This document shows, piece after piece, positions 1 to 64,000 of a DNA stretch of 64,000 nucleotides (position 1 is the stretch's first letter; the number at the start of each line of letters is the position of its first letter). Made by a program: the position numbers and the translations under genes. The notes below the pieces were generated by a model that searched no databases, was not told the DNA's origin, and saw nothing but the letters and a program-made list of their open reading frames with translations. This stretch comes from Sphyrna mokarran (taxonomy: Eukaryota), in assembly GCA_024679065.1 (NCBI GenBank), contig JAGIQG010000004.1, forward strand, positions 62,744,001 through 62,808,000, given 5' to 3'.

Positions 1-335
1 ATTTGATTAGGGATAGTAAACACTATCCTCACAAACCTTATTGAGTTCTTTGAGAAGGTGACTAAAGAGGCAGATGAGGGTGAAGCAATTAATGTGGTGT
101 ACATGGATTTCAATAAAACATTTGATCAGGGTCCCCACGGTAAGCTTGCAGAAGACATGGAGGCATGGGATTGAGGGTCGTTTAGTTGTTTGGATCAGAA
201 ATTGGCCAGCTGTAAGAAGACATAGGGTGGTGGTGGGGCCATGTTTGGAGTATTGCATACAGTTCTGTTCGCCACATTATAGAAAGGATGTGAAAACATT
301 GAAAAGGGTGTAGTGGAGATTTACCAGGATGTTGT
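1..335 (+). mobile_element. Deleted CR1 RT fragment
   Basis: [23 protein letters not shown]-like and FTRML motifs. Confidence 0.8.
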
Positions 336-789
336 AATGGGCAAATGAAACTGAAAAAAATATGTAATTGTTGAGTACGGAATCACTTGGAACTTTGAGG
401 GAGCATATACTTCTATGGATCTCCTGCTAAAGCCTTCCTTCTTCTCTCAGAACCTGCACATTTTGACGGGCACACCCATCATGAATTGTTTGCTCCAATT
501 TTGAATAGGTGCTTCCGAACCAGGATTTATGATTGATTTTCAAAGAAAATACTTTTGTCATACTTACTACGCAAATACTTCTTCCAGCTGAATTTGAAGC
601 AGCACTGATTCCCCAATTGAGGAAGTAATCATGAAATAGAGCATAGAGCATTAACTCCTTAATTTGCTTGTATTTTGTTGCCCTCGTCATTGTGATTTGA
701 GGACATGAGAGTAGAAGTCCTCTGCATTGAGACATTTTGCAATCAGAATCAATTTAAATAACATCCTGCTTTGCCCAATTTTCCCAATT

Positions 790-1385
790 TAACAAAGAAC
801 AAAGAACAAAGAACAACACAACACGGGAAACAGGCCCTTCGGCCCAACGAGCCCGTGCCGCCATCCTAACGTCTTAATGACATATAGTGACCAATATAGG
901 GACAATTTGTTACCCAATCAGCCTAAGAGCACATTTTTGGGATGTGGGAGGAAACCGGAGCACCCGGAGAAAACCCACGCAAGCACGAGGAGAATGTGCA
1001 AACTCCCACAGACACAGGCCCAAATTCACGTATCTGCACAGCACAGCGATAGTCACTGAGCTGTCGTGTTGTCCATCAAATGGTCCAGGTCAAGCGTACT
1101 AAGGTACTAAGATAGAAGCACTAAGATACTCTCGAAGAAAAATCCAAGAGCAGCCTTCTCACGACCTATCACGCGTATTCCCCTTGTTAGACAAGAAGGT
1201 GGGCCACATTACCTGTAGGATAAAACAAATACATCAATATCATCGACTATTTACATACTTCCCAGGGAACTCCCAAGGCTCATGGTCCTATTTTAAATTC
1301 GTTTTCTATATCCCTCCATTCCCATTCTGTTCATGCGCCCATCTAAATATCTCAAATAACTCCAGAGTGCCTCCCTCCACCTCTT
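790..1385 (-). mobile_element. 3' end of CR1 family B
   Basis: (AACAAAG)n tail, stem-loop, SINE-like body, structured module and last codons of ORF2, all homologous to 11600-12246. Confidence 0.9.
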
Positions 1386-2409
1386 AATGGGCCAAACGCA
1401 CGCAATTGGGACTACCTTAGTGGGAAAAACTGAACGGCACGAACAAGTTTCCAAGCTGTAAAGATCTATGATGCTATGATTCTATAAGGAAATGTGGCCG
1501 AAGACAAATATTGAGTTTGTTACTCTTCAGTAAGACTTTTGAAAGATATTCTTGAATGGTTTCTGGGGCAGTATATGGCAAAGCTGACTGTTTATGAGAT
1601 TCCAATACAGACTCAAGTATTCGCCCACACGGACAGTGCAGGCAATGACAATTGCAAAGTGAAGCTCAATTTCAGGATATTCTTACGAATGGCCGACTGT
1701 AAAACAAAATGGATGCGTTGCATCCTATTGGATAGGATCACTGACCATCTTTAGTTAGGCCAAAGGCCAGAAGTGGCAAATGAATGCAAGAACATAATAA
1801 ACATTTGATAGCAATTCAGCAGTGACATATAGCAGAATGAGGAATTGTCAACGTAAATGAGCGCCAACTATCATTCCTGGGTTTTGAAAGAATCTAGACT
1901 ACAGAATCTTTGCGATGTGACCGTTAAGTGTGAGGAACGTAGCCCAAATACATCAGTTAATTGTGCTGTGTCGACCAATTGAGAATAGAACTGATCAATC
2001 GTAAGGATATAGGGCAACTGAACTGTGCCATCATAATGCGACACGACAAACTGTACATTACATAAAAGTTTTGTGTAATTTCGCTTGTATGTAATTTGCT
2101 GCTCTGAGCGTAATATCGGAGCGCTACCTCGGACTGACCGAGATAATCTTTTCTGGCGTGCTTTTGAATCAATGACTGAACGATTCAAAGCTGTTCCTCA
2201 GCCTTTCTTCTTGGTGATTGCATTTTCACATAACGCAGCACGTAACGAAAGCAAATGCAACGCTGACCGGTATTGGTAGAGGATTCGAACCTAAATATAG
2301 ACACGCATTGCTAGAATCTAGCAAAAAAAGGGCGAGACACCCCAATGTGTTTTACAAAATAATCATCTTCTTACACAATGATTGATACCTTTTTTGAAAA
2401 AGGACACAC

Positions 2410-2905
2410 TGGACTGGAAGGGATATAGAGGAGGATCACTAAATTGATACAGGAATTGAGAGAGTTGGCTTAAGAGGAGAGACTGAATACACTGAGTATA
2501 TACTCTTTGGAATTCCGACGAATGAAAGGAAATCTTATAGAAACATATAAGGCTATGAAGGGAATAGGAATGATAGAAGCATGGAAGTTGTTTTCACTGA
2601 TGAGTGAAACTACAACTAGGGGGCATAGTCTCAAAATAAGAGGGAACAGATTTAGGGCTTTGAGGAAGAATTTCTTCACACAAAGGTTTGTGAATCTGCG
2701 GAATTTCCTGTCCAGTGAAACAGCTGAGGCAATTTCATTGAATGTTTTTAAGGATAGATACATTTTTGAACAATAAAAGAATTAACAATATGGTGAGTGG
2801 GTGGGAAGTGAAGCTGTGTCCACAAAAGGATCGCCATAATCTCATGAATGGTGGAGGAGGCTCGAGGGGTCAAATGGACTATTCCTAGTTCTTGTGTTCT
2901 TATAT
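2410..2905 (+). mobile_element. Older CR1 3' fragment
   Basis: LEFRRMKGNLIETYK, TRGHSLK, FFTQR. Confidence 0.8.
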
Positions 2906-5900
2906 CATTTCATGTGAGGTAGAGAAAGTTCACCCGGCTGATTCCTATTTCAGAGATATTATGTTATGAGGGAAGCTTAAACTGATTGTCCCACTATTAC
3001 TTACGATAACAAGAGATGAATATATTGAAGCATATATGACTCCAAATGGGATGCAGTAAATACTTGCTTGAGAGGTTATTAAATGTGAGAAGTTTCCATT
3101 TGTGACGGAGATGACGAAAGATTTCTTAACTCAGTTAGCAGTTAACTCAGAAAACTACAGGGGAACCATGAAACTTATTTTGGTATGAGGAGAGATAAAA
3201 TAGAAAGGACGAATATGAATCTATGACAGATGGAAATGAGGAAATTTAAGTCAGCCGTCATTTTGTCTCTGTCTTTATGGAGGGATGTACAGGCTTTGAA
3301 CCAATAAAGAACCATGAGTCTTGTCTAAATGAAGAATTGAGATGAAGCAGTATCAATAAATAGTGATATACAATTATTCGGACTGACATTCGAAAATTCC
3401 CTTCAGCCAACACACAGATCAGATTCTTCAATGAGGTGCCACACGCCGTAGGTGCACAGCTTGTCACTTTTCAAAAGTCAATAGATTCTGAGTAATGTTC
3501 CCAGAGAGCTGAAAACATCAATAAAAGCCCTACTGTTTAATATGAGAGGTGGTGAGAGAAACAAATTAACAAAGATTGACTAATTTGTTTGAAGTCAGTC
3601 GTAAGTAAATTGTTATAAATAATTGGAATCATTGTGATAACTAGATGCATAATGTAATAATATGAATGGACAGAGTGAACATAAGTTTGTCAGAGGGAAA
3701 TCGTGATTGAGAATTTTCCTAGATGCCTTTCAGTATATTGCAGCAGAGCAAAGGTGCATTTGTAATATCCACATTTTCAGAAGACTTTTAGTATGGTTTG
3801 CCAGTGAGGGTTAATCAACAAAATTGCTGTTACGGTATTTGCATGGATTGAGAATGTTTTAATAGAGGGTGAGGGAAAAGGCGATAAAACGTAGCATTTT
3901 CAGGAGTTCAGATGGTATTATTCGAGTAGTGCAAGTAAAAGAGAGAGGGAGAGATCTAAGAACATTACACAACCGATGGATATGATCTGCATTCTGTCTG
4001 TCTGTCACATCCATGCCGCATGTTGGTGGGAAAAGAAAGAGGTGACTGGAAGAGCAGGAACAAATAACCTCATTTTGAGGAACCACTTTTTGGGGTACAC
4101 AACGCATCGATGCAAGAAATAATATTGAAACAATTGTGGAATTCTTTGCCAAAGTGTTCCTGAGATCGTCAGCATTAGTTGCAACAAAACTTCAGTAAAT
4201 TCGATTGATTGCAAGTGACTAAACACGAAAAGGATAAGAATCCAAAAAGTTGTGGTTTCGTTCGTGTGGATAAATTCTTAGAACTATTATCATTGGTATG
4301 TGAACCTTTAAAAGCAAGTTTAGTAGGACTTACCAAGTTGGAAGTAAGGTAAATGAGGCGAATTGCTGAATAATAACGCCAGATAGAAGGAAAATGCACA
4401 AAGTGTGTCATGTGTATTTGTTCAAATGCTGTTTTGATAGGGGAGGAAAACAAAAGCAGATGTGTTGCTGGTTGCAATTCAGAGTTAAGAACCAAATCCA
4501 AATGTTTCTTAATTTGACATTGGATAATGAGGAAATGACTGGCAAATGAAGCAAATTATTGAGTTACTTCCGAGAAGAAAATCAAACAGACCTGAACGAA
4601 GTAGTAAAATCACATTGAAAGATGTGGAGTAATAAGCTAGGAAGTACTAAAGCTGCTATCAATTGAGTAATTTTAGGAAATATTGTTCCAGTTGAGCAAT
4701 ATTCTTGCAGATATTATCTTCTGAAGTTGGCACAGGCTGAGAAACTGATCTGCTCAATAACAGGAATAAATCACGATAAGTCACATAAAACTGGTGAAAG
4801 CAAAGAAAGGGAACCGATTACAGGGCAATATTGTAAACAAAGAAAGTGAGCAGATCTCGAAACAGATAGAAGGTAACTTAACTGTTTTGGAACATATTCG
4901 TGACTTGATAAAATTACCGGAACATGAATGCAGGATTGTCAACAAGAAATCTTTCACCTATGCCAAGTAAAATACAGATGAATCAACAGTAATGTGTGCG
5001 CTCAAAATAGCAATCGAGGAACAGAAATATTTCCCGATGGCTGATAAAAAAAAGCAAAAAAGGGCAAAAAGGTAAAATGAGACTATTTGCTAAAACTGTG
5101 CCATCATTCCAAATGAACTGCTGGAGTAATAGTTGTGGAGACCTACTGAAACAGTACGGAGACCCACTGAAACATCAGCGGTATTGCTGCAGAGATCTAT
5201 GAAATCACGGTTACAACGAATTCTGAGACAAAACAAGACAATCTGCTATGTGCCTTTGCAAGACTGTGCAGAAGTAATGGTAAAAATTGAGAGCAAACAA
5301 AGAGTTTGGTAATTCTCTCAGGAAATTACCAGAGCTAATTTGTTATCGTAATAACAAAATTGATATCAAACTTGGAATCAAAGTATCATTAAGGACTGAA
5401 GAAAAATTTTGGAGAAGAACAAGGAAACACTTGAAGCGACAGTATATTGAGAAAAGAAAGAAGAAGGAATGTTCTGTATTGGAAGACAAGAACTAAAATG
5501 ACTTATGTTACTGTTATGCTTGCGCGTTTTGATTTTATATAATGTATGCATAATCTACTGGAGAAAGCTACTGGTTTAAACGAATAGGTGTTTAAGAATG
5601 ATGTCACCTTTGAATGTTGGTGGTTCATTTCTTTCCTAAGCGGTGACGTGTAACAATACTGTGCCTTCATGAAATGTGTTTTCATCATGTCTGTCGCACA
5701 TTTTTCAGATTGGCTCTGCTATTGCATTAATGCCATAATGTCTGTAGCTGATGCCCTCTAATTGATATTGAAATAATATAATGGACATCACGATCACTTT
5801 TACTCTGGCGTAATGCAACGTCCAGGCGTTTCATGAGTCTTTTGGAATCGCTGGAACATGATTAGCGTATGAGGTGTTGCCTCAGAGCGTTTTCTTCCAC

Positions 5901-6037
5901 AATATTTTGAAGGCTTTAGTTTCAATTTAGTTGATACAGGTGGCAGTTAGTCATTCCCTCTCTGTCTCTGTCCACAGGCGTACTGAAACGCCTGTGATGC
6001 GGCAGAATTTCAATCTAACATCCGCATAATCAATTAC

Positions 6038-6370
6038 TAGAATCATAGAAACCTCACAGTGCAAAAAGAGGCCATTTGGCCCATTGAGTGGGTACCAATC
6101 ACAATCCCATCCAGGCCCTACCTCCTTACCCTTACATATTTACCCGCTAATCCCTCTAGCTTACGCATCTCAGGATGCGAAGGGCAACTTTAGCATAGCC
6201 AATCAACCTAACCCGCATATCTTTGGACTGTGGGAGGAAAGCAGAATACCCGGAGGACACGAGAAGAATGTGCAAACTCCACACAGACAATCACCCAAGC
6301 CGGGAAATGAACAAGGCTCGCTGGAACTATGAAGCAGCAGTGCTAACCACTGGGTTATTGCGCCGCCACT
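6038..6370 (-). mobile_element. HE1-type tRNA-derived SINE
   Basis: tRNA-like head (GGCGGCGC...CAGTGGTTAGCACTGCTGCTTCA), central CTGTGTGGAGTTTGCACATTCT domain and CR1-type tail. Confidence 0.85.
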
Positions 6371-7237
6371 AGAAGGTTTAAAAGCTGCAAAATCGAACAT
6401 GAAATGAATATGCTTGTTTTTTTTTGCCGAATCGAGAAGGAGGTATGTTTTTGTTGGGTGTTGGTTGAGTTGGACGTCATAGTTAGCTAGCTGTTAAAGT
6501 TTAGACATATCATGGTTTATATTTGCAGTTGCGAATAGTTATGCTACTTTATATTATATTTTAACTATGTCTTTAAATAAACTTTGCTGGATTAAAAGCT
6601 TCCTCATGGACCGTTGAATTAAATCTGGAGTGAAATACTTTATGTTCCTTTATAAAAATAAATCTTCGCGTTTTTGTCCTCCTTTGCAGCAAATTGAGAC
6701 ACACAAACATGTGTCGATGAGCCAGAATCCTTCAATGGTTATCAGTAACAACAATGATATTCTGGCCACTTTGTATCCGAGAGTTGCATTTCCTAATCCA
6801 ATATTAATTGTTTTTTTTTGTGGTTCAATCGAAATTCCATTTACGTGAATTAACTTCCGTTTTAGAATCACTACAGTGCAGAACAAGACCAGACTCATCG
6901 AGAGTGCATCGACCCTCTGAAAGAACATATCGTAGTTTTCGATATTTTCCAATAGATATATTAACCATCACCACCTGAATAAACATGTGCTAAAACTCAA
7001 CATGATTCATTCAGCTAAAGTGAACGCGTAAATTGACAATTCGCTTTTGTCCGGCAATTCAGCTTAGGAACTTTATTCTCATTAACATTCCACACTGCCA
7101 AGTTTCAAATTTTTGAACATATTGATGTCCATGATTTATAAAAAAATCGGTAGGCAGGTGCAGCATGTAACAAAAAAGACCAATGTTTTGTGGGCATTTG
7201 TTGCAAAAGAACTGAAGCATAAGAATAGAGAAGTCTT

Positions 7238-8765
7238 CTCTGGGAGGCAAGAGAGGAGATTGCAGAGCCTCTGGCTCTGATCTTCAGGTCCTCGTTGGTT
7301 ACGGGTGTGGTTCCGGAGGACTGGAGGATAGCGAATGTGGTCCTATTGTTTAAGAAGGGGAAGAGAGACCTTCCAGGGAATTATAGGCCAGTGAGTCTTA
7401 CTTCTGTTGTGGGCAAGGTATGGGAGAGAATTATTAGGGATAGGATTTATAGTTATTTAGAGAGAAATGAATTGATTGGGGATAGTCAGCATGGTTTCGT
7501 GAAGGGTAGGTCATGCCTTACTAACCTCATTGAGTTTTTTTGAGAAAGTGACCAGAGAGGTGGATGGGGGTAAGGCGGTTGATGAAGTATATATGGACTT
7601 TAGTAAGGCGTTTGATAAGGTGGCCCATGGAAGACTTCTGCAGAAAATGCAGATGTATGGGATAGAGGGTGATTTAGCTAATTGGTTAGGAATTGGCTAG
7701 CAGATAGAAGACAGAGGGTGGTGGTTGATGGGAGCTATTCATCTTGGAGTTCGGTGACAAGTGGTGTACCTCAGGGGTCTGTTTTGGGGCCCCTGCTGTT
7801 TGTAATTTTTATAAATGATCTGGATGAGGTATTGAAGGATGGATTAGTAAATTTGCGGATGACACCAAAGTCGGAGGAGTGGTAGATAGTGAAGAGGGGT
7901 GTTATAGTTTGCAGAGAGACTTGGACAAGTTGCAGAGCTGGGCCGAGAGGTGGCAAATGGAGTTTAATGTGGAAAAGTGTGAGGTAATGCACTATGGCAG
8001 AAATAATAAATGTGTAGGGTATAGGGCTAATGGTAGGATTCTTAATAGTGTTGATGAACAGAGGGATCTTGGTGTATTTGTGCATAGATCCCTGAAAGTA
8101 GGCAGTCAAGTCGATAAGGTTGTTAAGAAGGCATATGGAGTCTTAGCTTTTATTGGTAGGGGGATTGAAATTCGGAGCCGCAACGTCATGTTGCAACTGT
8201 ACAAAACTCTAGTGCGGCCGCACTTGGAGTATTGTGTGCAGTTCTGGTCCCAACATTATAAGAAAGATGTGGAGGCATTGGAGAGGGTACAGAGGAGGTT
8301 TACCAGGATGTTGCCTGGTATGGAGGCAGGTCCTATGAAGAGAGGTTGAAGGATTTGAGGTTGTTTTCGTTAGAAAGGAGGCGGCTAAGAGGGGATCTTA
8401 TTGAAGCATATAAGATGATTAGAAGTTTAGATAGGGTGGACAGTGATAGCCTTTTTCCTAGGATGGAGAAAGCTAGCACTAGGGGACACAGCTTTAAATT
8501 AAGGGGTATGAGTTATAGGACGGATATCAGAGGTAGGTTCTTTACTCAAAGAGTGATTAGGGAGTGGAATGCCCCGCCTGCAGCTGTTGTAGATGCGCCA
8601 AGTTTGGTGGCGTTTAAGATGTTAATTGATAAGTATATGGAAGAGAAGGGAATGGTTTAGTTTGGAGGGGCATTGCTTTTTATTTTGGTCGGCACAACAT
8701 CGAAGGCCAAAGGGCCTGTTCTGTGCTGTATTGTTCTATGTTCTATGTTCTATGTTCTATGTTCT
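7238..8765 (+). mobile_element. 5'-truncated CR1 (family A), RT to 3' tail
   Basis: Near-identical to 18333-19815; ends with a GGCC(A/G)AAGGGCC stem-loop and (TTCTATG)n tail. Confidence 0.95.
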
Positions 8766-8769
8766 TGTT

Positions 8770-9370
8770 GCAATCGTATAAGGCGTTTTGGTGAGAGAAC
8801 ATTTGTAGTATTGTGTCCAATCTTGGTTTCCCAATTTCATAAAGCATATGGTAGCATAGGAGGCCGTTCAGGAGAGTTTCACCAGACTGATTCCGCGAAT
8901 GAAAGGGTGGACGTTTGAAAAGAGATTAAACAGTTTGGGAGATTAAACTCGCTGCAGTTTAGAAGGATGTGAGGGAAATTGATCGAGGTGTATTTTTTTT
9001 TAAAAGGAATTGATCAAGTAAATGTAAACAAAGTGTTTCCTCTTATGGGGCAATCTAGAACAGGAGGTCACCAATAAAGGTTTAGAGGTCGTAGATTTGA
9101 CGCTGGCATGAAGAGGAACTAGTTCTCACAGAGGATGGTGAATTTCTGGAACTCGTGGCTCCATAGCTTGATGTAGTCTGAATCGTTGAATGGTTTCAAC
9201 AAGGAGATGGATATATTACCAATTAGAAAATGGATCTGAAGATATGGGGGACTGATGGCAAGATGGAATTGAGACCATGGAGAGACCAGAAATTATCTGA
9301 TTGATTGATAGAGCAGGATGACAGGGCTGAATTTGCCTGCTTCTGCTTCTAACTTCTCTATTCCTAAATT
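8770..9370 (+). mobile_element. Old degenerate CR1 3' fragment
   Basis: Decayed LEYCVQFW, RRFTRL and FSQRVVN-like segments. Confidence 0.65.
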
Positions 9371-10254
9371 TGGAAAATTATTTTATTTGGCACCACAATC
9401 CTTATTGTTGTGGGAGAGCCAGAACGATATTACTTATATCCACACTGAGCAGTTAGAGATAACCAACTTTGAGGCTTGGGAAGTTTGCAGGAGTGACAAG
9501 ACATAAATTTCTGCTTCAGAGGGAAACAACGGAGACGTCCTATCGAATTTGGTCATTGCACTCAATGATTTTTCATTAACCAGCGAAGTATGATATAACT
9601 GTACCCTTTGATTGACGAGGATCCTGCGGATGGAACATATTCTACACATAAATGTTATCAAAAGCCCCTATTTAAAAAAAAAAATCTGCTCTTCAATCTC
9701 GCTGTATTTTTTTTTGCCCTGAAAAATGACAATTCTAAATTGGAGTCATATTTTCACGGAACTAAATGGGTCAAGAAGTCTACAAATTAAGTCATATAAC
9801 TGTTTTGAAATCATGTTAACATTAATTATACTCCTTTATGATCTTTCAAGGAAGAATTAGTCGGAAAATGAAATCCAAACAACATGGCGTCGATTGACAA
9901 TGAGGTGATGGAAAGCTCAGACACAGAATACTTCAGTTCAGTGAATAAAGACTTTACAATCAGAAAGCATTTGTAACACTGGATTGCATAGTAAAAATTA
10001 TCTCTCACGTTTATTAATCGCAATAATAAACTCTAATTCTTTATAACATGTGTTGTGTATTGAAATAGTGTTCTCAGATTCATTTTTCCGGTGTTCGGAA
10101 GTTTTGGAAACACATTTCGATTACATCTCGACAGTACACATAATAGTCTATGAACATTTTTAAACATCGTAGTGATTAGGTTGAACGTGCATTGTGAACT
10201 TATGTTATTGGGTGATTATGTGGATAATTTAGCTACTTGTCCAAACACAGACAT

Positions 10255-12246
10255 TTATCCCAGGCTGCTTAGGAGGTGCGAGGTGAAATTGCTGGGCCTC
10301 TGACGCAAATTTTTGTCTCTTCCTTCGACACAGGTGAGGTCCTAGAGGACTGGAGAATAGCTAATGTTGTACCGTTGTTTAAAAAAGATAGTAGGGATAA
10401 CCCTGGAAAATATAGGCTGGTGAGTTTGACGTCAGTGGTAGGGAAGCTGTTGGAGGGGATTCTTAGAGATAGGATGTATAGGCACTTAGGGCGTTGCGAT
10501 CTGATTAGGGATAACGCAGCATGGATTTGTTAAGGGGAGGTCGTGCCTTACTAACCTGGTAGAATTTTTTGAGGAAGTGACAAAAACGGTGGACAAAGTG
10601 CGATCCGTCTGTACGGATTTTAGGAAAGCGTTTGACAAAGTCCCTCATGGGACGTTAGTTGAGAGAGTCGATGCTAATGGGATACAAGGGCAGGTAGCTA
10701 GATGGATAAGTAACTGGCTTGGTAATAGGAGATAGAGAGTAATAGTGGAAGGGTGTTTTTCTAGCTGGAGGTCGGTCACTAGTGGTGTGCCGCAGGGCTC
10801 GGTACTGGGACCTCTTCTATTTGTAATATATATAAATGAATTGGAAGAGGGAGTAAGTGGAGTGATCAGCAAGTTTGCAGACGATACAAAGATGGCTGGA
10901 CTTGCGGATAGTGAGGAGCATTGTCAGGCGATGCAGCCGGACATAGATAGGCTGGTAGCTTGGGCAGACAGATGGCAGATGGAATTCAATCCTGATAAAT
11001 GTGAGGTGATGCATTTCGGGAGAAAGAATGTAGGGGGAGGTATATGATAAAGGGTAGACCTATTAAGAGTATAGAAACACAGAGGGACCTGGGGGTGCAG
11101 GTGAACAAGTCTCTGAAGGTGGCAGAGCAAGTGGAGAAGTTGTGAAGAAAGCATATAGTATGTTAGCCTTTATAGGAAGGGGTATAGAGTACAAGAGCTG
11201 GCCTTTAATGCTGCAGTTGTATAAAATGTTGGTTAGACCTCATTTGGAATACTGCGTCCAGTTCTGGTCGCCTTACTACGGGAAGGACGTGGAGACTCTG
11301 GAGAGAGTGCAGAGGAGGTTTACCAGGATGCTGCCTGGTATGGAAGGTCTGAGTTACGAGGAGAGGTTAGGCAAATTGGGACTGTTTTCCTTAGAAAGGC
11401 ATAGGCTTAGAGGAGATATAATAGAGGTGTACAAAATTATGAGGGGTATAGACAGAGTAAACAGGGTTAAGCTTTTTCCTAGGATGGACTCAAATAGCAC
11501 GAGGGGTCATGGGCTTAGGGTGAGGGGGGTAAGGTATAATTTGGATGCTAGAGGGAGTTTTTTCATACAGAGGGTGGTGGGGGTATGGAATGCGCTGCCA
11601 AGTAAAGTGGTGGAGGCAGGTACTCTGGAGTTATTTAAGAAATATTTAGATGAGCACATGAACAGAATGGGAATGGAGGGGTATAGAAAACTGATTAAAA
11701 TAGGGATCATGAGCCTTGGGAGTCCCTGGGAAGTGTGTAAATAGATGCTGATATTGATGTACTTGTTTTTATCCTACAGGTGCTTTGGTCCACCTTGTTG
11801 TCTAACGAGGGGCATACACGCGATGGGTCGTGAGAGGGCTGCTCTTGGATTTTTTTTCCGAGAGTATCCTAGTGCTTCACGTTGTTAGTGTACACTTGAC
11901 CTGGACCATTTGATGGGCAACACGACAGCTCAGTGACTATCGCTGTGCTGTGCAGATACATGGATTTGGGCCTGTGTCTGTGCGAGTTTGCGCATTCTCC
12001 CCGTGCTTGCGTGGGTTTTCTCCGGGTGTTCCGGTTTCCTCTCACATCCCAAAGATGTGCTCTTAGGCTAATTGGCAAAACAAATTCTTCCTAAATTGTC
12101 TCAAAGTTGTTTTTTAATCCATAGGTCTATAAACATGGATAGGGATCGCGACAGGGATCGCCGCCCCATTGGGGTGACGGCGCGGGCTCGTTGGGCCGAA
12201 GGGCCTGTTTCCCGTGCTATTTTGTTCTTCGTTTTTTGTTCTTTGT
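10255..12246 (+). mobile_element. 5'-truncated CR1 (family B) with extended composite 3' UTR
   Basis: RT motifs ([17 protein letters not shown]); ~520-nt 3' UTR ending in a GGCCGAAGGGCC stem-loop and (TTCTTTG)n-like tail; flanked by TTGTCCAAACACA at 10237-10249 and 12249-12261. Confidence 0.93.
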
Positions 12247-13424
12247 AATTGTCCAAACACAATTTCACTTAAGTAGTTCAAACAATGTGGTAATTGTCCC
12301 AAAATGAGATGAACTAAAGAAGTCATGAGAACGGGATGGACGTAAAAACGACAATTTTATGCTTTGGAATTTTGCCATTAATAAGGTCTGCGCGACTTGA
12401 TGAATGATGGTAACAACAATGGTGCGAATGAAAATGAAATTATAGCACGTATTTTACTGCTGTAAGTCGCGGAACAAAGACAAGTAGGTCAATGTTAACG
12501 TAACCAAGTGTCTGACTCCTCTCAAGAAGCGTGATAAGTATGCCAGATTTTTTTTTTCCGTTGTGCAGCAAAAAAAGTCTATTTTTGTTTGTTGCTATCA
12601 GGCGGACAAGCGACGAAATAAACCGCTTTCATTTGTTGTCAGATTGTGGGTGTTATTTCGCAATGCTTAATTAGTTGCGAAATAGTCAACATACTGGAAA
12701 GTTTATGGCCTAAGCTTACTGCCCACGCAGGAACGTTTGTAATGACGATTATGAATTTGAAAAACTTGTTGCAATCAGTTAATGATTTTCGTGTCTTATT
12801 CTTGATATCCCAGAAAGAGGAAGAAAAAGAAATAAAAAAAAAACTATTAATGAGCTCAAGATTAAACAGCAAACTCTTGAAGTTCAATTTTAAATTTGTA
12901 CTGAATAAACGGTTTCAAACTACCTGGTTTGAACTACTTAACTGAAATTGTGTTTCTTGTTAAAAAAAAACACGCGATCTCTCAATATGATAAATTACAC
13001 AACACATATTTAGCGTAACTACTGACGCAAACGATGTTTAAAAATTCATGAACTGTTGTATACGTTATCAGCGTTTCCAGCTCTGACCACATATTGGCTG
13101 AATTTTGTCAACAGCGGATAGATAAAAGAAAAAAAAATCAAATTATCACGTTATAACAATGCAGGGAAACAATAAGTCAGGAAAGAAAAGCAAATACTAC
13201 AGCTGACAAAGGAAACACAGTTCATTATATAGGCAAAGAGCTACAGCAGCTTCGGTTACAGCAGGTGTATTGCAGGACGAGAAATTCAGAAGTCCACACT
13301 AATGATTCTGATGCCTGAGATTAATTCCATGAATGTAACTCAGGGACTCATATTTAATTAATAACATATATTTAGATTAATGAAGTAGTGGTCAGAAGCC
13401 TGATCCCCTGACGGTCATAAAATG

Positions 13425-13870
13425 GCCTGGTATGGAGGGCAGGTCCTATGAAGAGAGGTTGAAGGATTTGAGGTTGTTTTCGTTAGAAAGGAGGCGGCTA
13501 AGGGGGGATCTTATTGAAGCATATAAGATAATTAGAGGTTTGGATAGGGTGGACAGTGATAGCCTTTTTCCTAGGATGGAGAAAGCTAGCACGAGGGAAC
13601 ACAACTTTAAATTAAGGGGTATGAGTTATAGGACGGATATCAGAGGTAGGTTCTTTACTCAAAGAGTGATTAGGGAGTGGAATGCCCTGCCTGCAGCTGT
13701 TGTAGATGCGCCAAGTTTGGTGGCGTTTAAGAGGTTAGTTGATAAGTATATGGATGAGAAGGGAATGGTTTAGTTAGGAGGGGCATTGCTTTTTATTTTG
13801 GTCGGCACAACATCGAAGGCCGAAGGGCCTGTTCTGTGGTGTATTGTTCTATGTTCTATGTTCTATGTTC
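13425..13870 (+). mobile_element. Short 3' fragment of CR1 family A
   Basis: MEGRSYEERLKDLRLFSLERRRLRGDLI...; same 3' UTR and (TTCTATG)n tail. Confidence 0.93.
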
Positions 13871-14199
13871 ACGAATTCTGTTAAATATGGGAATCTGCCA
13901 TCCTTACTGTACACCTAAAAGTTTTTGCAGACATACAGCTTGCTTTAGATATTAAACTACTTTCTCAAATTACCGAGCAGACCCATCAAATTTACTAAAG
14001 CAACAACATATCATAATTTCCTCTATGACAGTTATATACGTATAACGAATGTTGGCCAGATCCTACCATCCACATTTACTGAAATGTCATGTGAGGAGAT
14101 ATGTCTGTTCGTTTATTCTCTGTCTGTTCCTGATGCTTTCTTTATAAATGGATTGCATTTGACCCAATCGATATTCTAACTGTATCTAGAAACTCCAAA

Positions 14200-14380
14200 G
14201 TCATGCGAGTTGGTTTGATTGACCATGCAATATTACCTATGGTATCAGGGGGAACTAGCAGGGTAAATGCACATGGTCACGGATGTATGGCCTGAATAGT
14301 ATGGTTGTCAGTGCAGGATCGATCGGGTGAATGGCCTCCTTCTGCACTGTATATATTGTATTATTCTTTGATTCTATGAA
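14200..14380 (+). mobile_element. HE1-type SINE 3' half
   Basis: GAATGGCCTCCTTCTGCACTGT...ATTCTATG tail. Confidence 0.6.
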
Positions 14381-15009
14381 ACACCACTTAGTGTCCTCAG
14401 GACGTAAAGGAACAACGTGTCAACTGCCGCATGTTTTCAAATTACGCAACGAAGCACAGAGTTTTCGTTGCTCAAAGGAATCATGTGTTGGGGACAGAAA
14501 ATCATGAAAAGTGAACGAAAAGGTATGTTCACATCGCTTGCAAGGTAAATCAAATAGACATGTCTACATCATGCTTTGGAAATGTTGTCAAATCTATGTA
14601 TAAATATACGTTCTGTTTCATGTTGTATTCATATTACACATTCAGAACTAACTCCGACTGTCCATCTTTATTGATCTTGGGAATGTTGTGGTGTGCCCTC
14701 TCCTTGAACAGATACTGCCCTTTTTGCCTATTTGGTGTTGGTGTTTAGGTCCAAGTTTGCTTCTGTTCACTTGTTTGCTCTCTTTGTCCTTTTAGGTCTC
14801 TATGGGTCCTGATATTGAAAGTATCATCGTTGGAGGTTTGGCGAGCTATTGACATGTATTATTTAGATTCTGCTGCCTCTGGGCATCACTTCAGGGCACG
14901 TTCGACATGATAGGTGCCAACTTGATCAGCGGCTACTTTTGACCTGCATGACATTGAGCTTATTGTGTTTCGATGGAGCTGATATCATTTAGGAAAGTGA
15001 ATAGTGTTT

Positions 15010-15630
15010 CATAACCGACGGCACGAAGGTTGGTGGTGTTGTGAATAGTCAGGAGGGATGTCAAAAGTTGAAGCGAGGTATAGATGGATAGAAGAGTGGG
15101 CGGAGTAGTGGCAGATGGACTTCAACGCTGATAAATATGTAGTGCTCCATTTTGAGGTCCATTCCAGGTCCAATGGAATGAAGGAGTACAATATCAAGGA
15201 TAGGACTCTTAGCACAGTTAAGGGGCAGAAGGACCTTGGGGTCAGGGTCCATAGGACTCTTAAATCGGCCTCACAGGTGGAGGATGTGGTCAAGAAGTCG
15301 TATGGTGTGTTAGCCTTCATTAATCGAGGGATTGAGTTTAGGAGTCGGGAGGTAATGCTGCAACTTTATAAGACCCTTGTCAGACCCTATTTGGAGTACG
15401 GTGCGCAGTTCTGGTCGCCTCACTGCAGGAAGGATATGGAAGCTATTGAGAGGGTGCAGAGGAGATTTACACAGATGCTGCCTGGATTGGGAGGCATGCC
15501 TTGTGAAGAAAGTTTGAGAGAGCTAGATCTCTTCTCTCTGGACTACGAAGATTGAGAGGCGACCTGCTGGAGGTTTATAAAATGTTGAGAGGTATAGGTA
15601 GGGTGTATTCCCGGATGATATTTCCCTTCC
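15010..15630 (+). mobile_element. CR1 family C RT fragment
   Basis: ORF 15115-15555 RT C-terminal motifs; similar to 39670-40265. Confidence 0.85.
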
Positions 15631-18600
15631 CTTGGAGCAGCACGGAGAGGCAGCGATTTGGGAGAGCGTGAAGTTTGAGTGTTAAGTAGTTTTTAACTTT
15701 TCTCTTTGTTCAAAATAGCGAGCGGGGGTAGTTTTTGCCGTTTTTATTTAAACTAACTGGAAACCGGAAGTCGTCATTAGGAGGCTGCCGGTAGTTGTAG
15801 TTTTCTCTGTCTCTATAAATTGGTACAGAGAAGAAACCCGATACTCTACACAGGTAGAGTATCCCACCCTCCCCCCTCCTCTAACCTAATAATAAAAGTG
15901 TGTGGGAAGTTTTTTTTTCTGTCTCCTGGAAATTAAAGTATCAGGGATGGCAGTGCAGGCAGTAAGTTGCACCTCCTGCGGTATGTAGGAGGTGAGGGAC
16001 ACTAGTAGTGTTCCTGCTGATTACACCTGCAGGAAGTGTGCACATTAGCAAGCTCCTTGAGGATCGTGTTAAGGAGCTGGAGCTGGAATTAGAGGAACTC
16101 AGGGTAATTCGAGAGGTTGAGGAGGATATTGGCAGGAGTAACAAAGAGATAGTCACTCCTAAAAGTGATTCTTGGGTAACTATTAGGAGGAGGGGTAAGA
16201 AGCAATCGGGTAGACAATACACTGGGGCTGTTCCTCTCCGAAACAAATTTTCTGTCTTGGAGGCTACAGTTGAGGAAGATCAACTGGAGATGACCAAAGA
16301 GAGCAGGTCTCTGGGGGTGAGCCAGCTGAGAATGCTCAGGTGGGTAGGGGGAATAAGAGATTGGGCCTAGTAATTGGAGACTCCATAGTTAGAGGGACAG
16401 ATAGGAGAGCAAATAGCAATAAAAGTGACCCAGGGCTGGTGTGTTGCCTCCCAGGGGCTGGGGTCCAGGATGTCGCAGATCGGGTTTTTAAGATTCTTAA
16501 GGGAGAGGGGAGTCAGCCCCAAGTCATAGTTCATGTAGGGATACATGATATAGGAAGGACGAGGGAAGGGGATATTAAACAGAAATTTATGGAGTTGGGG
16601 TGGAAGCTTAGGGCCAAAACTGGCAGAGTGGTTATCTCTGGACTCTTGCCTGTGCCAAGGGATAGTTTAGAGAAGAACAGAGAGAGGGAATGTTTGAACT
16701 CGTGGCTGCGGGGATGGTGCAGGAGGGAGGGGTTCAGGTTCCTGAACAATTGGGACTCATTCTGGGATAGGTGGGACCTCTACAAGAGAGATGGTCTACA
16801 CCTGAACCAGAGGGGAACTCATATCTTGGGGGGAAAATTTGCTAAGGCTATGCAGGGGGCTTTAAACTGATTCGGGGGGGGGCGGGTGGGATCCTAAGTA
16901 GTTGGGGTGCTAAGAGGGATGAGAGTAAGGGGGTCATAGAGGAAAGCTGTAAAACACAGCAGCGTACGGGTGGGGGAGGGCATGGTTTGAAATGCGTATA
17001 CTTTAATGCAAGGAGTATTCGCAATAAGGGGGAGGAACTTGCAGCTTGGACCAGTACCTGGAACTTCGATGTTGTGGCCATTTCAGAGACTTGTGTAGAG
17101 CAGGGACAAGAATGGATGTTGCAGGTTCCGGGGTTCAAATGCTTTAGTCGGAGTAGAGAAGGAGGTAGAAGTGGGGGAGGAGTGGCATTATTAGTCAAAG
17201 ACTGTATCACAGTGACAGAAAAGAAGTTTGATGAGGACTTGTCTGTTGAGGTAGTATGAGCTGAGATTAGAAACAGGAAAGGAGAGGTCACCCTGTTGGG
17301 AGTCTTTTATAGACCTCCTAAAAGTGCTAGAGAGGTTGAGGAAAGGATTGCCAAGTCAATTCTGGTCAGGAGTGAAAGTAATAGGGTAATTGTTATGGGG
17401 GATTTTAACTTTACTAATATTGATTGGAATAGCTATAGCTCTAGCTCGTTAGAGGGGTCAGTTTTTGTACAAAGTGTGCAGGAAGGTTTTTTGACTCAGT
17501 ATGTCGATAGGCCAACTAGAGGTGAGGCTACATTGGATTTGGTGCTGGGCAATGAGCCAGACCAGGTGTTAGGCTTGGAAGTTAGTGAACATTTTGGTGA
17601 TAGTGACCACAATTCGGTTACGTTCACCTTAGTGATGGATAGGGATAGCATGAAGCTGGGGGCAGTAGTTATAGCTGGGGGAAGGGTAATTATGAGGCCA
17701 TCAGGAGAGAATTAGGGTGCATAGATTGGACTAGGAAAACTACAGGGACTGGGAACATCTGGAATGTGGAGCTTATTCAAGGAGCAGCTGCTGTGAGTCC
17801 TTGATAAGTATGTCCCTGTCAGGCAAGGAGGAAATGGTCGAGTAAGGGAACCTTGGTGTACGAAAAAGTTGATTCGCTGGTTAAAAGGAAAAAGGAGGCT
17901 TATGTCAGGATGAGGCTTGAAGGCTCAGTTAGTGCAATGGATAGCTATAGATTAGCCAGGAGGGAGCTAAAGAGTGAATTGAGGAGAGCTAAGAGGGGGC
18001 ACGAGAAGACTTTGGCTGATAGGATTAAGGAGAATCCTAAAGCTTTCTTCAGATATGTTAAGAATAGAAGATTGGTTAGGGCAAGATTAGGGCCAGTCAT
18101 AGACAGCAGTGGGAAGTTGTGCGTGGAGCCTGAAGAGATTGGTGAGGCACTGAATAAATATTTCTCTTCGGTATTCACGCAGGGTGATGTAAATGTAGTT
18201 GTGGAGAGCACTGAGGTACAGGGTTGCAAATTGGGGAGTATTGAGTTAGATAGGGAGGATGTGTTAGATATTCTTGAGGGTTTGAAGTTGGATAAGTCCC
18301 CTGGGCCGGACGGGATTTACCCTAGGATTCTCTGGGAGGCATGAGAGGAGATTGCAGAGCCTCTGGCTCTGATCTTCAGGTCCTCGTTGGTTACGGGTGT
18401 GGTTCCAGAGGACTGGAGGATAGCGAATGTGGTCCCGTTGTTCAAGAAGGGGAAGAGAGACCTTCCAGGGAAATATAGGCCAGTGAGTCTTACTTCTGTT
18501 GTGGGCAAAGTATTGGAGAGAATTATTAGGGATAGGATTTATAGTTATTTAGAGAGAAATGACTTGATTGGGGATAGTCAGCATGGTTTTGTGAAGGGTA

Positions 18601-19815
18601 GGTCGTGCCTTACTAACCTCATTGAGTTTTTTGAAAAAGTGAACAAAGAGGTGGATGGGGGTAAGGCGGTTGATGTGGTATATATGGACTTTAGTAAGGC
18701 GTTTGATAAGGTGGTCCATGGAAGACTTCTACAGAAAATGCAGATGTGTGGAATAGAGGGTGATTTAGCTAATTGGATTAGGAATTGGCTGGCAGATAGA
18801 AGACAGAGGGTGATGGTTGATGGGAGATATTCATCGTGGAGTTCGGTGACAAGTGGTGTACCTCAGGGGTCTGTTTTGGGGCCCTGCTGTTTGTAATTTT
18901 TATAAATGATCTGGATGAGGGTATTGAAGGATGGATTAGTAAATTTGCAGATGACACTAAAGTCGGTGGAGTGGTAGATAGTGAAGATGGGTGTTATAGT
19001 TTGCAGAGGGACTTGGACAAGTTGCAGAGCTGGGCCGAGAGGTGGCAAATGGAGTTTAATGTGGAAAAGTGTGAGGTAATGCACTATGGCAGAAATAATA
19101 AATGTGTAGAGTATAGGGCTAATGGTAGGATTCTTAGTAGTCTTGATGAACAGAGGGATCTTGGTGTGTATGTGCATAGATTCCTGAAAGTAGGCAGTCA
19201 AGTCGAGAAGGTTGTTAAGAAGGCATATGGAGTCTTAGCTTTTATTGGTAGGGGGATTGAATATCGGAGCCGCAACGTCATGTTGCAACTGTACAAAACT
19301 CTAGTGCGGCCGCACTTGGAGTATTGTGTGCAGTTCTGGTCCCCACATTATAAGAAAGATGTGGAGGCATTGGAGAGGGTACAGAGGAGGTTTACCAGGA
19401 TGTTGCCTGGTATGGAGGGCAGGTCTTATGAAGAGAGGATGAGGGATTTGAGGTTGTTTTCGTTAGAAAGGAGGCGGCTAAGAGGGGACCTAATCGAAAC
19501 ATATAAGATGATTAGAGGTTTAGATAGGGTGGACAGTGATAGCCTTTTTCCTAGGATGGAGAAAGCTAGCACGAGGGGACACAGCTTTAAATTAAGGGGT
19601 GATAGTTATAGGACGGATATCAGAGGTAGGTTCTTTACCCAAAGGGTGGTTGGGGAGTGGAATGCCCTGCCTGCAGCAGTTGTAGATGCGCCAAGTTTGG
19701 TGGCATTTAAGAGGTTAGTTGATAAGTATATGGAAGAGAAGGGAATGGTTTAGTTTGGAGGGTCATTGCTTTTTATATTGGTCGGCGCAACATCGAAGGC
19801 CGAAGGGCCTGTTCT
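15630..19815 (+). mobile_element. Near full-length CR1 LINE (family A): 5' UTR, ORF1 (Cys/His finger, coiled coil, SGNH/GDSL esterase), ORF2 (APE endonuclease + RT); inactivated
   Basis: ORF1 motifs LLEDRVKELELELEEL, VIGDSIVRG, DGLHLN. ORF2 motifs [49 protein letters not shown] few stops/frameshifts split the frames. Confidence 0.95.
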
Positions 19816-20009
19816 AATCTCAGCCCATAATACCTCAACAGACAAGTCCTCATCAAACCTCTTTTCTGTCACTGTGGTACAGTCTTTGACTAATAATGCC
19901 ACTCCTCGCCCCCTTCTACCTCCTTCTCTACTCCGACTAAATACTTTTCTTGGACCTTTTTCGAGGGTATCCTATTGCTTCGCATCGTTAGTATATGCTT
20001 GGCCTGGAC

Positions 20010-21060
20010 TAACTGGCATGTGGTGACTAGTGGCATGCCACACAGAGATCGGTGCTGGGGCTTCAACTGTTTATCACAGACATGGACGTTCTGGAGAATG
20101 GGGAGTGTAGGGTAGCAAAGCTTGCTAATCACATGAAGATGAGTGGAAAATCACATCGCGTGGAAGATGCGGAAAGTCTGCAGAGAGATTTGGATAGGCT
20201 GAGTGAATGGGCGAGGACCTGGCAGATGGAGTATAACGTTGACAAAATGTGACATTATCCACTTTGGAAGAAATAATAATACGATCGAATATTATTTAAA
20301 TGATGAAAATTTGCAGCATGTTACTGTGCAGAGGGACCTGGGAGTCCTTGTGCATGAATCGCAAAAGCTCAGTCTGTAGATGCAGCAAGTGATCAAGAAG
20401 GTGAATGGAATCTTGGCCTTTATCGCGAGGGGAATAGAATATAAACGCAGCGAGGTCTTGCTGCAACTGCACAAGGCACTGGTGAGGCCGCAACTGGAGT
20501 GTTCTGTGCAATTTTGGTCCCCTTATTTGCGAAAGGATATTTTGGCCTTGGAGAGAATACAGAGAAGGTTCACCAGGTTGATATTGGAGATGAGGGGTTT
20601 AGCTTATGAGGAGAGATTGAGTAGATTGGGCCTGTACTCGTTGGAGTTTAGAAGGCTGAGAGGGATCTTACAGAGACATATAAGATAATGAAGGGGCTAG
20701 ATACGGTAGAGTTCGAGAGGTTCTTTTCACTTAGAAAGAAAACAAGAACTGGAGGGCACAGCCTCAAAATAAAGTGAGGGGGGAGGGAGGCGGGGAACAG
20801 TTTAGAAGAAAGTTGAAGAGGAACTTCTTCTCTCAGAGGGTAGTGAATCTCTGGAATTCTGTACCCATTGAAGTGGTGGTGACTACCTCGTTGAATATGT
20901 TTAAGTCACGAATAGACAGATTTCCGATCGATAAGGGAATTAAGGATTATGGGGAACAGGCTGGTAAGTGGAACTGATCCACTTCAGATCAGCCGTGGAA
21001 TGGCGGGGCAGGCTTGAGGGGCTAAATGACCTACTCCTGCTTCTATTTCTTATGTTCTTA
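20010..21060 (+). mobile_element. Older CR1 3' portion
   Basis: LQRDLDRLSEWARTWQMEYNVDK, LVRPQLE, NFFSQRVVNLWNS; CR1-type 3' end. Confidence 0.85.
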
Positions 21061-22239
21061 AAGCTCGTCGAGGTAGGTTATCGGTTCGAGTGGATTTATC
21101 AACTTTCAAAAAAGATGATTTCCCCAGCAGTCTTTTAATTTTAGTCATTAATTCTCAGTCTTATCGTTCATTAATCCCATTTCTCCCAGTACCTTTGAGT
21201 CGATTTTCCTCCTTGCAGACAAATACACTATTTATTCCTGTACACTTTCTTCTTTCCAGTTTAAGTCTTCCTGTTCCTGCCTGTAATTGCCTCGCATTTG
21301 CTAATACCTCCCTCCTTCCGAACTTATATAAGCTTTTATAGTCGATTACTAGTTTCTTACCATGTTGGCCACAAATTCCATCTTGAATGTTTTTGTTGCA
21401 TTTCTTGATCTTGGCCATCAATTGCTGAATTCTAACAAAAGGCGAATGCGTTGTATCCTCAGATCTGCTTCTTCTTTGAATATTTTATAAGCTCTTCTTT
21501 TGACATTGTGCAGCATTTAATTTGTCTTCTTAGCCAAGACTGCGTCACTTTTCTTCCTAACGCTTAATTGCAACAAGTTTACTATCAACACTGGTCTTAT
21601 GTTTGGATCCTTAGCATAGTTTCTAGGAAACAACGTCGTATACGTTCCAGGAATAGATGCGCTGAAGCAATAGTGCTAATTGCGTTGATCCAATCCACTT
21701 GTGAGTTTAACTCCCCAATGTTTTCCTTACTTCTCTGGTCCCATACTTGCATTATTCCATAATTTTTACCATGACCTCATTTTTGCAGTTCTATGGCCTA
21801 TACATAAGTCACGCCAACCTTTGCTCCCACACTGTTTTTAGTCTTTCTTCAGCCAAATTCATTTGACAATTTCACCTTTACAGAGGCCATTTCTCACTAA
21901 ATTACTGAACACATGTTTTGTAACATTGCTATTTCACTGCGTTTTCTTTTTTTTTGTACGTCCCAAATGTTAAATTACCTTTACTGTGCAGTTCCCATCA
22001 TTTTTTCAGGCTGCATCACATCTGCGCAATAGCAATACGATCACACCCATTTTCTTCTATTTTTCCATGAGTTGATCCACATTTTTGCAGATACATAACA
22101 TTTTAGCATTTCTTTTCTAAACTTCGGATTTATTCGTTACCAGCGCTTGGACGGAGTAACAGGATATTGTCTGAAAAATGTTAGACCGTGAAGTTGTGAT
22201 GTAGAAAGACTGTCCTTGTATACCATTCATTCTAAGCAG

Positions 22240-22860
22240 TATGTAGATACAAGATAAATGGCGTATTGACCTACATTGAGGAGTATTTGAATATGGGGCA
22301 AGGATTTTTTACTGAGGCTGCACAAATCTTGATGAGGTCACAAGTGGAACATTGTGTGAAGTTTTAGTCTGCCAGCCTAATAAAGTTCATACATGCCATA
22401 AAGGACACACAATTAAGGTTCACCACAGTTTTTTGGAATGACAATTTTTCATGTGAAGCAGGGTCAACTGTATTCACTGGACTGGAAGGGAATGAGAGAT
22501 GATCTCACTCATTATTTTTAAATGTAGGCAGGACTGGACAGAAATCGTTCAAAAATAACCTTTCTCCTCTCTGTGAGACGTAGAACAAATTTAGGACATG
22601 GGGTAGGACAGTTAGGATTGAGATGAGGAGAAATTCACTCAGATCGTGCTGTATAACACAGAAAACGGTGAATACCGAATTAGTGAATACATTAAAGAAG
22701 TGGATGTATTTATACCTACTAAAGTGTCAATGGATATGCAGTGAGAGCAGGAGTATGATGTTGAGAAAAAGGATCAGTCATGATTTTGTGGAATAGCAAA
22801 TAAGGCTCTACGGTCGTAATAGTTTATTCCTGGGCCGATTTACATGGCTTCTATGACTCC
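22240..22860 (+). mobile_element. Old degenerate CR1 3' fragment
   Basis: Decayed LVRPHLEHC, RFT and RGDL-like segments. Confidence 0.55.
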
Positions 22861-23454
22861 AGCTTTTGGTTAGTTCCCTCGAACATTGCACAACTGGACG
22901 TGAACAACTCTGCATCATTTAAAACAGTCGAGGGTTTTGAGCTTTACTTTCCTTTCAGGCAGCAGGTTTTTTTGACGAATTACCTTTTACGCTGATTGCC
23001 TTATCTCCCCACTAATCTTTCTACCGATCACTTTACTGGTCTAATTCAAAGTTATAGCATTGTCGACTAAAGTAAATAGGCTATTCACATCTACTTGAAT
23101 AGGACACCACAACATGTTATACATCTCAACCTTTACTTTCTCTTTGCTCCGAGCTAAGGTCCCAATTTGCTTCCAGAAGCCCACAACCATTCCTGTTCTG
23201 AAGAAAAGCTAGACTGCGTGCATTAATGACTAGCACACAGTAGCTTTGACATCGGTAATTATGACGTCCCAGGGAGAATTCATCGTTGTATGCATGAACT
23301 CCAATCCCCCAGGTTGTCTGATCCACTGCCACATTAGGATTATTGCAAATACAATTTACGCTCAATCCTGGAACATCTGGATAACAAGGACACTTTGGCC
23401 AGGCTCGTATGTATTGACTGTAGTTCAACATGCAACACGATTATCCCAATAAAA

Positions 23455-24473
23455 CTCATTTCCAAACGCCGTGGCCTAGATATTAGCTCCCCCTTCTGAG
23501 ACCGGATTCTAGATTTCCTTACTCAACAGATCACACTCAATAAGGATGGGTAACAACACTTCCTCCACGATTATCATCAACATTGTGTCCTCTGCCCCTT
23601 ACTATATTCATTATACACTTAATACAGCATGAACGAACTCTGCTCCAACTCAAGTTTCAAATATGTTGATGGCAACAACATAGTTTCAAGCAATAATGTC
23701 ACAGAGTACAGGAAAGAGATTGAGAAAACGATGAAATGGTGTGATGAAAATGATCTCTCCCTCAATGGAAATAATACAGACGAGATAATCATGAACTTCA
23801 GGAAACGTGGTAGAACACATGCCCCTGTCTGCACCAATGGTAACGAAATGGAAATGGTCTGCAACTTGAAGGTTGATAGTGCTCAGATTACCAGTAATAT
23901 CTCATTGTCCTTTTATGCAAATGCTATAGTTAAGGAAATCCACCAATGCCTCAACCTTCTCAGAAAGCTGAGGAAATTCGGCATTTCGCGTAGGACTCAA
24001 TAGTTTACACAGATGCGCCATAGAAAGCAATCTTTCTAGATGCATCTCTGCTTGGAATGTCCAAGTCTGCAAGAACCTACAAAGGATTATGAGCATAGCC
24101 AAATCTGACATGCAAATCAGCCTCACATCCATTAGCTCAGCCTACAATCCCTGCTGCCAGCATAATCGCAGATGCCACTCACACCAGACATGCGCTTTTC
24201 CATCTTCTGTCATCAGGAAAAAAAGGTACAAAGGTCAGAAAACACTTAGAAACCGAGCCAAGAACATTTTTGCTTCCCTGCTACCGTCTGGTTTTTGAGT
24301 GGAAGTATATATTTCGCTGATCTGTCCATTCATCGTATCTGTAACGACAACAAACGTTCTTTCCTTGTCCACCTGTAATCCGCGAACGATATTTATCTTT
24401 ACAACATGCAAGAATCAACACTTTGCGTTGTGTCCCAATTATGTGGTAACATTAAATCAAATCCAAATCAAAT
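23455..24473 (+). mobile_element. Degenerate Rex1/Babar-type LINE (RT C-terminus + tail)
   Basis: PLLYSLYT, EYRKEIE..MKWCDENDLSLN...EIIMNFRK, LRKLRKFG; (AAATC)n tail. Confidence 0.75.
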
Positions 24474-24937
24474 GTCCTCTCAGATTCATTGGTTCAAAGG
24501 AAAAGAAGCCCAACCTACCATTTTTTCCTCGCAGTTGCAAATATCATCTGCTGGCAACAGTTCCAATTACTGTGCACTTATTTTTGCAATCTGGTAAACA
24601 GAAGAAATATGTTTTTCAAGTTATAACTGAGCTCTCTGCTCGAGTGAATAAAGTCGACTAATCATCTCTTCTAGCATAATCCTCCTGTTCTAATTTTATA
24701 ACTGGACTGATTCTATTTGTATTCCTGAACACGTTATTTACATATCCTACTACATTTTGGGATCTGTCGGTAGGCACTCTAACGTCCTCATTTCTTCTAC
24801 GATTCCCATAAAACTCACAACTGTACATTACTTTGTATGACTTGACGTTGCAAATGCATCTGCTCAAACGTCAGAAATTCGAATTCAATTGGCCCTTTTT
24901 CTGCTTCTGTGGATATTCAATCGATACCTTCCATACT

Positions 24938-27260
24938 TAGAACATAGAACATAGAACATTACAGCACAGAACGGGCCCTTCGGCCTTCGATGTTGTGCCG
25001 ACCAAAATAAAAAGCAATGCCCCTCCAAACTAAAGCATTCCCTTCTCTTCCATATACTTATCAATTAACCTCTTAAACGCCACCAAACTTGGCGCATCTA
25101 CAACAGCTGCAGGCAGGGCATTCCACTCCCTAATCACTCTTTGAGTTAAGAACCTACCTCTGATATCCGTCCTATAACTCATACCCCTTAATTTAAAGCT
25201 GTGTCCCCTCGTGCTAGCTTTCTCCATCCTAGGAAAAGGCTATCACTGTCCACCCTATCTAAACCTCTAATCATCTTATATGCGTCAATAAGATCCCCTC
25301 TTAGCCGCCTCCTTTCTAACGAAAACAACCTCAAATCCTTCAACCTCTCTTCATAGGACCTGCCCTCATACCAGGCAACATCCTGGTAAACCTCCTCTGT
25401 ACCCTCTCCAATGCCTCCACATCTTTCTTATAATGTGGGGACCAGAACTGCACACAATACTTCAAGTGCGGCCGCACTAGAGTTTTGTACAGTTGCAACA
25501 TGATGCTGCCGCTCCTAAATTCCATCCCCCTACCAATAAAAGCTAAGACTCCATATGCCTTCTTAACAACTTTATCCACTTGACTGCCTACTTTCAGGGA
25601 TCTATTGACACATACACCAAGATCCTTCTGTTCCTCAACACTATTAAGAGCCCTACCATTAGCCCTATACTCTACACATTTATTGTTCCTGCCAAAGTGC
25701 ATTACTCACACTTTTCCACATTAAACTCCATTTGCCACCTCTCGGCCCAGCTCTGCAACTTGTCCAAGTCACTCTGTAAACTAAAACACCCCTCTTCACT
25801 ATCTACCACTCCACCAACTTTCGTGTCATCTGCAAATTTACTGATCCATCCCTCAATACCCTCATCCAGATCATTTATAAAAATTACAAACAGCAGGGGC
25901 CCCAAAACAGACCCCTGAAGCACACCACTTGTCACCGAACTCCACGATGAATATCTCCCATCAACCACCACCCTCTGTCTTCTATCTGCCAGCCAATTCC
26001 TAATCCAATTAGCTAAATGACCCTCTATTCCACACATCTGCATTTTCTGTAGAAGTCTTCCATGGGCCACCTTATCAAACGCCTTACTAAAGTCCATATA
26101 TACTACATCCACCGCCTTACCCCCATCCACCTCTTTGGTCACTTTCTCAAAAAACTCAATGAGGTTAGTAAGGCATGACCTACCCTTCACGAAACCATGC
26201 TGACTATCCCAATCAATTCATTTCTCTCTAAATAACTATAAATCCTATCCCTAATAATTCTCTCCAATACTTTGCCCACAACAGAAGTAAGACTCACTGG
26301 CCTATAATTCCCTGGAAGGTCTCTCTTCCCCTTCTTAAACAATGGGACCACATTCGCTATCCTCCAGTCCTCCGGAACCACACCCGTAACCAACGAGGAC
26401 CTGATGATCAGAGCCAGAGGCTCTGCAATCTCCTCTCTTGCCTCCCAGAGAATCCTAGTGTAAATCCCGTCCGGCCCAGGGGACTTATCCAACTTCAAAC
26501 CCTCGAGAATTTCTAGCACATCCTCCCTATCTACTACAATACTTCCCAATTTGCAACCCTGTACCTCAGTGTTCTCCATACCTACATTTCCAGCACTCTG
26601 CATGAATACCGAAGAGAAATATTTATTCAGTGCCTCACCAATCTCTTCAGGCTCCACGCACAACTTCCCACTGCTGTCTATGACTGGCCCTAATCTTGCC
26701 CTAACCACTCTTCTATTCTTAACATATCGAAAGAAAGCTCTAGGATTCTCCTTAATCCTATCAGCCAACATCTTCTCGTGTCCCCTCTTAGCTCTCCTCA
26801 ATTCACTTTTTACCTCCTTCCTAGCTAATCTATAGCTATCCATTGCACTACCTGAGCCTTCAAGCCTCATCCTGACATAAGCTTCCTTTTTCTTCTTAAC
26901 CAGCAAATCAACTCTTTTCGTACACCAAGGCTCTCTTACTCGTCCATTTCCTCCCTGCCTGACAGGGACATACTTATCAAGGACTCTCAGCAGCTGCTCC
27001 TTGAATAAGCACCACATTCCAGATTTTCCCAGTCCCTGTAGTTCCCTAGTCCAATCTACGCACCCTAATTCTCTCCTGATGGCCTCATAATTACCCTTCC
27101 CCCAGCTATAACTACAGCCCCCCGCTTCATGCCTATCCCTGTCCATCACTAAGGTGAACGTAACCGAATTGTGGTCACTATCACCAAAATGTTCACTAAC
27201 TTCCAAGCCTAACACCTGGTCTGGCTCATTGCCCAGCACCAAATCCAATGTAGCCTCACT
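24938..27260 (-). mobile_element. 5'-truncated CR1 (family A), end of APE + RT + tail
   Basis: Minus ORFs 26187-27248, 25702-26190, 25340-25702 and 25030-25227 match the 17520-19750 region; (AGAACAT)n tail at 24938. Confidence 0.95.
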
Positions 27261-27644
27261 TCTGTCAAACTACTGCGAACATTTTTTTTTCTATTCTTAG
27301 CTTAACCAGAGGTCATTCCATGATTTGATGGTAATGTGAATATGAGATAGACATTGTTTTTGCCGAATGTAGTTCTGTTGTTCTAATGATCCACACAACA
27401 TCTTGAATATTCAGTTCTGAGCTGCAACGTCTGTGCTGCATTTATGCCATTATAACTGAGACCCCAAAATGCAGGGCAAATGTCCAAAACAATGGCGGAG
27501 TAATATTCTGAAATTGCAATATGATGCATATTTTCTGGCAGCTGCATGCTATTTAATATTTGTTAATCATTTTGCTAATTTACATACAAGCATCCAAATC
27601 TTCTAACACATTTCTGTGAAAAGAGACGTGATAGCAAATAATAT

Positions 27645-28000
27645 ATTTCAGTGCCTGGAATCAGGGTTTAGTTTCGGCCTGCATTGCCTGTCTCTGCGGT
27701 ATTTGCGTGTTCTTCCATATATGCTTCGTTTTCCTCCCTGTGTATTGCTTTCTTCCCACAATCCCAAGATTTGCAGGTTAGGCAGATGGGCCGTGCTAAA
27801 GTTATTTATTTTTGCCCAAAGAGTTGTAGGATCAGTGGATTACGAGATTAGATGGGCCAATAGGAAATGACACTCGGCGTGGGAGGAACTTGGGATGGAG
27901 TGGCGGCAGTGATTGAGATCGGGCAAGACACTCTTTTGGAAAGTCTGTGCAGAATCTATGGATCGAATGGCTCCTTCTGCACTGTCGAGATTCTATGGTT
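27645..28000 (+). mobile_element. Degenerate HE1-type SINE
   Basis: TTCTTCCCACAATCCCAAGAT core and GAATGGCTCCTTCTGCACTGT tail. Confidence 0.6.
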
Positions 28001-28490
28001 CTGCGAAATAGACCAAACAGTCCACCAAAATTCTTCACTATACTAAATGGTCAATATTAGGCTTCAACACCAATTGCCGCTGCTCCGTGTATCCGTTAAT
28101 TCTCTCCGGGATCGTAAGGTTATCCTAATCTGAAATGCGAAGGAACAGATGAAGTTGTGTTATTTTTAAATGGAAATAACCGACTCTATGGTGCAGTGCC
28201 GCAACCAGGTAATATCGCAAGCAGTATTGTTTCTTCTAATTCAAAGCATTTTGCATTTGCGTTTTCGTTGTTGCCTTAATATGTTAAATTCAATGAATAC
28301 ACCACATCCTGTTCCAACTGATATTGGACACATTCGCTAAATCATTGCATTACATTGAAACTTAAAATGATGATGCGACATTTTTGAAGACAATCTGCTT
28401 GTATGTGACGTAAATAACTAAAGCGTGACAATACAACTGTCTTATTGAACGCAGGTTTAGTTTTAATTTTTAAAGAGTGAAAGGGTATAT

Positions 28491-30680
28491 TGTTAGACGT
28501 AACCAATGGCAACATTAGACCTGCTATATGGGACCAATGCTAACAAGCTATAAGGATCAAATGATCGAGTAAGTTATGATACAAACGTCAAAAATGATGT
28601 GGTGTTCAGGTGACCAGCTGAGCTTAGTAGAAATAAAAATCTGGGGGAAGAGCTTGGGATCGGCCAGAATGAGGCCTGAAGTGCTGTATTAAATCCCCAT
28701 CTTCGATTTATGATTGAGAAAATGTCTTGTTTTATTTCTTTGCCGATAGCTGAAGAGTTCCTTCTCGTGGATCAATATTAGCCTCAGAGTGAAACTCATT
28801 GTAACATGGTGTTTGTTTTAAAGGATTGCTATAATCATGTCAGGAGGTCGAAGTAACCTGACGGGATTTGATTGCCCTGCTCTCCCCCCACCCCGCCCTT
28901 TTCAGATGCTGAACTATATCAGCAATAGAAGACATGGGTGCAAATGTGGACCCTTGTCACTGCAGTACCGAAAACAAAGCAAGGCATGCCATTAGTATTG
29001 TGCTTCTCCTTAAGAGCAACATAAGGAGCAACTATTTTCTGATTGGAGGGCAAATGTCCCAAAGAAAAGGCCGACAGCTTCTGCTACCAGACTTAAAGAA
29101 GCTTACCAAAAAGACGAATTTTCGGAGAATTATTAGGTTGGGTGATGTTTGACAAGGTTAGGATGTAAGATGTCCAATGCATGAAGGATTATATCATGGA
29201 TTTTAATAGGGGTCATAATAGGCTAAGTGAATTTAATTTGGAGATTCCAGATTGGCCTTTAAATTGTTGGATTGTGTATGTGAATATTATTTTAGTAATG
29301 CCTGGACTGCAATTAAGGGGAACCAAATCTTTCTTTGATCGAATAACATTATCATTAAAAAAGTTTTTTTCGAGAAACATTCGTTCCCCGCAACCTTTTT
29401 CAATTTGGATTGGATTGCCAAAACACACAAAATGGAGAAGTCAGCGATAATTCAGCCACATGTCGGACCAAATGGTGCACGAAGGCACTTAAATAAAGAC
29501 GGTTACACAAATAACAGAAGTAGTGTTTAAAACCGGATATAAAGACTATAACCCATTTCATGATTTGGAAAGAGGATGCACATGGGAAACTGATAAAAAA
29601 AACATTTTACTCGAAGAAATACTAAGCGATTGCAAATCACGATTTCTGATGTGATTTCCCATATCACTGTGTAGTAAACTGCCCAAAAATAAGAAATTAT
29701 TCTTTGAAATTACATGTGATACACAACACGTGGAAAACGACGGTGATGAAGATAATGAGCAGCAAGGCATTGTTTTGGTGGCAGGAAAGTTGAATTCTAT
29801 AATAAGCGCCCTGATGATAGATTATTTCAATTGCGTTATTTTAGATATTAGATGCACGTCACTCTCTGCGCCAATAATTGCCTAAATTCTTATTTGGGGT
29901 CTCTTGGTCAGAAAGGCTGAAAGGTAGCGAAAAAAAATGTAGTTCTACCTGTTTTAGATTTAGAGATGGCATTAGTTTAGCGTCGTCAAAGAAGCGCGGT
30001 ACTTCCCTTTAGGATTGCAGCAATCAACGCATACTTAAATGCAAATGTCGAATGTCGTTTCCAGTGACATAGCTTTGTTGTTAAGAAAGTCTGCGATGAA
30101 GAAAGTGCAGATGACCACTTAACATATGATGAAACGGTGGTATTTGGGAAAACTGTGGCCCTGTATTTGACAAGGTCTAGCCATTATTGTCTTCTCTTAT
30201 GCAGACCAAATACATCGAGCCAAAGGATTCATGATGCAATGGTATCATTTTCAGATAGTAGCATGATGGTTAAAAACATCATTCTGAAACTCCATACGCT
30301 GATTGCTCGCCCATCATTACAGAGACTGAGTGCATTGTTTCAGGAAGTACATTGTTGCACAAAAATTATAATGATCTCAAAGAACAAATACCAGCGCAGT
30401 GTGAAGTTTGGATAAAATATAGGACACTCCTGTTTTTAGTTGCGAGTCTACCACAAGCAGGGTGTTTCAATGATATAGCGCGATGGATCCAAATAGAAAG
30501 TATGAGGACAAAGGCATCTATCTATTGCAAGTCATGGACATGGCCATCCGGTTTAGTATATGTACGGTGATTTACAGCAAAGATAAAAATACCTTTATAG
30601 TTAAAATCATGACCCACTATATAAATATTTCGCCACCCAATATCTTGAAAATATTGCTCTGTTCAGTTCAATACTGACAC
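28491..30680 (+). mobile_element. Fossil Ty1/Copia (GalEa-like) LTR retrotransposon: 5' LTR, gag, protease, integrase N-terminus/core; 3'-truncated
   Basis: LTR TGTTA(28491)...TAACA(28806) with AATAAA, followed by TGGT. Gag-like MWTLVTAVPKTKQGM and DYIMDFNR..RL..FNLEIPD/AFKLLDC; protease-like FNCVILDIRCTS (29826); integrase KLH..AxPS, CEVW, SLP..FND, YLLQVMDMAIRFS..VIYSKDK. Integrase lies directly after protease (Copia order). Confidence 0.7.
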
Positions 30681-31745
30681 ATCGGTATCATTATTCCACT
30701 CACATCCAGTGTCCCTTGTTCAATGTGGCGTGGTTCCGATCTTTAATTGATGATCTTGTATTGAGATCGTAGCTGTTCCATTTTGCATCATGAACTGGCA
30801 CAAATCTCCCACTTGATGTGCAACTCGGCTTGGATTGGACATACTTTCCTTCCGTACCGGTATGCACCACGATAACAAAGAAAAGCTTTGTTTCTCTCCA
30901 AATTTTTCTCTCCAAATCTCCAAAGCTTTGATCTCTCCAAATCATCAAAACTTCTGAAAACACAGAGAATCCCATGAGAATCTCTGTTTCTGCATTGCAA
31001 AGTCATCGTACAAATTTGCACATCATCATGTTATAACACATCACTTTGCATACTGTGTCAATTTGTGTGATTTGTACTTTGATACGTCCGAAGTCAGCAT
31101 ATATTGTACCCAATATGTTGCCTCTAGCATTAAGCACCGGACTGCAAATATGTAACATCTACGATTCCCGCAAAATTTCTTTAGGCATTAAATTTTCTTT
31201 GGATTCACCATATTAAGATTGCTTCTGATCTATCACTTTGGATGGAAAAAAAATGGACGATATCGCATTCGCCTTTGTTGAACTGTATTTCCCACAATCT
31301 GCGCACTCACTCTATCGAATGATAATTTTCATTATCTCAAGATTGTTTCTGGCAATTCACACTTTATGCGTTAGCCAACCACAACATATTTGTAGACTGA
31401 AACCTGAGTAGCTGTTCAGTTTGTCTTTCTTATATTTAACTAATGTTATAGTTTCCTCACTCATTATGCCTTGAAGCTATTCAATCCCTATTAGAAGTTT
31501 TCTCTTCTCCAAATTAAGGCTTATGCTGCATTTTTTTTTTCATTTTAGGTGGCCGCTGCTTTGCTAAGCTCCAGATTTCCTTTCTCAAACCTCTGCCAAT
31601 GTCTACCCTAATTTATTTTTTGAAAAGACTTCTGCCAATTTGCACTTTCCGATGGAGCTTTACTGCAATGTCTGTACTCGTTTCTTGCATCAGAGGGTGG
31701 TGAGTGTGTCTGATTATCTGGATGACGATATTTGTGTGTGGAGCT

Positions 31746-31815
31746 GTGTGTGTGTGTGTGTGTGTGTGTGTGTCTGTAGGGGCGAGCGGGGCGTGGTCTT
31801 TAGACCTGGATTAGA

Positions 31816-31874
<59 letters not shown>

Positions 31875-31880
31875 TATTAG
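31746..31880. repeat. (TG)n microsatellites at the start of a ~1.4-kb GT-rich low-complexity tract (to ~33100)
   Basis: Perfect TG runs at 31746-31772 and 31818-31867, then degenerate GT-rich sequence. Confidence 0.9.
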
Positions 31881-33599
31881 TGTGTATGTACGTATGTGAG
31901 GATGCGTGACGTTCACATTGTGTTCGCTTGTGAGAGGAGGAAAGTTTGCTTACTAGGAGCTGTATGCTTTTAGGATGAATGTCCCAGTATCTACCCCAGT
32001 TTCCTTACTTAGAATACTTGTTACAATTTATATTTTCTAACTGCGCTTTTCTGCAATGTCTGTCGTATTTTATGGTCTTAGATCGGTGAGAGGTGACTGC
32101 GTATGTTTCTCTGTCAGGATGAGTGTATTTATGTGCGCAGATGAGTCCATGCGTGTGTCTGTGTGTTTCCGTGTGTGCATAGATTAGTGTATATGTGCGG
32201 GGTACAATGAGAGTACAAATGTGTGAGTGTCAGTTTGTATCGGCATGCATGAGGATCAGTGTGAGAGAAAACGAATGCTGTTTACTAGAATGAGTGTGTC
32301 TTAGGGTGAATTTGTGCGTATTAAGATGAGTATGTCTGAGGTTGAGTGCCGTTTTGTATAAGTGGGTGTATGTTGATAATAAATTGAGAGAATGTGTGAG
32401 CATGAGTTTGTGAGGACATGAGTGCTGGTACATGTCTGAGGTTAATTATGTAATCATAAGTGTTTATGTGTGTGTGTGTGTGCCTGTGAGTGCGATGAAT
32501 GTGTGCATATTATAACGAGTTCGTGTGCATTCGTGTGTTTGAGTGATTGAATGTGTTCTTGTGTGAGAAGATGAGTGCATGTGTGAGTGCATATGTGCGT
32601 GCGCGTGTTTATGTAAGTATGTGTGAATATGAGTTTGCACGTGTGGGCGCAGAACTGAGCCCTAACATATGTGTTTAGATCAATGTTTGTACATGAGTTT
32701 GGATATTACGTGCGTGAACTAGAATGATTGTGCTATGAGTGGGTGCATCAAGATAGATTTGTATCTGTTAGAATGTGTGCATGTGAACTTGATTATATTT
32801 GAAGCTAATTGTGATTGTGTGTGCGACAATAAGTGTGCGCGCGATAATCAGTTTGCTTTGAGAACCGTTTGAGTGTGTTAGACGTGTGTTGTGTGTGTGT
32901 GTGCGCGCGCGCTTATGTCGGGAAGAGAGCAAAATTGATAAATATTTGTGACAGGGAGAGGTGGGGATCAGTTCGATTGTCAGATAGGAGCTCGTTTGTG
33001 TGAGAGAATGAAGGGGAAGGAGAGGCGTCTGTGCACGAATATGAGGGAAAGATAAGAGTGGGTATGAATGTCTGAGGGAGATGGAAGTGTGTGCTTGTGT
33101 GTCACCGAAAGAGAAAATCTTGTGTCCGAAACGAGAATAGGGTTTCCAGCATTCCTGATATTTGAATTACGATGAGTTATGTTTTAATACCACAATAATG
33201 AATTATTTTCAGCATAACCACTCCTGTAGTCGACACGATTCCTTCCAGCGGTTAATGCTCAGGAGTATTGGGAAAATGGGTTGGTCTGGGATTAAAGTCA
33301 GTGCGATTTGTTGGTGATGAATGTGTGACACTCAAGCAGTCACTTCGGGCATGAAAATGTGGTAAAGTCGGGCATGAGAGAAGTAGCACGATCTGTGTTC
33401 GCTTTCGCGCTACTTCGCACTTTAAGAAGGCTTGACAATGACTTAATCGGGAACACGCCCAAAACGTGCACCACTTCAAATGAAATAGTTTTGCACGTAT
33501 TTCAATCCACTTAATGAGCTGTATACCCGATTTTACTAACACTTTACTAACACCAAATCCGGAATCGGTCTGGCGCAAACATGTTCAATAGTCTCATTC

Positions 33600-34822
33600 C
33601 CGAAGGAAGAAGGTGGAAGAATACGTGATTGTCAGCCTTCTGTTGCGAGAGAAGGAGCATTAAAAACAAGACGGTGTGATTCTTGCAGAACATCGGAGGT
33701 GGCCAGCAGAGGGCATGCACAGTGATATTCTTTGGGGGGCGGAGGAGGTGGGAAAAGTGCTTGGAGGTCAGGGGCTGGAAGTATGCAAGATGCTGGAGGT
33801 AAAGGGATCTGGAGATGAATTGGAGGAAGATGCATGATGGGGTAAAGCACTCAAACTTGCTTCTTGGATAAGGTCATTGACATTCCTGATGCACTGCTTC
33901 CCTGCTGTAGGGGCCGGCACCACAGCACAAACCCAGGTGGCAAATGCCTCCCAGACCATTTGTCCATGACGCACATTTGGTCTGCATTTTGTTGGGAATT
34001 TGAGGGTGTCCTGCCTCACCTCCGTTGCATCTAGCAGCCTGCTGAGGTTGTTCTCTGTGAATCTTGATGTTGGTCTTTGGACATCTTTTCCTGCACTGCC
34101 TATCTGCCTGTTTAAACTTTTTATGGAATTGCCCGTTGATATGGTAGATGTCCTGCAGACAGTTTGGGAAAGTACGCTAGCAAGTTACATGCAGTTTGTT
34201 TGTTCGAAATGAGGGGAAGGCAAGTGAGCAATTGCAGATATGATGATGGGGAGCGATGGGGATGAGTATTCTATGATTGGGGACAGGGGAGAGAGAGAGA
34301 GAGACATCATACAGTGACTGGAGTTAGAGAGAGTTGTGGTCTTGTGCAGGATTTCAGACTCTGGGGAGGAGGGGGAGGAGGATGTTGCTATTCTGACTGA
34401 TCAGCAGAAGTGCTGACACTCTGCCGGCGATCAGTGTGGGGAGGGGAGCACTGCCATTCTGCCTGCAGTGTGGGGGACCAGGATGCCACTGACCTGAGTG
34501 GTGGAGGGTGGAGTGGAATAAGGTAGCCTTTAAGACTGGAGGAAGGCAATGTCCACTGGGGACAGGCGGATGCATTATTTGGCCTAGATAGGATGTGGCA
34601 CTGAAGAGCATTATTTTATTTTTGTGCATGCGCATTTGGTGACCACGATCAGAATTGCAGTCCGTTGGGTGTGTCAAACACCACCCTCAGGTTTATGCAG
34701 CGAGAATCGTACTCACTGACAATTTTGCAGGCAGAGTGCATACTGGTGGGGGCAGGGGGAAATGGGCAACAAATGGGCCCAATGGACCAATCCGAAATTC
34801 TCCTAGTTTCAAGTGTACCCCA
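33600..34822 (-). mobile_element. PIF/Harbinger-like remnant with Myb/SANT-like ORF fragment
   Basis: Minus ~33865-34100 reads RFTENNLSRLLDATEVRQDTL...VWEAFATWVCAV...TAGKQCIRNVNDL, resembling Harbinger Myb/SANT (Myb_DNA-bind_5-type) proteins; GC-rich block; boundaries uncertain. Confidence 0.55.
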
Positions 34823-35149
34823 CACTTAGACAAAAAAAGGTAAACAATGTCTTGTATCTTTCTCATATGTGTATATATATAGAGAGAGAGAGAGAGAATA
34901 GGATGTAACATACAAAAAATTGCGATCGTTTTCGGATACAAACACGTGTAAAGTGCGGAGTTAGCCAATTTGCATGATATGCGAGAACCTACACCAGACA
35001 ATCTGAATTAGCAAACCATTTGAAGATATTCACAATGCCATATGTCGGTATTTCATAATAAATCTTAAAAGTAAAAGTACCCAACAATTGCCGATTGCTG
35101 CTTCACAGAAACAGGTCACAAACTATTCGAAAGGATACGTTGCTGTCAC

Positions 35150-37300
35150 ATTACATAGAAACTAAGAGCAGGTGTAGGCCATAGGGCCCATTACGCCTGC
35201 TCCATTAGCAAATGTGATCATCGCAGATCTCTACTATGTCAACGCCATCTTTATGTACTTTGGCATATTCCTTGATGGCTTTAAAATCGAACTGATTCCA
35301 TCTCTTTCTTGAATACATTCAGTGAATTGATGTTGAAAGCTGTCTTTGATACATAATTTCATGAATAACCAAACTTTAGGAAAAATATTTTTTTTCTTAA
35401 CTCTGTTCTAAATGGTTGGCTCCCTATTCTGAGAGTGTGTTTCCTGGTTCGGAACTGCCCATTCCTGTTGGAATTGCGTAGCTTTCAATGAGATTTCTTC
35501 TCACTTTTCTAAACTCAAATGAATTCAGGCCTGGTTACATCAATCCTTCCTCATAAGAGAGCTTACGATTATGGGGAATTCATGTCCCGTTACCAGCCTA
35601 ACAAAACTCGCTGCCTACGCCTATGGCAAGTGTGTCCTTTCTTAGATATGGAGATTAAAACTGAACGCAATATTCCAGACATTGGCTCACCAAGTTCCTT
35701 TATAAATATAGGAAAACATTTCTATTTCTGAACTCAAATCCTCTTATAAGGGAAGGCCAAGATACCACTTGTCTTCCTAACTACTTGTTGCACATGGTTC
35801 TCCATTTTCACGGTTTGGCACACTTAAGTCTCCTTGTACTCCAGTCTTTCCAATATATCAACAATTTGGCATTTTTTAAAATTTTCTCACGGAGGCAATC
35901 AACTCACAATTAGCCATGTTGTACAACACCCTCCACGAGTTTACACATTACTTGTGTAATTAACCTCGAAGGCACTTTATGTCCTCTTCTCAATTCAGAT
36001 TTCCACTAAGTTATGTGTCATGCTGAAATTGTGGATTGAAACTGGTGTCAGGTAATACCTGTTCATGAATCCTTGTATCTGCACCACTAATCAAGGTCTG
36101 CCATAGGGGGAAGAAACAATATATTTTTCAAAGTTTTTTTTTTGTCTATCGACCGATTCACAATCCATGGCAAGACATTTCATCTTATCCCATGTGCTAA
36201 TTGTGCATGTTAGCTTCTTAAGATTAACCTTATCAAAAACGTTCAAGAAGTCAATTACACCGCACCAATGATTCTCCCTTATCTATTCTACTTGTCATGT
36301 CTTGTTATGGAATAATTTGTTACATACTCCAGCATCTTCCCCGCTACTGATGCCTGGCCATTTGATCTTTTTTTCTTTACTTTCCTTTCTTTTTTTAAAA
36401 GTAGCGGGATTACGTTTGCAACCTCCAATCCGTAGGGATTGTTTTGCAAAGTGACCATCTATGCTTCCAATATTTCGAGATCCACATCCTGTAATAGTTA
36501 TGGGGGAGATTATCATGTCCTCCTGATTCATTAGTCATTTGCACTGTTAATTTCTGCAGCATCATGTTCTTACTAATACAAATTTCCTTCAATTCGACCT
36601 CTGACTAGACTGTTTGTTGCCTACCCGTTCTCAGAGTTCATTAGTGCCCTCCGTTATGAAGACAGATCAGCATTATGTGTTTATTTTTTTCTGCCATTGT
36701 AATTTGCTATAAGGAAATTCCATTTGTGTTTTGAGAAACTTTATCTTCAAATACTTATGGCAACTTCTAAGAATAGTTGGCATGTTCCCAGCATTTTTAC
36801 TCATACTAAACATTGCTTTTCTAGACCAAGTAGTTTGTCTTATTTTGCTGAATTCTAAATTACCACCAATAATGAGGGTTTCTGTTCTTCCAACAATTTT
36901 ACATATCTCCTCTTTGGAATTAATATTGTGGTTACATATATTTTGAGCCGCCTTACTACTTCATTTTTGAATCAGAGAATCTCCACAGCCTTCCCTAGCT
37001 AAATCGTGCCTGGTGGCCTCGTATTTCCCTTCATTTAGATACAGGATACCAGTTTCGGACTCGACGAATTCACACCCTTGCTTAATAATAAATTACATCG
37101 TTTTTTGGTTTCTCTTCCCAAGATCTTTAACTAATAATTTCTTATTGCGCACTGCCATTCTGAAATATCCTGCTGTCTGGTTGTTCCCTCAACATACTTC
37201 AGTAAAAACATTATACCCACATTCCAGGAACTCCTTCACCATACTATTGCTAGTTTGGGTGTCTAATATACGTGCAAATTAATGTTGCCTCGGATTGCAT
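35150..37300 (-). mobile_element. Old degenerate CR1 ORF2 remnant
   Basis: CR1-like 3' end at 35150-35200 and decayed RT segments on the minus strand. Confidence 0.55.
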
Positions 37301-37339
37301 ATTTGTTTCACACATCACTAGGTTTAGAAACATTACACT

Positions 37340-40300
37340 ACATTGATAAGGTCCCCCATGCAAGAACGTGAGAGGGCATGGGATCAAAGGGGCTTGGGCC
37401 TGTGGATCCAGAACTGGCTTGCCTGCAGAAGGCAGAGAGTAGTTGTGGATGGGTCTTTGTTTCTGAATGGAGGACAGTCACCAGTGGAGAGCCCCAAGGA
37501 TCTGTTCTACAACCATTGCTATTTGTCCTTTTTATAAATGACCTGGATGAAAAACAAAGAACAAAGAACAAAGAACAAAACAGCACGGGAAACAGGCCCT
37601 TCAGCCCAACGAGCCCGCGCCGCCACCCCGATGTTCCCACCTCTACCCGCGATCCCTATGTTTATAGATCTATGGATTAAAAACCAAATTTGAGACAATT
37701 TAGAGAGAATTTGTTTTGCCAATTATTCTTAAGAGCGCATCTTTGGGATGTGGGAGGAAACCGGAGCACCCGGAGAAAACCCACGCAAGCACGGGGAAAA
37801 TATGCAAACTCCCACACACACAGGCCCAAATCCATGTATCTGAACAGCATAGCGATAGTCACTGAGCTGTGATGTTGCCCATCAAATGGTCCAGGTCAAG
37901 CGTACACTAGCGACGTGAAGCACTGGGATACTCTTGAAAAAAAAATCCAAGAGCAGCCCTCTCACGACCCATCGCGTGTATGCCCGTTCTTAGACAACAA
38001 GGTGGACCAAAGCACCTGTAGGATAAAAACAAGTACATCATTATCATCGACTATTTACATACTTCTCAGGGACTCCCAAGGCTCATAATGCCTATTTTAA
38101 ATCAGTTTTCTATACCCATCCATTCTCATTCTGTTCATGTGCCCATCTAAGTATTTCTTAAATAACTCCAGAGTGTCTGCCTCCACCACATTACTTAGCA
38201 GCGCATTCCATACCCCCACCACCCTCTGTGCGAAGAAGCTCCTTCTAGCATCCAAATTACACCTTACCCCCCTCACCCTAAGCCTGTGACCCCTCGTGCT
38301 ATTAGAGTCCATCCGAGGAAAAAGAATAACCCTGTTTACTCTACTTATACCCCTCATAATCTTGTACACCTCTATTAGACCTCTGCTCAGTCTACGTCTT
38401 TCTAAGGAAAACAGTCTCAATTTGCCTAACCTCTCCTCGTAACTCAGACCTTCCATACCAGGCAGCATCCTGGTAAACCTCCTCTGCACTCTCTCCAGAC
38501 TCTCCACGCCCTTCCGGTAGTATGGCGACCAGAACTGGACGCAGTATTCCAAATGAGGTCTAACCAACGTTTTATACAACTGCAACATTAAAGGTCAGCT
38601 CTTGTACTCTATACCCCTTCCTATGAAGGCTAGCATACTATATGCTTTCTTCACAACCTTCTCCACTTGCTCTGCCACCTTCAGAGACTTGTTCACCTGC
38701 ACCCACAGGTCCCTCTGTGTTTCTATACTCCTAATAGGTCTACCCTTTAACATATACCTCCCCCCTACATTCTTTCTCCTGAAATGCATCACCTCACATT
38801 TATCAGGATTAAATTCCATCTGCCATCTATCTGCCCAAGCTACCAGCCTATCTATGTCCTGTTGCATCGCCTGACAATGTTTCTCACTATCCGCAAGTCC
38901 AGCCATCTTTGTATCGTCTGCAAACTTGCTGATCATTCCACTTACTCTCTTTCCCAAGTCATTTATATATATTACAAATAGAAGAGGTCCCAGTACCGCG
39001 CCCTGTGGCACACCACTAGTGACCGGCCTCCAGCTAGAAAAACACATTTCCACTGTTACTCTCTATCTCCTATTACTAAAAAAGTTACTTATCCATCTAG
39101 CTACCCATCCTTGTATCCAATGAGCCTTGACCTTCTCCACTAACCTTCCATGAGGTACATTGTCAAACACCTTAGTAAAATCCATATAGACGACATCAAC
39201 GGCTCGCCCTTCGTCCACCGTTTTCGTCAACTCCTCAAAAAATTCTACCAGATTTGTAAGGCACGACCTCCCCCTAACAAATCTATGCTGCGTGTCCCTA
39301 ATCAGATCGCAAACCCCTAAGTGCCTATACATCCTATCTCTAAGAATCCCCTCAAACAGCTTCCCTATCACTGACGTCAAACTCGCTGGCCATAATTCCC
39401 AGGGTTATTCCTACTACCCTTTTTTAAACAACCGTAAAACATTAGCTATTCTCCAGTCCTCCGGGACCTCACCTGTATCCAAAGATGAGAAAAAGATTTG
39501 CGTCAGAAGCCCAGAAATTTCACCTCGCACCTCCCTAAGCAGCCTGGGATACATGCCATCAGGCCCCCGAGATTTATCAGTTTTAATGCTACCTAGAAGC
39601 TCTAACACTTTCTCCCTTTATATGAAGGGAGGAAGTGTTGAGGATGTGGAGGGATGGATTCATAAGTTCGCTGACGATACGAAAGTTGGTGGTGTTGTGG
39701 ATAGTCTGGAGGGATGTCTGAAGTTGCAGCGAGACATAGATATGATGCAAGACTGGGCGGAGAAGTGGCAGATGGACTTCAACGTGGATAAATGTATGGT
39801 GGTCTATTTTGGTAGGACCAATGGGATGAAGGAGTTTAATATCAAGGGTAAGAGTCTTGGCAGTGTTGAGGAGCAGAAGGATCTTGGGGTCTGGGTCCAT
39901 AGAACTCTTCAATCTGCCCTGCAAGTGGAGGATGTTGTAGAGAAGGCATATGGTGTACTGATCTTCATTAATAGAGGGATTGAGTTTAGGAGTCGGGAGA
40001 TAATGCTGCAACTTTATAAGACCCTTGTTAGACCCCACTGGGAGTACTGTGAGTAGTTTTGGTCGCCTCACTATAGGAAGGATGTGGAAGCTATTGAGAG
40101 GGTGCAGGGGAGATTTACAAGGATTGGGGCGAATGCCTCATGAAGATAGGTTGAGAGAGCTAGGCCTCTTCTCCCTGGAGAGACGAAGGTTGAGAGGCGA
40201 CCTGATAAAGATTTATAAGATGTTGAGAGGAATAGGTAGAGTGGATTCTCAGATGCTATTTCCCAAGGCTGAAATGGTCGATACGAGAGGACACAGGTTT

Positions 40301-40560
40301 AAGATGCTGGGAGCAAGTACAGAGGAGATGTTAGAGGTAAGTTTTTCACTCAGAGGATGGTGAGTGAATGGAATCGATTGCCATCAGTGATGGTAGAGGC
40401 GAACTCACTGGGGTCTTTTAAGAGACTTCTGGATGAGTACATGGGATTTAATGGGATTGGGAGTTACAGATAGTTCTATGACCTGCAGGTATAGATGTGA
40501 TCAGCACAACTTGTGGGCCGAAAGGTCTGTTTGTGCTGTAGTGTTCTATGTTCTATGTTC
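37340..40560 (+). mobile_element. Host CR1 (family C) split into 37340-37550 and 39630-40560
   Basis: Left piece ends ...FINDLDE, right piece resumes EDVEGWIHKFADDTK; ACATTACA on both flanks (37330-37337, 40562-40569). Confidence 0.75.
37550..39620 (-). mobile_element. CR1 family B copy nested in another CR1
   Basis: Minus ORFs 38097-39608 are RT pieces; 3' UTR 37550-38095 is the reverse complement of 11700-12246. Confidence 0.93.
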
Positions 40561-43075
40561 TACATTACATCTATGTTCTACATTACATCTCTATTAATGT
40601 CTTGGGACCGAATGACAACGAGTAGAAAGGAGTTCTGTGTTTTGCAGATTCTGGTTTCCAACTGTACCAACTATACCACTTTGATTTTCTGAGTCAAATT
40701 CCTTAGTCAAGATTATATTCATTCCATAAGATCGCAAGACCTAGGACCAGAATGAGACCACTCGGCCCATCGAGTCTGCTCCGCCATTCAATCATAGTTG
40801 ATATTTTTCTCACCCCCCATTCTTATTCTCTCCTTTACTCCCCATGCTACCCCACATTCTCTCCCTTTTGGTCTATCCTTTCTAAATAATGAACAACCCT
40901 GAATGTTCAGTTTGTAAATTTCTGAACTGTCGCCACATTTCTGCTCTTGTGGCTTACCATGACAATTTAAATCTAGATGTGCTGTCTATTTCTTTCCATT
41001 TGGTGTAAGTTGGTTGTGCACTAAGAAACAAAGCCTCAACCTGGACTTTTAAACTTTGATAGTCGGCTTGAATTTATTTTGCACTACGACCCCATTTTCT
41101 ATACCCTTGTTTTAATCCCGCCTTATACTTTTAATTACTATATTTTTGCGTTTTGAAACTACTTATTGATCCTTCGTGTGCTTCCCAGCTTAGATTCCCA
41201 TCTTCCCGCCATTCTAGTTGGAATACCGCCCAACAGCACAAAGAGAATCCCCCATCCCCTTGTCAGCGGTGGACGTCTACAGTCTGTCAAATTGGACTGG
41301 TGGAAACTTCCGCAGAACTTCGCACAGGTCCCAGGGATCTGAAACCCTCTCTCCTGTACTAATTCCTCAGTTACGGATTCATCTGGTATTTGCCTTTCTA
41401 GCTAGCGCTTCGTATTGATAATAATGAATAGTTTATTTTGTCATTACTACTTAAATGGTTTAATGTGTGGGTTGAGACTTAGCAACATATTTAACAGTGA
41501 ATTAATTGAAACTCAGGACATTACGAACATCACAGCCAGAATGAGTTCCTTTGAGGATCGAACATGTAAACTCAAAACCTAACTGTATCAACAGGAAATT
41601 ATAAACTTAGTTATGTATGTGCTACATACTAGTTGGCTGAGGCAAATAAAACTTTATGTTCCAAGACGTCCTGGTCAAGGTCCCCCAAACTCTTTCGATT
41701 TCTTAATGATTGTTGCGGACTGCAGGTTTCTTAATTCTGCACTCTTCAATTGTGAACGAAATGATGAACTGTGTAACCGCGTGACAATGAAGATTGACCA
41801 AGGTTGAGAAAAATGTATGATCCATTGGAAAAACATCTACGCATGAATATGATATTTAACATGGATCTGTGAACAGCAAATCACGGCTGAAGGCCTGCTT
41901 CAGTTTTGCTGAAGGGCCATGTCAATGCTTTTAGCTTACACTCGTCAGGCACTCTCCAGAATATCTAATACAAAGCGAATAGAAGTTCGCGCTTCACGCG
42001 ACGAGGGGACTGAATGGTTGCAAACAGAAAGTGACAGGTAGTTGTTTTGTCAGTTGTTAACTAATGACGGACTGATAACCGCCAAGTTCGCTGCAGTGAA
42101 ATATGGCAAGTTGATTCTGAGTGGTCAATATGCTGCCCAAGTTACATTGCCCAAGTTAATCACTATCCTGTTCAGTTAAAACAATGGCAACGTAGCAATA
42201 TATGCTAATATTCCTTCTCTCTGCCAAGAACGGGGCTACGCTTATCAATGTATGCACCGTGTTGGACGCCTTTTTTTACACAAAGAAAACTCTATTCACG
42301 ATAATGAATTGAATATGCGCCCCAAGCTTCGTGCAATCAAGATTGTTAGGCAAACGTTTTCCGATCGCCGAATCAAATCTGACGTTTGTCCATGTGATTT
42401 GAGTTTTGCAGGAACGGACATTTTGTGCACTGTCAGTGTCTTGTATAATGCGAAGAGTGACATTTTATGTTGTTCGATATGATCCACAAGCCTTTGAGGC
42501 GTACGGTCTACATGTCCAAATTACTGAGACACAGATATTCAGCATTATTGTGACTCATTGTTTTCATAGGCCAAACGTATTTTTCGCTTGGCGCTTTGTT
42601 ACTTGTGAACATCAATTGCATTGCTACTGCAAAGGGATAACATGAAACAAGTAACTTTAAGTGTTTTTGCACTCTTCTCGGCATACTCGCCACTTTGTCT
42701 AAGACCAAAAGAGAGTGCCTGAAGTCCATTCATGCATTTGTTTGTGATAGGACTGCAGCGATCTAATGAAAAAAGGCCTTATTTTGCAGGATGGTTTATG
42801 CCCCTTATGTCAGAAAAGATTTGCTGTCGATTGTGTTTTTTTTTCCTGTTGTGTGCATAATCGCTCAGAATTTTCTTTCTCGCAATAATGGACGCCATAA
42901 TAGACGCCATAGCAAAATTGCAGCTTACGTGACTATTAGGGAAGAAATAGCATGAAGCTGTAATTGACAATGAAACGACATCATACGATTGACGATTTTT
43001 ATGCTTCCAATGAAAATTTAAACGAATTAAGTCACTGCCTTCCCACCTCACCCCTCACCATGTGCGCGCGTATAA

Positions 43076-43107
43076 ACACACACACACGCGCGCGCGCGCA
43101 CACACAC

Positions 43108-43142
<35 letters not shown>
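43076..43142. repeat. (CA)n/(CG)n compound microsatellite upstream of the receptor gene
   Basis: Uninterrupted purine-pyrimidine alternation including a (CG)6 run. Confidence 0.9.
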
Positions 43143-43147
<5 letters not shown>

Positions 43148-43624
43148 ACCATCAGAACCAACTGCGTGGGCATACACATTTCCTCCAGGGCTTGGCGTTG
43201 GCAAAACATCAGTTGGATATTCTGCGCGTATATACTTATTTCGTCAATATTTGTTTGATACATCCAATAAAGTTGCCATTATTCCTTAGACCATGACCAC
43301 ACTTCGAACTATTATGTTCAATTGAACAACAATGCGGAACAGCTGTCATTGTTATAATTCTTTGTATTAAATAATATTCGAGTCCGAAACATTGATGAAT
43401 GAGTTGGAAAGCTTTGAGCTAAATGAAACATACTTTATTTCGACTGGGACTTGGAAAAACGCAGCCAGGCGCTGTGACGCTAAGCGTGTCTCTCTTGATA
43501 TTTCCAATTCTGCTCTTCGATGTTATGTGTCATTTCCTCTGGTTCACGTCAGAGTAAACGATTATACCTCTATGCGATTCACCGTGCTGTTTGGCAGAGA
43601 AGACGTGGCTGCCTGTTCTCAAGT

Positions 43625-43679
43625 ATGTCTGTGCTCAATGTTGGAATTTTAATGCGGATCATAGCCATCTTTTGTACAG
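43625..43679 (+). CDS. Exon 1: signal peptide (MSVLNVGILMRIIAIFCT)
   Basis: ATG at 43625 (alternative in-frame ATG at 43652), hydrophobic stretch, phase-1 donor CAG|GT at 43679/43680, short intron with pyrimidine tract before the V exon. Confidence 0.75.
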
Positions 43680-46600
43680 GTTGTTTTATTTCTTCCTGTC
43701 TTGTTTAATGTCCATGTCTGTTTGTTATCTTGTTAAATGTACTGCTACTATGTGTCGTTCATACGATCATTATTCTGTTTTACGATAGCTGGCATTCGCG
43801 CTAATTTTCAAGTCTCTCAAGTTCCTGAAAACACAGACGCTGTCTTGGGTACAAACGTTACTCTCTATTGCACATTCCCTATTTTTCAAAATATATTAAA
43901 TGTGGAAGTTTACTGGTGGAAATTGGGTGAAATCGGATTTCTGCACACAAGTCCAGATAACAGGAAAACATTTCTCCGCTTTAAGCAAGGGGGTGCTTCA
44001 TTTCAGCTCCTGAATATCAGTGTCCGGGATGCTGGTGTGTATTACTGCGGTGTCAAAACTTTGGAAAACAGGACTGCAAATGGAACCGGCTCAACGATCA
44101 AAGTATCTGGTAGGTAACGTTCTGGCACGAGGAAAAGGAAAGCTCATGGATAATATGGTGTTGCCTTTATGTCTTAAATTCAAATTGGTTATATATTAGA
44201 ATAGACATATCCACGTCCATGTATTGTTCGTTTCCAGGCAGTAGTAACGAACGTCGTTGTGCCAAAATATGAACGTCGTTGTTCCAGATGTACAGTAGAA
44301 AAGTGGCATACCTATTTGACATGATTTATTAGTTCTTACATCAGCGCATCTATATTTCATTTAAAGTGCCCCGGAAACTGATCGAAAAATGTCCCTACTT
44401 AGGGGTTAAAATGAATGAGTTGCACTATCTGGATAAAAGCCATATCACGATTTCTTCTAAACCCCTCAATAAATATTTGAACTGTCTAACAAAGGTGTGA
44501 ACCAAATGCGAACCAAATATTTGGTGATGAATTTGTATGATTAATCGCTAATGATGAAGTCTGGACAAAACGTTTTTTTACAATTCTGTGGATTTTTTTT
44601 ATGTTAGGAATGCTTAGAGAAGATTTTCACAGTCCTTCTGTGTTATGAAATGATACCTTGCCAAAACTCATTTATGCAAGGAACTCAATTGACTATAACC
44701 AACAGTTGATGAGAACCTAAATTCTTTCAACTATAGCCTGTGGCCTGGAATAGGTATTATTTACACTATAGTTATGTTCCCATAGTACATTATATTATGA
44801 ATTAACAATCTTTGATCATTGCCTATTTCAATTTGCTCAACAAGATCCTTTTTTGAAAAGTCTTACCGAAAAAGAGAGAAACATGCAATAGACAATGGAG
44901 CCATTGGATCAATTATGCTTGTGTTGCATCTTTGTAAAGTGCATTTATTAGTCCTAGTTCCCTGCAGTTTCCCAATAACCCTCTAATCTATGTTCGAACA
45001 CTAACAAATATGTTGCGAAATGATTTCCATACAAGAATACAAATTTGTTGCAGTTACCTAACGCTCATGGAGATCATATTGGATAAAGAAAATGTAAGTT
45101 GTGCAATCAAGAGAAAACTAACCCGTATTATTATTCTTTGTTTTATTTCTACTCTTCGCAGTTCCACCAACTCCGCTGAAGATTTTTCCCAAAGTACGTG
45201 AAGTAGACCCTTCTTTCCTTGATCTTCTGTGCAAAACCAGTGAATTTTACCCAAATGTGCTCAATCTTAGTTGGTATGAAGACGGAATTGAGATCAGGAA
45301 CAGCACGGTGACAACGAAGTCATTGAACATAAATGGACTTTATGAAGTTTCAAGTACATTAAAGAGGACGCAACCTGTAAGAAGCACAACTGTTTACACC
45401 TGTCAGGTTTCTCACGTCACACTCCCTGTCCCAGCTAAAGTGGAATTTACTCTTCTGAGTCCCAAGCAAGGTAAGGACCGACATCCTTAACAACTCAATG
45501 AACTGGAGAGACACTATTGTGCATTTACATTGTAACTTCACATTGGTGGGGCACGCACTAATTTAAAATACATTTCAAACATGCAGCGTAGATTTGGAAT
45601 CATTTCATAACTGAAACGTGAGCGAATGCAAACTTCAACAATTTGGCAACGTTTTGTTGTTACTCGTCCAATCGCTAAGGAGCTTAAATAAGTTACTCTA
45701 AACACGTTTATAAAATTATGTTTTATAATTGAGTGCTTCAGAAATTGCAGCTGCACTCTCAAGGCAGAAATTGCACGTACGAAGAACAAGGAAAAAAGAA
45801 CAAAACAGTCCGAGAAACATGCCCTTCGGCCCAACGAGCCCGCACCGCCACCCCAATGCTCCCACCTCTACCCGCGATCCCTGTCCATGTTTATAGATCT
45901 ATGGATTAAAAACCAAATTTGAGACAATTTAGGGAGAATTTGTTTTGCCAATTAGCCTAAGAGCACATCTTTGGGATGTGGGAGGAAACCGGAGCACCCG
46001 GAGAAAACCCACGCAAGCACAGGGAGAATGCACAAACTCCTAAGAACCCCTGAAGAGGATTGATTTTTGACATTCTTTGCTTTTTTTTTGGCTGGTGGCA
46101 GCTGCTCACCAGGGTGCTGTTCCATTTGTGGTAGGAAATGGTGGAAGATATAAAATACAAGGACAGCTCCATGAATTCGCAATAAGAAGGGGGAGCTACT
46201 GGAGTGCATTCTGGAAAAGCTGATTTTCCTTCCCAAGAGGATCCTAAGACCAGTTATTTTTCTACTCCCTCTCCCCTCAGTTTAAACTCAGTTCATGTAA
46301 CCATTAGGGACCAACAATCCAATATTTATACTGTCCATTTCAAAAGTTTTTCCCTCAAGCAACTTATTCCACTACATTTTACTCTTCTTGTTGACTTATC
46401 TCTTCACAAAACAGCAGACAAAGAGCAGTATAACGTAGGAAAAAGCCCTTCTGCTCATCATATCTGTGCTGACACAGATTTCTCTCTCATTTAATGTTTC
46501 CTTGCCTCCATGTAGTCCATATTCCTCTATTCCCTGCCTATTCATGTATCTACAGTAAGAAGACTCTCAACACCAGGTTAAAGTCCAACGGGTTTATTTG

Positions 46601-49600
46601 GTAACAAAGGCCACTAGCTTTTGGAGCGCTACCCCTTCATCAGACTGTTCACAAACAGGGCATATAAAGACACAAATTCAATTTATAAAATAATGATTGG
46701 AATGTGAGTCTTTACACCTAATCAAGTCTTAAAGATACAGATGAAGTGAGGGGGGAGAGGGACAAGCACAGGTTAAACAGATGTGTATTGTTTCTAGATA
46801 GGACAGTTAGTGAGATTTTGCAAGTCATGGGAGTTATAGATAGTATGACACGAGTCCAAGATCATGTATCTATCCAGAAGCCTCTTGAATCTTGTTATAG
46901 AATTGGCTTCCACCTCCACCTCCGGCGGTGCGTTCCGGGCATTTACCACTCTTAGCGTGAAAAACTTGCCATTACATCACTTAAACTTTCCCCCTCTCAC
47001 CTTCAACCCATGCTCCTGACTAATTGACCCTTTGACTCTGGGGAAAAAAGACTGACTTTCCACTTTATCTAAGCCTGTCATAATCTTATAAATCTCTATC
47101 AAGTCTCTCCTCATCCTCTGATGCTCCAGCGAAAACAATCTAAGTTAGTTCAACTTTTTTCATTGTCCGTATCCTCCAAGCCAGCCAACATCCTGGTAAA
47201 TATCTTCACCGTTTCCAATGCATCAAATCGTACGTAACTTAATAAAGTAGTTTGTTTTCGAAAAAAAAGAAATAATCTGCTGAATTACCTGGGGTTCTCA
47301 ATCGTTTAATGGCAAAAATGCGAAACGGAACCTGATCATTGCAGTTGGATGATGTTATCTCCTTAGTTTCTTATGTAGTGTGTTTTGTTTGTAATTTATA
47401 CCATTTTACTTTCGAATTAATCTGAGTTATCTCAAACAAGTCCATTACTTTGAAGATTTGCTCACGTAACCTAACCACAGGCCTCTGTTACTATTGCAAC
47501 TACCGTATTTTTCTTTGGACGTTTCTCGAAAACCAAATTTAAACACCAGCACTTGAGTCAATTATTAGCTGCGGGCAATATTTTATAAAGTATGATTCCA
47601 AAAACATGAAAAATTAATAAATTTAAATAGCCATGGGTATAACGGTCTATTAATTAATAAAATGGTAATAACTCTACTAATTTCAGTTCCGAACTTCATA
47701 ATCAACCCTTCTTCACTGCGTTCCCTCGAATGCAATCGACGTATAATTAAGTAACAAACCCAAACATACTTCAGACTTTACCGCATCTCAATACTGTATT
47801 AAAACTCCCATGGATGCATAAAGTAATTATCTGGCCGTCAAAGTAAAAACATCAGTTTCCCTCCTCGTTCTTTCCTGCAAATCGACACAAATTAGTTTGT
47901 TTGTCAACACTTATTAGCATGTTTTTTTTTTGCTGCTTCACCATCATTCTGAGCAATGTCGATGGTTGAACATGTTCCCATATTATGGTGCACGTGCCCA
48001 TTTTAATACCCAGACACTAAATTGATTGATTCCATAGCGACTAATCTGCAACTACTTCCCCGACACCTCCCTCCCCCCGCTTCCTTCCACCCCCCCCCCC
48101 CCCCCAAGAAAAAAAAAACAAAAATCCCACCTGGTGCTAAAAAAAGCTTGAAAATCTTACACTTGCACACTGAATACAAGCTATTGATTTATTTTATGAA
48201 CAACACAGGCATAAAAATCGACATCTGTGGCAATCAGAAGAGTAGAGCGGTCTTACTGAAAGGAATTGTTTGCAAATGTATTAAAGCTACCACTTTGCGT
48301 TGTTCGACAACTCAATGAGCTGGAGATACCTTAGAAAAAATGCTCTAATTGATTTGTCACATGAGGCTTTCCCTGCATAACACACTATTCAACCTCCCCA
48401 ATCGAGTTGTCAGGAATAATTTCTTTCACTTTCATAACGATACTTCGTTACTGTGAAGCTAATTGAAAATTTGTTCCACATTTTCATCATTCTTCCTTTA
48501 TTGTAGAGTACTGTTATGTCGGCCAATTTCCAATGCAGGAGAGCACTTCCGGAAAATAAATTTTCTTCAAATATAATGGTCTTGTTTTGAGCGTATGCAG
48601 GCATAAGTATAAAACAAAGCAATTTCTCAGAGATAATTTTCTTTAACTGTAATAGTCTTGTTTTGAACATATCCACGCACATGTAAAAAACAAATCTTGT
48701 CATATGATCACAACTCTTCTCCATTAGTTCACATAAATAAGGCTCTGACCTGAATTTCATTATTACCCCATGAGCAATCGAGCAACGTTTGCTTCGAAAA
48801 TCGCATCCCAACATATTTTGGAACTGTTCACTGAATGCATTTCATGAGCGCGGTTTGAAATCTATATTTTCTGATTGGGATTTCTGAACCAATTCATAAA
48901 TAAAAATCGTCCAAGAACATTATCTTTGTTATAAGTGCTTCTAAATGTGCGATATTTATCCCCCGAACCATTAAATTTGAGGTGAGCGGAATTTTAAAAC
49001 ACTTCTAACGGTGTATTCTGGCGCTTGTTTATCTCTTGAATTTATAATCATTCATATTGCTATTATAAATAAACCTTCATTGCCTGGAAAAACGAACATT
49101 ACTTCTTTCAAAAAAAATCTATTACCCAGAAATATTTAGTTTCCAAGTGCTCCGCTCTCAGTTACCACTGCTAGGTGAAACAATTATTATCTTACTTTTA
49201 GTATCACTAGTCGGTTTACATTAACACTGTAATGAAGTTACTGTGAAAATCCCCTGGCCATCACATTCCGGCTCCTGCTGAGGGAGAATTTAGCCTGGCC
49301 AACACACTTAACAGACACGTCTTTCGGACTGTTGGAGGAAAATGGGGAACGCAAAATAAATCCACACAGACATGGGGACAACTTGCAATAACTGTTCAAA
49401 GTTGGGAATTAAACACGGGTCCCTGGTGCTGTGAAGCAGGAGTCCTAACCACTATGCCACCGCACCGGAACGAACTGGCCATTACGTTATCTATCACTTC
49501 GGAACATTTGCTGATTCATCTTTGTTTTCTGACATGGAACCTGTCGTCATTAATTGAGCGACATTCAGAATTCTCCTGCCATTATTTAGAAACACTGCAG

Positions 49601-52600
49601 TGCAAAAAAGACCATTCGGCCCATGGAGTCCACACCAGCGCTTTGACCAATTATCTCACTCAGGCGCTCGCCACTGCACTATCCATGTAATCCATACAGT
49701 TTTCTGGCTATCTAATACCTAAAAAGCTACCTAATACCTAAAAAGTCATCTAACCTGCATACCTTCGGACTGTGAGAGGAAACCCATGGAGATTTGAGGA
49801 GAATGTGTAAACGCCACACAGTCACCTAAGATCGAAATTGAATCCAGATCCCTCCACTAGTTAGCAGCTGTGTTAACGATTGTACCATTGTGCCACTGTG
49901 TCACACGGCTTTACCTGTACTACTTCAGTCATAATATAGATAGGACATTACTTACTTAATGTGGTTTCTGTCATTATTTTCCGTTGTAAATCAGGTCCTG
50001 AGTTCCCGTTCAACAATCAAGTTATTTATATGAGTACTGCAGTTGTATTTATAATTCTAGTGGTGATCGCCATCACCGGGAGCTACTGTCACCAAAATAA
50101 AAACGGTAAAGAAGGTTTTTATTTCAAAGTAACCTAAAGATCGTCAAATGCATGAAATCGAATAATTTGAGTAAAAGCTAAAAAACCTATGACATCCAAT
50201 TTGTAAAATGCAGTTACATTCATTCGTTAAGTCTAGCGCCACGGGGAATTCGTAAAGTATTCTCTATGTTTTGATCCGTGGTAACCTAATTTAATTATAT
50301 TTGCTTCACTTTGAGATGCAGTTTAAACAAAATAGTTACCTGGAACAATAAAATTCAGGCACTATGAAACAATTAATGTTCTTGTCTGAGTTCTGAACTG
50401 CCTCTGTAGTTTTGATGCCATTATGAACACCAAACGGAAGGTACGGCAACACAATGGTTAGCATTGCTATTTCACAGTGCCAGGGACCTGGGTGCGATTC
50501 CTGGTTTGGATCGCTATCTGTGTGAAGTTTGCGCGTTCTCCCAGTGTCTGCATTGAGTTTTTCCTGAGTGATCTGGTTCCCTCCCATATTCTGGAAGGTG
50601 AGTTGGTTAGGCGCATTGACCCGAACAGGCGCCGGACGGTGGTGACTGGGGGAATTTTGCAGTAACTTCATTGCAGCGTTAATATCAGCCTTGCGTGTGA
50701 CTAATGAACGCAGTTTACATTATCATTTAATTAGTATTTGATATATAATTCAAAAAAAAACGTCGTTGATACCATTGTTTTAGTTGTTTAGAATCATAGA
50801 ACACTACACTGCAGAAAGAGCCCCTTCCACACATCGAGTCTGCACGGACCACAATCCCACCCAGGCCTACCGCCATATCCCCGCTAATTCCTCTGACCTA
50901 CACATCCCTGGACAATAAGGGACAATTTCTAAGCGTGGCCAATCAATCTAACCCACACATCTTAGGAATGTGGGAGGAAACCGGAGTCCCCAGAGGAAAT
51001 CCACGCAGACATGAAGAGAATGTGCAAACTCCACACAGAAAGTGACCCGAGTCAGGAATTGAACCGAGGACCCTGGAGCTGTGAAGCACCAGTGCTAACA
51101 ATTGTGCTACCGTGTCGCCCCGAATTGGAGATTATTGGAGTAGGATTGCGTTTAAATAATATTTTCATATAAATGCCCACATTTTTATTGGAATCAACCA
51201 GATTGTCCTTCTTTAGAATTTTGCTGATCAATTGAAATTCATGGCAGAATAATAATTTAATTCCTTATCAGGAGGGTGCCGATATGTCGATACTTCAGAA
51301 CTTCGTGAACAGCAGGTAATTTCATATTATTGTTGCTCATGCATGTTAAATAAATTAAGAAATGATACGGCATTGAATCATTGCAATTAAACTCCACGTT
51401 GATCAATTGAATTTTGCATTTCTTTTGCTACTTAGAAACGTTCACAAATATACGTAAGCCTTGTTGAGAAAAGGTCTGCACAGTGGTACAAATGTTAGCT
51501 CTGCTGCTTCATCGCCAAGGCCTCGGGTTTCATACTTGGTTTGTGTCACTCTCTGCGCAGAGTCTGAATTTTCCTCGCGTCTGAGTGGGTCTGAGAAAAC
51601 CCACGCAAGTCACAAAATGTCAAAATTGGACATCAACGTTTCAACTTTCCATTTAGTTTTCATATAATTTGGAAACCAATTTAAAAACGTATTTTATCTG
51701 TTCATCTGTTTATAGGCAGAGCAGAGGATGAACTGATATTAAAATACATTGAGTTCGAAGAGCTCCGCTATCTTCGAATCAAAGACTCTCTACAGTATAG
51801 AAAGAGGTCATTCGCCAAATCAATCCTCGTACGACCATAATCCCACCCAGACGTTATCCCTCTAATCCCACATAATTATCCCTCTAATCTCCCTAATACT
51901 GAGGGGCAATTTAACATAGCGAATCCAGATAAACTGCGCATTTTTGGAATGTGCAAGGAAACCGAAACAATCTGAAGAAACTGACAGACAACGGAAAAAC
52001 GTGGAAACTCTACATAGACAGTCTCTCGCGTCTAATTATAAATAGGAGAGTTAATCTGCTAGAGGAATGGGCAGCGTTTGCCAAAGCACGATGATAAAAA
52101 TAACATAAAGGTGCGTCAAAAGTCTATCCTTTACGCTGGTCCATTCAGTGCGGTGCTTCTACAAAACTTTATATCAGCTATCTTATTCTTTCTTTTCGGG
52201 AAATTATTCAATTTCATAATTATGCATAAAGTGACAGAAAAATTCGAAAATGTTCCAATTAACAGAATCAGACTGCTGGATTATATCAGGTAACAGCTGA
52301 CCAAAGTAATTGATACTTTTCCAGAAATTGCTGAATGAGTTTAAAGAGGAATGCGATGGCTGGTAATTATATGGACTATCAAAACGCGTCTGATGCAAAA
52401 GGCATTAGCGACAATTGAATTAAAGTTAAATTTAATTACTTAATTCCTACAATGTTGAAGGAGGCCTTCCACCTATCAAGTCTACACGAAAATCCGAACA
52501 GAAGAAATTGTACAGTCGTTCACATCTACTGCGACAAACCACCTAATCTACATATCTTGAGACACTCAGGGACAATTTGACATGACCAATCTACATAACA

Positions 52601-55600
52601 CACATGATAGAACCGTTAGCAGGAAACTGTAGCACTCATGGAAAATCAAGTAGACATGAAGAGAATGTATTTGATTTGATTTTGTTTGTTATTGTCGTAT
52701 TTATTAGCAGTGAAAATATTATTCCTTGTGCACTAAACAGACAGGGCATAGCATTCAAAGAGAAGAAAACGAGAAAGTGCAGAATACGGAGTTACAATTA
52801 TTGTTAGGGTGTAAAGAAAGATCTACTTAATGCAAGGCAGGACCATTTAAAATTCTGATGGCAGCAAGGAAGACGCTGTTCTTGAGTCGGTTAATGTGTG
52901 ACCTCAGACTTTTGCATCTTTTCCCGATGCAAGGATGTGGAAGAAAGAATGTCCAGGGTGCATGGTGCTCTTAATTATGCTGGCTGTTTTGCCAAGATAG
53001 CAAAAAGTGTAGATAGAGTCAATAGATGGGAGACGGGTGTGCTTATGGATTGGATTACATTCGCAACCTTTTGTATTTTCTTGTGGACTTCGGTAGAGCA
53101 GGAGTGAAGGCAAGCTGTGGAAGTTGGTGACAGCTGCAGCTAACATGCCAAATTTGCGTAGTCTTCCTCAGTCTTTTGAGAAAATAAGGACGTTGCTGGG
53201 CTTTTTTTTTCACTTTTGTGTCGGCACGGGAAGAATAGGACAGGTCGTTAGTGATGTGGACACATGAAAATTTGAAGCTGCTGACTCTTTCTACTTCATC
53301 CACATTGATGTGGACAGCGACATATTCTCCTCTACGCTTTCTGAAGTTAATGACAATCTGTTTTGTTCTGTTGACATTGAGGGAAAGATTATTGTGGCGG
53401 CCCAAATTCACCAGGTTTTCAATCTCATTCCTGTACTCTGTATTGTCATTGCTTGAGATCTGAGCCACACTGCTGGTGTCATCAGCAGCTTGAAAATTGA
53501 GTTGGAGGGGAATTTAGCTACACAGTCATAGGTAAATAAGAGGTATACTAGAGGGCTGAGAACATAGCCTTGGGGAGGTGGGGAGCACTGGTGTTGAGGG
53601 TGATCGTGGAGGAGATGTTGTTGCCTACCCTTAATGACTGTAGTCAGTGAGTTGGGAAGTTCAGGATCCAGTCACAGAGAGAGAGGAGAGTAGGCCCAGA
53701 TCACAGAGTTTGAAGATGAGTTTCGTAAGAATAATGGTGTTGATAGTTGAGCTGTTGTCAAGAAAAAGCGGTCTAACATAGATGTTTGTTGTCTAGGCGT
53801 GGCAGTTTTCAGTGCAGTGCCGGGGGATAGCTTCTGTTGTGGACCTGTTGCAGCAGTAGGCAAACTGTAATGGATCCACGCTGCCAGGGAAGCTGGAATT
53901 CATTCGTGCTATGACTAGCGTTTGAAACACTTCATAATGATAAATGCCAGAGTCATTGAATGATAGCCATTGAGGAACACAGCTTGGCATTTCATTAGTT
54001 CCAGGATGATGGTCGTTTTCGTGAAGCAGATAGGGACCTAAGATTATTGAAAAGAGAGTTTGAACATGTTTGTGTATATCCCTGCCTGCTGATCACGCAG
54101 AATATGAGAGCCGGTCAGGGTACCCCGTCGGACAGTAGTTTTCTGTGAGTTGACCTTCGAGAAAGCTGATCTGACAGCGGCAATGGTGACCTCATGTATA
54201 GCTTCATACAAGACTTCTAGGGTGGAGGGTACGGTCTCACTGGTATCTTGCTGAAAACGGGCTTGGAATACATTGAGCACCTTGGAGGTGGGGGGGGGGA
54301 CGCTATTGGTCCGTACGAGCCCATGATTTTACATGCCTTCGTCTTACAGCCTGTAATGCCTTGCAGACCTTGCCATAGTCGGCAGAGGTATGTGTGACTG
54401 GCCTAGGTCTCTCGCTTGGTCTGGTACTGTCTTTTGGCATCATTCATAAATCTCCTATGATCGTTTCTGGCTTTCTTGTATAGGTCAGGATTGCCTGACT
54501 TGAATGCCCCAGACCTAAAGTAAACACCTAAAGTAAAATGATCTGCCGAGGCTGGAATCGAGCACGTTTCCCAGGCACTGTGAGACAGCATTAAATTAAA
54601 TTATTTACATGGCATGCATATTTGAACAATGGTAGTCGACAGGTACTAGCAATAATAGGCAAACACTCCGATTGCTGGGATATAACTAGTTTATTCTCAT
54701 AGAGCTATGTGGAGACTTTGAGGATTCGTGGGATTTATTCGGGACTTCGTGAAATAAAACACCACACATTAAAATTTCTTGATGACACAAATATAGGACA
54801 GTACAAAGTCTCACAACATCAGGTTAAAGCCCGACAGGTTTATATGGTATCACGAGGTTTTGGAACGTTGATCTCTTTCACCAGTGGGGAGGAGTGTTCG
54901 TAAAGACGGCGAGTATAGACAGTGTCTTGATTGCAAGATAATAATTGAAATGCAAGTCTTTACAGGTAATCAAGTCTTTACAGGTACAGGAAATGCGAAT
55001 GGAGAGAGTAATAATTACAGGTCAATGAGGTGTGAATTGTCTCAAGCCAGGACAGTTAGTAGGATTTTGCAAACTCAGGCCAAATTGTGGGGATTACATG
55101 AAGTGTGACACGTGCGCAAGATTCCGGCTGAGGATCTTCTCCTCATGTGTGTGGAGAATTGACTATCAGTTTCTGACTTGGGGGTTGTGCATTGTTGTGT
55201 GTCTCGAGTGTCACAGGGATGAACGGACACTATGCGACAATCACCAAACAGGAATGCTCTCTTCCTGTCGGACAATACTTCAGCAACCAAAGGTATTTAG
55301 TTTTCGATTTTCTGTTAAACGTTCTCCAAGGCAGACTCCAAGACGCACGATAACGCAGAAGCGTCGAGCAGAAACTGATACCTAAGTTCACATGTATAAG
55401 ACGGCTTCAACCATGTTCTTGGGTATATGTCATACTCCCAGTCACCCCACCATTTGACCCTTGCGTGCACAATCTTGCTGACTGGCCTGGCTTGAGACAA
55501 TTCAGATCTCTTTAACCTGTTATTAGTCCTCTCTCCACACGCATTGTTTTTTCTTGCATAGACTTGATTGCATGTAACAGCTTGTATTCCAAACATTCTC

Positions 55601-56350
55601 TTACAATCGAGTCTCTGTCTATATGTGCCGTCTTTGTGAATCCACTTTCCCACACACCTGATGAAATAGAAGTGCTCTGAAAGCCTGTAATGCCAAATAA
55701 ACCTGTGTTGTGAGACTTCTTACTGAATCCAGCTTAATCCAAAGCCAGCACCTGAACTTCCAAAACATAGAAGTTATTGTAAACCTATTAAAGGAAAAAA
55801 GAGATGTGCTATTTCATCCGTTTAGAGAGATATTTTGGGGACATAGCAACATTGTCTGAAAAACATAGAACTACAAATTTCAAGAGTGTAATTAGGAATA
55901 CATTCTAGAGGGAGGGAAATATTCTAAACTTTGTGGGATTGCTTACAAGCATGCTCATTATTTTTGTTTGAATTGTCCCCGAAATAATGTATTAATAGAA
56001 ATGTGCCACGTATGTAAATTCAAGGGCGACAATTCGTGAGGCACTAAATGATTCGCCACCATGCTAATGGTCTCATGCATATCATTTTTACTTTTGTTCA
56101 AAGAACATTGACGTAGTTTTGTCGGTAGATAAATAAAACAATGAGCTAACAACATTCTCCATCGTTAACTTCACAGATGGAGAAAGTCACCACTGATAAC
56201 AAGCTGACTTATGCTTCTCTTGATCTGAATGGCTTCAAGAAAACCCGGAAACCGAAATCTAATGAGGTAAATACAGAATATGTTCAGCTTAGTACGACGA
56301 TGCCAAGCAGAGCAACAGAGGTTATCTACACCGAAACCGGAGTCCCATAA
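43625..56350 (+). CDS. Multi-exon IgSF receptor gene: leader-V(J)-C1-TM-cytoplasmic tail with ITIM/ITSM (SIRP-like / non-rearranging antigen-receptor-like), ~337-351 aa
   Basis: Hand-assembled exons 43625-43679, 43789-44109, 45162-45470, 49995-50105, 51272-51315, optional microexons 51436-51453 and 52266-52289, and 56177-56350. All have AG/GT boundaries and compatible phases (1,1,1,1,0,0,0); 1056 nt including stop, no internal stop. Confidence 0.88.
43789..44109 (+). CDS. Exon 2: V-set Ig domain with germline-encoded J-like G strand
   Basis: AGIRANFQVSQVPENTDAVLGTNVTLYC...VYWWK...ASFQLLNISVRDAGVYYCGVKTLENRTANGTGSTIKVS: B-strand Cys, C-strand Trp, DxGxYYC and GxG(S) motif. Acceptor tacgatag|, donor G|GTAGGT, 321 nt, phase 1-1. 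Confidence 0.95.
45162..45470 (+). CDS. Exon 3: C1-set Ig domain
   Basis: VPPTPLKIFPK...LLCKTSEFYPNVLNLSWYEDG...NGLYEVSSTL...YTCQVSHVTLPVP: C1 signatures CxxxxFYP, W and YxCxVxHxxL. Acceptor ctcttcgcag|, donor AAG|GTAAG, 309 nt. Confidence 0.95.
45783..46040 (-). mobile_element. Family B 3' terminal fragment in intron 3
   Basis: Nearly identical to 37555-37810. Confidence 0.85.
46420..47230 (-). mobile_element. Old CR1 3' fragment interrupted by a Penelope piece
   Basis: Minus strand reads FTRML...LFSLEHQRMRRDLIEIYKIM...KVRGGKFK; tail region at ~46420-46460. Confidence 0.7.
46553..46861 (-). mobile_element. Penelope pLTR fragment with hammerhead-core remnant
   Basis: Homologous to 54805-55110; minus strand CTGATGAAGGGGTAGCGCTCCAAAAGCTAGTGG; flanked by TCATGTATCTA at 46542-46552 and 46862-46872. 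Confidence 0.8.
49200..49465 (-). mobile_element. tRNA-derived SINE, second tail type
   Basis: Same head and central domain, with a GGATTTTCACAGTAACTTCATT-type 3' region. Confidence 0.7.
49585..49900 (-). mobile_element. HE1-type SINE (degenerate)
   Basis: Homologous to 50788-51120, with an internal CTAATACCTAAAAAG duplication. Confidence 0.7.
49995..50105 (+). CDS. Exon 4: stalk + transmembrane helix
   Basis: GPEFPFNNQVIYMSTAVVFIILVVIAITGSYCHQNKN; acceptor aaatcag|, donor G|GTAAAG, 111 nt, phase 1-1; no charged residue in the helix. Confidence 0.85.
50436..50720 (+). mobile_element. tRNA-derived SINE, second tail type
   Basis: GGCAACACAATGGTTAGCATTGCT...GGGACCTGGGT head; CAGTAACTTCATTGCAG 3' region. 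Confidence 0.75.
50788..51120 (-). mobile_element. HE1-type SINE
   Basis: Full-length homolog of 6038-6370. Confidence 0.85.
51272..51315 (+). CDS. Exon 5: cytoplasmic (GGCRYVDTSELREQQ)
   Basis: Acceptor ttccttatcag|, donor CAG|GTAAT. The 44-nt length converts phase 1 to phase 0, as needed to join the TM exon to the terminal exon. Confidence 0.75.
51436..51453 (+). CDS. Candidate 18-nt cytoplasmic microexon (KRSQIY)
   Basis: tttcttttgctacttag|AAACGTTCACAAATATAC|gtaagc; strong splice sites, phase 0-0, open frame. Confidence 0.5.
51780..52025 (-). mobile_element. Degenerate HE1-type SINE
   Basis: Homologous to 50788-51040. Confidence 0.6.
52266..52289 (+). CDS. Candidate 24-nt cytoplasmic microexon (NQTAGLYQ)
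   Basis: ttccaattaacag|AATCAGACTGCTGGATTATATCAG|gtaaca; phase 0-0, open frame, but only a moderate pyrimidine tract. Confidence 0.4.
52669..54520 (-). mobile_element. Degenerate Rex1/Babar-type LINE in the last intron
   Basis: Minus ORFs: AFKSGNPDLYKKAR, VDPLQFAY..NRST, EYRNEIENLV...NNLSLNVNRTKQIVINFRK; (ATTTG)n tail at 52669. Confidence 0.8.
54805..55722. mobile_element. Penelope-like element: inverted pair of GIY-YIG C-terminus + pLTR segments
   Basis: Plus 55216-55440 reads RMNGHYATITKQECSLPVGQYFS...VLQGRLQD...EQKLIPK...GFNHVLGYMS, followed by a pLTR with CTGATGA(55658)...GAAA(55679). 54805-55213 is a diverged reverse-complement copy. Confidence 0.85.
56177..56350 (+). CDS. Terminal cytoplasmic exon with ITIM and ITSM-like motifs
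   Basis: Acceptor aacttcacag|; MEKVTTDNKLTYASLDLNGFKKTRKPKSNEVNTEYVQLSTTMPSRATEVIYTETGVP*. LTYASL 56204-56221, TEYVQL 56273-56290, VIYTET 56321-56338. Confidence 0.85.
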   Translation: MEKVTTDNKLTYASLDLNGFKKTRKPKSNEVNTEYVQLSTTMPSRATEVIYTETGVP

Positions 56351-56960
56351 CATTGATTTGTCGTGTGGAACCGATTTAATGTTCCTCTTCATGTAATTTC
56401 TCTCTTAAGTATGATGTGTTTACACGGGTTTTCGAAAAAAAAAAGATACAGTTGGATTATTTCCACTTCAGGAAGCATCACAGTCATATGATACCGATTG
56501 CAATTGAAATTAACAGTGCATTTTGGTTTCTAGAGGCATTTATTCATGAAGAAACATTACCTTTGTTCAATTCTGGGAAAAAAAAACAATATGTAGATGT
56601 AGAAATATTGCTTGAAAAGGTCGCTGAAAATGCATTTTTATTTTCAGTTCTGGCCGCTCATCAACATTTGCAAATAATGTTTTCCTTGTAATGGTCTTCT
56701 GTTTTTTTTTGCTGCTCTGCGCCTTTGATTAATCTACGGGAATATCCCTTATTCCCTCATTTCAAACTCAATTATTTACGATTTGTATTGCATTTTACTG
56801 ATCTGCTAATGTTTATGATGATGCAGCATAATTGGCAAGGTGCTGAGTTATCAACGTGAAGCTGTCACCTTCACGCACATAGCACTTAAGAATATTGTGC
56901 AATTTGTTTTTGAGAAAAGGTAAATGTAAAGAAGCCTTTATCAGGAGCAGAAGTAAAAAA

Positions 56961-56970
56961 AATAAATAAA
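56961..56970 (+). terminator. Candidate polyadenylation signal (AATAAATAAA) for the receptor gene
   Basis: Overlapping AATAAA hexamers ~610 nt after the stop, before the next CR1 block. Confidence 0.4.
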
Positions 56971-58207
56971 CGGAACATCGCGCAATTCTGTCTGTCAAAA
57001 ATTCTACATTTTCAACGTTAATTTACTGTAGTAATGTAGACAAACTCATTCTAAACAAGACCAAAGAAACCTTGGATAATATTATGCAAGAGGTAGAATA
57101 GTGTGATGGGCAGTAAGAAAAACAGATTATGTTAATAGTTCCTGGACAGAGGTTGACAACAGGAACGCACATTTTCAATTTCATTAAGTATGGCATGTGA
57201 GAACCTATGGCCGGTGAGAATCTAGAAACTATCATTTTCACGAAACAGGTAGCGTTGGCAAGTAAATGGAGCTAAAGCTAGACAAGTCTCCAGGTTCTGA
57301 TCGAATGCATCCCAGGATACTAACAGAGATGGCGGGAGAAACAGCAATTGCACTCGTGGTAATTTACAAAATTCGCTGGACTCTGGGGTGGTTGCTACAG
57401 ATTTGAAAACAACAATGTGACAGCACTATTTTAAAAAAAGGAAGCACACAAAGGCAAGTATCAATAGACCGGTTACCTTAATTTCTGTAATAGGGAAATT
57501 GGTTGAACCTATCATCAATGAAAAAATAGCGAGATGTCTGAATATAAATGGTCCCATTGGTGAGATGCAGCATGTATTCATGAAGGAGTTATGTTTAACT
57601 AAGTTTGCGGAATTCTTTGATAGCATTACATGTGCAGTGGGCAATGGGGAACCTGTGGATGTGGGGAATCTGGATTTCCAGAAGGCATTTGACAAGATGT
57701 CGCACCAAAGACTGCCATGTAAGATAAGGTGCACAGGTAATGCATTAGCATGGATAGAGGATTGGTTAACTGACAAAAAGCAAAGAGTGGGTGCAAGTGG
57801 TTACTTTTCTGACTGGCAGTCAATGACCAGAGGTGTGCCTCAAGGATTAGGGTCAGGCAGATGAAGTACTATATTGGTGAATGCGAGGTCATCTATTTTG
57901 ATAGGAATAAAAGCAAAATGGACTATTAATTAAACGACAAAAAATGCAGCATGCTGCTGTGCAGAAAGACCTGGGTGTCCTTGTGCCAGAATCTCAAGAA
58001 ATTGTTTTACAGGTGCAGCAGGTAATTAAGAAGCAAATGGAATTTTGTCCTTCATTGCTAGAGGGATGGAGTTTAAAAACAGCAAGGTTATGTTGCAGCT
58101 GTGTAATGTGCTGGTGAGGTCACACTTGGAGGACTGTTTACAGTTCTGGTCTCCTTACTTGAGAAATAGTATACTGGCACTGGAGGGGGTGCAAAGGATA
58201 TTCACGT

Positions 58208-59690
58208 ACAACAACAACAAAGAACAGCACAGCACGGGAAACAGGCCCTTCAGCCCAACGAGCCCGCGCCACCATCCTAACATCTTAATGACATATAGAG
58301 ACCAATATAGGGACAATTTGTTACCCAATCAGCCTAAGAGCACATTTTTTGGGATGTGGGAGGAAACCGGAGCACCCGGAGAAAACCCACGCAACCACGG
58401 GGAGAACGCGCAAACTCCCGCAGACACAGGCCCAAATCCATGTGTCTGCACAGCAACAGCAATAGTCTCTGAGCTGTCATGTTGCCCATCTGATGGTCCA
58501 GTTTAAGCATACACTAACGACGTGAAGCACTAGGCCACTCCTGAAGTAACCTCCAGGAGCAGCCCTCGCACGACCTGCTGAATGCATGCACCTTGTTGGT
58601 CAACAAGGTGGACCGAATAGCCTGTGGAAACAATTAAAGTATTTAAACAGTCCTCATATATCCCTCTATCTCCAGACCGCTCATGTGGCTGTCCAAGAGA
58701 CCCTTAAACAACCCTAGCGTGCCTGCTCCCACCACCTTACTCGGTAGTGCATTCCACACCCCCACTACCTTTTGTGTGAAAAAAATGCCCTCTAATATTA
58801 GTCTTATACGTAGCCCCCCTCACCCTAAGGCCGTGACCCCTCGTTCTATCCGAATCTAATGGTGGAAAAAGCTTACCACCATTTACTCTATCTATACCCC
58901 TCATAATCTTATATACCTCTAATAGATCCCCTCTCAGCCGACGTCTTTCAAGGGAAAACCACCCCAGTGCGTTCAATCTTTCCTCGTAAGACAGCCCTTC
59001 CATACCAGGCAGCATCCTGGTAAATCTCCTCTGCACTCTCTCCAAGGCCTCCACATCCTTCCGGTAGTACGGCAACCAGAACTGGACGCAGTACTCCAAG
59101 TGAGGCCTAACCAACGTTCTATACACTTGCAACATCAAACTCCTACTTTTGTATTCTATACCCTTCCTATGAAGGCTAACATACCATACGCTTTCTTTAT
59201 CACATTCTCCACCTGTACTGACACCTTCAGAGACTTGTGAACCTGCACCCCCAGGTCTCTCTGCTTCTCTATACTCCGGATAGTTTTACCTTTTATCCTA
59301 TAACTCCCCTCTACATTATTCCGGCCAAAATGCATCACCTCGCATTTATCTGGATTAAATTCCATTTGCCATCTATCTGCCAATCTACCAGCCTATCTAT
59401 GTCCTGTTGTATTGCCTGGCACTGCTCCTCAGTCCCCGCCAATCCAAGTATCTTAGTGTCATCAGCAAATTTGCTGATCACACCACCTACCCCCTCTTCC
59501 AATTCATTTATACAAATCACAAATAGAAGAGGTCCTAGTACTGAGCCCTGTGGCACACCACTAGTGACTGACCTCCAGTTGGAGAAAGAGCCTTCCACTA
59601 CTACCCGCTGTCTCCTCATCCCAAGCCAGTTCTCAACCCATCTACATACCTGGCCCTGTATCCCATGCGCCTTCACCTTTTTTATCAGCC
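58208..59690 (-). mobile_element. CR1 family B-related subfamily, nested in an older CR1
   Basis: Minus ORFs 58737-59751 are RT C-terminal pieces; a diverged version of the same composite 3' UTR lies at 58208-58660. Confidence 0.9.
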
Positions 59691-60017
59691 TAAACTTAGT
59701 TGGGAGGTTTGGCTTATGAGTAGGGATTGAATAGACTGGGGCTATTTTCATTGGAATTCAGAAGAATGAGGGGAAATCTTACTGAAACGTAAGATAATGA
59801 AAGGAATAGTTAAGATAGAAGCAGGGAAGTTGTTTCTACCGGCGGGTGGACCACGAGCTAGTGGCCATAGCCTTAAAACACGGGGAAGCAAATTTAAGAC
59901 TGAGATGAAGAGAAACTTCTTCACACAAAGGATTGTGAATCTGTGGAAGTTTCTGCCCAGTGAAGAAATTGAGGCTATGTCGTTGAATGTTTTTAAGGCA
60001 GGGATAGTTAATTTTTT

Positions 60018-60470
60018 AGGTCTGCCTTGTTATCCAACAAGGGACATACACGCGATGGGTCGTGAGACGCTGCTCTTGGATTTGTCCGAGAATAGCCTAA
60101 TGCTTCATGTCATTAGTGTATGCTTAAACTGGACCAGTTGATGGGCAACACGGCAGCTCAGCGACTAACGCCGTTGCTGTGCAGATACAGGGATTTAGGC
60201 CAGTAACTGTGGGAGTTTGCGCAGGGAGACCTGTGCTCACATGGGTTTTCTCTGGTTGCTCCGGTTTCCTCCCACACCCCAAAGATGTGCTCTTAGGCTG
60301 ATTGGCGAAACAAGTTGTCCTTAAATTGTCTCCCCAAATTGGCTCCATTGCAGATTTCTGTAAACATAAACAAGGGTTATGGGTGGAAGTAGGAATGTTA
60401 AAATGGTGGTGTGGGCTCATTGGGTCGAATGGCCTGTTTCCGGTGCTGTTTGGTCTTTGTTCTTTATTCT
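60018..60470 (+). mobile_element. Stand-alone family B 3' UTR module (SINE-like insertion)
   Basis: Starts at the structured module, includes SINE body and tail, no ORF2; interrupts the 3' end of an older CR1. Confidence 0.8.
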
Positions 60471-61585
60471 TTGAATTAAGTGTTATGATGAGCAGGCGGG
60501 TAAGTGAAGTGGCGTCCACAAAAAAGATCAGCCATGATTTTATTGAATGGCGGGGCAATCTTGAGGGCTCAGACGGCCTACTCCTACTTCTAATCCTTAC
60601 GTAAGCATTGCCAATGTGTATCATTGTGTATATTTCTCGGAAAATTGATTACCATTCCGATTTGTCTTTATATCCAGAAGCCGATTTTATTAAATGGATT
60701 GTCTATGTAGTCAATCTCCTGGATGCAATTTAAAGAGAAGTTATTGAATAGCATCAATTCCCTCAGGTAATATCCTGTGGCATTGCAGTAAATTAACATA
60801 TAAGAATATGATGCTCTTATAATATGACACAATTCCAACATTGATTGAATGTGTAAATAATCGCATGTTTGCTCATCAAGGTTCATTTATTCTATTATTT
60901 GTAACTACTGACAGGATATAACGACTAAACTACTCAGGTCTAAAATTTAAAACGTTATAGGTATATTTAAGACTAATAAATTTAGATAATAAAAACAACG
61001 ATAATCTTCTATTCTAAATTCAATATATATATTCAGCTAGAATAAAGAAATACTTTATTTGCGCCCAAATTAAAGCATCTTCGATGTTTGACACATATTT
61101 CTCGCTGTATTTTCCTTTTTCTTAATTAAATTGCTTCAGACAATAAGGCTTTACAGTAACGTTTGTGATTTTTTTTCATGACGTATTTAGTTATTGGTGC
61201 GAAATAAGTTGTTATAGTCAGTGCCCTTGTCGTGAATCCTCATATTTTTGTTCTGGTCATGGATTCGGATCACATAGTCGCAAACGAATTCAGCCATTTC
61301 GATGAAACTTGTCTCGTTCACCTGAGCAAATGAAGACTTTTGCATACCCGTTCGGTCTTACATTAATAAAAATCCAATTGTCTGAGATTAGTGATCAATT
61401 AGTCTTCTATTTTGTTGCCTATCACCCAAACTTGAGGGCCCAATTACGCTATTATGCATTATTATCTTAGCCAATAACATTCCACCTGTCAGCAGGAATA
61501 GGAGCTCATTAGCCCATTGTACCTGAAAATCGTTCCCTCGTTACTCGAAAATCTAACTACGTAAATCCTGTATGTTCAAAGCTAC

Positions 61586-63300
61586 TGTTAACACCTTCAA
61601 ATTTTAATTGGTAAAGGAGTCAATTCTCTTGTCTGAAATCGGCCTCCTTTCTGAACATGAGAAACTGTACCAGCCTCCCTAAACAGGAGTGAATATATTC
61701 CCAATAATTCCAGGCCGCGGTTTAACTTGCCCCTGTCTAACAGATGCCGCTAAGAACGAGCTACTCACTATGCTTCATAGTCTCACAGAATGCGACATGT
61801 CTGCTGCTGTCTGCTTCCTACCATGCTGAGAAAACTGACTAGGTTTTGCCCAAGACTCACAGACACATTTTTAAACTGCATTTAATTATAATACTTGTTT
61901 TAAAAATCATTACTATTTATTATATGTTATTAATAGACAATAACTTTGCACTTGTTGTATTTGGCACTCGGAGGATCCATATTCCATATATAAAGCATTT
62001 GTAATCTTCTTGGTAACCTAGTCTACTTACTGTAATAAATTTTAAACGACAACCTTTATACTAGGGATTATATATATTACCCACCATCACTCCCCGCTTT
62101 TGGGACTGGGGTTTAGCCCAAGATAAGGCATCTAACTAGAGCTGCCAAACACCGGTTCCTTCATTCCGAAGGACAACTGGTCCCTTCGTATCATTTCTTG
62201 CTCCACTTAATTACTATCATTGATACCATTCTTACTGCGGACTTCGACAGCCTTGCACAGTCACATTAACGAGTATAATCAATGTCAATATCAGCTTGAA
62301 CATTATTGCAATCTGGGATTGATGTTCCCAGAGTACTCAGCCATTCTAATAGCCACGTACCCAAGGTAAACAATGACGGCTGTTTAAGTTTCTGCGCGTC
62401 TTTTCTGCTGTGAGCAGCCAGAGAATAGTTATGTTTTCTGTACGATCTGGTATATAGATTCAACGCTCTGAAACAATCACTGCGCATGTCCCACCTCTCT
62501 CTGACAAAACATAACTCAATTCCTATTGATGCTGAAGCACCATATTACCAGCTCTTTTTATTGCAGTTAGGACAGTAGCTGTGTCATTCTCTACTTGTTC
62601 CAAAATGGAGATCAATATTACAAACTCGCGCATTGTCTTAGCCACTCCACAGCTGGGAAACAGTACGCCAAAGAATCGTTCTCTTTGTGAAATTGCTGTC
62701 GAATTCTTGACAAGGGAAGACTTTTCTGAGTGTGTTATATGCATGAGAGCACACACCAAGTTAACACGGTCCCTTCCATCGAATAGGGAACCAAGATCAT
62801 GCTTTATGTCTACAGATCGAATATTTGCCATTGGATGTTGGGTAAGTATTGTTCCCTTTAATATAATAGAATATGATGTATGACTGGTCCCTTTTGGGTG
62901 GACTCTAGTAATTCAAACTGTTTTGACCCACATTGTAGTTGCGTTCACTTACACCTAAATTCTTTGCATGGCTTTTCAAATTCTCCACACAGTAATTCCC
63001 CTTTGGTTCGAGTTTGACTGTTTCAAAATCAGATTACGAAATGACATCTTTAGCTTATGGATAGGTATGCACCATCTCAAATAACCAATCTTCTCTTCAC
63101 AATCCATACCGCTATTGAACTTTCTCCACAACTTTGTGTTGTCAAATTCTAGCATGTGGTGTCAAGAATATCCAGCTATTATCAATCCTGGCCATGTCAG
63201 GGGTGTTGGTTTAAAGGCATCCCTTCTCTGGCCTGGATGAGGATATGTGAACAAACATAACATCTTGACTGGTTAATCATATTTTCGTATCGGCCACATC
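61586..63300 (-). mobile_element. Endogenous retrovirus relic: env (gamma-type SU/TM), PPT and 3' LTR
   Basis: Minus strand: NQSRCYVCSHI (CxxC, 63251-63262), ERFFGVLFPSCGVAK, heptad ILEQVENDTATVL, MVLQHQ*ELSYVLSERGGTCAVIVSER*IYIPD (ISD + decayed CX6CC), hydrophobic TM ~62250-62320, PPT AAAAGCGGGGAG (62090-62101), then TG...TTAACA (62089 to 61586; left end tentative). Confidence 0.8.
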
Positions 63301-63324
63301 CATCTTCCCCATTCTGAAACTGGA

Positions 63325-63630
63325 CTGCAATGTGAGGGGATGCGGGGATTGTGAATCAAAGTAAATAGGGGATGACAACGGGATTTGTACTCTATTTCAA
63401 GAATAGATTATCTCTATGCTAAGTTAAAAGGGGGGCCCAAATCCAAAAAGCTGGATATTAGTCATGCTTACAAACCGCTGGAACTGGAAGACGACTTCAG
63501 AGAGTTAGTTACAATAGGTATTAACAACTGGTTGTATCAAGGCACCCGATTGCCATTGGGTGCTTCATCAGCCTGTGCCAATTCTCAGTACACCATGGAA
63601 AACTTGCTAAAATGAATGCCCTATGTTGTC
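63325..63630 (+). mobile_element. Gypsy-type RT fragment
   Basis: YSISRIDYLYAKLKGG..SKKLDISHAY..LEL...LYQGTRLPLGASSACANSQYTMENLL resembles Ty3/Gypsy RT (YPIPRIEDL, KLDLSxAY, RLPFG). Confidence 0.8.
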
Positions 63631-63635
63631 TTGTA

Positions 63636-63915
63636 GGGCGCATAATGGCACAGTGCTTAGCACTGCTGCATCACATCGCCAGGAAACCAGGTTCAATTCC
63701 TTGCTGTACATTATCCCTGAGCCTGCACAGGTTTCTTCCGGGTGTTCTGACTTCCTCCCATTGTCCGAAAGACGGGCTGATTAGATTCAATGACCATACT
63801 AAATTCTCCCTTACTGTATCTGAACAGGCGCCGGAGTGTGGGGCTAGTGGATTTTCACAGTAACTTCATTGCAGTTTCATATAAATATACGTTTGACACT
63901 AATTAAATAAACTTT
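63636..63915 (+). mobile_element. tRNA-derived SINE, second tail type
   Basis: Homologous to 50436-50720. Confidence 0.75.
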
Positions 63916-64000
63916 AAACGATATCTTATTGAAAGGAATGCTACCCGAGTAACGTCGTGCAAACCTGCAGCAGGTCCCGAACAGTATGAAATCAGCTGGC

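What the first reader, a model, noticed from the sequence alone, without database searches (positions are those of the whole stretch)
43625..56350. Intact non-rearranging V(J)-C1 receptor with an ITIM + ITSM-like tail: antigen-receptor-type ectodomain on a checkpoint-type tail
Seen: spliceable exons give leader-V-C1-TM-cyt with no stops; the V exon already contains its J-like G strand (NGTGSTIKV), so there is no V/J split; the TM is uncharged; the tail has LTYASL, TEYVQL and VIYTET. Known: C1 domains are largely confined to Ig, TCR, MHC/B2M, tapasin, SIRP and some B7-family proteins. Joined VJ + C1 + ITIMs is the SIRP-alpha plan (V-C1-C1, tail motifs like LTYADL/TEYASI), and ITIM followed by a TEY-type ITSM is also the PD-1 arrangement. 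Inference: this is a shark inhibitory receptor with a TCR/Ig-light-chain-like two-domain ectodomain, possibly from an uncharacterised family relevant to the pre-RAG ancestor of antigen receptors. Orthology cannot be assigned from this window.
Basis: partly seen in the sequence, partly recalled or inferred. Interest (0 to 1): 0.88.

Follow-up and report, generated by a model that had tools for sequence, protein, structure and literature searches.

The report
Shark SIRP-like inhibitory V-C1 receptor gene
This is an intact gene for a cell-surface immune receptor of a cartilaginous fish: an antibody-like two-domain outer part on a tail built to switch cells off, one member of a large, so far unnamed shark, ray and chimaera gene family that resembles mammalian SIRP receptors.

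Summary
There is an intact + strand gene at 43625-56350. It has six exons, not five. The product is 337 codons, not 351.

Pfam calls the two ectodomain exons V-set and C1-set. The V exon ends in a J-like GxG strand, and no RSS is present. The membrane span is uncharged. The tail carries LTYASL and TEYVQL with their tyrosines 23 residues apart.

A 337-residue RefSeq model of Mustelus asterias, auto-named 'immunoglobulin lambda-1 light chain-like', is the ortholog (V 90%, C1 87-88% identical). V and C1 trees agree on a shark-wide orthologous group.

The gene belongs to a large family seen only in sharks, rays and chimaera. RefSeq names its members inconsistently: SIRP-alpha-like, tapasin-related, Ig lambda-like, B7H6-like. 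Some members have ITIM tails and others have short tails. The closest solved relatives are Ig light chain, SIRP alpha/gamma and UrIg2.

I read it as a SIRP-like inhibitory receptor. Homology with SIRP is unresolved.

First readers of this scan noted the same kind of gene at eight other places in this genome.

The parts
43625..43679 (+). Exon 1: start codon and split leader (18 codons plus 1 base, phase 1 donor GT). It is followed by a 109-base leader intron (43680-43788).
   Evidence: Sequence; splice table; 17 of 19 residues identical to the start of P0001.
43789..44109 (+). Exon 2: V-set Ig domain with the J-like G strand in the same exon.
   Evidence: Pfam V-set 5.6e-9; 90% identical to P0001; AG/GT sites.
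44079..44105 (+). J-like G strand NGTGSTIKV (GxG bulge motif, also an N-glycosylation sequon).
   Evidence: Translation. In the family alignment the second G is invariant, and N and the first G are present in at least 90% of 25 sequences.
45162..45470 (+). Exon 3: C1-set Ig domain.
   Evidence: Pfam C1-set 1.1e-12 against CD80-like C2-set 5.7e-5. PDB matches to Ig C domains, UrIg2 and SIRP alpha. Identity to P0001 is 88% by BLASTP and 87% in the tree alignment.
49995..50105 (+). Exon 4: connecting piece, membrane span and start of the tail.
   Evidence: Sequence; 24 of 34 residues identical to P0001; AG/GT sites.
50021..50089 (+). Membrane span VIYMSTAVVFIILVVIAITGSYC, with no charged residue.
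   Evidence: Translation (ORF); boundaries judged by eye.
51272..51315 (+). It restores the frame between exon 4 and exon 6.
   Evidence: tblastn of P0001, 14 of 16 identical; AG and GTAATT sites. The same segment is present in P0001, P0152 and P0153.
56177..56350 (+). Exon 6: tail with the tyrosine motifs and the stop codon TAA (56348-56350).
   Evidence: Sequence; 43 of 57 identical to P0001; 30 of 52 identical to P0152. In all, 14 family proteins match this exon at E below 1e-3.
56204..56221 (+). ITIM LTYASL.
   Evidence: Sequence. It fits the (I/V/L/S)xYxx(I/V/L) consensus, which I recalled rather than took from a call.
56273..56290 (+). ITSM-like TEYVQL, with its tyrosine 23 residues after the ITIM tyrosine.
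   Evidence: Sequence. The same 23-residue spacing occurs in 10 family proteins.
56321..56338 (+). Third tyrosine motif VIYTET, of unknown meaning.
   Evidence: Sequence. The tyrosine is kept in P0001, P0152 and P0008, and is His in P0153.

Best explanation
The region holds one intact, non-rearranging gene of six exons and 337 codons. It encodes a type I membrane glycoprotein: split leader, V domain with a built-in J-like GxG strand, one C1 domain, an uncharged membrane span, and a tail with an ITIM (LTYASL) followed 23 residues later by an ITSM-like motif (TEYVQL).

It is the ortholog of uncharacterised RefSeq models in Mustelus, Scyliorhinus, Heptranchias and Heterodontus. It is one member of a large family seen only in cartilaginous fishes, whose members carry either such inhibitory tails or short tails.

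Inferred, not shown: the V domain binds an unknown ligand; Src-family kinases then phosphorylate the two tyrosines; the doubly phosphorylated module docks the tandem SH2 domains of SHP-1 or SHP-2 and damps activation of the leukocyte that carries it. This is the way SIRP alpha works. The short-tail relatives would be its activating or decoy counterparts.

The plan is that of SIRP with one C1 domain instead of two. Whether the family shares a direct ancestor with SIRPs is open.
For: Gene model:
- Canonical AG/GT sites at all five introns, consistent phases, 1014 bases with the stop codon.
- Every exon matches the 337-residue ortholog P0001.
- The 44-base exon 5 is also present in P0152 and P0153.

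Domains:
- Pfam V-set 5.6e-9 and C1-set 1.1e-12.
- The GxG strand and the VPPTP linker are conserved in 25 family members.
- No RSS is present.

Orthology: V and C1 trees, built separately, both pair the window with P0001 (SH-aLRT 98). Both place it in the same five-row clade with P0152, P0153 and P0003 (99 and 97).

Family:
- 257 representatives at E up to 1e-3 with the V exon alone.
- 56 proteins at E up to 1e-10 with the family profile; 55 of the 56 rows name a cartilaginous fish and one row shows no species.
- Eight other first-reader notes of the same kind in this genome, one of them 160 kb upstream (untested).

SIRP likeness:
- The family profile aligns end to end with SIRP alpha D1-D2 (61.7 bits). 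Its C1 part matches SIRP alpha D3 at 49.8 bits, against 24-34 bits for IgG and UrIg2 C domains.
- SIRP gamma also ranks high.
- By language-model features, the nearest Atlas clusters to the chimaera member P0155 are SIRP-alpha-like (0.96).

Tail:
- 21 of 51 named family proteins carry ITIM or TxY motifs after the membrane span, and 16 of 51 have short tails without them.
- In 10 proteins the two tyrosines lie exactly 23 residues apart, as in the window.
Against: - No transcript evidence: no RNA run was listed, so the junctions, above all 50105 to 51272 and 51315 to 56177, rest on conservation and on other species' predicted models.
- An alternative in-frame model without exon 5 exists (exon 4 read on to 50128, weak donor GTAACC).
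- TEYVQL has Leu where the strict ITSM consensus has Val or Ile.
- The closest ortholog, P0001, has His in place of that tyrosine, and P0153 has Phe at +3 of the ITIM. Neither motif is therefore kept in every ortholog.
- SIRP is not clearly the nearest relative. An Ig lambda chain scores slightly higher over V plus C (65.6 bits). With the V domain alone, neither SIRP nor NKp30 is among the best 60 PDB sequences.
- ITIM plus TxY tails occur in many unrelated Ig receptors; CD33 is an Atlas neighbour at 0.94. The tail likeness may therefore be convergent.
- Cell type, ligand and phosphatase binding are all untested.
Confidence: 0.7

Rival explanations
1. The family is the shark NCR3 (NKp30) family already described in nurse shark (Kinlein et al. 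2021). The gene would then be a new member of a published family.
For: RefSeq names a V-only isoform of a family member (P0046, Pristis) 'natural cytotoxicity triggering receptor 3-like'. The full-length isoform in the same 90% cluster is named SIRP-alpha-like. The Flajnik 2025 paper lists eight nurse shark NCR3 genes and calls NCR3 a non-rearranging VJ gene.
Against: The papers I could read speak of NCR3 as a VJ single-exon or V domain gene, and treat UrIg as the novel VJ-C1 gene. NKp30 chains are not among the best 60 PDB sequences for the V exon or for the V profile. No nurse shark entry and no row named NCR3 itself (as distinct from its ligand, NCR3 ligand 1-like) appeared among the 39 and 56 family hits. 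The Kinlein paper is not held, so its domain plan is unknown to me.
Confidence: 0.15
2. The family is a true co-ortholog of tetrapod SIRPs, descended from the same ancestral gene, and has lost or never gained the second C1 domain.
For: Contiguous V-C1 match to SIRP alpha at 61.7 bits, and SIRP alpha D3 at 49.8 bits against the C1 part including the VPPT linker. SIRP gamma scores 100.5 bits. The family shows a paired long-tail and short-tail structure. One skate member has V-C1-C1 (P0075). Atlas neighbours point the same way.
Against: An Ig lambda chain scores as high. The V-only profile does not bring up SIRP. The profile search of 5.8 billion proteins returned no tetrapod SIRP, though that tool only sees proteins that share exact words with the query. 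No synteny data are available. In P0075 the two C1 domains are near-identical copies, which suggests a recent duplication rather than an old D2-D3 pair.
Confidence: 0.25
3. The gene is an unexpressed or decaying copy in a fast-turning-over receptor cluster, intact only by chance.
For: No RNA run was listed. Tail motifs vary between orthologs. Repeats fill the introns.
Against: Six exons are open with all splice sites intact. The length equals that of the Mustelus ortholog. The ectodomain is more conserved (87-90%) than the membrane exon and the tail (71-75%). The orthologous group is kept from Carcharhiniformes to Hexanchiformes.
Confidence: 0.07
4. It is a germline-joined immunoglobulin light chain cluster, which cartilaginous fishes are known to have.
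For: RefSeq names the ortholog 'immunoglobulin lambda-1 light chain-like'. An Ig lambda chain is the top PDB match of the family profile. Germline-joined VJ-C clusters exist in sharks (abstract of PMC2193156, in the listing).
Against: Membrane and tail exons follow the C1 exon and are conserved in the orthologs. Only 1 of the best 60 PDB matches of the V exon is an antibody light chain (E 0.0044). The V domain has WWK where light chains have the WYQQ-type strand (recalled).
Confidence: 0.01

Closest known systems
SIRP alpha / SIRP family (mammals, birds)
   Same: An N-terminal V domain with a J-like strand, followed directly by a C1-set domain. A type I membrane protein. A tail with ITIM-type tyrosines in pairs. 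A family with long-tail and short-tail members. It is the best solved non-immunoglobulin match over V plus C1.
   Different: One C1 domain instead of two (no second C1 exon). One tyrosine pair instead of two in this gene. The V domain is compact and does not retrieve SIRP on its own. The ligand is unknown. Orthology is untested.
UrIg and UrIg2 (elasmobranch non-rearranging VJ-C genes; PMC12227049)
   Same: Non-rearranging VJ exon with a split leader, C1-type domains, elasmobranch. UrIg2 (PDB 9dmx) is the second-best PDB match of the family profile.
   Different: According to the section read, nurse shark UrIg2 has nine C domains, and UrIg has several. The window gene has a single C1 and an ITIM tail. 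Per-domain scores to UrIg2 are lower than to SIRP alpha.
NKp30 / NCR3
   Same: A non-rearranging V domain with a GxG strand. RefSeq names one V-only isoform of the family NCR3-like.
   Different: The window gene has a C1 domain, an uncharged membrane span and an inhibitory tail. NKp30 chains are not among the best 60 PDB matches. The features of mammalian NKp30 used here are recalled.
B7 family (PD-L1, CD276, B7-H6)
   Same: A V-C two-domain ectodomain. PD-L1 and CD276 are among the best PDB matches of the V exon. CD276 matches the family profile over its V-C units. Some family members are auto-named B7-H6-like or CD276 homolog.
   Different: The C domain scores as C1-set (48.6 bits), not CD80-like C2-set (23.5 bits). 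The gene also has a J-like GxG strand and an ITIM/ITSM-like receptor tail.
PRARP (chicken non-rearranging IgSF genes, Fu et al. 2019)
   Same: Listed with SIRP, NKp30 and others among Ig proteins with a joined VJ domain (passage read).
   Different: It could not be compared. The paper is not held and no PRARP sequence was available. What I know of its domains is recalled only.

Membership tests
SIRP family | N-terminal V-set domain followed by C1-set domains | tested here: met
   Pfam V-set and C1-set. Contiguous alignment to SIRP alpha D1-D2 at 61.7 bits.
SIRP family | Three Ig domains (V-C1-C1), as in the solved SIRP alpha ectodomain (abstract of PMC2785349) | tested here: not met
   Only one C1 exon. 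No further family-like hit lies between the exons. No Ig domain was found in 5 of 5 + strand intron ORFs tested.
SIRP family | Closer in sequence to SIRPs than to other V-C1 proteins | tested here: inconclusive
   SIRP alpha scores 61.7 bits against 65.6 bits for Ig lambda over V plus C. SIRP alpha D3 at 49.8 bits is the best single C1 match shown. The V-only profile does not list SIRP among the best 60.
SIRP family | Tail tyrosines that bind SHP-1/SHP-2; V domain that binds CD47 | not testable with these tools
   The motifs LTYASL and TEYVQL are present. Binding needs experiments.
SIRP family | Shared synteny or orthology with the tetrapod SIRP locus | not tested
Apart from this gene, the window holds only repeats.
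NKp30 / NCR3 | A single VJ-type V domain with no C domain, and a basic residue in the membrane span (recalled for mammalian NKp30) | tested here: not met
   A C1 exon is present. The membrane span is uncharged.
NKp30 / NCR3 | V domain closest to NKp30 | tested here: inconclusive
   NKp30 is not among the best 60 PDB sequences. However, RefSeq names a V-only isoform of a family member NCR3-like.
NKp30 / NCR3 | MHC linkage | not testable with these tools
   All eight MHC-related notes of this scan that were listed lie on other pieces of the genome. This is a weak negative and unchecked.
UrIg / UrIg2 | VJ exon with a split leader | tested here: met
   Leader split in phase 1, a 109-base leader intron, and the J-like strand inside the V exon.
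UrIg / UrIg2 | Several C domains in a row (nine in nurse shark UrIg2; section read) | tested here: not met
   One C1 exon only.
Immunoglobulin light chain (germline-joined cluster) | V-J-C with no membrane anchor, and a light-chain type V domain | tested here: not met
   Conserved membrane and tail exons. Only 1 of the best 60 PDB matches of the V exon is a light chain.
B7 family | V domain plus a CD80-like C domain | tested here: inconclusive
   The V exon matches PD-L1 and CD276 at E 4e-5 to 1e-4. The C domain prefers C1-set (48.6 bits) over C2-set_2 (23.5 bits).
ITIM/ITSM inhibitory receptors (a functional class) | (I/V/L/S)xYxx(I/V/L) followed by TxYxx(V/I) in the tail (consensus recalled) | tested here: inconclusive
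   LTYASL fits. TEYVQL has Leu at +3. The 23-residue spacing is conserved in 10 family proteins. The Mustelus ortholog has His for the second tyrosine.

The most novel reading that the evidence does not exclude
This family may be the surviving cartilaginous-fish branch of the pre-RAG membrane receptor of the VJ-C1 type, from which both SIRPs and the rearranging antigen receptors descend. Under this reading, its long-tail and short-tail members pair through their C1 domains, as T cell receptor chains do. Sharks would then still carry, in dozens of copies, the kind of gene that the RAG transposon split.
Probability: 0.12. Interest if true: 0.85.

Novelty: new variant of a known kind. Interest (0 to 1): 0.55.

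Why it matters
C1-set domains are confined to antigen receptors, MHC molecules and a few associated proteins. SIRP alpha has been proposed as a link to the antigen-receptor precursor, and no SIRP gene is known from animals that predate adaptive immunity (PMC2785349, passages read). Non-rearranging VJ-C1 genes of sharks (UrIg, UrIg2) are currently put forward as relics of that precursor (PMC12227049).

A large family of VJ-C1 membrane receptors with SIRP-type inhibitory tails, present in sharks, rays and chimaera, would place the SIRP-type plan at the base of jawed vertebrates. It would also give many further candidates for that discussion.

For genome annotation, members of this family now carry at least eight unrelated names in RefSeq. 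A family name and profile would correct that.

This one gene is an ordinary member of the family. The interest lies in the family.

Tried and rejected
- Paralogs in the window: none. tblastn of all stored proteins under 800 residues found family hits only at the six exons. The other hits are repeat-derived parts of P0003 and P0026.
- A second C1 exon in the 4.5 kb intron: rejected.
- RSS: none.
- Structured RNAs: no Rfam match in the window.
- V-only profile against the PDB: dominated by multi-domain I-set proteins that sum their scores. It did not settle SIRP versus NKp30.
- C1-region search of the big protein collection with P0001 residues 126-229: only 21 candidates and 3 hits, so uninformative.
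- Atlas search with the V-only protein P0046: PD-1, TIGIT and SIRP beta-2 clusters at 0.92-0.94, which is generic.
- MHC linkage: I could not map contig lengths to chromosomes. The MBE paper places the white shark MHC on chromosome 19, but I could not tell which chromosome the 193.5 Mb contig holding the white shark family members is.
- Literature: ten searches found no paper that describes this family. These searches cover only the held library. Supplements were not opened.

The joined 337-residue model was never assembled, printed, searched or folded. Exons were searched one by one, and the database ortholog P0001 and the family alignment A1 stood in for full-length searches.

Full report
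WHAT IS IN THE SEQUENCE. On the + strand between 43625 and 56350 lies one intact gene. Reading the DNA and tabulating the splice sites gives six coding exons:
- exon 1, 43625-43679: leader, ends in phase 1
- exon 2, 43789-44109: V domain
- exon 3, 45162-45470: C1 domain
- exon 4, 49995-50105: connecting piece and membrane span
- exon 5, 51272-51315: short cytoplasmic exon
- exon 6, 56177-56350: tail and TAA stop

All five introns begin with GT and end with AG. The phases fit, and the exons add up to 1014 bases, which is 337 codons plus the stop. The leader intron is only 109 bases long.

CORRECTION OF THE MODEL. The good donor of the membrane exon (G|GTAAAG after 50105) leaves phase 1, whereas the 56177 exon starts in phase 0. 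A direct join would run into a stop after six codons (read). tblastn of the ortholog P0001 against the window found the missing piece at 51271-51318: 14 of 16 residues identical, flanked by AG and GTAATT. The same segment stands in the predicted proteins of Mustelus, Scyliorhinus torazame and Heptranchias. A weaker alternative that skips exon 5 (exon 4 read on to 50128, donor GTAACC) stays in frame and cannot be excluded without RNA.

DOMAINS. I searched the exons one by one.
- V exon: Pfam gives V-set for the V exon (E 5.6e-9, 36.6 bits against a cutoff of 26).
- C1 exon: Pfam gives C1-set (E 1.1e-12, 48.6 bits against a cutoff of 21). The CD80-like C2-set scores far lower (23.5 bits).
- Membrane and tail exons: the tail exon matched no family, and the two weak matches of the membrane exon (E 0.0084 and 0.028) lie far below their cutoffs.

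Against solved structures, the C1 exon matches immunoglobulin C domains; the best single domain is a lambda-type C region at 32.9 bits. It also matches UrIg2 (E 8.9e-14) and SIRP alpha (E 8.9e-13). The V exon matches pIgR domain 5, contactin, titin, PD-L1, CD276 and VTCN1. Only one antibody light chain appears among the best 60. The V domain is compact, with 59 residues between its two cysteines, which explains the I-set matches. No RSS heptamer or nonamer lies in or next to the V exon, so the V and J-like parts are joined in the germline.

ORTHOLOG AND ORTHOLOGOUS GROUP. An exhaustive HMMER search with the V exon against 1.84 billion representatives gave 257 proteins at E up to 1e-3, 91 at up to 1e-10 and 4 at up to 1e-30. 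The best is P0001, which is 337 residues long and 90% identical. It is XP_078066431.1 of Mustelus asterias, named 'immunoglobulin lambda-1 light chain-like'.

Identity to P0001, exon by exon:
- leader: 17 of 19
- V: 90%
- C1: 88% by BLASTP, 87% in the tree alignment
- membrane exon: 24 of 34
- exon 5: 14 of 16
- tail: 43 of 57

I built maximum-likelihood trees for V (51 rows) and C1 (52 rows) separately. Both pair the window with P0001 (SH-aLRT 98). Both enclose them in the same five-row clade with Scyliorhinus torazame P0152, Heptranchias perlo P0153 and Heterodontus francisci P0003 (99 and 97). The gene has thus been kept as a unit across sharks. The window's species is probably a carcharhiniform closer to Mustelus than to Scyliorhinus; this is inference.

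THE FAMILY. A search with P0001 gave 39 proteins at E up to 1e-5; 38 rows name a cartilaginous fish and one row shows no species. A profile of 25 members (A1) gave 56 proteins at E up to 1e-10; 55 rows name a cartilaginous fish and one shows no species. The weakest listed hit was still at 8e-60. Sharks, skates, rays, a sawfish and the chimaera Callorhinchus are all represented.

The names given by automatic annotation are inconsistent:
- SIRP-alpha-like
- SIRP-beta-1-like
- tapasin-related
- Ig lambda-like
- MHC class I-like and class II-like
- CD276 homolog
- B7-H6-like
- NCR3-like (for one V-only isoform)

These names appear. Several members of one species sit on the same long contig, for example more than ten on a 99.65 Mb contig of Heterodontus.

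The alignment shows a family signature: a WWK strand, the NGTGS (GxG) strand, a VPPTP linker, and the FYP, W and C-x-V-x-H landmarks of C1 domains. In the window itself there is only this one member. First readers of this scan noted the same kind of gene at eight other places in this genome, one of them 160 kb and one 8.4 Mb upstream of the window. I did not check those notes.

RELATION TO KNOWN FAMILIES. With the full-length family profile against the PDB, the best matches were:
- An immunoglobulin entry whose first part is a lambda V-C region: 65.6 bits contiguous.
- UrIg2: 118.9 bits in all, made up of 51.5, 28.7 and 34.1 per stretch.
- SIRP alpha: 111.5 bits in all. D1-D2 aligns end to end at 61.7 bits. 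D3 matches the C1 part, including the VPPT linker, at 49.8 bits.
- SIRP gamma: 100.5 bits.
- CD276: 88.6 bits over two V-C units.

The C domains of IgG score 24-27 bits each in the same output. By language-model features, the chimaera member P0155 lies nearest to clusters named SIRP-alpha-like and SIRP alpha (0.96) and to light chain-like clusters (0.95). This is a lead only.

A V-only profile (A2, built from the V exon and 13 V-only fragments) did not discriminate. Multi-domain I-set proteins headed the list. The best matches to chains of one V domain, or to a single stretch of a two-domain TCR construct, were a shark V-NAR (54.1 bits), TCR V domains and CD79b (about 49 bits). Neither SIRP nor NKp30 was among the best 60.

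The plan is therefore that of SIRP, with one C1 domain fewer. The sequence evidence places the family about equally near light chains and SIRPs. It is not UrIg or UrIg2, which have many C domains (section read). It is not a light chain, which has no membrane anchor. It does not fit mammalian NKp30, which as I recall has a single V domain and a basic membrane residue.

TAIL AND LIKELY MECHANISM. In the last exon the ITIM tyrosine and the TEY tyrosine are residues 12 and 35, that is 23 apart. I counted tail types in 51 named family proteins:
- 21 carry ITIM or TxY motifs after the membrane span.
- 16 have tails of 45 residues or fewer without such motifs.
- 11 had no span by my crude hydropathy cut. 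This cut wrongly excludes P0001 itself.
- 3 were other.

In 10 proteins the ITIM and TxY tyrosines are exactly 23 residues apart, and two of these proteins have two such pairs. Fourteen family proteins match the tail exon of the window at E below 1e-3.

A fixed spacing of two tyrosine motifs is what a bidentate dock for the tandem SH2 domains of SHP-1 or SHP-2 would need. That is established knowledge for SIRP alpha, PD-1 and similar receptors, recalled here and not tested. The inferred mechanism is that ligand binding by the V domain leads to phosphorylation of both tyrosines, recruitment of the phosphatase and inhibition.

Many short-tail members share an arginine at the outer edge of the span. 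One of them, Heterodontus P0003, falls inside the window's own orthologous group. This fits a paired inhibitory/activating family, but it is inference.

Against a strict reading:
- TEYVQL has Leu at +3.
- P0001 has His in place of that tyrosine.
- P0153 has Phe at +3 of its ITIM.

WHAT COULD NOT BE DONE.
- No RNA run was listed for the V-C1 stretch, so no reads were laid and expression is unknown.
There are therefore no loci from other species, no synteny, no dN/dS, no model and no fold search.
- Apart from this gene, the window holds only LINE-type repeats. It gives no neighbours.
- All eight MHC-related notes of the scan that were listed lie on other pieces of the genome. That is a weak and unchecked hint against MHC linkage.
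- The joined protein model was deliberately not assembled or searched. The database ortholog P0001 and the alignment A1 were used instead.

LITERATURE. What I read:
- PMC12227049: abstract and outline, its UrIg2 section in full and passages.
- PMC10751288: passages.
- PMC2785349: passages including the abstract.
- PMC11599192: one passage.
- PMC10450919: a reference-list passage.
- PMC12272517: passages, mostly reference-list entries.
- PMC8455134: one passage.

None of these describes a V-C1 ITIM family of cartilaginous fishes. Ten searches found no such paper in the held library.

The papers most likely to bear on this were not held and not seen: Kinlein et al. 2021 on shark NCR3, Flajnik et al. 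2012 on B7H6 and NKp30, Flajnik et al. 2023 on UrIg, and Ohta and Flajnik 2015. I saw Fu et al. 2019 on PRARP only as a citation. Supplements were not opened. The gene tables in the supplements of PMC10751288 might list members of this family.

VERDICT. This is a real, intact gene. It is one ordinary member of a large, publicly predicted but unnamed chondrichthyan family with a SIRP-like plan. I rate it as a new variant of a known kind and of moderate interest. The interest lies in the family and in its bearing on the SIRP/antigen-receptor question, not in this copy.

Noticed in passing
window 16340-19753 (+), 25340-27248 (-), 38097-39053 (-), 57421-59751: Several copies and fragments of a LINE. 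They have reverse-transcriptase ORFs and, upstream in one copy, a GDSL-esterase-type ORF (Pfam RVT_1 3.3e-8; Lipase_GDSL_2 1.4e-10). They fill most of the window outside the gene.
   Followed up: partly
window about 43060-43200: A CA/TG dinucleotide repeat lies about 450 bases upstream of the start codon. It shows up as THTHTH and CVCVCV reading frames in the ORF list.
   Followed up: no
P0003 residues 29-124; P0026 residues 236-254: Two RefSeq family models contain stretches that match repeat copies scattered over the window. Those parts of the predicted proteins are probably repeat-derived annotation errors.
   Followed up: partly
P0001 (Mustelus asterias ortholog), tail: The closest ortholog has His where the window has the tyrosine of TEYVQL. 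Heptranchias P0153 has Phe at +3 of the ITIM and His for the third tyrosine. The tail motifs drift within the orthologous group.
   Followed up: partly
family proteins P0003, P0159, P0163, P0165, P0182, P0057 and others: Short-tail members share an arginine at the outer edge of the membrane span (an xRF-hydrophobic start). Mobula P0013 has an arginine inside the span. This may be a docking site for an activating adaptor.
   Followed up: no
P0059 with P0061, P0037 with P0172, P0023 with P0021, P0046 with P0189: Predicted V-only isoforms share leader, V domain, membrane span and tail with V-C1 isoforms of the same gene, as if the C1 exon can be skipped. One such isoform is what RefSeq names NCR3-like.
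   Followed up: no
window 50106-50128: Reading exon 4 on to a weak donor (GTAACC after 50128) would join the last exon in frame without exon 5, adding GKEGFYFK. This is a possible minor splice form.
   Followed up: no
P0075 (Amblyraja) and P0154 (Scyliorhinus torazame): Domain number varies within the family. The skate protein has two near-identical C1 domains in tandem, and the catshark protein has two V domains before the C1.
   Followed up: no
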